Below are positions 1 through 64,000 of a stretch of DNA of 64,000 nt, in pieces. The DNA comes from Haliotis rubra (Eukaryota). The position numbers and the translations under genes are program-made. Position 1 is the stretch's first letter, and each line of letters begins with the position of its first letter. Below the pieces are notes generated by a model. It saw nothing but the letters and a program-made list of their open reading frames with translations. It had not been told where the DNA came from and searched no databases. The stretch is taken from NCBI RefSeq assembly GCF_003918875.1, contig NW_025767024.1:3348001-3412000 (forward strand), given 5' to 3'.

Positions 1-1270
1 AGGAGTGAGTGAGTGAAGGAGTGAGTAAATCAGTGTGAGTGGAGAATCTATGTGAGTGAAGGAGTGAGTGAGTGAAGAAGTGTGCGAGTGAAGGAGTGTG
101 AGTGAGTGAAGGAGTGAGTGAGTGAATAAGTGTGCGAGTGAAGGAGTGTGAGTGAGTGAAGGAGTGAGTGAGTGAAGAAGTGTGCGAGTGAAGGAGTGAA
201 TAAATCAGTGTGACTGAGTGAATGTGATTCTTTGTGAGTGAAGAAGTGTGCGAGTGAAGGAGTGAGTGAGTGAAGAAGCGTGCGAGTGGAGGAGTGTGAG
301 TGACTGAGTGAAGGAGAATCTTTGTGAGTGAAAGAGTGAGAGTGAAGAAGCGTGCGAGTGAAGGAGTGTGAGTGAAGGAGCGTGAGTGAGTGAGTGAAGA
401 AGTGTGCGAGTGAAGGAGTGTGAGTGAGTGAAGAAGTGTGACTGAGTGAATGTGATTCTTTGTGAGTGAGGGAGTGAGTGAGTGAAGAAGTGTGCGAGTG
501 AAGGAGTGTGAGTGTGCGAGTGAAGAAGTGTGCGAGTGAAGGAGTGTGAGTGAGTGAAGAAGTGTGCGAGTGAAGGAGTGAGTGAGTGAAGGAGAATCTT
601 TGTGAGTGAAGGAGTGTATGAGTGAGTGAAGGAGGGTGTGAGTGAGTTAAGGAGGGAGTGAGTGAGTGAAGAAGTGTGCGAGTGAAGGAGTGTGAGTGAG
701 TGAAGGAGTGAGAGTGAAGAAGTGTGCGAGTGAAGGAGTGTGAGTGAGTGAGTGAAGAAGTGTGCAGTGAGTGAGTGAGTGAAGAAGTGTGAGTGACTGA
801 GTGAAGGAGAATCTTTGTGAGTGAAGGAGTGTATGAGTAAGTGAAGGAGGGTGAGTGAGTGAAGGAGTGAGTGAGTGAAGTGTGCGAGTGAAGGAGTGTG
901 AGTGAGTGAGTGAAGGAGTGTGAGTGAGTGAGTGAAGAAGTGTGCGAGTGAAGGAGTGTGAGTGACTGAGTGAAGGAGAATCTTTGTGATTGAAGGAGTG
1001 TATGAGTGAGTGAAGGAGTGTATGAGTGAGTGAAGGAGTGAGTGAGTGAAGAAGTGTGAGTGAGTGAGTGAAGGAGAATCTTTGTGAGTGAAGGAGTAAG
1101 CGAGTGATGGAGTGTGAGTGTGTGAAGGAGTGTGAGTGACTGAGTGAAGGAGAATCTTTGTGAGTGAAGGAGTGAGTGAGTGAATAAGTGCGAGTGAAGG
1201 AGTGTGAGTGAGTGAGTGAAGAAGTGTGCGAGTGAGTGAATAAGTGTGTGAAAGAATGACTGAGTGAGGA
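1..1270. repeat. Complex (GAGT)n-based satellite, intronic
   Basis: Reiterated GAGT with variant blocks GAAGAAGTGTGC, GAAGGAGT and GAATCTTTGT; the His/Thr/Leu/Ser ORF on the - strand is a translation of this repeat. Confidence 0.95.
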
Positions 1271-1401
1271 AGAGATCGTGAGGGACTGATGGCAGGATCT
1301 GCATCACGTAAAACTAGACTTTTAACAATGTGTTTATCAATGTGTTATATCAATGATGTAGATGTCAGTCAACCAACCACAACAACTTCTATGTGTTTCA
1401 G

Positions 1402-1484
1402 TGAGGGAGCTGGATCTGATCGTGAATGGACCCAAAACTACCACAGATGCCCAACTCACATCAGTGGAACCAGGGCTTGTGTGG
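1402..1484 (+). CDS. Internal exon of LamG-like jellyroll (Laminin_G_3-type) protein gene
   Basis: tttcag|TG...TGG|gtgagt; encodes RELDLIVNGPKTTTDAQLTSVEPGLVW, in phase with the next exon. Confidence 0.8.
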
Positions 1485-1816
1485 GTGAGTACCATGAATA
1501 TCATAACAGACTTCACCACTATTAATAAATAAAACATATATGGAATATCATATTTATCTCAAAAGATAAAATGAACATTTTAACATTTAACATCACCAGA
1601 ACTAGTTTTAGTTTATCTGAAGAATAATCCCAGTGACAGAGTGGATTTTAAAATAGGTTTCAAATAGGTTTCCTATCGTCAGAGTGAGTGAGTGAAACGT
1701 CTATTGTACAAGAAAAGACAAATATCCTCTATGTTTAATTCGTCATTGGTATAATCTTATGTATTTTGGCTGTTTATATGCATGAAACACTTGTCAATAA
1801 CTCTCTCTCTTACCAG

Positions 1817-1882
1817 GATGGGAATACGACCCTGTACATTGGTTATGATGGCTCTACCTATCTGAAGGGGGAGATTGATGAG
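1817..1882 (+). CDS. Exon of LamG-like jellyroll protein gene
   Basis: ctcttaccag|...GAG|gtaggt; DGNTTLYIGYDGSTYLKGEIDE, the typical LYIG...G.IDE motif. Confidence 0.85.
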
Positions 1883-1977
1883 GTAGGTACTCAAAGTATA
1901 GTAAACAAAAGGAACAGTTTCAAGGCTTATTTGACAGACATATCGGCAGCTCGGGGCTCCTTCTTTGATACATTAAA

Positions 1978-2143
1978 GTGAGTGAGTGAGTTTAGTTTTA
2001 CGCCGCTTTTAGCAATATTCCAGCAATATCACAGCGGGGGACATCAGAAATGGGCTTCACACATTGTGCCCATATGGGGAATCGATCCTGGGTCCTAGAC
2101 GTGACGAGTAAACGCCTTAACCACTAGGCTACCCTACTGCCCC
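1978..2143 (-). mobile_element. tRNA-derived SINE, family A (~165 bp, (ACTC)n tail)
   Basis: A box TAGCCTAGTGG, B box-like GGATCGATTCCC, tail GCTGGAATATTGCTAAAAGCGGCGTAAAAC; more than 12 copies in the window. Confidence 0.9.
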
Positions 2144-2156
2144 TCTGATACATAAA

Positions 2157-2508
2157 GACCGCCTCCGTGGTGTAGTGGTTAGAGCGTCCGCCCGGAGAGC
2201 GGAAGGTCGCGGATTCGATCCCCGACCGCGTCATACCAAAAGACGTTAAAATATGGTACTTGTTGGTCCCTGCCTGGCGCTCGGCATTAATGGGTACAAC
2301 AAGGATTGGTCGGCTCGGAGTCAGTATAATGTGTCTGAGTGGGGTATTCATGCTTCACTGCGGTATGGTATATCCGTGGGCTAGCACTATAAAACCAGCT
2401 TAAGTCTGGGCTAGTGCAAGCAGCCGCACATACACATACACACGCATGTACGTCGTCATATTGAGCGAAATATTCTCAAGCACGACGTAAAACCCAATTT
2501 CACCTCAT
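2157..2508 (+). mobile_element. tRNA-derived SINE with Meta-like central domain, family B
   Basis: A/B boxes, CATACCAAAAGACGTTAAAATATGGTACTTG core, TSD CTGATACATAA. Confidence 0.85.
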
Positions 2509-3180
2509 CTGATACATAACAATGTATGTTTCATATTAGAGATTCTTCTCTGTGCCACTAAAACCTCGACCTTAAGGTGGACATATAATGGGTCTATCAT
2601 GCTTCCCTCCATGGGAATCTGTGCTGTCCTACCAATACTGATGAATTTTTAATAATATTTTCACTGAAATCATTTTTTTGCAGACTATGATGGAAATAGT
2701 ACTGCTATTACGCCCATACATTAATATGTATTCTTTGTGTGAATATATTCTGGTCAGTAGATAGGTTCAAACACATAAAAACGATAACATTTTGAACTAG
2801 ATGTGTTTTTCCAAATGCTATCCACATAATTTGCCATGAGTGCAATCTTAGTATATTGTGTTTAATTAAACCTATTGCAAGCTATCGTCCTTCACAAGCC
2901 CCTTGTGTGCTTATCAGATTAACAGTTTTCATTTAATAATGTGTCCATAATGTGTCCATTTATATAGCGCCAAACTCCACACTAGGTATGCTCATAGCGC
3001 TAACAATCAAGGCCATTATTATTTCATGTCAATTTAGGATCAGCCGTAACAGTAAAAAAAGTTAATAAAAATGTCACATCTCAGGATGGTCATACAGCTG
3101 GGATACAGCCCCTGATATTAAACTGAACATAATTCTGAATTGACATATTCAGTGATTTTATTCGATGATTCCGTTCCCAG

Positions 3181-3304
3181 ATTCGGATATACAACCTCCA
3201 GATGGAAGAACTCACTACCAGCACTGAAGCGAGACACATACACGAGGAGCCGTTCCGCTACCTGCTGGGTGCCCACTATAACATGGAGGAAGCTACCAGT
3301 TCAT
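3181..3304 (+). CDS. Exon of LamG-like jellyroll protein gene
   Basis: ttcccag|IRIYNLQMEE...LLGAHYNMEEATSS; completes the GEIDE-IRIYN motif; phase-1 donor gtacat fits the next exon. Confidence 0.8.
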
Positions 3305-4268
3305 GTACATACCTGGCAGGAGACCCACTTAAAGCGTTTCATGCGTCCAACTTCCGTCATTTTTGTAATGTTTAAGGATCAGCTTTAAAGGTTCTCGAAC
3401 TGCCGTTTTCACAAAAGCCAAAGACTTTCATAAAAGATGTACATAATCCCCTTCACTATAATGTTGACAACCCCAACAAAAAAACAAAAAACACCAAAAA
3501 AACACCAAAAACCCCCCCCAAAAAACCATCATTTGGTTCATAAAAATAACCCCTGTCCGGACCTTTAAACATTATTGATTGAAACCATTTATGGTTTCCC
3601 CCCGCCGTGATATAGCTGGAATATTGCTAAAAGCAGCGTAAAACTAAACTCACTCACTATTGATTGAAAGGCCCTCAATCCATTCTTTTGGTAGCCTTAA
3701 GAAGTTGGAAATCTCTTTTTCTGTCAAAGTGTTGTGGCAACCACTCGAACCTTAAATGCCAAGCAATTACAAATATGAGGGCTGGTTGATCTGGCTCCGA
3801 TTTCGAAACAAACTTAAGTCTGTTGTTCTACAGGGTTCTGAGCAATATTCCAGCCATATGACCGCGGTCTGTTAATAGTCTGAACCAGACAATCCAGTGA
3901 TCAACAGCATTAGCATCAATCTCCGCAACTGGGATACGATGACAAATATGACCGTAGTGTTTGTGCATAAAAAGTTTCATTCCAATTTTAAATGAATCTA
4001 AAGAAGCTACTATGGGCTATTTTGGAACACTTAAAACCTGCTACATTCTAATTTAAAAAAAAGAAAGATAAATAAACGTTTTGAATGTTGATCTTCAGAT
4101 ATCAAAATCATATAGTTAAGCATATGATCACAGATACTTTTTGTAATGTATACCACTCAAAAAAGGTTAAAGAACAGACTTTTTAGGAATATAGTTAATG
4201 TAACGTCTTTTGCATTGTGAAGTGTATATCTCACCATTCATTAATGTATATTTACATCATGTTTGCAG

Positions 4269-4339
4269 CAACTGTTCTCAAGGACAAGGGCTACCGAGGA
4301 CTGGATGCTGTCATCGTAGGACAACCAGGAATAGTTCCT
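4269..4339 (+). CDS. Exon of LamG-like jellyroll protein gene
   Basis: tttgcag|..TVLKDKGYRGLDAVIVGQPGIVP|gtaagt. Confidence 0.8.
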
Positions 4340-4409
4340 GTAAGTGATGCCAGAGTTATAAACATGCCGTTTTATAGCTCAATTAACTTTTGTAGTTTCT
4401 GACATTTAG

Positions 4410-4655
4410 GACCCCTGAAGATCTGGGTTAGAATTGATCTTCAGTAATCCATGCTTGTCCTAAGGGGCGACTAACGGGATAAGGTGGTCATGCTCGCTGA
4501 CTTGGTTGACACTGTCATCGTATCCCAATTCCGTAGATCGATGCTCATGCTGTTGATCACTGGATTATATGATCCAGACTCGATTATTTACAGATCGCCC
4601 CCATATAGCTGGTATATTGCTGAGTGCGGTGCAAAACTAAACTCACTCACTCACA
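4410..4655 (+). mobile_element. Headless SINE-like element with V-domain-like core, family C
   Basis: CCATGCTTGTC.TAAG.GGCGACTAA core, same 3' tail as family A, (ACTC)n end. Confidence 0.85.
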
Positions 4656-4890
4656 CATTTAGGTGAGCTACAGAGAAAGCTGTGCCACCAAGTATGAAAA
4701 TACATATGTACTTATCAAAATTTGCTTAAATTTGAAAGATCCATTCTGCAAAACCTGTACACGATGACAATGCACTATGCAGTATGTCCCATCAACACTT
4801 TCAGACATTGAAATATGCATGTTCTGCCTTGTTTCTTTATGTTATGGGTACTGGCAGAAAATAATGAACTGTAATTCTTTGTCATTCCAG

Positions 4891-4932
4891 AGTACTTCTG
4901 ACCAGAAAGTGTTTGATCTGACCTTCAACTGA
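4891..4932 (+). CDS. Terminal coding exon of LamG-like jellyroll protein gene
   Basis: cattccag|STSDQKVFDLTFN-TGA, phase 0 matches the previous donor. Confidence 0.7.
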   Translation, partial: STSDQKVFDLTFN

Positions 4933-5009
4933 ACATCGAAGACTGCTTGGCATCGCTCTCATCTCATCCATGTGAAGCCAGTGCATGCTCAATGGGAAAT
5001 GTCACATCT

Positions 5010-5121
5010 TGTGCCCTGTTCCTGAAAGCGATCGTAACGCCAAGGTGATCGTAACTGCCATACTTTAACATAGACTTACGACTGTCGTAGCGCTACGATC
5101 GCTTTGAGGAACGGGACCCAG
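5010..5121. mobile_element. Short MITE with ~30-bp imperfect TIRs
   Basis: GTTCCTGAAAGCGATCGTAACGC pairs with GCGCTACGATCGCTTTGAGGAAC. Confidence 0.7.
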
Positions 5122-5142
5122 CTTTATATTATAATGGGTAAT

Positions 5143-5306
5143 GGGGCGATGGGGTAGCCTACTGGTTAAAGCGTTCACTTGTCACGCCAAAGACCCTGGT
5201 TCGATACCCTACATGGGTACAATGTGTAAAGCCCATTTTGCATGTCCCCATCGTGATGTTGCTGGAGTATCGCTAAAAGCGGCGTAGAAACATATTCACT
5301 CTCACT
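5143..5306 (+). mobile_element. SINE family A
   Basis: Full-length match to the family consensus. Confidence 0.9.
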
Positions 5307-7189
5307 ACATTGGGTATATGTCCAGAAAAAACCCATCATTTGATAAAATCATTTGGTATTAGATCACAATTAACACTGAAGATAGATCAGCAAGGATAAG
5401 ATGTGGTCTCATGATAACTGAACTTGGCCCAAACTGTAGAACAATGAGAACATAAATGAACATGTGATATTTCAGGCAACTTGTAAGAATTGATCCAAGT
5501 AGTCTTTTTTTAAGTATACTTATAAGAAATTGTAAATTTGTGAACTTAATAATTGGAAGCTTAAAGATATATTAGACTATCAAAGTCTTGGGATCTTGGA
5601 GTGTTGAACAAACTACATCCAGTAACTCTTGCTTATTTCAAACTTTCAAAACCATTTTTTTCCTTGGGCATTCTATTTGTGAGGCCTGTGGAACTGCAGC
5701 AGTATTTAATGAGCTCACACATTGTACCCATGTGGGGGGTCTACTCCCATTTGTGAGACTCCCAGTTGTGAGACAGTGGAGTAGGTAATTAGCAAAGAAA
5801 ACACACCTTACTCCCCTATCTGATAGAATGGATTAACCCCAGCTAATTATGGATTAGCTATTTGACTGAATCTTGTGGAGGTAACTTCATAAAACTCTAA
5901 AAGATAAAGTAATTAACCTACTCAGATAAACGGCTTTAAAAAATAAACACTTTGTGTAGGTAACTTCGTGATCATTTGAAAGAGAAATTAATTTACCTAT
6001 TCAGATTTACGTGTTTGAAAAATCTAGCAATAACTGTTGTCACTATAATTAATCCAAATGTATTTATTAACCTTTGACTGCTCTTTCCGATCACCATTAT
6101 GGCAGGCCTTCAACAAGGAGCATATATATCCCCAGTTCACGATAATCTTTTTCAGTATCTGTTGAAAACAATAAATGCTCTTTAACGAACCATGTCTTCT
6201 GTGTTAATTAACTCATTAATGAACTATGCCTCCTGCGGGTACTCTTCAGCAACAGGGCTGTTCCCACTTTCATCGTAGGGATGGGGAAGCACCACCTGTG
6301 TGCACTGAACCATTAATTAATGTGTCTCACAACTGGGAGTTCTCACAAATGGGAGGACACCATGTGGGGAATCAAAACCAGGATTTCGGTCTTATGAGTG
6401 AACGCTTTAACCACTAGGCTACCCCACTGACCCCCAGCAGTACTTAAGGATTCATTTGGGAATTAGAAAGATTTTAGAGCTACTTACACCATGCCTGGTA
6501 AAGTTTCAAATAGTTATTCAGGATAACAAGAGATTATGTATAATAGTATTTAATACATGTACCATGAACGCTTGAATCCAATAAGACTCATTAAAAGCTT
6601 ACCATTACATGTGAAATAAACTTTACATTTATAACAAATAAAAGACAACAGTTGCTTAAAACAACTATGATGAATATTGTATTTTCACCTCCTGTTTACG
6701 ACAATCATGTTAATACCACATATTCCTGTAAATATTTTTTGTATTAAATATTTCTATTTTTAATGTTACGTGTTTAGTATTTTGTTTAAAGGTTGATCAT
6801 CTTCAGCAGTTGGCAAAGGCCACCACAACTTCTGAACCATACAAACACTGCCTTGGATACATATCTTCTTTGAGTTTACTGAATGTTGACTGGTTATGGG
6901 TAAAGCAAGAAATACAAATTAACGAATAGATTACAAAACAAGTTTATTTCATATATTCAACAATGATACCTAACCAACCAATTCTATAGATTGGAGCATC
7001 AGATGAAGCAGAGATTTAAATAACAAGAATGAATGTTAGAGCAGACACCTCTCACTATAAAATACAGACCCAAGAGGTGGTTAGAATGGTTACAACATAC
7101 CCCTCACATAAATCGTATGAGATCAAACCTAAATGGATTTGGTGGTCTGGCTCGGTCTTATTTCTGTTAAATGAGAGAGTTACACAGCA

Positions 7190-7402
7190 ATATTCTAGCT
7201 ATATAGCTATATAGCTACAGTTTGTAAATAATTGAGTCTGGGCCTGACAATCCAGTGATCAACAACATGAGTATCAATCTACGCAATTGGGACACGATGT
7301 GTCAACGATGTCTGCAAACCTGACCACTCAATCTCGTTAGTCGCCTCTTACGACAAGCATGGCTTACTGAAGATCAAATCTTACTGGGATCTACACAGGG
7401 TT
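7190..7402 (-). mobile_element. SINE-like family C (diverged)
   Basis: TTAGTCGCCTCTTACGACAAGCATGG on the + strand. Confidence 0.8.
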
Positions 7403-7704
7403 ATTTCTGTTAAGTTTACATACAATGCAGTTAAAGAGCAAAGGGCCCAAACTGCTACATATATCCAGTTGCTACCTATGAAGTTTACTGCACAAATTTC
7501 TTTACGATACTTTTGTTATGACTAAAAATCCATGATGTGCTGTTTCTGTATAGAGGGGTTATCGGTGGTAAAATTAGAATGGTATTGTTGAAGCACAGCT
7601 TCACATCCATGGTACGATCATGACAGGTGTACATAGTCGGAGACTGAAACTTTAGAAACCTAACATCATAATTGCATGAATATACAATGCCATTTAGAAG
7701 TCGA

Positions 7705-7875
7705 GTTAGTGAGTGAGTGAGTTTAGTTTTTACGCCGCTTTTAGCAATATTCCAGCAACATCACGGCGGGGGACACCAGAAATGGGCTTCACACATTATA
7801 CCCATGTAGGGAATCGAACAGGGGCCTTCGGTGTGACGAGGGAACGAGTTAACCATTAGGCTACCCCACCGCCCC
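7705..7875 (-). mobile_element. SINE family A inserted into the tail of a family E element
   Basis: Consensus match; flanking duplication CATTTAGAAG. Confidence 0.9.
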
Positions 7876-8161
7876 ATTTAGAAGGTGGTCAAATATAACA
7901 CGTTATATTTGGGATTACACTTTCTCAGTAAAGTGCAGATTCTAGTACTTTTTATTAGGTGGAGTCCCATGTGGGATTCGAACCCACACCCTCAGAGTCA
8001 GGCACCTAATCGCTTGCACACAACAATCTAACCCACCACAGCTTCCACTGACCTGACTCTGAGGGTGTGGGTTCGAATCCCCGATCGGACTAAACCCAAC
8101 AAAAGTAATAGAATCTGTGCTTTACTGAGAAAGTGTAATCCCAAATATAAATGTGTTACAT
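7876..8161. mobile_element. tRNA-derived SINE-like element (family E) as a divergent inverted pair
   Basis: Arms ~7903-8003 and ~8052-8150 are reverse complements and each has a B box GGTTCGAATCCC; a single copy lies at 15338-15530. Confidence 0.75.
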
Positions 8162-8719
8162 CATAATTACAGTCTTGTTTTACTTGAAATATTGTCAGGC
8201 CATCCAGACACAGTATACATCCATATGCCATGAGTTTGTTCCATGACTTTTAACCCTATGTTTGTAGTAAAAAGTTACTCTATTATACCAGTATAATAAT
8301 CTCTCTGAACAAAGGCGGTTTAATTCTTCAATTACTTCACAGGTCCACAAGATAGGTGTGTTGAGTTTAACACTGTCATGAAAAATATATCTTATATTTC
8401 TGCCAAAGTGCTGAATATACTTCCTAAAAGAAGTTAATTCCCACCAACTCCTCCATGCTACTTTAATTAACCTTCATTGCCTATTCCGCAATATATCACT
8501 CCATTTACTTGGTCATGTCTCATAACTACAACAATTTGAAAGAATCATTTGATCCCTAATTCCTTTGAGTACTGGCAGAAAAGTGCAGGTCATAGAAATT
8601 AAATTTGGTGAAAGTGTGGTTCTGAAGCAACAGAGATCATTTGAGGTCCAAATCCGTGATCAGCAAACCCTTCAAACAAAGGGAGGCAACTGTGCAGTAG
8701 ATTAGTGTTCAGATTGGGA

Positions 8720-9048
8720 GGTGAGGTGAAATTGGGTTTAACGTCCTGCTAGAGAATATTTCGCTCATATGATGACGTGCATGCGTGTGTATGTGTATGT
8801 GCGGCTGCTTGTACTAGCCCAGACTTCAGTTGGTTTTATAGTGCTAGCTCACTGAGATACCATACCGCAGTGAAGCATGAATACCCCACTCAGACACAGT
8901 ATACTGACTCCGAGCCGACCAGTCCTTGTTGTACCCATAATGCCAAGCGCCAGGCAGGGACCAACAAGTACCATATTTTAACGTCTTTTGGTATGACGCG
9001 GTCGGGGATCAAACCCGCGACCTTCTGCTCTCCGGGCGGACGCTCTAA
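8720..9048 (-). mobile_element. SINE family B (Meta-like), 5'-truncated
   Basis: Reverse complement of 2157-2508. Confidence 0.85.
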
Positions 9049-9467
9049 TGTTCAGATGGGGAGATGTTCTCAATAATCAATACATAATGTTGATGTTGAC
9101 GACCTGTTCAATCATCTCTCAGGTAAAGCCAGGTCCTCCATCAATCTTGAGACATAATTTAGCAACGTTAAGCATATTAAGCAAAACTAGAAAGAGGACA
9201 TTGTGTGCTGTAACTGAATTCAAACAAAGACTGAAGTCTCATAAAGAGGTATAGGAACACCACTAGAATTATTATTCACTAATTTGGCCAAAAATAAATC
9301 TTTGTGACATTCCTTTGCTGTCCCACACACTTCTTTCCCGACACCCACCACAATGCCATCCCCAGCCCAAATACCCTACCCTCTAACCCCCCATACTCTA
9401 CACTCTCACCCCACACATTCAAACCTCTCACCCAACACACCTTACATGCTCATGACATACCCTCAAC

Positions 9468-9895
9468 TTGTGTTGGGAATTGGTTGAAATCTCACAATTG
9501 GTGATCGCTTCAATACCAACGAACAATCATCGAAAAAAAATTGGTTAGCGTAATTTTTCAGATTTTCCTATCCAGGTTGTTACTGCAGAAAAGTATAACA
9601 TGTTGCAATTTGCTACTTTAAAGTGATGACTAATATATCATGAACATAAACTTCCTGGAGTCTTAGAGAAATATTCAGTCATGACTTTTCAGTTAGTGGA
9701 GTGAGTTTTCTAAGAATAAACATGTGTTTAGGCCCTGTCAACTTCTAAGATATGTTCCATTGTCAAGTATTTCAAAGACTATAACAGTAGTTCCAAAATC
9801 GTTTATGTTCGATTATGAGAAAATGTTATCAATTGCTTGGTCGTTTGGTCACTGCAACCAATCTTCGATTATTTCAATTAATCGGAACACCAATA
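9468..9895 (-). mobile_element. hAT-type MITE
   Basis: Inverted homologue of 12132-12548; 8-bp TSD CCCTCAAC/CACTCAAC. Confidence 0.75.
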
Positions 9896-10356
9896 CACTC
9901 AACCCTCTTAATTTTGTAAAAGATACACTCAAAGTTTGACACACCATTCAATGCCTCCCAACAAACCCAATATTCTCACCCTAACCTCAAACTCCACCCT
10001 ACACACCCACCTGTACAAAGACTATCCTCCCCTCTCCCTTATCAAAAAACACTATAGTATCATGAGTGTATGAAATAAGGCCCGTCCGACTGCTCGAGAC
10101 GGGCTAGGTTTCTGACGGACGGTCTAAATTTACAGCTAGCCAGCCCGATGGTGTGGTAAATGTGTTAGATATTCCATACATCTGAGTAAATTCACCATAT
10201 CTTGGTGTCTGGTCTGGTTAAATCCAATTTGGGCTGGTAACATTTTGAAGTTATGGCTGCCTGATGTCTGGCTGGATTTTGGCCTTATTTCATACACTGG
10301 TATCATCCGCCATCCCACAAGTAACCCCCTCCCCAACAAACCCCATCCCCCACGGA

Positions 10357-10486
10357 TCACGTATCCATCTCCTCGTCCTCCTCCTGCTTCAGTTTGTTCT
10401 GCAGATGCTCGGCAATGGTGGCTGTTGGGTTCTCGATGAAGGCAGGGTGCGCCAGGACTTGCTTGAAGATGGCCATATCGGACAAC
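10357..10486 (-). CDS. SLX9: Ribosome biogenesis factor SLX9 homologue (FAM207A), exon 5 (stop)
   Basis: gcacag|G LSDMAIFKQVLAHPAFIENPTATIAEHLQNKLKQEEDEEMDT-TGA; matches the SLX9 C-terminal F..vL..PAf...P...I motif. Confidence 0.9.
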
Positions 10487-10504
10487 CTGTGCACAAGATA
10501 TACA

Positions 10505-10843
10505 AACATAGAGGTCAGGTCACAAATCAGTAGAAGATAAATAACTTTCAGCGCAGACAGTCCTTGGATGGGTGACCCTGTTTGGCAGATTGACTTCTGA
10601 GAGTTTCTAAGACGTCTGTTCTGCCCCACAACAAAGCACATGTGATACATGTGGTCTCACCTTAGGCAATCGAGTTTGTTCAAACTTGCCTCTGTTCACC
10701 CAGTAGGAAATGGGTACCCGGTGGGATAAGTCATGTGACTATTAACCTTCTAGCGCCTCACAGGCAAATCATCCGGGGCAATGATAATCACGTGATTTCA
10801 GCGCTGTTGAAACTAGGCGCTATACAAATCCATTATTATTATT
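10505..10843 (+). mobile_element. SINE with 5S-like head remnant, Nin/Deu-like core and L2-type tail (family D)
   Basis: TTGGATGGGTGACC (5S box C-like), CTGTTCACCCAGTAGGAAATGGGTACC core, GCGCTATACAAAT..(ATT)n tail. Confidence 0.7.
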
Positions 10844-11461
10844 ACATCACATTAAAATCAGATCTTATTCCAAATGAAACCTCTTTGCATTCAGATCTGA
10901 AAGCATGTAAATAATGGCTGCATCAGAATGCATCAGCAAGTGGGTACGGAGTGATTAAACCCAACGTTCAGATCAAGATGTCTGTTTTATTGCTAAACAA
11001 GATACTATAGATGATATTGTTGTCAGCATTTCTGTGTGCCATGGTTTTTACACCCAAGTACAACAAATCTTGATTTAACTACCATTGAGGTTGAGATTGA
11101 TTACATATTTCATCATAATTTGTATCAGAGAGAGTGAAACTCGTGAAAGCGCCATCATATTATTTCACATTAATATTATCAACAATCTTGGCATATACAT
11201 AACAGTGCTGGATTTTGCTTTGTCTGCTTCTTATTTATTGCTACGCTTAGCAATATTTCAGTTTTAAGATGTCAATTTGTAAAAGGTCTGGACCAGACAA
11301 ACATGAATTCATCTAGGCCAGTTGGATATGAATCGACCAATTCAGTGGGCCTGGGCTCCAGATCCTGTTTGCTGACTCTCATGACAACCATGAATTTATC
11401 TTCACCATGATTTCAATCATAGGTACCCAAATCATTTACATGTATTTGCCAATTCCCAGAG

Positions 11462-11764
11462 ATCACCTTGACCTTTATAATATGACCTTGACCTTTATAC
11501 ATATCACCTTGACCTTTATACATATCACCTTGACCTTTATACACATCACCGTGACCTTTATACATATCACCTTGACCTTTATACACATCACCTTGACCTT
11601 TATACACATCACCTTGACCTTTATACACATCACCGTGACCTTTATACACATCACCGTGACCTTTATACATATCACCTTGACCTTTATACACATCACCTTG
11701 ACCTTTATACATATCACCTTGACCTTTATACACATCACCTTGACCTTTATACACATCACCTTGG
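11462..11764. repeat. 21-bp minisatellite (CATCACCTTGACCTTTATACA), about 14 copies, SLX9 intron 4
   Basis: Direct reading of the sequence. Confidence 0.95.
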
Positions 11765-11903
11765 CTTTTAGTTTTATGTTGTTGTCACTAACATTTAATG
11801 TGGTATGATTTGTATATGGGTAATTCCATGGACACTGACATATTTCATCCCGACTCTCCATGCTCACTAGAACTGTAACCACGGATACAATTTGGGGACT
11901 TAC

Positions 11904-11960
11904 ATTTGCTTCCTCCTCTTCCTCTCCTTGGCCACGCCTCTCACCTTCTCAGGGTTGGAT
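11904..11960 (-). CDS. SLX9: SLX9 exon 4
   Basis: ctttcag|A SNPEKVRGVAKERKRRKQ AT|gtaagt; phases consistent on both sides. Confidence 0.85.
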
Positions 11961-12131
11961 CTGAAAGTCGAACACCAAGATAACTCACCAAGATAACTCA
12001 CCGAGATGACTCATCAGACCATGATCCTGATCATGGGAAACACATTCAGTAACTAGAACACTCTCAAATACAGACAGTATTTCTACTTGCTTTGAGTCCA
12101 ATTTACGTGTGACTTCCCTGAATATGAATAC

Positions 12132-12548
12132 TAGTGGTGATCCGATTAATTGAAATAATCGAAGATTGGTCGCAGTGACTAAACGACCAAGCAATCGATC
12201 ACGTTTTCTCATAATCGAACACAAACAATTCTGGAACACTTGTTTTCATCAACAATATTTTTCACAAGGTTGGTTTTATCTGTTACATTTCATAAGCATT
12301 ATAAGCTCATTCCAAGTCATGATTGAATTTATCTTAAAGACACCAAGAAATTTATGTTCCTAACATACTAGTCATCCTTTAGAGATGTGAAATTTTGCTC
12401 AAACCCCCTAAAATAACTACATATTTTTTATATATGTTTTTGTGCATTAACAAATTTCATAAATAACGCTAACCAATTATTTTCGATGATTGATCGGTGG
12501 TAATGAACCAATCATCAATTATGAGATTTTAACCAATTCCCAACACTA
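12132..12548 (+). mobile_element. hAT-type MITE
   Basis: TAGTG...CACTA ends, perfect 8-bp TSD ATGAATAC. Confidence 0.85.
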
Positions 12549-13042
12549 ATGAATACTAAGGCAGAAATTTCTAGCATAAAGGAACATTTTTGTTGCAGAC
12601 TGTCAATTCTTATCAACAGTAATCATGACTTCCTGACTGTCATTCATAAACATATGTCTCACCAAACTGTCATGTATGTCTATATATATACAGTGGAACC
12701 CTATCAATCTGGAAAGTAGTGTTCCCTGTTAAAATATCCAGAATAACAAATGTGTGAATAATGAGTATCGCATGGCTGTATAATGTCCCTTTTACAAGTG
12801 AAGTTTGGGTGCTGTTTAACACAGCACTCAAATGCATTCCAGCTGAATTATGACAGTTTTGGATTATTTTCATAATTTTTTTCTCAAAGTTTGAAAGTGT
12901 ATTTCTACAACATGTACATAATTTTCTGACATAAGGACTAGGATATATTGATGAACAATATTCTAATGACTGATATCCTGATGCACGATATATTGAGGAA
13001 TGATATCCTTATGCATGATATACTGATGCATGATATACTGAC

Positions 13043-13190
13043 TGCCTCTGGGACTTGCTGCCTTCCTTCATCAGCAACTCCAGCGTGGGGAGCGCTTCCT
13101 CCATCACTGACATGTCTCCAACAATAGGGGTCTTCTCTCGCTTCTTCTTGTCCTTGGCCTTCTGTTTGGCTGCCTTCACTGCATCAATTT
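13043..13190 (-). CDS. SLX9: SLX9 exon 3
   Basis: KIDAVKAAKQKAKDKKKREKTPIVGDMSVMEEALPTLE, the conserved VGD....ALP motif; AG/GT boundaries. Confidence 0.92.
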
Positions 13191-13767
13191 CTGTCAAGTA
13201 GAGATGTCAAGTAACTTCTGAGTGCCAATATTGTATGTTCTTTCTCCAGTATAGTTTTGTTGTAATGCTCCACAAATGTATGTTTGAAACATGTTCATTG
13301 ACGTTAAAAGATATGGGATTGATCAAATAACAGCTCAGTTTTTTCACTACAAGTTTTGAAAAATTTCTTAGATGATTTGTTAACCATAAGAGCTGTGATA
13401 AACAGTCTAAACTCAGAAATTAAAAGATATCAGATGGAATAAGTGCAGCATAAAAAGTAGACAATATTTTTATAAAAGTTTTGAAAGAATGTTTTACTCA
13501 ACTGATCACGGATCATGCTGATTTAACATGATAAATGAATACAAAACAATTAAATAACACACATAACATTGAAACTTAATCACATGCTAAAGTGGATGAC
13601 AACATTTATAGTCTACCTTTACCTTCAGTAATCATAAAACTATGCAAATCTCATGTATCCATGGTAACATAACCAATAACACTTTCACAGACTTTCAGTG
13701 ATGCGCTCACTGCACATTATTGCATATTACAGCACATTGTTCTACATGGAACATGTTCAATACTCAC

Positions 13768-13975
13768 TCTGCATGAAAACTTCATGTCTGATTTTCCTCT
13801 TGTCCTTTTTCTTGAGATTCAATCCTTTGAACGTTTTGCTGGTCACTGTACTGCGAGTGTCGAAGTCTGGCAGTTTCTGAGCAAGAGCTTTGTTGTCTAT
13901 CTTCAGAGAGCTGAAAATGTTGTCAGACAAAGAAACATCCTTGGGCTCGACTGCAGCTTTAGAGGAACCATTCGT
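13768..13975 (-). CDS. SLX9: SLX9 exon 2
   Basis: ttccag|TNGSS...NIFSSLKIDNKALAQKL...LKKKDKRKIRHEVFMQ|gtgagt. Confidence 0.92.
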
Positions 13976-13999
13976 CTGGAAGTGGAGAGAATAAGAATA

Positions 14000-14161
14000 G
14001 TGAGTGAGTTTGGTTTTACGCCGCTTTTAGCAATATTCCAGCAATATCACGACGGGGGACACCAGAAATGAGCTTCACATATTGTACCCATGTGGGGAAT
14101 CGAACCCTGGTCTTCTGCGTGACGAGCGAACGCTTTAACCATCAGGCTACCCCACCGCCCC
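14000..14161 (-). mobile_element. SINE family A
   Basis: Full-length consensus match. Confidence 0.9.
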
Positions 14162-14506
14162 AGAATAAAAATAAGAAACATCATGAACTGCAGGTTGCAT
14201 ATGCTATGTGGACTGAGAAATAACTTACTTTGTTTTTCATTAAAAAAACTCACTTTAGTCAAGTACAATTATTTTGAAGAATAGTGAGTGAGTGAGTGAG
14301 TTTAGTTTTATGCCGCACTCAGCAATATTCCAGTTATATGGTGGCGGTCTATTTTGAAGAATAGATAGTCGAAGTAAACTTACGCTCAATATTAGGCTCA
14401 GATGTGTAACAAATAATACTGAGCCTAAGTTTACTTAGACTGGTAGAATAGAGTGTAACATATTAATCATGGAATTTCCGATTTGTAATTGTATAGACTA
14501 GAGTCT

Positions 14507-14801
14507 ACATGTTGGGGAAACCAACTGATTGGCCTAAAATAGGCCAAACGGGACATTATAGGCCATTCTGCCTAATTTGCCATTGGCCGATCGGCCTATA
14601 ATTATGATATTTATCAAATACATTTGAGGATGTTAACATCATTCAGGTTTTGATGTCCTAAGGTTTTCATCATTCATTCAAACCCATTTTGAGAATTTCC
14701 ATGCGGAAATTGATAGTTTCTGAAATAATTAGAAAAATGTTCAAATATAGCCCGATCGGCCTCTAGCAAAACAGGCAGAACGGCTAGGTTTCCCCTACCT
14801 G
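14507..14801. mobile_element. MITE, probably hAT-type
   Basis: CATGTTGGGGAAACC ... GGTTTCCCCTACCTG terminal inverted repeats; TSD unclear. Confidence 0.6.
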
Positions 14802-14884
14802 GTCTAGACTACCCGTCTGAGCTACATGGTACAGGATCATTGACATTAAACACAATTTGCCCGTGCCTCTGCAACTCAACTAAC

Positions 14885-14986
14885 CACATTTGCTTTAGTT
14901 TTGTCGACTAAGCTAGTCTTCTCCTCTTTCTTTGGTTTAATGGGCGTGTTGTGGAGTTTAGATCGTTGTCGTTTCACTTTCCCCAT
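14885..14986 (-). CDS. SLX9: SLX9 exon 1 (start)
   Basis: ATG MGKVKRQRSKLHNTPIKPK...|gttagt, like human MGKVRGLRARVH; the five exons total 645 nt (214 aa plus stop). Confidence 0.92.
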
Positions 14987-15039
14987 GTTGGACGTTAGTT
15001 TTGAGTCAGAAACACCAAAATAACACAAGATACGTTCAA

Positions 15040-15130
15040 CAACACATGCACGCCTTGGGCGCGGCCATTTTGTTTTGAGAAAGATTTACCTCCCTTTGGT
15101 AAGAGCGCATTCGAGAGGAAATACCCCCTC
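15040..15130. promoter_or_regulatory. Putative SLX9 proximal promoter with YY1-like motif
   Basis: GCGGCCATTTTG at ~15061, about 75 bp upstream of the ATG. Confidence 0.4.
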
Positions 15131-15337
15131 CAGGGAGATAACTCGTCGAGGCTTAATGAGAGCAATCTCCACTCATGAATCTTCTGGTTTTCCTGTTTGA
15201 TCCGGATTTATATTGCATGAGTTCCTACTTTTCAGGAACGAAATAGTACTTACTTACGGTTTTAAAGTACAAACTTGAATATGAAGTTTGACTGGTTATC
15301 CGTCTCATTTCCATACCTTACTTTGCTCTCATTAAAC

Positions 15338-15530
15338 AATGCCATTTTAGAAAGTGGTCGAATGTAACGTGTTATATTTGGCATTACACTTTCTTAGTAA
15401 AGTACAGATTCTAGTACTTTTGGGGTTGAGTCCCATCCGGGATTCGAACCCACATCCCCAGAGTCCACCTAATCGCCAGCACACTAAGTCAGCCGCCTAA
15501 CCTTCTCAGTCACCGCGACTTCCACAAAAT
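15338..15530 (-). mobile_element. tRNA-derived SINE-like family E, single copy
   Basis: Homologous to 7876-8048; B box GGTTCGAATCCC. Confidence 0.7.
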
Positions 15531-15801
15531 GAAAGTCGGACAGCTGGGCACAGACATAGTAATTACCTTAAACGGACCAAATCAGTCTGAAACCGAAATA
15601 TCAAACCACGTTGCAATGAGTGAGCACGACATACTAATGTTCATGAGGTAATTATTGAAAAGAATATGGCACGCGCAGACACATACATACACACACACAC
15701 GCACGCACGCATGCATGGATATACATACATACACATGGGTACAACGTGTGGACACTTATGGTAAGGTACTTTTGGTATGTGTCCTCCATTGTTCTCGCCA
15801 C

Positions 15802-15965
15802 GAGTGAGTGAGTATGGTTTTACGCCGCTTTTAGCAATATTCCAGCAATATCGCGGCGGGGAACACCAGAAGTGAGCTTCACACATTGTACCCATGTGGG
15901 GAATCGAACCAGGGTCTTAGGCGTGACGAGCCAACGCTTTAACCATTAGGATACGTCACCACCCC
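15802..15965 (-). mobile_element. SINE family A
   Basis: Consensus match; TSD GTTC(T/C)CGCCACGA. Confidence 0.9.
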
Positions 15966-16032
15966 GTTCCCGCCACGAAGGAATCAGAAGCATAGAGAAT
16001 CTGCCCTGCCGACACCAACGTTTGACAGGGCA

Positions 16033-16335
16033 GAACCCGTGAAGATCCGGGTTAGAAATGGTCTTGTCAGAGGCGCCTAACGGGATCGGGTGATCAGACT
16101 CGCTGACATTGACACATGTCATCGTATCCCAGTTGTGTAGATCGATGCTCATACTGTTGATCACAGGATGGTCCTGTCCAGATTTAATCACTTACACACC
16201 GCCATTCTCTTCCCACAGAGGTTACTTGTCATTTCTTTCGTAGGAAGATATGACAAGTAACCTCTGTGGGAAGAGAATGACACACCGCCGCAAACAGGTG
16301 GAATATTGCTTAGTGCGGCATAAAACAACATACAA
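16033..16335 (+). mobile_element. SINE-like family C interrupted by a MITE
   Basis: Consensus match on both sides of the insertion. Confidence 0.8.
16203..16279. mobile_element. 77-bp MITE with 30-bp perfect TIRs and 9-bp TSD (Mutator-like)
   Basis: CATTCTCTTCCCACAGAGGTTACTTGTCAT and its reverse complement; TSD ACACACCGC. Confidence 0.85.
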
Positions 16336-16529
16336 ACAGGGCAGATCACGTCAGAACATTACCATGACCGTCACATTATGTTAAACATTAGTTATGCTCT
16401 GACGCTCTGTCCATATGTAACACCAATATATCACTAAGTTATTTATGTTTTTGTTTATGAATTTTTTTTATTTTATTGTGCTTTTTCGTAAATTCACAGT
16501 CAATATGTCTAGCCTGGTTGCCAACGTAT

Positions 16530-16655
16530 TTATTGGGATACGATGACAAGTGTCAACAAAGCCAGCGAGCCTGACCACCCGATCCCGTTAGTCGCCTCTT
16601 ACGACAAGCATGGGTTACTGAAGATTCATTCTAACCCGGCGGACCTTCACTGGTC
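16530..16655 (-). mobile_element. SINE-like family C, 5' half
   Basis: Consensus match. Confidence 0.8.
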
Positions 16656-16911
16656 ACACATTTAGAATACACTGAGCCCTACACATACGCGTTAGTGACG
16701 ACAATCCCAGAAGATTGTGTAGGTGAATCTGACATATTTGTGTTTCCCGATCGGAACCGAGGATGTTACGAGTCTGTTTGCCGAACATTTGGGTCAAGTG
16801 TTGGAATGCACTGTCCAACAAATTACATGATCAGAATCAACGAAAGGAAAACCGGGGACAGAAGTGACAGAATTAGACACAAGCTAGTGAATACCTCTCA
16901 GCACGCTTTCT

Positions 16912-17088
16912 TAGTCTGTCTCACAGTCCCTGAACCAAATTATTTTCCCTACTGTCTAGCATTGCCTGCAATCCTAAAACACCAAGTGAAGCAAGTCTAG
17001 ATTTCCTCACGTTCTGAATCTCCCATCTCGCCGGGGTTCCTTTTCAATTTAAATGGGTATATTTGTTACTATCAAAATTATGAATATT
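16912..17088 (+). mobile_element. Academ-like MITE, 3'-truncated
   Basis: TAGTCTGTCTCACAGTCCCTGAACC start shared with other copies. Confidence 0.75.
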
Positions 17089-17121
17089 GTTACATGACGT
17101 CAATTTCAGTCCACCTATGGA

Positions 17122-17460
17122 GTGAGGTGAGGTGAGGTGAAATTGGGTTTTACGTCGTGCTTGAGAATATTTCGCTCATATGACGACGTGCATGCGTGTG
17201 TATGTGTATGTGCGGCTGCTTGTACTAGCCCAGACTTAAGCTGGTTTTATAGTGCTAGCCCACTGAGATACCATGCCGCAGTGAAGCCTGAATACCCCAC
17301 TCAGACACATTATACTGCCTCCGAGCCGACCAGTCCTTGTTGTACCCATTAATGCCGAGCGCCATATTTTAACGTCGTTTGGTATGACGCTGTCGGGGAT
17401 CGAACCCGCGACCTTCCGCTCCCTGGGCGGACGCTCTAACCACTACACCACGGAGGCGGT
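17122..17460 (-). mobile_element. SINE family B (Meta-like)
   Basis: Near full length; TSD CACCTATGGAGTGA. Confidence 0.9.
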
Positions 17461-18124
17461 CACCTATGGAGTGATTGAGTGAGTAGATTATGACATAACG
17501 TTACATTGCCAATATTTCAGTCAACGTATGCAGTGAGTGAGTTAAAATGCAATAATAAAATATTTCAACGCACTTGTGAAAACTGCTAAGACTGTCGCAA
17601 TGGGTAAAATAATGAAAGATAATTAGAACACATACCTCCCACAAACCAGTGGTCATGTTTTGTTAGAAGGACTATCACATAATCTGTTTCTAGTTTCTAG
17701 TTTCCACATGTTCACTGGTAGGGATATTGGTTACAGTGAGAGTGGAGTCTTTGTGATTTATGAGACAGAAACTTTATGATTTGTGACAGAGTCTTTGTGA
17801 TTTTAGCAACCGCAAGGCGAGGGTAAGGTACAATAAATGTCCTGTAGACGTCCAAAATCAACTTTATAAGGGAATTAATTCCACGTTTACCTCAGTGCTA
17901 TGTTCCTTCAGGAACGAATATAGCTATATTACTTTGAAAACCCTTGATAATCATGCAAAGTCATAAATTGTTAAGATTTTCATATTTTTGTTATAATGAA
18001 TTGACATATTTGGAAAGAGTGATTGATTAAATTATTGAAGCATGCAAAGTCAGCATTCCTATTGGGTTTATCGTCCACTATAAAGAATCATGTGCTGCTT
18101 AATCAGCGAAAAGAAGACAAATAT

Positions 18125-18450
18125 TGAAAACACTGAACTGCTCCATTGTCTAACTTCTCGTTAACAAGTTACAGCTTGCTCAACATTCAGCCGCAAGACT
18201 CATTACAAGGACAAGATATTTTGATAACATAAGTCCAATTCTCCGTCAACTACATTGGTTGCCTGTACTCAGTAGGATTCAGTACAATATCCTCCTCCTT
18301 GTGTTTAAAGCAACGCATGGTCTTGCACCACAGTATTTGCAATGTCTCATAACCAGCTACAGACCATCAAGAACTCTTCGTTCGGGTGATCAGAATCTGC
18401 TCTGTGTGCCATCATCTCGCAAATCATCGTATGGAGATAGGTCCTTTGCA
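18125..18450 (+). mobile_element. L2-clade LINE ORF2 C-terminal fragment
   Basis: AARLITRT...ISPILRQLHWLPV..RIQYNILLLVFKATHGLAPQYL...YRPSRTLRS...GDRSF. Confidence 0.85.
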
Positions 18451-18451
18451 G

Positions 18452-18675
18452 AATATTGATCATCATTAACCCATGCTTATCGTAAGAGGCGACTAACGGG
18501 ATTGGGTGGTCAGGTTCGCTGACTTGGTTGACACATGTCATTGACTCCCCATTGCGCAGATCGATGCTCATGCTGTTGATCACTGGATTGTCTGGTCCAG
18601 ACTCGATTATTTACAGACCGCCGCCATATAGCTGGAATATTGCTGAGTGCGACGTAAAACTAACCTCACTCACTC
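18452..18675 (+). mobile_element. SINE-like family C
   Basis: Consensus match. Confidence 0.85.
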
Positions 18676-18868
18676 TCCCGACGTCCCGATCCTTTGTTTG
18701 TTCTCACAATACCTTGGTTTCACAACAACTTCACTAACTTTAAAAAACATTACATGTTTAAATACGGTGTGATCTCTAAAGTGTGTCCCAAATGAAATTA
18801 GTTTTTAAATGGGAGCTGTCTTGTGTCAGATATTATTCTGTTTCGTTTGCTGCGGCTCATCCATACAG

Positions 18869-21800
18869 CACTCATTCTCAATTAAAGTGCACATTTGCCG
18901 TCGACGAGTTTGCAAGATGCGATTCATTAAAACAAAAGCACTTTCGTATCTTAAAATACATTAATAATAACAAGTAAAGTATGGGACACATAAGTATCAA
19001 GAAAGTTAACCAGTAATTTAAACAATGTTTAGATGGATTGACATACATAGGTAGGGGGTACGTTTTTTCTGGTGTCGGTAAGTGACGTATTCGTCAATAA
19101 AAGCTGCCTACTAAGAGGACAACCGCTACCACGACTCAAATGTAGGTTTGTTTTGAAAGCAGTCAGGTACTGTTTATGACATGAAACATTAAACACGCAT
19201 TATCAAACATACACAATTTCAATATAACCAATTAACAATTGTCTACACCACCCGTGTAATTTACGTTATGTCAGATTGTATTACCGGTAGCTAATAGCTC
19301 GAAACTGATACAATACCAAAATATGTGTTATTTAGGACCTGAAATGTTCTAGTATAGATAACAAGCATTTATTGTCAACGAAAGATACATGTTAGTTGAA
19401 TACAGACCAGTAATGTTCGATTTTATGACCGATTTTTTAAGAACGTAATCATACGTGACGGTGATTATATTGTAGAGTTGCTGCATAGCATTATGGGACC
19501 ATTGGTTACTTTGAAACGACATTACCCTCTACAGTTTAATACAACATTAAAGCAGAAACAGAACCGCAGAACCCGGATGATCACTTAAGATAAACCGAAT
19601 GTAATTTACGTTTTGTAATTTACGTTTAATTGACAGTTATATTTGTCCATGACGTTAAATAGGAACCCCCAAAAGGCACCTAAAGTCACGTGTTAGCACC
19701 CGTTGAATTTCTGCATGCGAGCAGGGAGCGTTGTTCAATGAAGAATCAAGTTTTTCATGGCAAACATCATTGGTGGACGGTATGTATGAATGAGTCCTCG
19801 CATTTTACCACTTCTTATTTGTACTTATATGTGTTTTTGATATTTTCTGACACTTCATGAATTCAGCAGACGTACTAATATGAAACAGTACTGATTCTAT
19901 GGTTTCCATTGTCGTCCATGCAACTTTTCACCATAACGTAAATTACTAAAACTGTTACGTAAATTTCACAGGAATATTTCTTACGGAATCGTTACTTAAG
20001 GTGATAAAACAATTTAACATGTTGATGAAATTGAAGTGTACGCTTTGTCAACTTTACAGATTGCATTTTAACTCACACTAAATCAGTATGAATCAAAAGT
20101 AAACAAATGTTTTATCCCAATGTCTCATTGTGTGATTGTTGCTTGTAGATATCTCAATGTGACACGACTGTCTCGGCCATGTTTACAGAAAAATGTTCAT
20201 TTCTCTATTGATTACATATCTGATGCAAAGATTTTACTGTTTTTTGTAATCTTTGTCGCTTAATCATAATTCAGTCTTTGGATTTAACAAGAACGTAAGT
20301 TACAACGTAAATTACAACGTAAATTACAACATAAATTATGTCCTTTGTACTACCAACAACTGCATACTTAGCTTTCTTAACTGCCTCTTTCTTCAATAGA
20401 CTATATTAGAAACACACATTTACGGTTTTTAACGTGTTTTATTGCAGTTAGTATGGCCAAAACACAGGCAGAGCGGCAAAGAGACTACAGGGAGAGAAAA
20501 AAGGCAGAGCTGGGAGATGAGTGGAAAACAAAAGAAACAAAACGCGTCAAGAAATATTTGTTCCGACTAGTTCACTGACAAGAACAGAAAAAACAAAACG
20601 AAGAGAAAGAAACAAAAGAAATGTACAGAAATATAGAAACAAAGTGAAGGCAATTCTTGCTAGAATGGACGAAGACAATCAGCCGCATTCTGGAGGGTCT
20701 GATAACATGGTGGCTGGAAATTGTGATGAGAACGGCGTATCCAGTACGTCCAGTACGGCACCCCTGATCGTGAAACTTCCCAAGACCTCCCTGGGGTTAT
20801 TGGGTGCATCCAGGACAAGAAAACGCGTCAGTCGAGCTACATCTAAGGCCAATAGGAAATTGAAAAGCCTGACACATTCAAACATGTATCTAAAGCGACG
20901 TGTGAAGAGGGTTGAGAAGCGGTATGAACGTCTCCAGAAAAGGATGAAAATAACTGCCAATACAGCAAGTCCTGGTAAAGCTGTAGACTCTGAGATGAGA
21001 AATGCTGGCGTCAGTCCAGTGAAGAGTCCAACACTCCGGAAAAAGCTTATTTTGGGAGCATGCCTGTCTGAAGAGTTAGCTGCCGCAAACAGAATCAATT
21101 CGTCAGGAACAAGAAACCTTATTGCTCGGGTTGCATCGGGTAAAATCATTAAGAAGTACAGGTTGACAACAGCGCTGTCCAAGGTCAGTACTATCTCGCG
21201 AAAGCGTCTGGTGAGCTCCAATTCTAAAATACTGAATCTGAAACGAAAATGTAATGTGGTTGCACAGCAGCTTCGGAACAAAGTAACATATTTTCTAGAG
21301 AGAGAGGACAACTCACGTCTCATGCCTGGAAAGGCAGATGCTGTGAAGGGAGAGGTGAAAGGACAAAAAGTCCAAAAGTATATCCTCCAGCGATTATCTC
21401 AGAAACCTTCACCTAAAATTTCAGGCAGAATATCCGGAAGTCAAGCTGTCCTTGGCCTCATTCTGTAGGATGCGACCAAAACATGTGGCTTTAGTGAACT
21501 TTGCCGCCCGTGTCACATGTCTTTGTATAAAACACCAGAATTTTGCACTGAAGTTAAAAACACTGAAACTTTTAAATTTGACCACCATTACCAGTCCTGA
21601 TAAATTTGTAGAAACACACTGTGAGCATGGAATAGCAGCTGTGTTAGATGGCGTGAGGTTTGAGATGGCGCTGTGAACTTCAAGGAATGGAGAAGGGTGA
21701 CAACAGAGGACGGTAAACAGAGAATGAAGGTTGTTGAGGTGCAGATGTCTAAAGGCGGACTTTGTTACAAAGATGAATGAACAGTTCGCAGATGTTACAG

Positions 21801-23946
21801 AACATATCAAACGTGTGAAGAACCAGTATGCTGCGTTCAAGGACATGAAGAGTAACCTCAGTCATAGGCATGTATTGGTCCAAATGGACTTTGCTGAAAA
21901 TTATAGCTGCCAGAGTATGGATGAGATTCAGTCGGCGTACTGGAATCAGGAAATGGTAACGTTACATCCTGCTGTTATCTATTTCCGTGCTGCCACCGGA
22001 GAACTCCAGCACAGAAGTACAGTGTATGTCTCTGCCGTGCTCCATCACAATTTCCCAATGGTGTTTGCTATTATGAAAAGGATCATTACAGACGTGAAGA
22101 CCTTTTGCCCTGATGTTGAGCATATCCATTACTGGACTGATTCGCCTACGTCTCAATACCGAAACAGGAGTGCGTTTGACATCATTGCCCGTCACCAGAG
22201 TCTATTTGAATGTAGAGGGTCGTGGCAATATTTTGAAAGTGGCCACGGCAAGGGTGCCTGTGATGGCATTGGTGCAGCGAAACGAATGGCGGACACTGCT
22301 GTTAAAACACAAAAGTATAACATTCAAAGTGCATTTGAATTCTACCGATGGGCAAGTTCTACACCAAGCCAGATCTCCTACTTCTACATTGAGAAGGATG
22401 AGTTTGATCAAGCAGCTGTTGAAATTCAAGCACGCCAGAAACTTGTCAACCCTGTAAAGGGAACTATGAAAATCCATTCCGTCTCAAGTGTCACTGGTGT
22501 GCCTGAAGGTCAGTTGATGTCACGGGAGATGACATGCACGTGTTCAGAGTGCTTCGACATGGGAGGATTCAAAATCAGTCCAGTGTGTGCATGGAATATT
22601 CAAAACATCAACAAGGTTGGTAAGAAGCAGCAGGAGAGCACACATCATGAAGACCAGGAATCTGATCCACATCCTATTCCTGAGACAACTACCACTGAGA
22701 ACGAAGGTGTCATTGTTGATACAGAAGTACCCTCTCTTAGTACAACCATCAACGTTGATGCCTTTGTGTGTGCTCTCTGTATGAAGGAAAACCTTACATC
22801 GGCAAAGTGCTTGACATTGATGGCGAGGACAATGAAGTGCACATCACCTTCATGGAGCAAACATCAAAGGCAACACACAGCTACAAATGGCCAAAAAGTG
22901 CTGATGAAATATGGGTGGATCGAACCAGCATTCTCTATATACTGGAGGAAGATCCAGCTCCAACGAGCAAAAGCCGCAGAATGTTCAAGTTGTGCCCAAA
23001 TGATGCTGATGCTCTCCACCAGTGCACACAACGCAAATGAGTAACTTACGTTACGGATCTTTATTGTTCACAGATGTTACTGTTAGGGTTCCAGTTTCAT
23101 GTTCTGTTAATTGTTACATCTCTTGTTTGTTACAGTTGAATAATCTTACCTTTTAATTGTCATGTTCCCTCAGATATACAAAGAAGACAGAATATATCTG
23201 TAATTTACGAGACACTCTGAGGGTTGTTTGGAGACCATATTATAAGTTTTCATTTCTCCGGCCTTTAATCCATATTAATTTCATCATCAATTAATCTAAC
23301 TCAAGAGAGAATGTTAGACAAACATGATCAATGATTTATGTTGTTGCAACATAAGGTTGATTAAAGAGGATAATGTTTGGGTAAGTCTGTAATATACGTC
23401 ACGCTGTGGAAATGTAAGATGGTAAAGATGTTTAACAGCCAAAACCAAAACAACGTCATTCCCATTGTGTGTGATTCCGTGGCGTTTTCGTAAAGGGAAC
23501 GTTTTGTTTTGAAGTTTCTGGTTTAAATCTAATATGTAATGTAAATGTGGTATGTGTGGTTCCGTCATTTCTGGATTCTGAATAGGTATCATGTGGCCTC
23601 AACAGTGTGAAATACGCATTACTGAGTAAACATTCTTTTTGGTTTTCATATGAATAAATTATTTCCTTATTCGATTTTGAATCAAAACAAGAACAAAAGA
23701 GTTCATTTTCTATTGGTTTATGTTGATACTTCTTGTTACCCATGAACGTAAATTACGTGGGTATTTACGGGTACCCTACTTCAAAGTAGTGCTACAAGTT
23801 TAATACTGTTCACCGAGTGTTGAAAAAGTATAAAATGTTCGTTCACAAGTTGTAGTTCTGGAAAATAAACATATTTCTTGGACTGATGTAGTTTTGTTTT
23901 TCTTTACTATCATCTCTAAATTGTGCAGTTTCGTTGAGAAAGAGTG
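18869..23946 (+). mobile_element. 5078-bp DNA transposon, Sola2-like transposase, CAC..GTG termini, 4-bp TSD
   Basis: 28-bp imperfect TIRs (23/28): CACTCATTCTCAATTAAAGTGCACATTT vs reverse complement of 23919-23946; ACAG on both flanks. Confidence 0.85.
20453..23040 (+). pseudogene. Frameshifted DDD-type transposase (Sola2-like) with C-terminal Tudor-like domain
   Basis: MAKTQAERQRDYRERKK start; motifs DFAENY..DEIQSAYW, WTDSPTSQYRN, FESGHGKGACDG, CTCSEC; about 5 frameshifts near 20557, 21387, 21665, 21752 and 22775. Confidence 0.85.
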
Positions 23947-23949
23947 ACA

Positions 23950-24110
23950 GGCGGTGGGGTAGAGTAGTGGTTAAAGCGTTCGATCATCACGCCGAAGACA
24001 CGGGTTCGATTCTCCACATGGTTACAATGTATGAAACTCATTTCTGGTGTCCCCCGTCGTGATATTGCTGGAATATTGCTAAATCGGCGTAAAACCATAG
24101 TCACTCACTC
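23950..24110 (+). mobile_element. SINE family A abutting the transposon right TSD
   Basis: Consensus match. Confidence 0.9.
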
Positions 24111-24437
24111 ATACATGTTTGAAACGTCCCTTGTGCCGAGTCTTTTGTTCTGTTTGCGCTAGATTTGCCATTGAATTATTTCCTGAGGGTCAGTTCATCC
24201 AGACAGTAAGTGAAACTAAAATTTGGATAAGTTCCCTAGGTATGGTTAATGGTAACGTATTGATGCTTTGAAAATATGGGCTGTTGCGAGACTTTCCTCC
24301 ACGTGTATATCATTCTCAGATGATTGATTTGAAAACTGAAACATCACAATTACCATGACATCTTCGAGTCAAATACACAAAGGTCCAAATGCACTAGTAT
24401 GACGTTCTATATTCATTCCATACCTTCATGACACAGA

Positions 24438-24850
24438 AACCTGTGAAGATCCGGGTTAAAATCGGTCTTCAGCAACCAAGGCTTGTCGTAAGATCGGATC
24501 GGATGGTCAGGCTCGTTGACTTGTTCAACACATGTCATCGTATCCCGGGTTAGAATAGATCTTCAGCAACCCATGCTTGTCGTAAGATCGGATCGGATGG
24601 TCAGGCTCGTTGACTTCAGTCATCGTATCGGGTTAGACTTGTCTTAAGAACCCATGCTTGTCGTAAGATCGGATTGGGTGGTCAGGTTCGTTGACTTGTT
24701 CAACACATGTCATCGTATCCCAATTGCGTAGGTCGATGCTCATGATGTTGATCACTGGGTTGTTTGGTCCAGACTCGATTATTTTTTGACCGCCGTCATA
24801 TAGCTGGAATATTGCTGAGTGCGGCGTAAAACAACAACCAAACCGAACCA
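24438..24850 (+). mobile_element. SINE-like family C with its 5' region reiterated three times
   Basis: Three successive GGGTTA...GCTTGTCGTAAGATCGGAT..GGTCAGG units followed by the normal tail. Confidence 0.85.
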
Positions 24851-25060
24851 ATCTTAGACAGCATGTTATCTTGCCAATACTTCTGTTTTGTTGTCAGCAC
24901 ATGACACAGACCATTTTAATCTGAATTCAAACGCCACTATTGAAACCTCCGCATTGAGGTTACCGTGACCACACACACGCACGCACCCACACTCGCACGG
25001 ATGCACGCACACGACTGTGTTTAAACCAATGTTTTGAGAGTGCCAACTATTAAGGACTTG

Positions 25061-25297
25061 AAGAATAATGACTATTATTATGATTATACAACTTCTTTTA
25101 TTCTGTGGAGGCGACGTTTCGACATCGATTCTTATGTCGTTGTCAAGCAAGTGAAAACGACAACGAAGTGACAACGACAACGACTTTAGAATCTATGTCG
25201 AAACGTCGCCTCCACAGAATAAAAGAAGTTGTATATCCATAATAATTGTCATTATTCTTCATCAACTCAACTTCTAAAATGCCCATCAAAGAAGTCA
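25061..25297. mobile_element. Penelope-like inverted terminal remnant
   Basis: ~85-bp inverted arms with GACGTTTCGAC/GTCGAAACGTC and AATAAAAGAAG; flanking duplication TATTAAGGACTTG. Confidence 0.65.
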
Positions 25298-25971
25298 TAT
25301 TAAGGACTTGCCTATATGGTCAAACTCACAATCACTCATGACCACACATTCACCATTCACTGCCTTATAACGAATTATAACTTAACCGTTATAACGCCCT
25401 CTCACGTCGGAAGAAAACAAACGTGCTTACCCAGCATATGGGCTCTGACAGGGCTCTGAAAGCGTCAACTGGGTTAAGATTATGTTAACGTTTGCGTTAA
25501 ATAATTAAAATGCCTCGAAATTGAAGATTATGATACCAATCGATTGGAAAAAAGACAAGAGCAATGATGCAGAGGTTGTTATTAAAGGAAACAATATCTA
25601 TAGATGATCGATATAATACATAAATAGTTCAGCGGATATATATCATGTGGCATGATATATATATCTATATCTCTCTATATATATCTATCTACTAGTATAT
25701 ATATATCTATATATATCTCTATATACGAGTATAGTCAACACGTAAGTTCAGTTTACGAATGACATTATCGCCATGTCAAAATTTTACAATAATCATATCG
25801 TATTTTTGTGTGTTTATTACAGATGCCAGTTTGGTTCTCTTTTTATATAATTTCCATAAAATATTTGGTTTAATTTTCTATTTTCTACAACTTACATTTT
25901 ATATAACTAAATCAAATTCATTTGTAATATGCTCTTTTTACTTCTGTATGGATATCATGTGTTTTGTTACA

Positions 25972-26136
25972 TATACTGAGTGAAACAAATAAGGGAACAC
26001 CACTTCATGGCAGAGGTCCATTATTTATTCTCAGATTTCCCCCCACTGCGCTATTCAAAGCTAGTGATGAAAACTGGAAAATATTAAATGAACGCTTGAA
26101 TTTTCCTGTGTTCCTTTATTTGTTTCTCTCAGTATA
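25972..26136. mobile_element. Tc1/mariner-type MITE
   Basis: TATACTGAG.GAAACAAATAAGGGAACAC TIRs with TA flanks. Confidence 0.75.
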
Positions 26137-26855
26137 TACTGATATATCGTGCATTTAATCATCTAACATATAATTAATATTATCTTATTTAATACCCACA
26201 CCCCACACCGTTCATCAGTGAACGTTAAAGCCATATTTGGGCATTGCTCAACGTGCGCAGTGACTCTACATGCACGTCACAACATGGCTACAATAGGTGT
26301 GTTACCTTCATTGACTCTGTTATACTTGAAGTAAAAGTAAACACTTACTATAATGAATGGCAACTACTGTAAAGATAATCGTAGGCACTTGACCGCTGGG
26401 TCAGTGGTACGCCCGCTTCCCTCCCCCACCACCTCTCTCCACACACGGGCGTGAACTAAACGTCTAGCCTCCCTCTGTTGATAACGGGCTTGCAGGTCAC
26501 GATGACCTGTCATCCACAGTGACGTATTGCAGACAAGTGCGTGGTAGCCGCACTTGACCACAGGAATGTCACAATGACCCCTTCATATCTTCTCAGGGGT
26601 GTACGCTGCTATGTCCGTGTAACATACACACGTGACTGTATTCGGGAATCTATTTTCTACAAATGTGTACCTGCATGAATATATGTTTGTCTGAACCTCG
26701 ATAACTTTTCACTTATATTTTTCTGATGCTGATTTCCTATGAAATATAGCTGGATGGATATGCATTTTCTAATAATCGGGACTAATTATATATAATATAT
26801 AATTATATGCAGATATGCAAACCAATCGAACAGGACCACTCTCGGTCTTTGGCAA

Positions 26856-27095
26856 GAGTGAGTGAGTTTAGTTTTACGCCACACCCAGCAATATTCCAGC
26901 TGTATGGCGGCGGTCTGTAAATAATCGAGTCTGGACCAGACAATCCAGTGATCAACAGCATGAGCATCGATCTGCGGAATTGGGAACCGATGACATGTGT
27001 CAACCAAGTCAGCGAGCCTGACCACCCGATCCCGTTAGTCGCCTCTTACGACAAGCATGAGTTACTGAAGATCAATATTCTAACCCGGACCTTCA
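26856..27095 (-). mobile_element. SINE-like family C
   Basis: Near full-length consensus match. Confidence 0.9.
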
Positions 27096-27269
27096 AGTGC
27101 CCCTTTGACAAGAGATATGTTGTGTTGAACAAATTACGAACTTTTTTGAACGATGAATACACACAGTTTGACTCTATTCATCCGGAATTCACATTTCACT
27201 GTGTACTGAGGCCGAAGAGATTGTTTGTTGTTTTACGCCGCACTCAGCAATACCCCGGCCATATGAATG

Positions 27270-27388
27270 GGTGAGTGAGTGAGTGAGTGAGTTGGGTTTT
27301 ACGCCGCTTTTAGCAATATTCCAGCAACACCACGGCGGGGGACACCAGAAATGGGCTTCACACACTGTACTCATGTGGGTAATCGAAT
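27270..27388 (-). mobile_element. SINE family A, 5'-truncated
   Basis: Consensus match. Confidence 0.85.
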
Positions 27389-28634
27389 GGCAAAACTTCG
27401 ATAAGAGCTGATAATCCAGACTGGTTTTCTATAAAAGTCTTTCAACGTCACTTACAAGTTTAGACGGCGAGAGTTTATTATATATATATATATATATTGG
27501 ATGTCGCAACGAATTTGTTTAGTCTCTTTTTACATGACGAGAGAGTCTCTTGAAAGGCTGGCAATATGATTTTAAGCAAGCTTCATTCAGTTTTGAACTG
27601 CCGTTAACCCCAACTATTTTGACCTCTGCTTCACGAGTCGATGTTAGCCTGTTATTTTAATTCCAGAAATAATTCATCTTATTTAAAAAAAACATATCTA
27701 CAAAACAAATGCACGTGGAGCAAAGAACAATCCTCAATTTCTGGCCTACAGCGGAGACAATTTAGACATGTCAAATCATTCTAGACTTGAGTAGGCCTCT
27801 CTCTTTATAGAATGCTCTAGAGTCTGGGAGTAGACTTACATTTAGTATCTGAAATGAACATATTTTACAGAAAAAAACAGTTCCTAAATTATAACATAAA
27901 ATATAATGAAAAGGAGCCCAGAGACTTTGTTCATTTTCCGAAACTGTGGAAATCTAGACTTGTCATATCCTAGACTTTCATGGGCTTTCTTGGGTATATT
28001 TGTCTGAGGGTCTCTGGTATGACTGACTAGTCTGGGAGATTAGAGTCAATGTTTGTAGGGATAGAACAAAACAGTTTGACTTTTCTGTACTTTCCAATTT
28101 ATAAAAAGTACAGAATATTGGTCAAACCAGCTTTGGTCAAACGTGTGAAAACGCCTATATTTACACGTTGCAAATGAACAAGAAACCATATACGATGAAT
28201 GCACACATGATACATTATGAAATATTGCATGAAAGCCAAACACTCATCCGAAGACAGGTCATTCAAAGGGAAAGGTAATATCTGTTTAATGTCTCATTCA
28301 CCAAACCATTACTACAACGTTTACTATCACTTGACTTCAATCGGCACAGTTAACCCTAGGTGGGCTGAATGTTGCCAGACTCCCCGCAGTTGACCAGGTT
28401 CACTTACCCTTAATCTAACGTAACGCGGGTTGGCGTTAATAACGCATCACTGACGTTGCCTTATACGGTCAGGAGAAGTGTTGTATAAGACCTTAAGACA
28501 ACATTACGTCACGTTTGTTGTATCGTATGTTGATAGTTTGGTGATGTATTTAATCTTTATCTAAATGTGTTTATATTCATTCAGTCTTTTGCCCGGCGAA
28601 CCCAGTGAGCACGAAGCAGTGCTTACTTTTTATA

Positions 28635-28787
28635 TATACTGAGAGAAACAAATAAAGGATCACAATAAAATTCAAGCGTTCCTTTGATATTTTCCATCAT
28701 CAGCTTTGAATAACGCTGTGGTGATAAAAACAATAATATAGGAACGTTGAATTTCCCTGTGATCCTTTGTTTGTTTCTCTCAGTATA
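28635..28787. mobile_element. Tc1/mariner-type MITE (same family as 25972)
   Basis: TATACTGAGAGAAACAAATAAAGGATCACA TIRs. Confidence 0.75.
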
Positions 28788-30257
28788 TTATACATATGTA
28801 AACAAGACACTATGTTTATTATCATTATTATGATGAAGATTGATACCATTGATAATAAGGATCATGCCCTCTTCAGAATGACTATGGGACTAAGATGACG
28901 TAATTAGATACACAAGAGTGACGTCACACGAGATTGAATGTCTGTGCTTATCGGGAAACACATTGTGATGCAGCTGTTAGTGAATGAATTACGTCTTGGG
29001 TAATTGCTTTATGACTCATCGATCGATTACCAACCATTATCCGAAATAATTATGCCCGTTGTTCTCTTGAAATGCTTTTTTACTAAAATAATCGTTTACA
29101 CATTTTGTAGAATAATTCAACAAACGCTACAACACGTGTGATTTATTTCCAAACCCAATCAAATGTCTCGTTTTAAAGTCTCTTTGGGTGAAATCTGCTT
29201 CTTTGTCATACATCATGTTGTGAACTGGATACCAAGAGAAACCTGAGTTTAAAGATTCATCCCAAATCCCCAACTCATAGAACACACACGCACATATACC
29301 CATACATGTCTATGGTAGATCGCGCCCGAGGGGCAGAGTGCTCCCCGAACCGTGAACAATCTCAACATCAAGTAAAGATGGCGTTTCTGTGTCATGTGAT
29401 ATTGTTTTATCGTCTGCTTCTCATATTACCTTGGCGCTCTATTCTTGGTCGGTGCATTCGCAGCAGGAGCTTCTGAGTATTGGTGCTTACAAATTTGGGA
29501 TACTTCCAACTGCGTGCAATGCCGGTAGGTCACGTGACGAAACGGCGTTGTCATATTCTACAGGACTACAACTTTGAAACAGTTGACATTCTATTGTACG
29601 GAAGTTAGAAAGTGAATAAATAAATTTAGCACTGGTTGTTCACAGAGGCAGGGTTGTTCCCCTCCCTCTGATCATGTTTCAGGAGTGAAACAGGCCGTTC
29701 ACGCACGCTGTCTCGAGCAGACGAGAGTTGGAGCAACAGAAGTTCGTAGCAGACGATATCGGGTCGCGTCTTTCAAGTGTGACTCAGGGAGTGCAACGCT
29801 CGTCCTTTCAAGCGAGCTGTTGTGTATTTTGTACCTGTGGCTGATTGGCCGCTCAACGCTGAAGGTGGGTCGAAACAAGCTGACCTGGATAGCGGCTTAC
29901 TCTGAGTTGTGGGAGCGATATAGTTATGAATACTTTGTGAACAGGCTGGGACGGTTATGAATGCATGCTTGTTCGCCATCTACTGTTGTTCGGCGAGGTA
30001 GGAAGGTCGCCTCACCCACCGCCTGTTTCTGAAAGGACGACACACGACAGTGTGTGAACGCAGGAAACGTTTGAGGAGTGTTTCATCGCAACAGTAGGTG
30101 TCTGTGGGTTAGATACATCGTCGGCATTTAGGAACAGGACCTGATGCGAGTCGTATGACAACTGTGTTTCTGAAGCTATCCCAAGCCAAGTTCCCATGTT
30201 TGGATATTAACTACATGTGCTAATAGAGGCTGCGTTTGTAGCAGACGACAAGGGACG

Positions 30258-30984
30258 ATGACACGGGAGGCTCCTCTCTCGTGTGTTGTTGTGATTCTCC
30301 TTTCCGTAATAGCTTGCTCGGAGGCTTTGACATTCGGTGGAGACATAACAACATATGCCAAATTTCCCAAATGGAATGCCTGCATCAACTCTTCTCTGAA
30401 ATTCGAGTTCAAGACCAGAAAGGAAGACGGCCTGTTGATGTATACAGATGATAACGGTCGTTACGACTTCTTCCAACTTGCCCTGAAAGGAGGACAGGTA
30501 AGATTATGGATGAACGTGGTTGACGAAAAGGATGGCGTGGTGCAGCTCGTGGTGGGCAAGAACCTCAACGACGGCAGGTGGCATAACGTTGAGGTGAAGA
30601 GGAACAGAATGAACACCACTCTGTTTGTGGACAGCTATCAGAGTAGCATGATGTCCTTCGGATCTGATTTCCAGTTTGGAGATCTTTACGAAAACAACTA
30701 CGTCTTCTTTGGTGGCATCCCTGAAGGATACGAGGATAATCTGAAAGGATTGGCCCTCCCATCGTCCATGTTCGAATCTCGATTCAAAGGAGAGATTCGG
30801 AATATCCTTTACTTCAACTGCACATGTATACCTGTACGTGCGGAAATGATTGACAGTACGAACGTGTCCCGGATACCCAGGGAAGCCTGCGAGAAGACCA
30901 ACAACTGTCCAAGCCACTGTGCTTGTATCAGTTTAGATGAAGGCCCCGGGTGTGAATGCTTTGAAACTCGACAATGTGCAGACC
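30258..30984 (+). CDS. NRXN: Alpha-neurexin first coding exon, copy A (signal peptide, LNS1/LamG, EGF1)
   Basis: YAKFPKWNAC..SLKFEFKT...GLLMYTDDNGRYDFF..., LNDGRWH, LALPSSMFESRFKGEIRN, CISLDEGPGCEC closely match invertebrate neurexin-1 LNS1-EGF1; phase-1 donor C|gtaagt. Confidence 0.9.
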
Positions 30985-31779
30985 GTAAGTCAATACACGT
31001 TTGTTTGTTCTAATTCATATACTCTTACTAACATATTTGGAGCTGGCCAGCCGTGATATTGCTGGAATATTGCTAAAAGCGGCGTAAAACCAGACTCATT
31101 CACTGGGACTGGTCATTTGTTATAATTTATAACTAATATTTGAAAATAGTAGAACTACGTCAGTTTTCATGTCCCTATGTTTGGGTACATTTTGGCGACC
31201 ACCCCACGTCATGCAGTTATTTTTGTAACCCTTTAATCACCCTTTCCCTTGATACATAAATGACCAGTCCATTGTGTGTGCACCTACACACATACATACC
31301 GACATTAATACCTGCGAAAATACATATGTCAAATGTTGCATGGTGTATTCGTACAGCTTACAGAAACCAATAACATCAACACAAAGGATTAACCTAAATT
31401 CATAATTTGTCCGGATAATCCTCGGTCACATATGTACAACTTGCGCAGATTTATGACACGATCCATAATAATCTTCATCCAGCAAGCTACCCCGTGCCCT
31501 CTCCAAGGCACCATGGACATGTACTCTGTTATGTTGGGTTCAAGGACTTGATACCCGCACACTTGTACTCTTCAAAAACACAAATAACATTATCCGCACA
31601 AACGTCCAACCGTTATGCACATCCTTACCCCATCAACAGATAACCCTTCTGATATCTCCAGCAGCAACACGATATAAATAATCAGAACATGTGGTTTATG
31701 TATTTGCACCAGTGCAATGCGACCAAATAACCACCTTCAAAGATGGTAGTCAATCTTCAAGCACATTCTAATGCAAGTA

Positions 31780-31780
31780 T

Positions 31781-31812
<32 letters not shown>

Positions 31813-31830
31813 ACACACACACACACCGCA
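31780..31830. repeat. (CA)n microsatellite
   Basis: Direct reading. Confidence 0.9.
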
Positions 31831-33332
31831 CACAATCATAAATGTCACACATCACAAACACACATCTTTCGCCACACATGCATTTTTGTATCACACTTCT
31901 AAATGCCATTGAAAGACACATGTACACAAATTACTGTTGAAAACTGTACCACTTATTAACACAGTAAATGATGTTCAAACACAAAACGTGAATCACCAAA
32001 ATTACAAATATTACACAAATAATTGGTTTATACAATAATAGTCTATACATGTCACCACGAGTGGTATAACGTAACCTAATATTCCTAGCACAAGGACATA
32101 TGTTCACACATACGTTGACTATTTCAAGCTTATATCAGCAGCACAGCTGGTGAGAGATAATGTTATATCGGATCATGCAGTGAATATGGTCATGCAACTC
32201 AGCAAGTACGCTCGTTCATAACAAGACAGGTTCGTGGGCAATCCGTAACAAACACTCGTAGTGGCGTGAGGTATATATATCCGGATGCAAGATAACAACA
32301 TAAGACGCTGATCTGAGCAAATCACCAGACCTACCCAGTTTTGTTACATCCTTGTGGTAGTGTAGTGTGTGTTCTTCACGTAATCTGTTCTATCTAGGGA
32401 CCGACTAATTCTTGATCTATTGGACAGATGCTCTGGTAATACGTTGTTGAAGAGAGTAGAGCTTCTGGTGGTAAAATCAGTCATTTACATTTGCAGAAAT
32501 AATTCGGATAATAATTATGTATTTGGATTTAAAGATTTCGCATTAAATTTCATTTGGACAAACTAAAATAAGGTATAGAGACAATGACTTATTTCTAAAG
32601 TTTGCATTTTAATCTCTCACGTTTAATATTACACCACTCTTTGTATGTCCGTTTAGGGTATTTCCCCTATGACCCTTTTGTAATACCTTATTACCCCATT
32701 GTAATATCATGGCGTTTATGGTCAATCTATCAACTGAGGAGCAATTGATCCATCACATCAACAAAACACGGCCATCAGTTTTCGGTCAACAGATTGTTTA
32801 CAAACTAATATTCCATTTCAACAACGACACACCTCATCAAATAGTTAAAATATGCACTGGGCTATGTCAGTTACAAGTCAAGTACAAGGCCATGTGATTG
32901 TAATTGATCGATCACGCACCTGACCTGAAACAGGACCAACACCCCATTGCCCTACCATCTGCTTCAACTCACAGGCTCCTGCATTGGGCAGGTTGGTCAA
33001 GTTGGATTTGTTTGAATAAATATTGACCCCTCCTGGCCTACTGTAACTAGAGTGCTACTTCAACATCAGATCCATCCGCCTTCAACACATCACTTATCAA
33101 TTACAGGTACACGAGTACATCCAATTGAGCAGGAGTTGTTTTGAGTCCGTGGGATGTTGTGGAATCACGTTTTATCGTAAACATCATCACAAAGTTTGTA
33201 GGTTTTGTTTGCGGGACACGTTGGGAATCATGTAAGCTGTTTTAAAATACCAGTGATCTTACATTATAATAACGATGATCCTACACTTGTGTAGAAAAGG
33301 GTGGTTAGTGCCCATCATAACAAGAATATAAC

Positions 33333-33588
33333 AAAATAAGGAAGCGAGTTTTTGTGGATGTCAACTTCTTTATTATGAGGAACACAACGTTTCAGAATAT
33401 ATGCAGACTCCTTCGTCATTCACCTGATGGATAAGGATAAGGATAAGGATAAGGATAAGGATATCCTCCGAAACGTTGTGTTTCTCATAATAAAAAACTT
33501 CCTTAAGTGGCATTCATAATAAAGAAGTTGACATTAAAAAAAACCTCGCTACCTTATGTGTATCATTTCTAAATGCCATTCAAAGACC
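33333..33588. mobile_element. Penelope-like inverted terminal remnant with degenerate hammerhead-like cores
   Basis: Inverted arms; CTGATG...CCGAAACGTT on + and TGACGAAGGAG...TTCTGAAACGTT on -; tail TTCTAAATGCCATTCAAAGA. Confidence 0.65.
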
Positions 33589-34162
33589 TAATAGAAAATA
33601 ACCCAATCAAATCCAAAGATGCTGAAATTTTGCTTTTGTTTTTATATAAAAATATCTGAACAAGATACCACCAGTCTCGAATTTAGATAAAGTTATGTAT
33701 TCACCGAGCAGACGTATACATACTGTTGTCTATAAAACATTCAACAACTTTAACAAACTCTCCAAATGCATCCATTACCTAAATATGCATGGACATTTGT
33801 ACATATGTTACACGAGTATTCACAAACATGTGATGCATGACAGACACCGTGCATGCTGTCTCTACTGATGACACATGTGTGAACGTCTTCTGTATAAATT
33901 CCAGGTTTCAGGCAAATACCCGGCTGGGATCTTGGCCGTGGGGGTAAGCAGAGCTGTGTGCTAGAACAGCTGTAGGGATGCTCAAACGTTTGTTTTGCTT
34001 AACACTATAGAAGCAAAGCATGTTTGTAGGCCGTACTTGGGTACTAAACAGTCGTTGTTTTCTTGTTTCTGTTTAGACAAGGTCGCATGGCCATGTAGTA
34101 CAATCGATGAGGCAATTGTTTACATAATCTGCATCAATGTAATGCTTGTTGCCAAAGAGGCA

Positions 34163-37100
34163 AGACATTATTTATGTTTTGAAGTTGGTACATAGTCATG
34201 TTATAGTTATATAGTTTAGATGTTTGCAGTGATCATGTCATGCACTCATCGCCACATGATACCTCATCCCGGAGCATCATACTCACAAACCATCCCACCA
34301 TCTTTGAAAAGTCAAAGCTCATGACATACAATGGAGTATGTGTACGACCTGCTTACATGCAATATTATACATTATGCCATTAACTACAATACTACCTGTA
34401 ATTTCAGTTCAAGCAAAAGGATATCTTTGCATTTTAAATGCAACCAAGCGCACGTTACATCTTGAATAAACTTAATATCATTGATACTCACCCATGTGTA
34501 CGTGTATCATGTAGACATTTATAAGCAAACATAATGGAAAATGTTTTTAAAGGGTTACAAGTTTTACCTGTTTAACTTACCATTTTTTTTTATAAACGAC
34601 CAAGGTGTACTCAGTACATGCATTTAATTGCAAATTTTATTCTTCACAAATTTGAGGAAACGAACATACAATATTTCCATAGGTTATTTAAAAAATACTT
34701 TTTGAACACCGTACTTAAAGTTAACTATAGAAATCTGAACTTTAACATTCTTTTGGAGAGCCCTTGAGTTTTTCGGTCCCATTTCAAGCTCATTTGGACG
34801 TAAATTCACACCACGAAGCAATCCAGACGGGCGTCGCCCGCTCCAGCCCGTCGCGTGGTCCACTACACAATCATTTCCCCAATTATCGTAATCATATATG
34901 AAAATCAAAACCTGGCCCTAATTGTGCCAACGAATGTTAAATTCAAATTCAAATTTAGGAAATGTTTAAAGTCTTACATGGCAAATCTGAGATATGAATT
35001 TGATGTTATTCGTGGTATTTCCAGATTGACCTGGGGCTAAGCATTTTAATGACGTCCCTGAACATTAGCTTATCAAAGGCAGCAGTCCATTGCAGTTCAT
35101 CTTTGTGTAACAAATGAGAGGATGTTTAACTTTCTGCTGCATCGTGATGACGGATATACCGGCTGTTGTTGTAACACCTGGTTTGAACTCTGCAACACGT
35201 GGTCTCACGGAGGTTCTAATCAATGCGCATAGAACAACCATAAATCATGTGACAAACACTGACTTTGTGTAATGCAATACACATGGAATGTTAGACTAAC
35301 AGCTAGTTTCTGAAATGAACATATTTTACAAAAAGAAATTTATTTAAATTAAAATAAAAGACAATAAAATGGAGACTTTTAAAATAAAATACAATACACA
35401 AAGAGACTTTCTTCATTTTCAGAAACTGTAACTATGGAAATCTAGACTTGCCAAATATTCTAGACTTGCATAGGATACATTGAATATAGTTGTTTCAGGG
35501 TCGGTATGACAAATGGAATGTATGACAACAGAGTTTTAGGCTACACGATGTTAAAGTGATTAAATAAGAAACACTCCTGACTTTCTATTTGTAAAATGCA
35601 TATTTAGACTCGCCATTTCAGTAAAGTTGATCCAAAGCCAAACAAAATTGTTTTCACAACACACATAAATGTCATGAGTGGTATCCCTGGCTTCATAAAC
35701 AAATAGCTTGACAAATAATTGAGCATGATCTGGAACATCACTGGGAAGTTCAGATAGACGTTCAGTACCTTCTGATGCCCTACTAACGGCTCAGATAGGA
35801 CAGGGTGTTTCAGTTATCGCATACATGTGGAAATTCGTTCAACGCCTTGGAGGGATCAAGTGTTTGAGATTCCGATGTAGGTTGCCCGTTTCATCTTTTT
35901 TGCATTACCGAGTGACATATATAAATATCTGGTTCAGATGTGTATACTGCTCATTTTAATAGCCAATAATGATGTTTATTGATTCCTCGGGCAAACATTT
36001 GCATTTGTTGGTGATTTGCATTAGAAGGATGTTCCGGCAGATAGGAAGTATGAGTGAGTATGGTTCAGCAATATTCCTGCTATATCATTGTGGGGTCAAC
36101 AGAAATGGGTTTTACATTTTACCCAGATATGAAGACATAAGGATAATATAATCTTTGAAAAAATTATATCAGAGAAGACTTCAATATGATAAGGGTCACA
36201 TCAATGATACTGAACACACGAATGATAAAGTTGAATAATACGCCCCAAGAAACAAGTAATTTCCGTAAACATTCACAATTATCATCTTTGTGACATAGGG
36301 AAAATGCTATCGTTGCATACTGAATGTTGTTTCAGAATATGTTGTTCCCTATCCCATGAAAAACTTCTTTTAAGGATGGAATCTACGAATGCAATGTTCT
36401 TTGCGACAAGTAATAGGTATGAAATGTGTGATTCACCAAAACGTCCCCCATCCTCAAGAAGTCATTCCAAGGTGCATTAAGCGTTTGTAATCATAAGATA
36501 AACCCAGAATAACACGACAGTGACGTTGTCATGACGACACTGCCTCGGTGCCAAGAGTTGGTAAGGTTGTATGACGATAACACCTTAGTTGATGGCATAC
36601 CGAACCCTGCCTATGCTACATACAGGTTTCTGCTACTGATAGAAACATGAGTGTTTCGCAAATGTCAACGAGGAACCTATTCCTAACGGAATATGGCACT
36701 CCGTTCCATTTGTAACGTACAGTTCGTCATTCCTCTGAGTAATACCGCATCCATTTGCGCAGATTTATTCAGTTTCAAGACCAAAGTTCGTAATCTGGAT
36801 CAGACATTATTTATGTTTTGAAGTTGGTACATAGTCATGTTATAGTTATATAGTTTAGATGTTTGCAGTGATCATGTCATGCACTCATCGCCACATGATA
36901 CCTCATCCCGGAGCATCATACTCACAAACCATCCCACCATCTTTGAAAAGTCAAAGCTCATGACATACAATGGAGTATGTGTACGACCTGCTTACATACA
37001 ATATTATACATTATGCCATTAACTACAATACTACCTGTAATTTCAGTTCAAGCAAAAGGATATCTTTGCATTTTAAATGCAACCAAGCGCACGTTACATC

Positions 37101-39475
37101 TTGAATAAACTTAATATCATTGATACTCACCCATGTGTACGTGTATCATGTAGACATTTATAAGCAAACATAATGGAAAATGTTTTTAAAGGGTTACAAG
37201 TTTTACCTGTTTAACTTACCATTTTTTTTTATAAACGACCAAGGTGTACTCAGTACATGCATTTAATTGCAAATTTTATTCTCCACAAATTTGAGGAAAC
37301 GAACATACAATATTTCCGTAGGTTATTTAAAAAATACTTTTTGAACACCGTACTTAAAGTTAACTATAGAAATCTGAACTTTAACATTCTTTTGGAGAGC
37401 CCTTGAGTTTTTCGGTCCGATTCAAGCTCATTTGGACGTAAATTCACACCACGAAGCAATCCAGACGGGCGTCGCCCGCTCCAGCCCGTCGCGTGGTCCA
37501 CTACACAATCATTTCCCCAATTATCGTAATCATATATGAAAATCAAAACCTGGCCCTAATTGTGCCAACGAATGTTAAATTCAAATTCAAATTTAGGAAA
37601 TGTTTAAAGTCTTACATGGCAAATCTGAGATATGAATTTGATGTTATTCGTGGTATTTCCAGATTGACCTGGGGCTAAGCATTTTAATGACGTCCCTGAA
37701 CATTAGCTTATCAAAGGCAGCAGTCCATTGCAGTTCATCTTTGTGTAACAAATGAGAGGATGTTTAACTTTCTGCTGCATCGTGATGACGGATATACCGG
37801 CTGTTGTTGTAACACCTGGTTTGAACTCTGCAACACGTGGTCTCACGGAGGTTCTAATCAATGGGCATAGAACAACCATAAATCATGGGACAAACACTGA
37901 CTTTGTGTAATGCAATACACATGGAATGTTAGACTAACAGCTAGTTTCTGAAATGAACATATTTTACAGAAAGAAAGTTTAAAGAAATTAAAAAAATAAA
38001 AACAATAATAAAAGGAGACTTTATGGAAATCTAAACTTGAAAATACAAATACAATACAAAAAATAAAAGGAGACTTTCTTCATTTCTTCATTTTCAGAAA
38101 CTGTAACTATGGAAATCTAGACTTGCCAAATATTCAAGACTTAAATATTCTAGGATATATTGAATATATTTGTTTCAGGGTCGGTATGACTAATGGAATG
38201 TATGACAACAGAGTTTTAGGCTACGCGATGTTAAATTGATTAAATAAGAAACAGTCCTGACTGTTTATTTGTAAATGCATATTTAGATCCGCCATTTTAG
38301 TAAAGCTTATCCAAAGCCAAACAAAATTGTTTTCACAACACACATAAATGTCATGAGTGGTATCCCTGGCTTCATAAACAAATAGCTTGACAAATAATTG
38401 AGCATGAACTGGAACATCACTTGAAAGTTCAGATAGACGTTCAGAAACTTCTGAAGCCCTACTAACGGCTCAGATAGGACAGGGTGTTTCAGTTATCGCA
38501 TACATGTGGAAATTCGTTCAACGCCTTGGAGGGATCAAGTGTTTAAGATTCCGATGTAGGTTGCCCGTTTCATATTTTGCATTACCGAGTGACATATATA
38601 AATGTCTGGTTCAGATGTGTATACAGCTCATTTTAATAGCCAATAATGATGTTTATTGATTCCTCGGGCAAACATTTGCATTTGTTGATGATTTGCATTA
38701 GAAGGATGTTCCGGCAGATAGGAAGTATGAGTGAGTATGGTTCAGCAATATTCCTGCTATATCATTGTGGGGTCAACAGAAATGGGTTTACATTTTACCC
38801 AGATATGAAGACATAAGGATAATATAATCTTTGAAAAAATGATATCAGAGAAGACTTCAATATGATAAGGGTCACATCAATGATACTGAACACTTGTTTA
38901 AAAGTTGAATAATACGCCTTAAGAAACAAGTAATTTCCGTAAACATTCACAATTATCATCTTTGTGACATAGGGAAAATGCTATCGTTGCATACTGAATG
39001 TTGTTTCAGAATATGTTGTTCCCTATCCCATGAAAAACTTCTTTTAAGGATGGAATCTACGAATGCAATGTTCTTTGCGACAAGTAATAGGTATGAAATG
39101 TGTGATTCACCAAAACGTCCCCCATCCTCAAGAAGTCATTCCAAGGTGCATTAAGCGTTTGTAATCATAAGATAAACCCAGAATAACACGACAGTGACGT
39201 TGTCATGACGACACTGCCTCGGTGCCAAGAGTTGGTAAGGTTGTATGACGATAACACCTTAGTTGATGGCATACCGAACCCTGCCTATGCTACATACAGG
39301 TTTCTGCTACTGATAGAAACATGAGTGTTTCGCAAATGTCAACGAGGAACCTATTCCTAACGGAATATGGCACTCCGTTCCATTTGTAACGTACAGTTCG
39401 TCATTCCTCTGAGTAATACCGCATCCATTGCGCAGATTTATTCAGTTTCAAGACCAAAGTTCGTAAACTGGATCA
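34163..39475. repeat. Tandem segmental duplication, two ~2.64-kb units (34163-36802, 36802-39475)
   Basis: Near-identical sequence at offset ~2639; identical ORFs at 34855 and 37493. Confidence 0.95.
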
Positions 39476-40957
39476 CCATATTTGATCCGATTACGATCGT
39501 CGAAGTTCTTGGATTTCACATGTGTGTAGTAAATGTCTGTGTCGTTGCTGACGACGTTTGTTAAATGATGCATGAAGGTGTGTGGTTGTCTGGACACAAC
39601 ATAGTTGGTCTCGGACAACGAATACATCAATCATCGTCACACTGGGCTTAATGGAACAGGAAGCGGGACAACGGTAGTGAATGTCATATTTGACGTTAAT
39701 ACCCATTTGACAGTCTTGACCGCTGGTCAGAAATAGCATTGTCAAAGGAACTGTGTCAAAATGAAGTCTGTATGTTTGAAACCTACAATGATGAAATAAG
39801 TTGTGATAAGTAAGAATTGATTTAGTGGTCATAAATAAACACTGGACACACACGGACAGACACACAGACAGACAGACAGCCACACACACACACACACACA
39901 CATTCACCCACACAAACACATGTTACACAGCACCACGTACACACACAATCAAATTGATAATGTACATGTTACACAGCACCACGTACAATTTCATTTAATA
40001 AAATTAGATAAATATATCCTCCCATATATCATGATGTATCATGTCATAAGGTAATGGTGATATGTAACACATTTACACGGTTTTAATGGGAAATTTGATA
40101 CCATTTTCCACCGCCTTGCAATAACAAGTCTGAGTGACTGGTATATAGCTTAACTGTAAACGTTCTTATGTGCATATGTTGTGAGGCGTATCCTAGGACG
40201 CGAATGTCTATCTCGAGATGCAGTTTGTGTCGGAGTAACCAGGTGTTGCAGTCCTGTATTACTGCATTCCTGCATCGTGAAGACGTGTATCCCCATACTA
40301 TCTAGGAATACCTAGCCTTGCTATGACTTGCCGCTGGATGGCGAATGGGGAGGAGGTGTATGTGGGGGAGAGACATAGCATGGGTTAATGAGAATAACGG
40401 TCTCGAAGACTCACAGAACCACAATCTAAACATGCACATAGAACATCACACCACAACATGCACGAGTTGTTTCACTTTTTCCACCCAAGGCATATGGCTT
40501 CAGTGAGTAAGGGTTATTTTGGTTTTATTGAAATGACAGTGCTAATTATAGGAACACATGACAACTGAACGACTTTTCGTATGGCGTCGGTTATATGAGC
40601 ATCGCCGTCTTCAAATGCCCAATTCATGTCCACAATCTTGTTAACAAAGAGGTTCTGAAACCAAGACTGGTAGCCATGGAACACGAACATTCATAGTGAT
40701 GATTGGCAACGTGAACCTGAAGTGCTGAAGTAATGATAGTCCATTATAGAGTTGGAGGGTTCATATCGCCACGGGTGTCCAATATTTAGCATTGTTTTAT
40801 GGGATCATAAACACTCAATTGCCTCTGATCAATTACTATTACTTTTATAACACATATCGGACTCTGACATGTTTTCGTTTGATGTTGTTCATAAATGAAA
40901 CTCGAACATGTAACTAATCCAAGCTTATGAATACATTAACAAATTAGACAAAAGTCC

Positions 40958-41070
40958 TATATACGACATGTCGTAATATTATCAAAAGTGAATCGTAACG
41001 TGTTTTATATACTTGTTTTATATACGACATGTCGTAATATTATCAAAAGTGAATCGTAACGTGTTATATA
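40958..41070. repeat. 60-bp tandem duplication
   Basis: TATATACGACATGTCGTAATATTATCAAAAGTGAATCGTAACGTGTT occurs twice. Confidence 0.9.
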
Positions 41071-41571
41071 TTCTTGTGTCTACTAGGCTAGAGGGTGTCT
41101 TCTTACAGTGTAAGTATTAACTACCATCAAACACAAAACAACTGTAAGTTAGTTAAGGATGGGGAGCTATAACGACATTCCTGACCCATCCCAGGAACAT
41201 CGCTGGGCGACAGATCCCAGTCAAACGTGCTGAGCAAGATACAAACAGGTTCTGATGTTGCTTCACAAGAAACTGGGGATAACCTCTGAACCGTAACATT
41301 ACAACATTTGGGTTCAGCGTACCTTCTGAAGTATAACACTCCTCACAGACAGAACACACCTGGTCTTTTAGTGATTAATTAATTAGGTTTATCAATACCT
41401 GTGTAGATTAGCAATATGTACGTCGAGGAAAGTCAAGGCCAATGTAAGGGTTTACACTTTACCTAATACTTAGATATGTTTAATACTGGTCATAAACTGT
41501 TGCGACTAAGCTGTTGAATATTGTCTTGGGTTGTAGGTAGCACGAATGTCTCTTTGAACTTCAGACACTGA

Positions 41572-41720
41572 CTGAGTTTGGTTTTACGCCGCTTTTAGCA
41601 ATATTCCAGCACCATCACGGCGGGGACACCAGAAATGGGCTTCACACATAGTACCCATGCGGGATTCGAACCCGGGTCTTCGGCGTGACGAGCCAACGCT
41701 TTAACCACTAGGCTACCCCA
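41572..41720 (-). mobile_element. SINE family A (young)
   Basis: 15-bp TSD AACTTCAGACACTGA. Confidence 0.9.
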
Positions 41721-42661
41721 AACTTCAGACACTGAACTAAGTTGAAACGTATCGTTGTACCTTATGTGTTTCTCTCCTTCAAAATATGTGTCTATGGGTG
41801 GGCAAATAATAAGAATAGCTGACCTATTGCGTTTATAAAACGTAAGACTAACCTAATTCAGCTGTACAGGTTCTGGCTGATGTTTATGAAGGATAGTTAT
41901 GCTTCCCATCAAGATAGCCACGGGCGTTTTGTAGACAGTATCGTACAATCTCCCGCCCCCGTATGTCTGACGCAACAGATTGATACGTCTGATTTCTATT
42001 ATGTGTGCTTATGTCTGGCTAGAGCTACAGATGTTTCAACCCCCTGTGAATCAGCTTCTCGTGCAATATTACGCGTCAGCATGTGCGCATTCCTGCAACA
42101 AACCTGAAGACGCTGAAGCCGTGTATCTTGAACGGTGTTTATTTTTTCTCGTATGTGCATCTTCAAACACATCCTTACATCCTCGTTTTCGCCTTTTACA
42201 GGGATGAATTAATTGCGGTCTAAGACTTACTAAGAACGTGAGTGACCTCTTGTCTTAATGTTGACCTCGTTATGTGGAAATTAAGGTAATGAGAAATTAG
42301 TTTAAGAGTTAATTATGATAACTAAGTTAATTAACTTTAATTGGAAAGGCGCCTCGCGATAAGACAGTCATGTAGATGGTTGGATACTGCATCTAACAAG
42401 AATAAATAATTTCAGGATATTTCTCTCCCGGCTGGAATCCAGTATGTTTGCCCATTCTCAGCTCCCTGGGAAATATGCAAGTACAACATGAGAAGTATGT
42501 AAGTGGGATATTACGAACACTCTCCTATATAGGGTTCCTTTTTACCATAAGACTTTTTTAACAAAAACATGAAGTGAATTGATTTATTGTCATTTCTCCC
42601 TCTTGAAGAAATCATAGTGCCAACCTACAACAAAATATGCCCTATGCCCATCTTGTCACAG

Positions 42662-42688
42662 CAGAGACCATAGATTATATGGTCTCTG
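42662..42688. mobile_element. 27-bp palindromic micro-insertion with 7-bp TSD
   Basis: CAGAGACCATA-GATTA-TATGGTCTCTG flanked by GTCACAG on both sides. Confidence 0.6.
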
Positions 42689-43161
42689 GTCACAGATTCT
42701 TGCTATACGACATATCTACTCCAAAGTGTGAAATGGGGAAATCGCGCATGCTTCGAACTAACACGAAGACGCTGTTATCACTAATGAGAAACATATATGT
42801 GTTTGCTTAGCAGCCAGAATAAGACTAAACTTGCACTTTTCACGTTTCAAATTTTGAAGCTGTCTAAAGGGACGTAACTCGGTGTCAACGGAAGAACTTG
42901 CACGAACAGGTGAAGACAAAAATCTGAACCTCACGGTATTGGGAAACAGATGCTGTCAGTTTATCATGGAGGTCATCCAGGGGAAATACTTTCTCCATCT
43001 GAGTAGCGATCTAAACTAAAAGATGAGCCCTGTCTAGATCACTGGTTTCCGCACACCATGCACCTAATTACAATTTCATGCCATTTCGCCAGAAACTACA
43101 AAAACGTATGGTTCACATTTTTTGCACATAGCCCACGACAAGCGTTCTGCATTGCTTCTCT

Positions 43162-43327
43162 TATATACTCATGGAAACGAATAAGGGAATACATGAAAGT
43201 ACAAGTGTTCCTTTATTTATTTTCAGAATTTCACCCAAAGTGCAATACAAAGCTTGTGAAGAAACCTGGAAAAAATAAAGGAGCACTGGTACTTTCATAT
43301 GTTCCCTTATTCGTTTCCATGAGTATA
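43162..43327. mobile_element. Tc1/mariner-type palindromic MITE
   Basis: ~70-bp TIRs TATACTCATGGAAACGAATAAGGGAA, TA flanks. Confidence 0.8.
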
Positions 43328-44333
43328 TTAAACTACGATGAACATGTATTGGCCAAATTGCCAAAATGAAACGTTTTTGACATTAATTGTATATTAGAAC
43401 TGGTTCTTCTGAAGCGTGCATTTTATGTCATTGACAAGTATATGCATTGTATATTTTGATAACGTTGCATTAGTCAGTCTCAAACGTAATTATATTCGGA
43501 TGCCCTTAAGCATAACAGCTCATGTATATTTCACACCTCGTTAATAATATAAGCAACCTTTGAATTGTCAGATTTGTTCCTCAGTACAGGAAATGTCAGA
43601 GTTGAGCCCCTCTTTTAGTCCAACGGAGAGTGCAGACTCGCCGCCATCTTTACCGGAAGTGCCAGTGCCCTCTGTCACATGAGGGCGCAGAGTGGTCACG
43701 TGACATTTTACTCTCTGAAAGCAGAAATATCGAGCCAACTGTTATGGTGGACTTTCGAAAATGGTTACATCTGATAGTTTCTCAGGCAATAAATATGCCA
43801 TATACATAGATAGACAGGTGTCGGTACAGTGTACTGTAATCACAACATCAGTTACTCGGCCAGCGGTTGTTTGTGCCGAGTTCCACAATGTAAGGCTTAG
43901 CCATCGACAGTAGGATTACCAGGATACGTTCTGAAAATGATCCTGTGCAGGTCACCATTCTCTCAAAGAATTTCCTGAATCTTTTACATAGACGGGACTA
44001 TTCCATCAGCGTCGGACAGAATGTGTTTTTAAGAGAAGAGAAATGCATGTAAAGTGTAAAAAGGATTGATCTGACAATGTGCCAATCTGGTTATGTCTTA
44101 ACGATGATAGATGCGGATTTAGCCTTGTTCCAAGGCTGTAGTGATAGCTAAGCCCATGAATGTATAGTAATTCTGTCTTTTAAAGAGGCAAGTCTAGATA
44201 AATGGACAATACAATCTAAGGACGCCAGGGACAACATATTAATTATATTTTTATAGTTTAGAAATTGTCATTGAATTGTATATTGTAATCTTAAATACTC
44301 GTGCAAGTTTTATGCGGATTGAGCTGGCCAATA

Positions 44334-44526
44334 TAGTCTATCTCACAGTCCCCGAACCACATTATTTTCCCTACTGCCTAGCCCTCCCTGCAATGCTAAA
44401 GCCCTAAATGAAGCAAGTCTAGATTTCCCCAGAATCTCCCAGCTCACTGGGGCTCCTTTTCAATTTAAATGGGTTTATTTGTTACTATCTAAACAATATT
44501 ATATTCAGGGACTAAGCGTTAGTCTA
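44334..44526 (+). mobile_element. Academ(H)-like MITE
   Basis: TAG...CTA ends; 9-bp TSD TGGCCAATA/TGGGCACTA. Confidence 0.75.
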
Positions 44527-45125
44527 TGGGCACTATTGTTCATATTGGTTGTAAGTGTTTCGTGTGGGTTGTCTCTGTCTCCAGATATATTGAAACGCTC
44601 TTGGCAAATGTGAAAAGGTTGGAGATGAGGGCCATGAGGCATTTGGTCCCAGAACCAGTTAGTAAGCGTGTGTCAACATGGTTACCAATACAAGCTGAGA
44701 ACATACTCAAGCGTGAAACCCGAGACCCTACTGATAATTATGTTTTCTTTGTACTGCTAATCGCTTTCCCCTTCCCCATTGTGACGTCAAGCACCAAACG
44801 TGCCTTTCGAGTCTTCAGCTGCATTTCCGTAATGACTTCCATGACGTTTTCTCACATTCGTAACCTTCACATTAGGGTCAGAGTCGGGGTCAACATAAGT
44901 GAATGGCAAGGTCACAAAACACTGAATGTCGACAACGAAAGCCATGTTAAAAGTGTTTTGATCGTTAAGATATGTGTATCCACTCTTGTGTTGACTCTGA
45001 TTTCGTTGACATTTGAATTCTCGACTTGAGAGATTTGTTTGCGGACCAGACACTATGATTCAGTGAGTCACGTCAGATAACACGGGCTCATCCCTAATCG
45101 GCACAGGTGTCAGCGCTCCTGATAT

Positions 45126-45320
45126 GCCGTGAAGATCCGGGTTGGAATTGGTCTTCACCAACCCATGCTTCTTGTAAGATGGGACTAACGATACCGGCTA
45201 ACTGATTTGCTTGATGCATCGTTGTACCCCAACTGCATAAACAGATGTTCAGGATGTCAATCACTTACTTGTCTGGCCCGAAGTCAATGTACAGACCGAC
45301 GTCATATGGCTAGAATATTG
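45126..45320 (+). mobile_element. SINE-like family C (diverged)
   Basis: CCGTGAAGATCCGGGTTGGAATTGGTCTTCACCAACCCATGC start. Confidence 0.75.
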
Positions 45321-47345
45321 ACAATATGGGTTCTGTGAATATTGCACGACACGTTATTGGTTGGTTATTAGGTTTGTAAGTACTGGAAGTAAACATAATA
45401 ATATCCACATCTGCAAACCTTTACAAGGCTGAAATATGGGTCTACATGACCCTGTCTATCAAAGCTATTTTGCTCCATCTACCAGTTTTAAAATTCAAAT
45501 TTGTTCTTCAACTCAAAGGACCAGGTTGTATTCCCGTGTCTGCATCATATGTGAAGCCTATTTCAGCTCTTATCGCCCTGACATTGCTAATAGCGACAAC
45601 AAACATTGCGTTCTTACTTAAATCCAGATAATGGTATTATAAGATCTACCTGAGTGTTGTTCTTTGAATATATTCATTATTCCTGAAACATAATATGGGA
45701 CTGTGGATTACCATGAAGCCCTGGGTGAAGGAGTATCGCCATGCACTGTAAAGGTGAACGAGAAGGTTGAAGCTGCACCACAGCACAATCACAGTGGGCA
45801 CAAAGATGAGATCTAATACCCTCACAAAGTGCGGCCAACACAAGATGGCTTTCACCTGCTTCTGCAAACTCTTTAGAGTTGCTCACGTTCCATGACCAAT
45901 TTATTTGATAAGATTTACGTAGCAGAATATGTGTGGCTTACTGTCTGTCGTATAAGACAATAAATCAATTCCAATACTACAATAAGCAGTGTGATGAAGG
46001 ATTACAATCACCTGGAATTAGCTTAGATCCCTTGTTCTTGAAAGACCCTTTGCACGTGTTGGTTTCTGTTAAAGGGTTAAGCATTCCAGGACCTATCGTC
46101 AATCACTTGGTTTGACAAGGTCGTTATCGAGCAATGTATCTTGTAATGCCCTTTCTTGAGATAAGAGGACTGGCTGTCAGTGACTTGGCCTGGTTACACA
46201 TGTGTATTGAACGTGAAAGCAAAGCGGGTGTTGGGGTGTGAGGTAGAGGAGGTAAAAAATGCGTGGGTTCATTCAAAATAATTAGGTCATGGATGCCTCT
46301 AAGTCAAACAGCGGGAGCGCTGACCCACATTATAACAGGTGCAAACCGGGCGTGTTCCTGTCCTTCCCATCATATACGGAGTATACCGTTACGTTTTGCA
46401 TTGCAAAGTCTGTTTGTTTTCCTGAACAAGATATACCACTTTTGACAGCATTATTGAATATTTGTCAGACAGGTCAATTACTTGGGATGTTTTGCATTGC
46501 ATTTGAGAGTGGAGTGGGGCTGAGAGTCTCCTAAATAACTGTTGAAGAGTAGACACTCGATTGTCAATAAATTACCTACCTTAGTATGAAACACTCTTAT
46601 TCCGCAAACTTCATTGAGATTAGTTTGGTAAATACAGTATGCCACTTATTACATGCACTTGGATACATGCCTAAGGACTGAATACAAACTCGTATACATG
46701 TAATTTGAAAGTTGAATATTTGGAGTTTGAATATCTGATTAAAGAAACTAAACTTCAATTGTTAGGTAGCGACACATCTTCAGAGTTGTTCAGAACAGTC
46801 AATATTGAAATCTGTGGCAAATGTGTTGACAAACAGTTTTAATATTTTAAATAGACTGAACACATGCGTTATTTTTACTAAATTTCTGGTATATTTACTA
46901 TATTTTCGAAGCGAAAAAGATTAATTATGAGCTAATACCGTTAAGGTGTACGACAGTGCTACGGTGCGCCTCTGCCATATAGTCAATGTACCGGTTTGTG
47001 GATTTTAACCAGTAAAACAGGACATGGACAAGATGAAACCTTCATGGACAAGAATAATGTCCTTTGATGTTGTTCTTGAGGTTCCAGACGTCCCTGCTGC
47101 CGTACAGGTGTCTTGACATTGACTGATGTAACCTTGCAATATTACAGACCAGTAGATGTAGTGATGAGGAACCTTCAAAGAGAAGGCTGGGATCTCACTT
47201 TGGGTGTGGAACAGCAGTTTCAGATGAACCGTCGTTGAGTTTCCAGGACGTTGTTGTGAAGATACTCAAACAATAGTACACCATGTCCATCGACATCGTT
47301 GTTCTCTGATTGTTTTCAGGATAACTTTGTATTAGATGTGTCAAA

Positions 47346-48096
47346 ATGAAGTTTTGGGAAGATCCAGTCGTGCTGTTTATAATAACATCTGTGTCCATAT
47401 GCCAGTGTCTCCGTTTTCAAGGCATGCATTACACATATGCTAAGTTCCCAAGATGGAACACTTGTCATAACGCGTCCTTCAGTCTGGAGTTTCGAACCCG
47501 GGATCCTAACGGCCTCCTCATGTACACCGACGACACGGGGATGTACGGCTTCCTCCAGCTCTCCATCGTCAACAGTCAGATGAGGTTGTGGATGAACGTC
47601 CCTGATGAAGAAGAGGGACTAATTTCTCTGACTTCCGGTACCAACCTCAGTGATGGCCAGTGGCATCAGGTGGAGCTGAAGAGGGAACTGATGAACATTA
47701 CGGTAATCCTGGACGAGGATCAGTCCAGTATGATCTCGATACAAGGAAAACCAAATTTCTTTGGTGGAAAAAACAACAGCTTCCTGTACCTTGGAGGCGT
47801 CCCGTTCAGGTACACGGAGAATCTTAAGGGTCTGCCAGTTTCTTCTTTCATGTTCACTGTTCCCTTCAGTGGTGATTTGAGGAACATCTTCTACTACAAC
47901 TGTTCCTGTGTACCCTTCAGACCCCCCATGTTATTGTCCCGGGGGGTCCAGGCCGTGCCCAGGGAGGCGTGCGAGGCGCTGGTTGGAAATAGTACGTTAT
48001 GTCCCGAAGAATGTGTGTGCATCAGTTTAGATGACACCTATGAATGCGGGATGTGTAGCAACTACACCGACTGTGGCTACGAAGACGTCGTCGACG
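47346..48096 (+). CDS. NRXN: Alpha-neurexin-type first coding exon, copy B (signal peptide, LNS1/LamG, EGF1)
   Basis: Intact paralogue of copy A (YAKFPRWNTC, GLLMYTDD, RLWMNV, NLKGL, RNIFYYNCSC, PREACE, CISLD); acceptor ttttcag at 47319; phase-1 donor G|gtatgt. Confidence 0.85.
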
Positions 48097-48149
48097 GTAT
48101 GTTATTTTGGCATTGATACTGATGATGGATATGGTGTTAATGTGGTGGT

Positions 48150-48196
48150 ATGATGATGGTAATGATGATGGTCATAATGGATGATGATGATGATGG

Positions 48197-48246
<50 letters not shown>
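48150..48246. repeat. (GAT)n microsatellite
   Basis: Direct reading. Confidence 0.9.
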
Positions 48247-48247
<1 letters not shown>

Positions 48248-49362
48248 GCTGCAATTACAATTCAAAACTCATGGTTATTGTTTATTTCTCTGGTCACGTA
48301 GATACATGTTCGTGGATATCACTGTGAGAATTATTCGCTTTCCATACCAGTCCATAAACTTAAGCTTCGTTTTTAAGCAATCATTACATATATATTTCCC
48401 TTTCATCGGATTAAATCTATAAATGTAGTGATTCAAACAAATGCATAGCAACAAACTGCTGGTAAATGTCGAGTTGGAGGAGGATTACATGGCGAATGAG
48501 ACCTTTACTGAACATAAAAGGACAATCCCGAGTTTAACAACGAGCTTCTACTGTCGAGTTCAGTCCTTAGAGGTCCATTCCTACGTTTCACAACTATTTT
48601 GCTACCTGTGGGCCCACTAAAGTCTATACTGTTGGATAATCGAGACTGGAACTTCTTGTTTTATATTTGCAATGCCCGTAGTCAGCCATTCCCCGGGTGT
48701 TTCAGGATTAAAATAATTTACATTCAAGTTCAACACCGTGCATTCCCCTTTGTATAAATTTAGTTCAGCGCTATTCAAGGGTTATTCAAGCACAGCGTGA
48801 CCCCAGATGAACACGCGTTTAAACATGTCTGTTGCAGTGTTGTGTCCCTAACATGCTACGACCTCTGTATACATTCTGTATACACTGTGTACAGAACCGT
48901 ATGTGTCAGCACAATACACTGCTGGTCAGGAATAACATGTTACGGCCGAATAGAAATATTGATTTTCTCGCATGGCCGACTTCCCCGTTCGATTTATACG
49001 CTTACAACAATCTGACGCAGTGTTCATTATGCGCATAGTGAAATCAGGCCGTGGACAATGAATAAAAGCGTTGCCATGGCAATCAAATAAAAATGGAATA
49101 TTGAATTAAGTGTAATCATTGTCTCAGCCAATACTTTTCCTATTCCTTTGAGGGGTGGTGAGGTGGTCTCGTGGTTAAAGCCTTCTCTCATTATAAGGCC
49201 CGGGTTCTGTTCTCCAACTACCAATATTACTGCGGAGGTGTTTCTAAACGGGTAGAAAAACAGATTCATTTTGTTTGTTAATTATATGGATAGTTTCTGA
49301 ACAAATGCATCATATGTAGAAACGATATTCATGTTTGCAATACTATGAAACTCTGTTAAAAT

Positions 49363-49525
49363 AGGGGCGGTGGGGTAGCCTAGTGGTTAAAGCGTTCGCT
49401 CGTCTCGCTGAAGGCCCGGGTTTGATTCCCACATGTGTACAATGTGTGAAGCCCATTTCTGGTGTCCCCCGCCGTGATATTGCTGGAATATTACTAAAAG
49501 GGCGTAAAACACAACTCACTCACCC
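49363..49525 (+). mobile_element. SINE family A
   Basis: TSD ACTCTGTTAAAATA. Confidence 0.9.
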
Positions 49526-51054
49526 ACTCTGTTAAAATATTCTTACCATTACTGTTGTAAAGCGAAATTTGTATACGGGCACCTGTTCGGATTAACGGGG
49601 TTAATTTGTCTAAAACAATCTAAAGAGTACGTATAAACGTCCCTCTTAGATTCCGTCTCCAATTAAGCATCAGTTCGCTTCTCCGTGTTGTGAAGAAGTA
49701 TCATGTATATCCTTTGTATTCACTATTCAAACGTTCGATAAAGATCGATGATTAATCTATATAATCTCGAGGCTGTACTTTATCACATCTTGTGTTCACA
49801 GCTGTATCAACTGTAAGCATGGTTAGGTGTTCTGTGGCGGTATTCGAACACACTTCATTCATAACCGATCGTGCGTAGCTATGTGATGGACTTAAACATA
49901 TAATCATTTAGAGTTATTGTGTAATTACTGTCTAGCCTTTTGTCGAACGGTGATGGATGCTTACAAAAGCATTATGTTGTTTTTGTATAGGAAAAATACA
50001 TAATGTCCGTATATAGTTAAATAGGAAATCCTATTTGCACTTGAAAACCCAACACTGAAGTCATATTTGTAATGTTTTGATTGGATTGTTTATACAGATT
50101 TATATGAGATGTTAATCTAGAGTTAATATTGTAGCGTTGTTTCTTCTTCACTACCTCAGATATCCATATTGTACTAATATACTATTGCGGCATAAAACAA
50201 GGCTTATTTACTCGTATTGTTCTCGCACACCATTTATCCTATCATGTAACAATTAACTAAATTTGAAAATATGAGAAAATTTATTCATTTCATTATATCA
50301 ATCATCTGTAAAATTGCAAAATGATAAATTAAATAAATGATAAATTTGAAGATTGTTAAATCAGCAACTTATTTCGATTGTCAGTTATATCGAGCCCATA
50401 GATGTAGAGGTTACCATTTATTTCTCCTTCTTTACAATTACTTAAGAATGATGTATTCGTTTCATGACATAGGAGCGGTCAGGTCTTTCAATGGGCGCCT
50501 AACCCGTTTACATACATTCGTCGCTCCTTTGTGTACACCGTGTCGAATTATTCGATAACAATTTCAATTTACATATTTCTAATAGAACCGGTGCCCTATG
50601 CAATCAATGGAATAACATTTAGGGGTGGCTGTTCAGTTCACTTCAATGCACGTCACTTTACAACGTCTTGAAGGATGGTACTTCGACATGAATTAGCTTC
50701 GACAAACATGACACTTAGAAAGAAAATCGATCCCGAAGTTATGTGCGAATAATGTCATACCTTGACGTGTGACCTACTATTGAGAGGACATTTGGGTCAA
50801 GGTCATACGTCCTCGTTATTCTGTAACCAAAAGGTCATACGTCCTCGTTATTCTGTAACCATGCGTCCCTTGATAGTGTCATGATTGCGGACATTTTAAA
50901 ATAATATTTTGTGTAGTTCCAAACCACATTCTTCTATTTAAATTGATGCAACAAACATTTCATACATGTATGTACACAGGCGTACATACATTCACACACA
51001 CACACATACATACATACACCGTGATGTTGCTGGAATATTGCTAAAAGCGGCGTA

Positions 51055-51252
51055 NNNNNNNNNNNNNNNNNNNNNNNNNNNNNNNNNNNNNNNNNNNNNN
51101 NNNNNNNNNNNNNNNNNNNNNNNNNNNNNNNNNNNNNNNNNNNNNNNNNNNNNNNNNNNNNNNNNNNNNNNNNNNNNNNNNNNNNNNNNNNNNNNNNNNN
51201 NNNNNNNNNNNNNNNNNNNNNNNNNNNNNNNNNNNNNNNNNNNNNNNNNNNN
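51055..51252. other. Assembly gap (198 N)
   Basis: Run of N. Confidence 1.
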
Positions 51253-51308
51253 ATTCAGAATATAGTCGTGGATTTATTGACAAGCATGAATCAAATTTGC
51301 CCGTACGA

Positions 51309-51933
51309 TTCCTTTCAATATGGCTATCAAACATGACAGTATCATGTCCTATCTGTTACAACAATTTTTAGAGGGTTATTGATATCCCGATACAAGCACC
51401 TCCACTTTATAGTGATATGCTCCACAGAGTAATGTCCTAAAGATCGCTGTTGTTGGTCCAAACACTGCTGAGAAGAGTGTCATTATAAGTTAAGATAATC
51501 CCCTCGACTCCTGTAGAAATTGACTGGTCAATAGGGGCTGACTTTTTGTTACCATGGGTCGTGCTGAGTGAATTCAGGTCTTGATCTGTTCTACCCCTTT
51601 CGATACTGACCTACTTCAGGTCAAATCAGGTCGATATATTTTGTTTCGATGACCTTTACATATGTGGCCGACTTACCCTTTGAACCACTGTGACAGTGAA
51701 TGGATTTGGTGATAAAGGGGTGTATTTGATTTGGGAAGAAACCCACTGTCATGCAGGACATTGGCGCATTGAGTTATGTAAATATAGAACGTCAACGTCA
51801 GGAAACAGTGTCGATTATATACTGAAACAGATTCCACCTTGCACAAACGGCAAAATAACGGGGCAATGTATGTGAATTGATCACTGAAAATCAGTGACAT
51901 CACCTGGCGTTCGCGAAAATGATAAACTAGTCT
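51309..51933 (+). repeat. Left arm of ~630-bp inverted duplication (partner 58505-59133)
   Basis: High-identity reverse complement; mirrored ORFs at 51673-51903 (-) and 58535-58819 (+). Confidence 0.9.
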
Positions 51934-52112
51934 GTCTCACAGTCCCCGAACCTCATTATTTTCACTACTGCCTAATCCTCCCTGCAATGCTAAAGCCCTA
52001 AATGAAGCAAGTCTAGATATCCTCAGGTTTTCCATCTCACTGGGGCCCGTTTACAATTTACATGGATTTATTTGTTACTATCAAAATTATATATATTCAG
52101 AGATTTAGCGTT
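51928..52112 (+). mobile_element. Academ-like MITE
   Basis: Family consensus match. Confidence 0.75.
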
Positions 52113-53524
52113 CGAGAAAATGATAAGTCGGCCCTGTCCCACTCTCATATATTGAATATATTAGTGTTTGTTGAATGATGTTACGCAGCCGTACTCCTAA
52201 GAAAACTGCAAATTGTCCAAAACGTAATGAACATGATTTTTTTGTAGAAACATAACATGTTTCCAATGTTATTAAATAACACAAAATTTGACTGGGTTAT
52301 CACACGTGTCCACCTTTATATCTGTTTTTAAAATTGGGTATAAAGTCGGTCGTGACTTGGCTGAGTACGTCATCGTAAATAGAAACAAGAAAACATGTTA
52401 AATATCATGAGAAACATCCTCTAAATTGAGTCCATTGTGCTTATACATCATAAATGTATTTACTATCAGACAGACAGGAAGGTAGAAGTTTATTCAGTAT
52501 ATTTATGTCACAGACTCATAATACACATAATATAACTGTTGAAGAAAAGGTCTTGCATGCTTTGTGTAGAAGCAACCTTTAGAAGAAGAATTACTTTTTA
52601 TAATAGATATAATACTAGTATTATTACTCTCTCTCTCTCTCTGTCTCCCCCTCTCTCTCTCTCACACACACAATATATAACAATCAAATATCAAATACAG
52701 AAATACCGAAACAGTGATCACAGGATTGTCTGGCCCCGACTTGATTATACACCGACGGTTATGTCAGGGTAGGGCGAAACAACGGGCATCACAAAACCAG
52801 GAGCATCAGACCTATCGCAGACGCTCCATGCTATGTATTCATGTATTCATGATCATGTTTCCTTCTTGTGTCAAGTCACATCTCCACCGGGCGAGAGACA
52901 TGAGGTCGCTTGCAGGCAAAGATGTTATGGTCTGCTGACATTACTCACATTATGTTTGTACAGGGATCTTTGTTGGATGTTATTGAGGCGGGGGTGGTTG
53001 AGACGTTAAACAAGGTAGAGTGGTGTTATTTGTGCTGTTCCCATAAACATCAGTAGTCCCATATGGTTCTGGATAAATGCTCACAGTACACGACTTATGA
53101 TATTTAGAGAAATATATCACTGACCATCTGAAGTAGATATATTCTGTCATATACCGTTGTATCGACGCTTTTCTCGAAGTAAAAACTTAGTCCCTGTGTT
53201 TTCCTCATGTCGTCGCTCTTTGGCGTTTGTCTCGAACCTGGGATAACTTGATGTCTTTTCATAGGTCCTTTCAACTTCGACACAATGGTGTTTGAATGTA
53301 TCGCAAAAATTGACACACAACTTATTATGGTAACATTACAGAGGCTTGGGCATCTGTTACACAAGTGTGTTATCTTAATGTATTCGTGTGGCTGGTAGAA
53401 CATACCAAGACTTCGTGTTGAATTTGAACGGCATAATGCAGTCCGGATTAACGGGGCTTTCCTGTACACCGAGTAGGAATTACCAAATTCAAATTCACAT
53501 TGGGAATAATTATAGTCAAAAAGT

Positions 53525-53645
53525 GCGCACATGCACACATACATACACACACATATACATACATACACACACGCACGCACGCACGCACGCACGCATACAC
53601 ACACACACACACACACGCACACAAAAAGAAGACAGACAGACAGAG
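53525..53645. repeat. Compound CA/CATA/CACG/CAGA microsatellite
   Basis: Direct reading. Confidence 0.9.
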
Positions 53646-55189
53646 ATACATTCAAACACAATGATGTACACACAGAAACTGGCTGATCTTCATTATGGTC
53701 ATAGAATGTCTCCATTGCGAAATACAGCTAGAACCCTTTGATCTCCCGGTTCTATAAACAGACATGCCTCTATGTGTCAGCATAGTTCCTGCCAATCAGT
53801 CGATTGCTTATTTGTTGTCATTGTTTATCAAGTAAGCAGCCCAGGGCAAGGGCTTCTGTGTCTGGTTTCCATAGCCACAAGAGCATGTCTCAGTCATGGA
53901 GGAATACTTCATTCACATGCGACATAGGTATCGATTTGTTATATCAGTATACGCTGTGCCAGGTAATGCTCCTGAATAGAATTACCTGAGCAAGACATGT
54001 CTTCACGCCTCTTCGTGCTTCGAGGGATTCAATAGTCCCCCGGGAATGTTCTGAATGCACGAAGGTACTTGTACAAGGACACCAATAGATAAGTATTGAA
54101 TAGGTAAATGAATACAAAATTCAGTTTTCTTATTTCCCGTCTGTCAACTCATTAAATTGAAAGTTTGAGGAATTTGAGGTTTTTACCCTGTGAAGCTACA
54201 GCTTTCTTGATTTTAAGGACGTCTTAGGGTAAATACAATTATGCCAACATGTCAAGACATGTAGAGATTTACGTGAGAAGTAATGACTCCGTGCTTAATT
54301 TATCAAATCTACCTTCGTGAGCAACGTTTTCAGTTACAAATAAATATTCAAAAATATGTAGTTCATTTGCATCATATTTGTACATCAGTACTAAACTAGT
54401 ATTTTACATATCTGTTATAAGTTTATGAAAACAAAACATCTTGGACATTCTTTACCAAACCAGATTCTTTGAACATTGGTTAATTTGCACCATCCTGCTT
54501 TCTACTGGTCAGTTCATATCAGAGTGACCGCTTGACCGCTCCACCTGTAAACAATGGACATAAAGAACGAACACGTTGGATTAAGTATCCATTATTTAGA
54601 TATCCATGATGAAGGAAAGCCAGGGAACATCTGGAAGGCATGAAGAATCCCGGGTCATGTCAGGCGGCTGACTTGAGAGGGAATTCATTACAACACGTGA
54701 TGCTAATGAACGGTTATTGATGCGTCTATGATGTGGAATCTGGGAACTTTTATATCGAGATATAAACATCTAAGAGAAAATACATTGTCTCAACCAGCAT
54801 ATACAGGACAAATCGGAAATTGCTGACAGGATGTGCTTTGGAAACGCGATGTGTATACATTTTGTGTTTAAAGGCGCCATTGACGGTTCACGTTGTTCCC
54901 GAAATGAAGAAACAACTCATTGAGATGCCTTGCCTCAGGCATATAATTCTAATCTTGTAACCACCAACGCGGATATTTGAAATTTTGTTTATCTCGAGGT
55001 CAGCTTAATCTTACTTGCTGATAATGTAGTCTTGAACAGACACATTGCCCCATGTTGGAGCACGAGAACCTAATGCTTCACACCCTTCAACCAACTGTTT
55101 GGAAATAAACTAACAGGCAAAAGAAACGATACAAACGATAAATACGCCGTGATACCCATTCCTCCCATGTACGTAGTGTTTGCGTGTAG

Positions 55190-55600
55190 GACAACACAGT
55201 GCAGTTTACGCAGAGTTCGAGGGTACCTTTACGTTGCGTATGCCTGCACAATACAACAGCGTATGTTTGCGTAGCCGCGGAACAAAACAGCGTCCATACA
55301 CTGTTAAGTAGCGTAGCCCCCGAGAGCAAAACATTGTTTAAATACGGTTACACTGTGAAGTACTGTAGAACAAAACATTGTTCCTTTATGGTTAGGCTAC
55401 CAAGTCCTGTAGAATAAAACATTGTTCATATACGGTTACGGAGCGAAGTGCTGTAGAACAAAGCATTGTCAATACTTAGTATACGGTTACGCTGCGAGGT
55501 CCCGTAGGACAAAACATTGTTCATATACGGTTACACTGCGAAGTTCTGAAGAACAAAACAATGTTCATGTACGCTTATGCTGCAAAATCCCGTATGTTTA
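55190..55600. repeat. Degenerate ~44-bp tandem repeat
   Basis: Recurring GAACAAAACATTGTTCATATACGGTTAC. Confidence 0.75.
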
Positions 55601-56454
55601 TATTCCGTACTCTCAAAGAACATGAAATGTGTACATGGGTATAAATCAGAACCGTTTGTCAGATGTCCATCATGAGATTATGATCGTATCATCATATCGT
55701 ATATCACAATAAACTCAGGACACGTGCTACCTGTCTCGCCAACAGAATTCACGACCACGTAAATATCGCTGGACAACGCATTGATGCATATCGGACAAAA
55801 TAGCCATAGGTCACCGTCATGTCAGCTGGTGCTATTGCCCTTCGGCTATCTATAGATCGTTTAAATGTGATCCCATACACATTTAATGCCTTTCAATAGC
55901 CCCCCATTCATTCACTATGAATAAATCGATACCTTTAAACCACCACGTGACGTAAACAAAACATCGGAGGTATCATTTCCAATCCGGAGTCAGACGAGGT
56001 CAAGTTTCTCATGACCCACGTCTTCATATACATTGATACTGACAGGTTAATTGGACGCTGCTCACAAGCCGGATCGCGTTGCCCGGTTCAGGTGAGATAC
56101 AGTGGCGGTTCTATTGATCTTCCAGGTAACCCCGCATGTCAGTTTCACCTTCTCACACGCCGTAACGGGAATCGATATTAGAACAGGTGTTACTGTCTAG
56201 TGGAAACACGCAGTGGTTCTATACAGTTCTAAGCTAGATGTGCCACCGTGTCATCGCGTGTACTATTATCAGCTTGAGATTACATGACGAGGAACAAGTT
56301 TGTTATTTGATTCCCATTAAGGATTTGTCACGAGGGCCATAGATCTCCTTCCGATAGCGTAATAACGAAGGGATATTATTTTCGCAGTTCCCATCAAGTA
56401 GTAAAGGCGACATGCTCGTTAATTATCAAATTAATTAATTAGATACAACGTGAT

Positions 56455-56585
56455 GGACATTATTACCCCGGATAACCCAAGCTGCGTGTGAGGCGCTAGA
56501 AGGTTAATAGTCATATGACTTATCCCACCGGGTACCCATTTTCTGCTGTGTGAAAAGAGGCAATTTTGAACAAACTCACTGCGCG
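56455..56585 (-). mobile_element. SINE family D fragment (Nin-like core)
   Basis: GGGTACCCATTTTCTGCTG.GTGAA. Confidence 0.7.
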
Positions 56586-56599
56586 CCTGTTTCTTATAA

Positions 56600-56760
56600 T
56601 AGTGAGTGAGTATGGTCTTACGCCGTTTTTAGCAACATCCCAGTAATATCACGGCGGATGACACAGAAACGGGCTTCCACATTGTACCCAAGTGGAAAAT
56701 CGAACCGGGTCTGCGGTCTGACTAGCCAATACTTTAACCATTAAGCTACTCCACCGCCCG
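56600..56760 (-). mobile_element. SINE family A (diverged)
   Basis: Consensus match. Confidence 0.8.
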
Positions 56761-57450
56761 AGTTTCTTTTAATAACGAACATTAACACGATACCCTAATT
56801 TAACACTAATTGACCAGAAGAACAGCGACGATCGTAATTCAGCTCGAAGGGCAATCTGTAACAAGACAGGAAATAGTATCCGTCCTTGTGTGTTCCATCA
56901 AAGTGTCAGATACCTGCATGACTTCGGGTTGAAGTCTTCGGGAAAGTTCATTCTCAAGATTGTATGTCCATGTTTTGTCAAAAATATGTCTATCGTTACG
57001 GAGAAATTCATTCGTCAATAACTTTAACACATTTTGAGTTCTTCATTACAATAATTACATTAATAAAATCAGTCGAAATATATGCTGGCGTTTTTATGCT
57101 TAGATTACGTAGCGAGGGCTGTTGAGGTAATATCACTGATGATATAAAGATACATACATTTTCATGATCAATAGTCGAGATTGTTGTGCAAACCAATATC
57201 CAAAGCATCTGTTTATGAAACACAATTATAAGTGCTGATAACGGATAAAATGCCCCCCACACACAGTTCTCGTTATTAGAAACTGAGGCTCTACAAAACA
57301 AGCGGCAGACCAACAATTCCCGTGAGTGGACAGGTAAACTCAGTCAACCTGAACACACTTAACTGTTTCGTAATGCGGAAAGACAGTTATATGAATGATA
57401 AAAAAAAATCTTATGACAATAGCTGTTTCTTATGGAAATTTATGCAAATA

Positions 57451-57686
57451 AGACCCGTGAAGATCCGGGTTAGAATTGATTGAACAGGTTCCATGGTTGT
57501 CGTAAGAGGCCACTAACGGGATCGGGTGTTCAGGTTCGCTGACTTGGTTCACACATCTCATCGCATGCCAATTGTGTACATCGATGCTCATGCTGTTGAT
57601 CACAGGATTGTCTGGTTCAGACTTGATTATTTGCAGACCTTCGCTATATATTGCTGAGTGCGGCGTAAAAATAAATTCACTCACTT
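57451..57686 (+). mobile_element. SINE-like family C
   Basis: Starts GACCCGTGAAGATCCGGGTTAG. Confidence 0.85.
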
Positions 57687-58504
57687 ATGCAAATATTATT
57701 TATGAAAATTGTATGAGTCTCTGGTTTCGTAAACAACTGATGTCATCCCTGGTTTTCATGACCAATATAGTTTTCATAGTTCTTTTTGGCCTTTTATATC
57801 CGAAAAAATCGAGATTGGTTATTCCCAGGCGTTATATACCTATATTTGTATTGAACACCCTGTTCATTGGCACACCATAGCTTTCATCAATGATTCATTT
57901 TTCAACGTGTGCGAGAGACAGCCGCTGAGTTTATCACGCCGTAAATAAGATAACATCTGTAAATGTCTCACACATTATCATTTTTCACAGATGTCGTTAT
58001 CATTGAAAAAATATATAAAACCTATTATTTGGTGTGTTTTTTGCACATATATGTGCACGACTACGGTGTGACGACCCAATGTCGTAAAACGTGAATAAAT
58101 GACTTCTGGATCCAATTTTGAGGTCACATATCTCATATATAACATAAGTGGTGCATGACTCCAGCACAAAGGCTTCTGTGTAACTGGTATGATGTTATCT
58201 TGTTATTCAGGGTGGGTCGTTGCTTTCAGCGGAGACTGCTTTCTTAACCTAACGTCACATTAACCGTTGACGTTAACCTCTACTTGAATGATTGCAAGTC
58301 TTGGCTAAGCAAAACCCGAATCGACCACCTACGATACTTAAAATATTTATAGTTGTCTGACGTGACCTAGTAAATTATTGAACGATGAAGAACGAATCGC
58401 TGAGCGTCATCCTCAATCTACAATGTTAAGTTTGAGTTCCAACTATCGCTTATATGTATGTGACTTACATTTAGTTCCTGAAATACAGTTACCTTTTCCC
58501 TTAT

Positions 58505-59133
58505 AGACTAGCTTATCATTTTCGTGAACGCCAGATGATATCACTGATTTTCAGTGATCAATTCACATACATTGCCCCGTTATTTTGCCTTTTGTGCAAG
58601 GTGGAATCTGTTTCAGTAGATAATCGTCACTGTTCTCTGGCGTTGACGTTCTATATTTACATAACTCAATGCGCCAATGTCCTGCATGACAGTGGGTTTC
58701 TTCCCAAATCAAATACACCCCCCTTTATCACCAAATCCATTCAGTGTCACATTGGTTCAAAGGGTAAGTCGGCCACATATGTAAAGGTCATCGAAACAAA
58801 ATATATCGACCTGATTTGACCTGAAGTAGGTCAGTATCGAAAGGGGTAGAACAGATCAACAAGACCTGAATTCAGTCAGCACGACCCATGGTAACAAAAA
58901 GTCAGCCCCTATTGACCAGTCAATTTCTACGGGAGTCGAGGGGATTATCTTAACTTATAATGACACACTTCTCAGCAGTGTTTGGACCAACAACAGCGAT
59001 CTTTAGGACATTACTCTGCGGAGCATATCGCTATAAAGTGAGAGTGCTTGTATCTGGATATCAATAACCCTCCAGACATTGTTGTAACAGATAAGACATG
59101 ATACTGTCATGTTTGATAGCCGTATTGAAAGGA
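58505..59133 (-). repeat. Right arm of ~630-bp inverted duplication
   Basis: Reverse complement of 51309-51933. Confidence 0.9.
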
Positions 59134-59169
59134 ACTATCCCATAACAATCCTTGTTGTTGGTTAGTACC

Positions 59170-59361
59170 TAGTTTGTGTCACAGTCCCTGAACCACATTA
59201 TTGTCCCTACTGCCAAGTCCTCTCTGCAGTGCTAAAGCCCTAAATAAAGCAAGTCTAGATTTCCTCAGGTTCTCTGGTCTCCCTAGGGCTCCTTTTCAAT
59301 TTAAATGGGCTTGTTTGTTACTATCAAAATTATATATATTCAGAGACTAAGCATTAGTCTA
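59170..59361 (+). mobile_element. Academ(H)-like MITE
   Basis: 9-bp TSD GTTAGTACC/GTTAGAACC. Confidence 0.8.
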
Positions 59362-59621
59362 GTTAGAACCCACAAATGGTTACACTGTGTGATGTAGTAA
59401 CCGACTGACTTCAGGGTTCGCTCATCACGCTGACGGCCTTGATGCGATTTGCCTTGAGGTGAAAGCAGTTCCTAGTGTCCCCCGACGTAATGTTGCAGAG
59501 ATATTATTAAACTCGACTTAAAACTATTCTCCCTTATTCAGTCTAGCTTGGCTATTGTGCGTCATCGTGGGGGACACCGTGAATCATTATTTCTGTATAA
59601 CCATGTGTGTCAATGATCTAG

Positions 59622-59811
59622 GAGACTAAAGCTTAGCTCTGAATGTATATATTTTAAATTGAATCCAACATTTTTTTAAATTGAAAAGGAGCCCCAGTGA
59701 GAAAGGAGATTCAGAACCTGAACCAGAGGAAACCTTGCTTCATTTTGGGCATTGCAGAAAGGGTTTGTCATACGGTAAACTAATGCAGTTCAGGGGCTGT
59801 GAGACAGACCA
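59622..59811 (-). mobile_element. Academ(H)-like MITE (diverged)
   Basis: 9-bp TSD ATGATCTAG/ATGGCCTAG. Confidence 0.7.
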
Positions 59812-60696
59812 ATGGCCTAGAATCAAGCCTTCATGAGCACCTGGGATATTTTTGACTGTCTTAAACCATTCACCCACTAACACCCTTCTTACAATGTTCC
59901 ATTCCAATTAGCATATCAGTAACAGGTAACAATGATATAGTTGTTGTGCTACTGCTCGTAATTCAGTCTTCACTAACCAACGTGTTAGCTCTAAGGTTTC
60001 GTGTGTCCATCGACAATAAGAATGACAGTTTAACACACATATCCTATCTCCTTAGACCATAACTCGAGAACATTTCCATTACTTCTAAACCTATAAACGG
60101 TTTTTTTCTTCAAAGCTGTGTAACACACAAAACAACCAAGCGAAACAAGGATTTTAGGTAACAGATGTACGTTGTAAGCAAGTTAAGCAGGCCAGGCGCC
60201 CTCTTTTATCTCTGTTAAGTTGTTTTCCTAGTCCCTTTTGCATGTGACAGTCGAAGCGTAAAGAATGTCACCCAGCCTGAGTCGCCGGTTGCAAGGGGAC
60301 GGGGGTGTTATGACAAGTCCTCGATACGCCGGTAAAAATAGCGTCTGAAAAATGAATTCCTACACTCCGCTTAGCCTCGGAAAACTCGAGGTTAAAAAGG
60401 TCAGACTAGCGCATTCTATTATGATTTGAGGGGTGTTGTCACGCAGTGGTTGCCCACGGGCATCGTAGGTGGATCAGTCCTTGTCACCTCTTCATCTACA
60501 TGTCACGTTTCAACCCCGTCACGCTGTCATGGTGAACTGAATTTCTGGTCAGGCTGGCTCTTTGGGCCTTGAAGCTATACCTCAGCTTTGCCCCAGTAGA
60601 GGCACCAGACATGGTTTCCTATAATGCACCATTTTGTCAAATGAACCAGAATCCCGATCGGCGTAGTGACCCACCATTTTAATAATGTTTCCATCT

Positions 60697-61070
60697 AATA
60701 ATAATAATGTGTTCATATACAGTGTATAGCGCCAAATTCCACAACAGGTATGCTCATAGCGCTAACAATAAATATTACAGTACATTATTAACTCGGATAA
60801 CCCAAGGTGGCTAGAAGGTCATAGTCACATGACTTATCCCACCGGGTACCCATTTTCTGCTGGGTGAACAGAGGCAATTTTGAACAAAATGACTTGCCTA
60901 AGGTGAGACCACGTGTATCACATGTGCTTCGTTGTGGTACAGGACTGACGTCCTAGCGACTCACAGGAGTTAATCTGCCAAACCCGGTCACCCATCCAAT
61001 GACTCTCCGCGCCCGGGTTGCTTAACCGTCACCTTATTTGTGACCTGAGCTCCATGCACAGGACCTCACA
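60697..61070 (-). mobile_element. SINE family D (5S-like head, Nin-like core, L2-type tail)
   Basis: GGTTAAGCAACC...TTGGATGGGTGACC on the - strand; homologous to 10505-10843. Confidence 0.7.
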
Positions 61071-61241
61071 CCACCACGTTTTACCTCCATGCCATCACAT
61101 GGTCTCTAGTACAACTTCATAAAGTTTACTATTGTATCAACATTTGTACTTGTTTCCTATATTTTCGAAATAACGACGTGACATTTACCAATATGCGCCT
61201 ACACAAGCTGGCGTGTGTGCTCATGAGTGCACATTATGGAA

Positions 61242-61438
61242 TAGACTAATGCTTAGTCTCTGAATATATATATTTTTGATAGGAACAAACAAGCCCATTT
61301 AAATTGAAAGGAGCCCTACGGAGACCAGAGATTCAGAACCTGAGGAAATCTAGACTTGCTTTATTTAGGGCTTTAGCACTGCAGAGAGAGCTTGGCAGTA
61401 GGGAAAATAATGTGGTTCAGGGACTGTGAGATAGACTA
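61242..61438 (-). mobile_element. Academ(H)-like MITE
   Basis: Perfect 9-bp TSD ATTATGGAA; TAG..CTA ends. Confidence 0.85.
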
Positions 61439-62463
61439 ATTATGGAAGTGCTGGTGCTACCTGTAAGGCAGGGCTCGTGCTGCCTGTAGGTCAATGCTGG
61501 TGCTACCAGGGCATGATTGGCCAACACCTGATGTCATCACCGACTGCAATTCTTTCATAACATGTTCTTTCCTCTTGATAATATTATCCCGAGTTTAAAA
61601 ATTGCTTATTTAGCAATAATCATTTACATACTGTAATCACATTCTCAGTACTTCATTTTAACATAGGGACAAGCGCAAGTCGACAGGAATGGTCTGAAAG
61701 TCTGACACAGTTATTCAGTGACACTGAGTCTTACAACGTCACCATATGTTTGTCACAAATATTGCGGTCATCATACAAGGACTCTGTCACAATAAACAGT
61801 CATAAATCTCATCCTCGCATTATGGGAGCTTAGAAAATGGAATGTTTTCCAACCGCCAGTGTACAATGTGTCGGGCGTAATGAGATTCAAGGTTTGACCC
61901 ACTCCGGGAAAACTCTGAAAGAAAATAGCCCCAGGGTATCTGTAAGCTCAGCTCGCAGACCCTGGTGTTTTACATGAACGTGATCTATACAGTTGGAACA
62001 ACCTAGGGCAAATGTCTTTAAGGGGCGCATTCTTGGTTTTATATTTGCTGTGAAATATGTTAGCAACTTCAATAATATTGCATAAATACCGATACTCGTG
62101 GCTTAAATAGATCTGTTCAGATGCTTTATTCCTAAACATGTAGTTAATTTTAAAATATTTTAAAATTTTATTTATTCAGTTTTCTATTATTAAGCAGCTT
62201 TAGTCGCAGCTAACCTTTCTCTAGTGTCATAAAGATGAACGATGGAAATAATTAGTCACAAGTGTAGAAAAAGGTTTTACCATCTTGTACGTGAGAGTTT
62301 GATATTTTGTCGCAAATCAGACATGTAACGTAACTTGATTTTAAGCAAAATGTATCATGACAGACGTTAGTAAATATGGCTATGTTACCCCCCGAGTCAT
62401 TCATCTTCAGCTCAGTGACGTCGGTGTGAAGCGACCCGTGTATCGGGGCAGACAAGCCACCCC

Positions 62464-62640
62464 CAGTCTGTCTCACAGTCCCTCAAACATATTATTTCCC
62501 CTTCCGCCAAGCTCTATCCGTAATGCACAAGTCCTAAATATAGAAATTCATAGGTTCAGAATCTCACATTTTCTTGGTTCTCGTTTTCAGTTTGAATAGA
62601 GTTGTTTTTTGTTTCTACCAAAACTACATATTTTCAGATA
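62464..62640 (+). mobile_element. Academ-like MITE (old copy)
   Basis: AGTCTGTCTCACAGTCCCT start. Confidence 0.65.
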
Positions 62641-63029
62641 CTTTCCTTCGTTGTTACTTGTGTCAACCTCACAAAGACAAGATTGTCCCATGTCATTTTG
62701 TATAAACGTCACTGCTCCAGATGCTAAACCGAGACTTTCCTGAAATAATCTGAGTTGGTTATATCAATTTTGTAAATTATTATATGTAAAGTTTTTTTTT
62801 GAGTAATGAAATACACATTATTTAACAAATATCGAATGTTATATGAAATGGACAGTACTCTATAAACATACCACAGGCAACTAATGAAAGAGTGGTAACT
62901 TAGGCTTAACACTATTCAAGTCACTTATCGTTTCGGCTACTAATAAATAAATCCACACATCACAACCATGTGGGGGATCGAACCTGGTCCTCAGCCAATA
63001 AGTCACTGGTTAATGTCACTGAAACTGTT

Positions 63030-63236
63030 TTGCGTCGTTGTATAACGCCAGACGCCAATTTTCCTATATGATTTTAGTCTGTAAGCAATCGAGTCTGGAC
63101 CATACAATCCAGTGATTGGCATCATGATCAGCCATCTATTTAGACACAATGACATGCACCAACCGAGTATGCGAGTCTGACCATCCGAGCCCGTTAGTCG
63201 CTTTTTACGACAAGCATGGGTTACCAATTCTAACCC
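63030..63236 (-). mobile_element. SINE-like family C (diverged)
   Basis: CCCGTTAGTCGC...TTACGACAAGCATGGGTTA. Confidence 0.75.
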
Positions 63237-64000
63237 TTGAGTTGGCAGATGGTCACTGAAATTGTCATAACGCTGTTAATTTGTATGTCGGGCTTTAGCA
63301 TTAAGTGTACATACGCATTATAATAAACATGTAAATCACAAAGGACTAGATTTGGCTTACAACAATGTAGGTGTAATATTTATTCCTCCTCCATCACCTT
63401 GTTCTAACCACGTGTCATCACATCCTTGACTGTATCAGCGCTTGCCTTCTCCCAAAGCTCAATCGGATCATGTCAGCTTACGGGGACAAACTCTTGCAAC
63501 TGGCGCACCGAGTATCAGGATCATGTCCGAAACAAGATATTCAAGACAAATTGAAAACATGCTGCCCACTAACAATGTCCAGCTTAGTCCTAGAGGCAGT
63601 TGGGTCCATCTCATGTTTACAAGGGCGTGTAAACCGAAAAATGACCCCAGATTATTCTGAAGTGGTGTTTTGTCCCCATCTGGTGATGCTGTTAACGGGC
63701 AAAGAACCAGTGTATCATCTTTGATGGAAAACCGTGTTGTTACCTGGGGGTCGATTTTGTCAACAAATTGAGGGATAATGACCCGTGAACAGCCATGTAC
63801 TCTAACACCGTGATTGTTGGGGATGGGGCGAGATGTAGCTTTAGGTGGAGCTCTGGAAACACGAGGAAGGCGTTGTACTGCAAGACCTATCTGGAACGTG
63901 TTTTTTGTTACTCGATCTTGTCTGGGCTGCGTTCAATGAGGCAGGACCAGCGTTAAGCACAGGAAATAATGTTTAACATCCAAGGGCCAATTTTCAAATT

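Follow-up and report, generated by a model that had tools for sequence, protein, structure and literature searches.

Neurexins are a textbook example of diversity among synaptic molecules, and their known diversity arises from truncating promoters (alpha, beta and gamma) and from small spliced inserts. The alpha-neurexins (vertebrate NRXN1-3, Drosophila Nrx-1 and the Haliotis asinina protein XP_067682450.1) begin with a signal peptide, LNS1 and EGF1, and alternative promoters alter their N-terminus. In clustered protocadherins, UGT1A and chelicerate sDscam, paralogous 5' exons stand in tandem before one constant exon set. Each encodes an initiator ATG, a signal peptide and an entire extracellular domain, and all their donors share one phase. 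Our literature search found no paper on tandem LNS1 first exons, on LNS1-EGF1 swapping, or on abalone neurexins of such a kind.

Here we describe a locus of the abalone Haliotis rubra, contained in part within a stretch of 64,000 nucleotides (hereafter the window), that resembles both kinds of system. Two exons, A and B, would each supply the 5' end of the coding sequence, and we consider it reasonably likely that they are alternative 5' coding exons of a single abalone neurexin-like gene. Because two intact first exons precede one shared body, two proteins with different outermost domains are probable. Each transcript would contain one of the two exons, A or B, and both phase-1 donors would use a single exon-2 acceptor, also in phase 1, giving two receptors that would differ only in their signal peptide and membrane-distal LNS1-EGF module. 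We infer the joining of B to exon 2. The choice between the two exons could lie with a promoter for each, or with a common leader that is spliced to one or the other in a mutually exclusive way.

Two paralogous 5' exons

The two exons lie 17 kb apart on the same strand (Table 1), within open reading frames that run from 30258 to 31013 and from 47346 to 48116. The coding part of A is 727 nt long (242 codons plus one nucleotide) and that of B 751 nt (250 codons plus one), so both donors are phase 1. Identity between the encoded proteins is 47% over 227 amino acids (E = 6e-80). Both match Pfam Laminin_G_2 (6e-24 for A, 8e-22 for B) and Laminin_G_1, and in phmmer searches of the PDB both have neurexin-1-alpha as their best match (3qcw/3r05; 1e-70 for A, 1e-51 for B). 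A aligns with residues 3-218 of that protein and B with residues 1-216, and residues 1-218 constitute LNS1-EGF1. Each copy has 12 cysteines, and all ten that follow the signal peptide align between the two. Signal peptides were called from the hydrophobic N-termini and, for B, from an N-terminal helix in its AlphaFold model, which is a confident fold overall (pLDDT 85.9). The initial annotation, which had described two intact paralogous exons at these places with by-eye identity of 40-50%, a signal peptide, LNS1 and EGF1 in each, conserved cysteines and phase-1 donors after 30984 and 48096, is thus borne out by measurement.

Table 1. Features of the A/B locus within the window (window coordinates).
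Feature	Position	Strand	Basis
Candidate 5' untranslated part of exon A, after acceptor-like tgtttcag (29675-29682)	29683..30257	+	sequence only
Exon A, coding part (ATG, signal peptide, LNS1/laminin-G, Cys-rich EGF-like module)	30258..30984	+	ORF, Pfam, PDB match
Exon A donor gtaagt, phase 1	30985..30990	+	sequence
A-B spacer, predicted to open the first intron of A-type transcripts	30991..47302	+	tblastn
Pyrimidine-rich tract with cag (last base 47319), putative acceptor	47303..47345	+	sequence only
Exon B, coding part (own ATG, signal peptide, LNS1, EGF-like module)	47346..48096	+	ORF, Pfam, PDB match
Exon B donor gtatgt, phase 1	48097..48102	+	sequence
Start of predicted intron from B to the first constant exon (exon beyond the window)	48103..64000	+	tblastn, acceptor sequence

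Acceptor-like motifs end at 29682, before A, and at 47319, before B, the latter 26 nt upstream of the B start codon. The start that the initial annotation gave for the locus, 29683, corresponds to no more than the first of these motifs. Mutually exclusive cassettes of the Dscam1 type are internal exons, each having an acceptor and a donor of its own, and including both is non-productive. The motif before B makes a shared leader possible, although no leader exon was found. If the acceptor at 47319 is used, a leader further upstream would be spliced into B, and B would be internal and not first in the strict sense. Joining the A donor to 47320 would give cGA TAA, an immediate stop. The spacer contains an open reading frame (44526-45029) with no Pfam match.

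One gene body, and the identity of the gene

The first constant exon (L002:4645-4860, equal to C2134:3426645-3426860) is found beyond the end of the window, 30.5 kb past B (extended coordinate 78645). Its acceptor, at L002:4645, is in phase 1 and fits both the A and B donors, as the initial annotation had expected of the exon to be sought by tBLASTn along the contig. On joining to exon 2, A would form the junction codon cAG and B the codon gAG. Homology to the Owenia fusiformis protein CAH1790210.1 (P0001), with which the A/B gene is collinear, runs on across the exon-2 junction. The gene body continues from there in the same orientation (extended coordinates 78.6-123 kb, starting at C2134:3426645). 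Its exons code first for Laminin_G_3 repeats and after these for LNS/EGF modules of neurexin type and a transmembrane segment. The exons after exon 1 match four Laminin_G_3 repeats of the Owenia protein (residues 250-1110) ahead of the LNS/EGF exons, and the C-terminal part of the body is collinear with its WD40-containing tail.

Tandem paralogs occur often and 206 kb of contig remain beyond B, so A and B might be thought to be the first exons of two complete, tandemly duplicated genes with private downstream exons. We regard this reading as very improbable and largely refuted. There is a single downstream exon set on the contig, and tblastn over 254 kb together with genome-wide searches found no private set for either A or B; the only other set in the genome belongs to the canonical neurexin on contig C2168, which has a single first exon of its own. 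Between A and B, neither tblastn with full-length relatives (P0001, P0002, P0004) nor a relaxed tblastn using the two exons as queries found a neurexin-like exon or cassette remnant, and tblastn with full-length relatives found no such exon after B inside the window. The private exon sets and the full set of neurexin exons between the copies, either of which the initial annotation had held to speak against alternative cassettes, are both absent, in keeping with its view that no LNS2 or later exon is visible there. Its suggestion that more cassettes may lie downstream does not hold. Apart from the first exon on C2168, searches that included relaxed tblastn found no third cassette on the contig or in the genome and no remnant of one on the contig, and the locus is a pair of cassettes rather than a protocadherin-like array.

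The same searches revise the identity of the gene, which had been taken for the neurexin locus itself. The H. asinina neurexin 1-like protein (P0002, XP_067682450.1) maps exon by exon to C2168:668579-773151 with 78-98% identity, and with 94-96% for the largest exons; its identity to A is 41% and to B 34%. A phylogenetic tree places the family of the A/B gene in a clade separate from the canonical neurexins. The A/B gene is not the canonical neurexin ortholog but a neurexin-like paralog whose exon 1 is followed by Laminin_G_3 repeats. Searches of protein collections with A and B gave no same-species match, no ortholog of B and no full-length abalone gene model carrying either exon, and exon 2 as a query gave no match at all. 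One protein (P0125), considered as another spliced representative of this family, was rejected because it does not have the same architecture.

Divergence and constraint of exon B

A is the conserved, orthologous, ancestral first exon, and B a fast-evolving duplicate. Orthologs of A are identifiable at 88% (P0151) and 70% (P0152) identity, dN/dS against the ortholog on L021 is 0.064/0.434, and the branch leading to A in the tree is 0.057 long, against 1.55 for B. We propose that B arose by duplication of the A exon, in the abalone lineage or shortly before, and that it diverged rapidly and is now conserved. No B-like exon was found by sequence search in other species, and no B ortholog outside the abalone-like runs; a related snail (ENA ERZ25071447, ctg83776) has none within 34 kb downstream of its A ortholog, and in Babylonia and a further mollusc (ENA ERZ25069865) the 10 kb on either side contain no second copy.

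Indirect evidence on transcription comes from assemblies and contigs of sequencing runs that we call RNA-like, a nature that is only guessed. In the small same-species runs X25-X28, 0.63-0.75 of the words of A are present and less than 5% of those of B, and the X25 assembly contains nothing that aligns to B. Eight small RNA-like runs of a related species do contain B-like contigs. A 656-nt contig from run X1 covers 47390-48015 of B with 50 mismatches and no gaps (92% identity over 626 nt) and lies wholly inside the exon; another B-type contig is 161 nt long, and the runs that yielded these two contigs belong to two studies. No contig among the RNA-like assemblies spans a junction of A or of B with exon 2.

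The presence of A but not B in the same-species runs would fit an exon B that is an unused relic of the duplication, recently silenced or never expressed here, with A alone feeding the gene. The very long branch of B, its changes at several family-conserved positions (e.g., D70G, G135Q and G141F, A numbering) and the lack of a B-like exon in other species point the same way. We nevertheless consider a relic quite unlikely. At the divergence of B synonymous sites are saturated, and after such saturation an open frame of 250 codons with all its cysteines is very unlikely to persist without selection: in neutral simulation the probability of an open B frame is <= 0.002. B also retains 47 of the 61 family-conserved residues. 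In organism D, 45% of the 31-mers of exon B are present, at ~2.5% divergence, and the intron next to B differs by ~8-9% with many gaps; between two abalone species the exon is ~3-4 times less diverged than its flanks. The gap-free match in X1 and the B-like contigs in the relative likewise argue against a relic. With its open frame, core residues, confident fold and exon less diverged than introns, B is under purifying selection, and the neutral evolution of B that the initial annotation had set against its own proposal is contradicted.

A parallel in Owenia, and comparison with known systems

The annelid Owenia fusiformis also has two tandem LNS1-EGF first exons, 6.7 kb apart (L025:2536-3271 and L025:10001-10727), in a gene of the same family and domain order. 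The public model (CAH1790210.1) connects the upstream copy to the rest of the gene, and the second copy sits inside intron 1 of that annotated gene, where the public record gives it as a separate partial protein (P0169). In the tree the two Owenia copies are sister to one another, and grouping B with either one is disfavoured (p-AU 0.023 and 0.064), so the abalone and Owenia duplications are probably independent. The Owenia layout is the same as that of A and B, and was probably reached separately.

Public annotations often present exons of this type as short stand-alone proteins, which would suit the reading of B as a small independent gene within intron 1 of the A transcript, with its own promoter and no splicing to exon 2. 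Its product would be a short secreted LNS-EGF protein of ~256 residues (ORF 47346-48116), and B does begin with its own ATG and signal peptide, and its frame reaches a stop codon six codons beyond the donor. Selection on B is also compatible with such a gene, as is the containment of the X1 contig within the exon, without a junction. This arrangement is nonetheless unlikely. The short database proteins consist of exon 1 plus intron sequence read through a G|GTAAG donor, which marks them as gene-calling artefacts, and we rejected a small secreted family of ~250-aa LNS-EGF proteins on this ground. B, moreover, retains a good donor in the exact phase that exon 2 needs, and both Owenia copies likewise retain phase-1 donors, ending in G.

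If A and B are indeed alternative first exons of one gene, then exon choice would replace an entire distal recognition domain. The neurexin superfamily would thereby diversify in another way than the known ones, perhaps with two separate origins, one molluscan and one annelid. Whether or not B is joined to exon 2, many of the short proteins recorded in molluscs as "laminin G" or "neurexin-like" are orphaned first exons of a large, poorly modelled family. Tentatively, we suggest a lophotrochozoan neurexin-like family, with a LamG3 insert and possibly a cytoplasmic WD40 region, whose LNS1-EGF module could have been diversified by tandem alternative first exons that evolved independently in abalone and Owenia. 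On this reading, the conservation of B after a burst of change would point to a switch in ligand specificity, chosen by promoter or splicing across cells or stages.

Among described systems, alpha-neurexins are close in module content, and the downstream exons of the A/B gene align with LNS2-LNS6 and the EGF modules of the H. asinina protein. The A/B gene differs from them in that Laminin_G_3 repeats, ~860 residues in all, separate EGF1 from the later LNS domains, and it does not have the alpha-neurexin architecture of three consecutive LNS-EGF-LNS cassettes followed by a transmembrane segment and a short tail. Neurexin promoters truncate the protein, whereas the scheme proposed here would exchange paralogous LNS1-EGF1 modules. 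In its arrangement the locus resembles the variable-first-exon genes, with tandem 5' exons, phase-matched donors and one constant exon set, none of which lies between the copies. Unlike clustered protocadherins, UGT1A and sDscam, it has just two cassettes, and at 47% identity these cassettes differ far more than most protocadherin neighbours.

Paralogous first exons and a single downstream body

The initial annotation described two exons, each encoding its own signal peptide, LNS1 and EGF1, and our analysis recovers both, 17 kb apart on the forward strand. Cut at their donors (30984|gtaagt in A, 48096|gtatgt in B), the reading frames give peptides of 242 (A) and 250 (B) residues that each start with an ATG and a hydrophobic leader, carry a laminin-G domain (Pfam Laminin_G_2, 6e-24 in A and 8e-22 in B), and align best with residues 1 to 216-218 of neurexin-1-alpha crystal constructs, the part that comprises LNS1 and EGF1. 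The peptides are 47% identical across 227 positions (E = 6e-80), in line with the 40-50% judged by eye. As had also been read, the cysteines are conserved (10 of 10 post-leader cysteines align), and coding lengths of 727 nt (A) and 751 nt (B) place both donors in phase 1.

The window (C2134:3348001-3412000) and the remaining 190 kb of contig C2134 were searched by tblastn, with full-length relatives from an exhaustive profile search as queries. No neurexin-like exon was found between A and B or elsewhere in the window, as first noted from the sequence. The next exon begins 30.5 kb past B with a phase-1 acceptor, tttcag|AG, as anticipated; the split codon would become cAG after A and gAG after B, and homology to P0001, an Owenia fusiformis protein (CAH1790210.1), runs on across the junction. 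A single collinear exon series follows, to about 123.4 kb in extended coordinates (window numbering carried past 64000). Searches of the whole 1.38-Gb assembly returned only one other close relative of A and B, on contig C2168, and a relaxed scan found no degenerate copies, so the suggestion of further cassettes downstream falls away. Given one downstream series, no exon between the copies and no degenerate copies, the locus holds two cassettes, one constant body and zero private exon sets. That A and B are first exons of two full genes, each with private exons, is essentially excluded.

Coordinates of features at the abalone locus and of related exons elsewhere
Feature	Position	Strand	Remarks
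Exon A ORF	30258..31013	+	ORF scan
Exon B ORF	47346..48116	+	ORF scan
Start of next exon	extended 78645 (L002:4645, C2134:3426645)		
Exons matching P0001 transmembrane region, then WD40 repeats	extended 122520-129479 (L006-L007; C2134:3470520-3477479)		Follow LNS exons on their strand; order as in P0001
Canonical neurexin	C2168:668579-773151		P0002 maps here
Owenia first exon of P0001 gene	L025:2536-3271		GCA_903813345.2, CAIIXF020000007.1
Owenia second LNS1-EGF exon	L025:10001-10727		Filed as separate partial protein P0169
Low-complexity frame	48-1307	-	Long; short tandem units (SLTHS-like, ITLTFIH-like in the two frames); minisatellite, not a gene
Low-complexity frame	11407-11882		As preceding row
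Two long ORFs	20521-23044	+	315 and 437 aa, no Pfam match, first lysine/arginine-rich; may be mobile element or orphan gene
ATG/GAT-rich microsatellite	48120-48255		From ~25 nt past exon B donor; DNA-run contigs break here
Very abundant short repeat	49363-49500		tRNA-like box GGGTTCGATTCCCG; probably tRNA-derived SINE; in every run examined, summed contig depth in millions in DNA runs
198 N	51055-51252		Assembly gap or masked stretch

A neurexin-like paralog with a parallel in Owenia

The locus had been taken for the neurexin gene, an assignment that we revise. P0002, the Haliotis asinina "neurexin 1-like isoform X5" (XP_067682450.1), maps exon by exon to C2168, with its largest exons 94-96% identical, and is only 41% identical to A and 34% to B. 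The canonical neurexin gene thus sits elsewhere, spanning ~105 kb; it has one LNS1-EGF1 first exon, which genome-wide searches return as a third copy. The A/B gene falls in a separate lophotrochozoan clade (98 SH-aLRT), and phylogeny and homology indicate that it is a neurexin-like paralog. Its best full-length model is P0001, which runs from LNS1-EGF through four Laminin_G_3 repeats and then numerous LNS domains to an EGF and a transmembrane segment; by tblastn, the abalone exons keep this order. For the WD40 exons there are two readings: either the family has a cytoplasmic WD40 propeller, which if true would be an unusual feature in a relative of neurexin, or the Owenia model has fused in an adjacent gene that is conserved. 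A also matches many short proteins (~250 aa) from public collections; we rejected these as real products, as they are gene-calling artefacts from genomic contigs, exon 1 plus read-through of a G|GTAAG donor, which accounts for their "GK" tails.

Owenia also carries two LNS1-EGF exons on the same strand, 6.7 kb apart, the second within intron 1 of the gene annotated as encoding 4148 residues, both with phase-1 donors and G as the last exon base. These copies are 53% identical and sisters in the tree, and constraining B with either is 30-32 log-likelihood units worse (p-AU 0.023 and 0.064). Independent duplications in abalone and Owenia are favoured on this phylogeny, though not proven. In Babylonia and another mollusc, no second copy lies within 10 kb either side of the single copy.

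Origin, constraint and expression of exon B

Orthologs of A occur in Logan run DRR299178 (P0151; 88% identical, dN 0.064, dS 0.43), in ENA ERZ25071447 (P0152; 70%) and, at similar identity, in Gigantopelta. Database searches returned no ortholog of B, the top matches being A orthologs at 45-46%, and on the ERZ25071447 contig no B-like exon lies around the A ortholog, over a stretch reaching 10 kb upstream and 34 kb downstream. In the tree, B, A, the Gigantopelta sequence, P0151 and P0152 share a starred clade; the branch of B measures 1.55 and that of A 0.057. Synonymous changes between the two exons have reached saturation. The missing orthologs, the tree placement and the ERZ25071447 contig together identify B as a lineage-restricted duplicate of A that diverged quickly.

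When neutral substitution of A was simulated, the frame was still open in 0.2% of simulations at 70% nucleotide identity and in 0.05% at 54%, the observed A/B value. Of the 61 positions with conservation of 70% or more across the family, B retains 47, at an overall identity of 47%, and its AlphaFold model is a confident beta-sandwich with a small C-terminal module (pLDDT 85.9, pTM 0.85). In DNA run X13 from organism D, a related abalone, one contig crosses 46811-48133 and differs there at 73 positions, an intron piece of 1574 nt (45146-46719) shows 22 gaps besides 122 mismatches, and 45% of sampled exon B 31-mers are present; roughly and indirectly, this puts exon B at ~2.5% divergence, if changes are evenly spread, and its flanks at ~9%. 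Open frame, conserved residues, predicted fold and organism D divergence together place B under purifying selection, past and present, and speak against the neutral evolution that would have undone the earlier proposal.

All runs are Logan contigs, and their RNA status is only a guess. Exon A words reach 63-75% in four small assemblies (X25-X28; 30-52 Mb, one study, organism C, same species), an enrichment unexpected for DNA from a 1.38-Gb genome; exon A is therefore expressed, with the RNA status of these runs guessed. Fewer than 5% of exon B words occur in each of X25-X28, and X25 has no contig on B or on the surrounding unique intron. In organism A, a related species, 7-9% of B words occur in each of eight small runs drawn from two studies, and B-type sequence is probably transcribed there. 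Run X1 has a 656-nt contig over 47390-48015 (50 mismatches, no gap) and run X4 a 161-nt contig at 47816-47976; both lie entirely within exon B and thus speak neither for nor against splicing. No splice junction of A or of B was found among these contigs of guessed RNA status. That B is a silent relic fits its scarcity in X25-X28 and sits poorly with the constraint on it; we consider this improbable.

Probable alternative first exons and known systems

The locus is read most economically as a single gene that carries a pair of alternative 5' coding exons and whose isoforms would differ in the outermost LNS1-EGF module. A and B might each have a separate promoter, or a shared leader might be spliced into one or the other in mutually exclusive fashion, which is possible since a pyrimidine tract ending in cag, a candidate acceptor, lies 26 nt ahead of the B start codon and a weaker acceptor-like tract lies at 29682, upstream of A. 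Splicing from the A donor to the candidate acceptor ahead of B would give the codons cGA TAA, a termination. Were B instead a gene of its own, nested in the intron and encoding a short secreted protein, its leader would be accounted for and its downstream-compatible donor left without a partner; we consider this unlikely, if marginally less so than a silent relic.

In the neurexin superfamily, the known N-terminal diversity is generated by the alpha, beta and gamma promoters, and a literature search of this superfamily found no paper on paralogous LNS1-EGF1 cassettes. Variable first exons ahead of a constant body are a well-known design in protocadherins, UGT1A and sDscam. One gene with alternative exons A and B would share that design, with only two cassettes.
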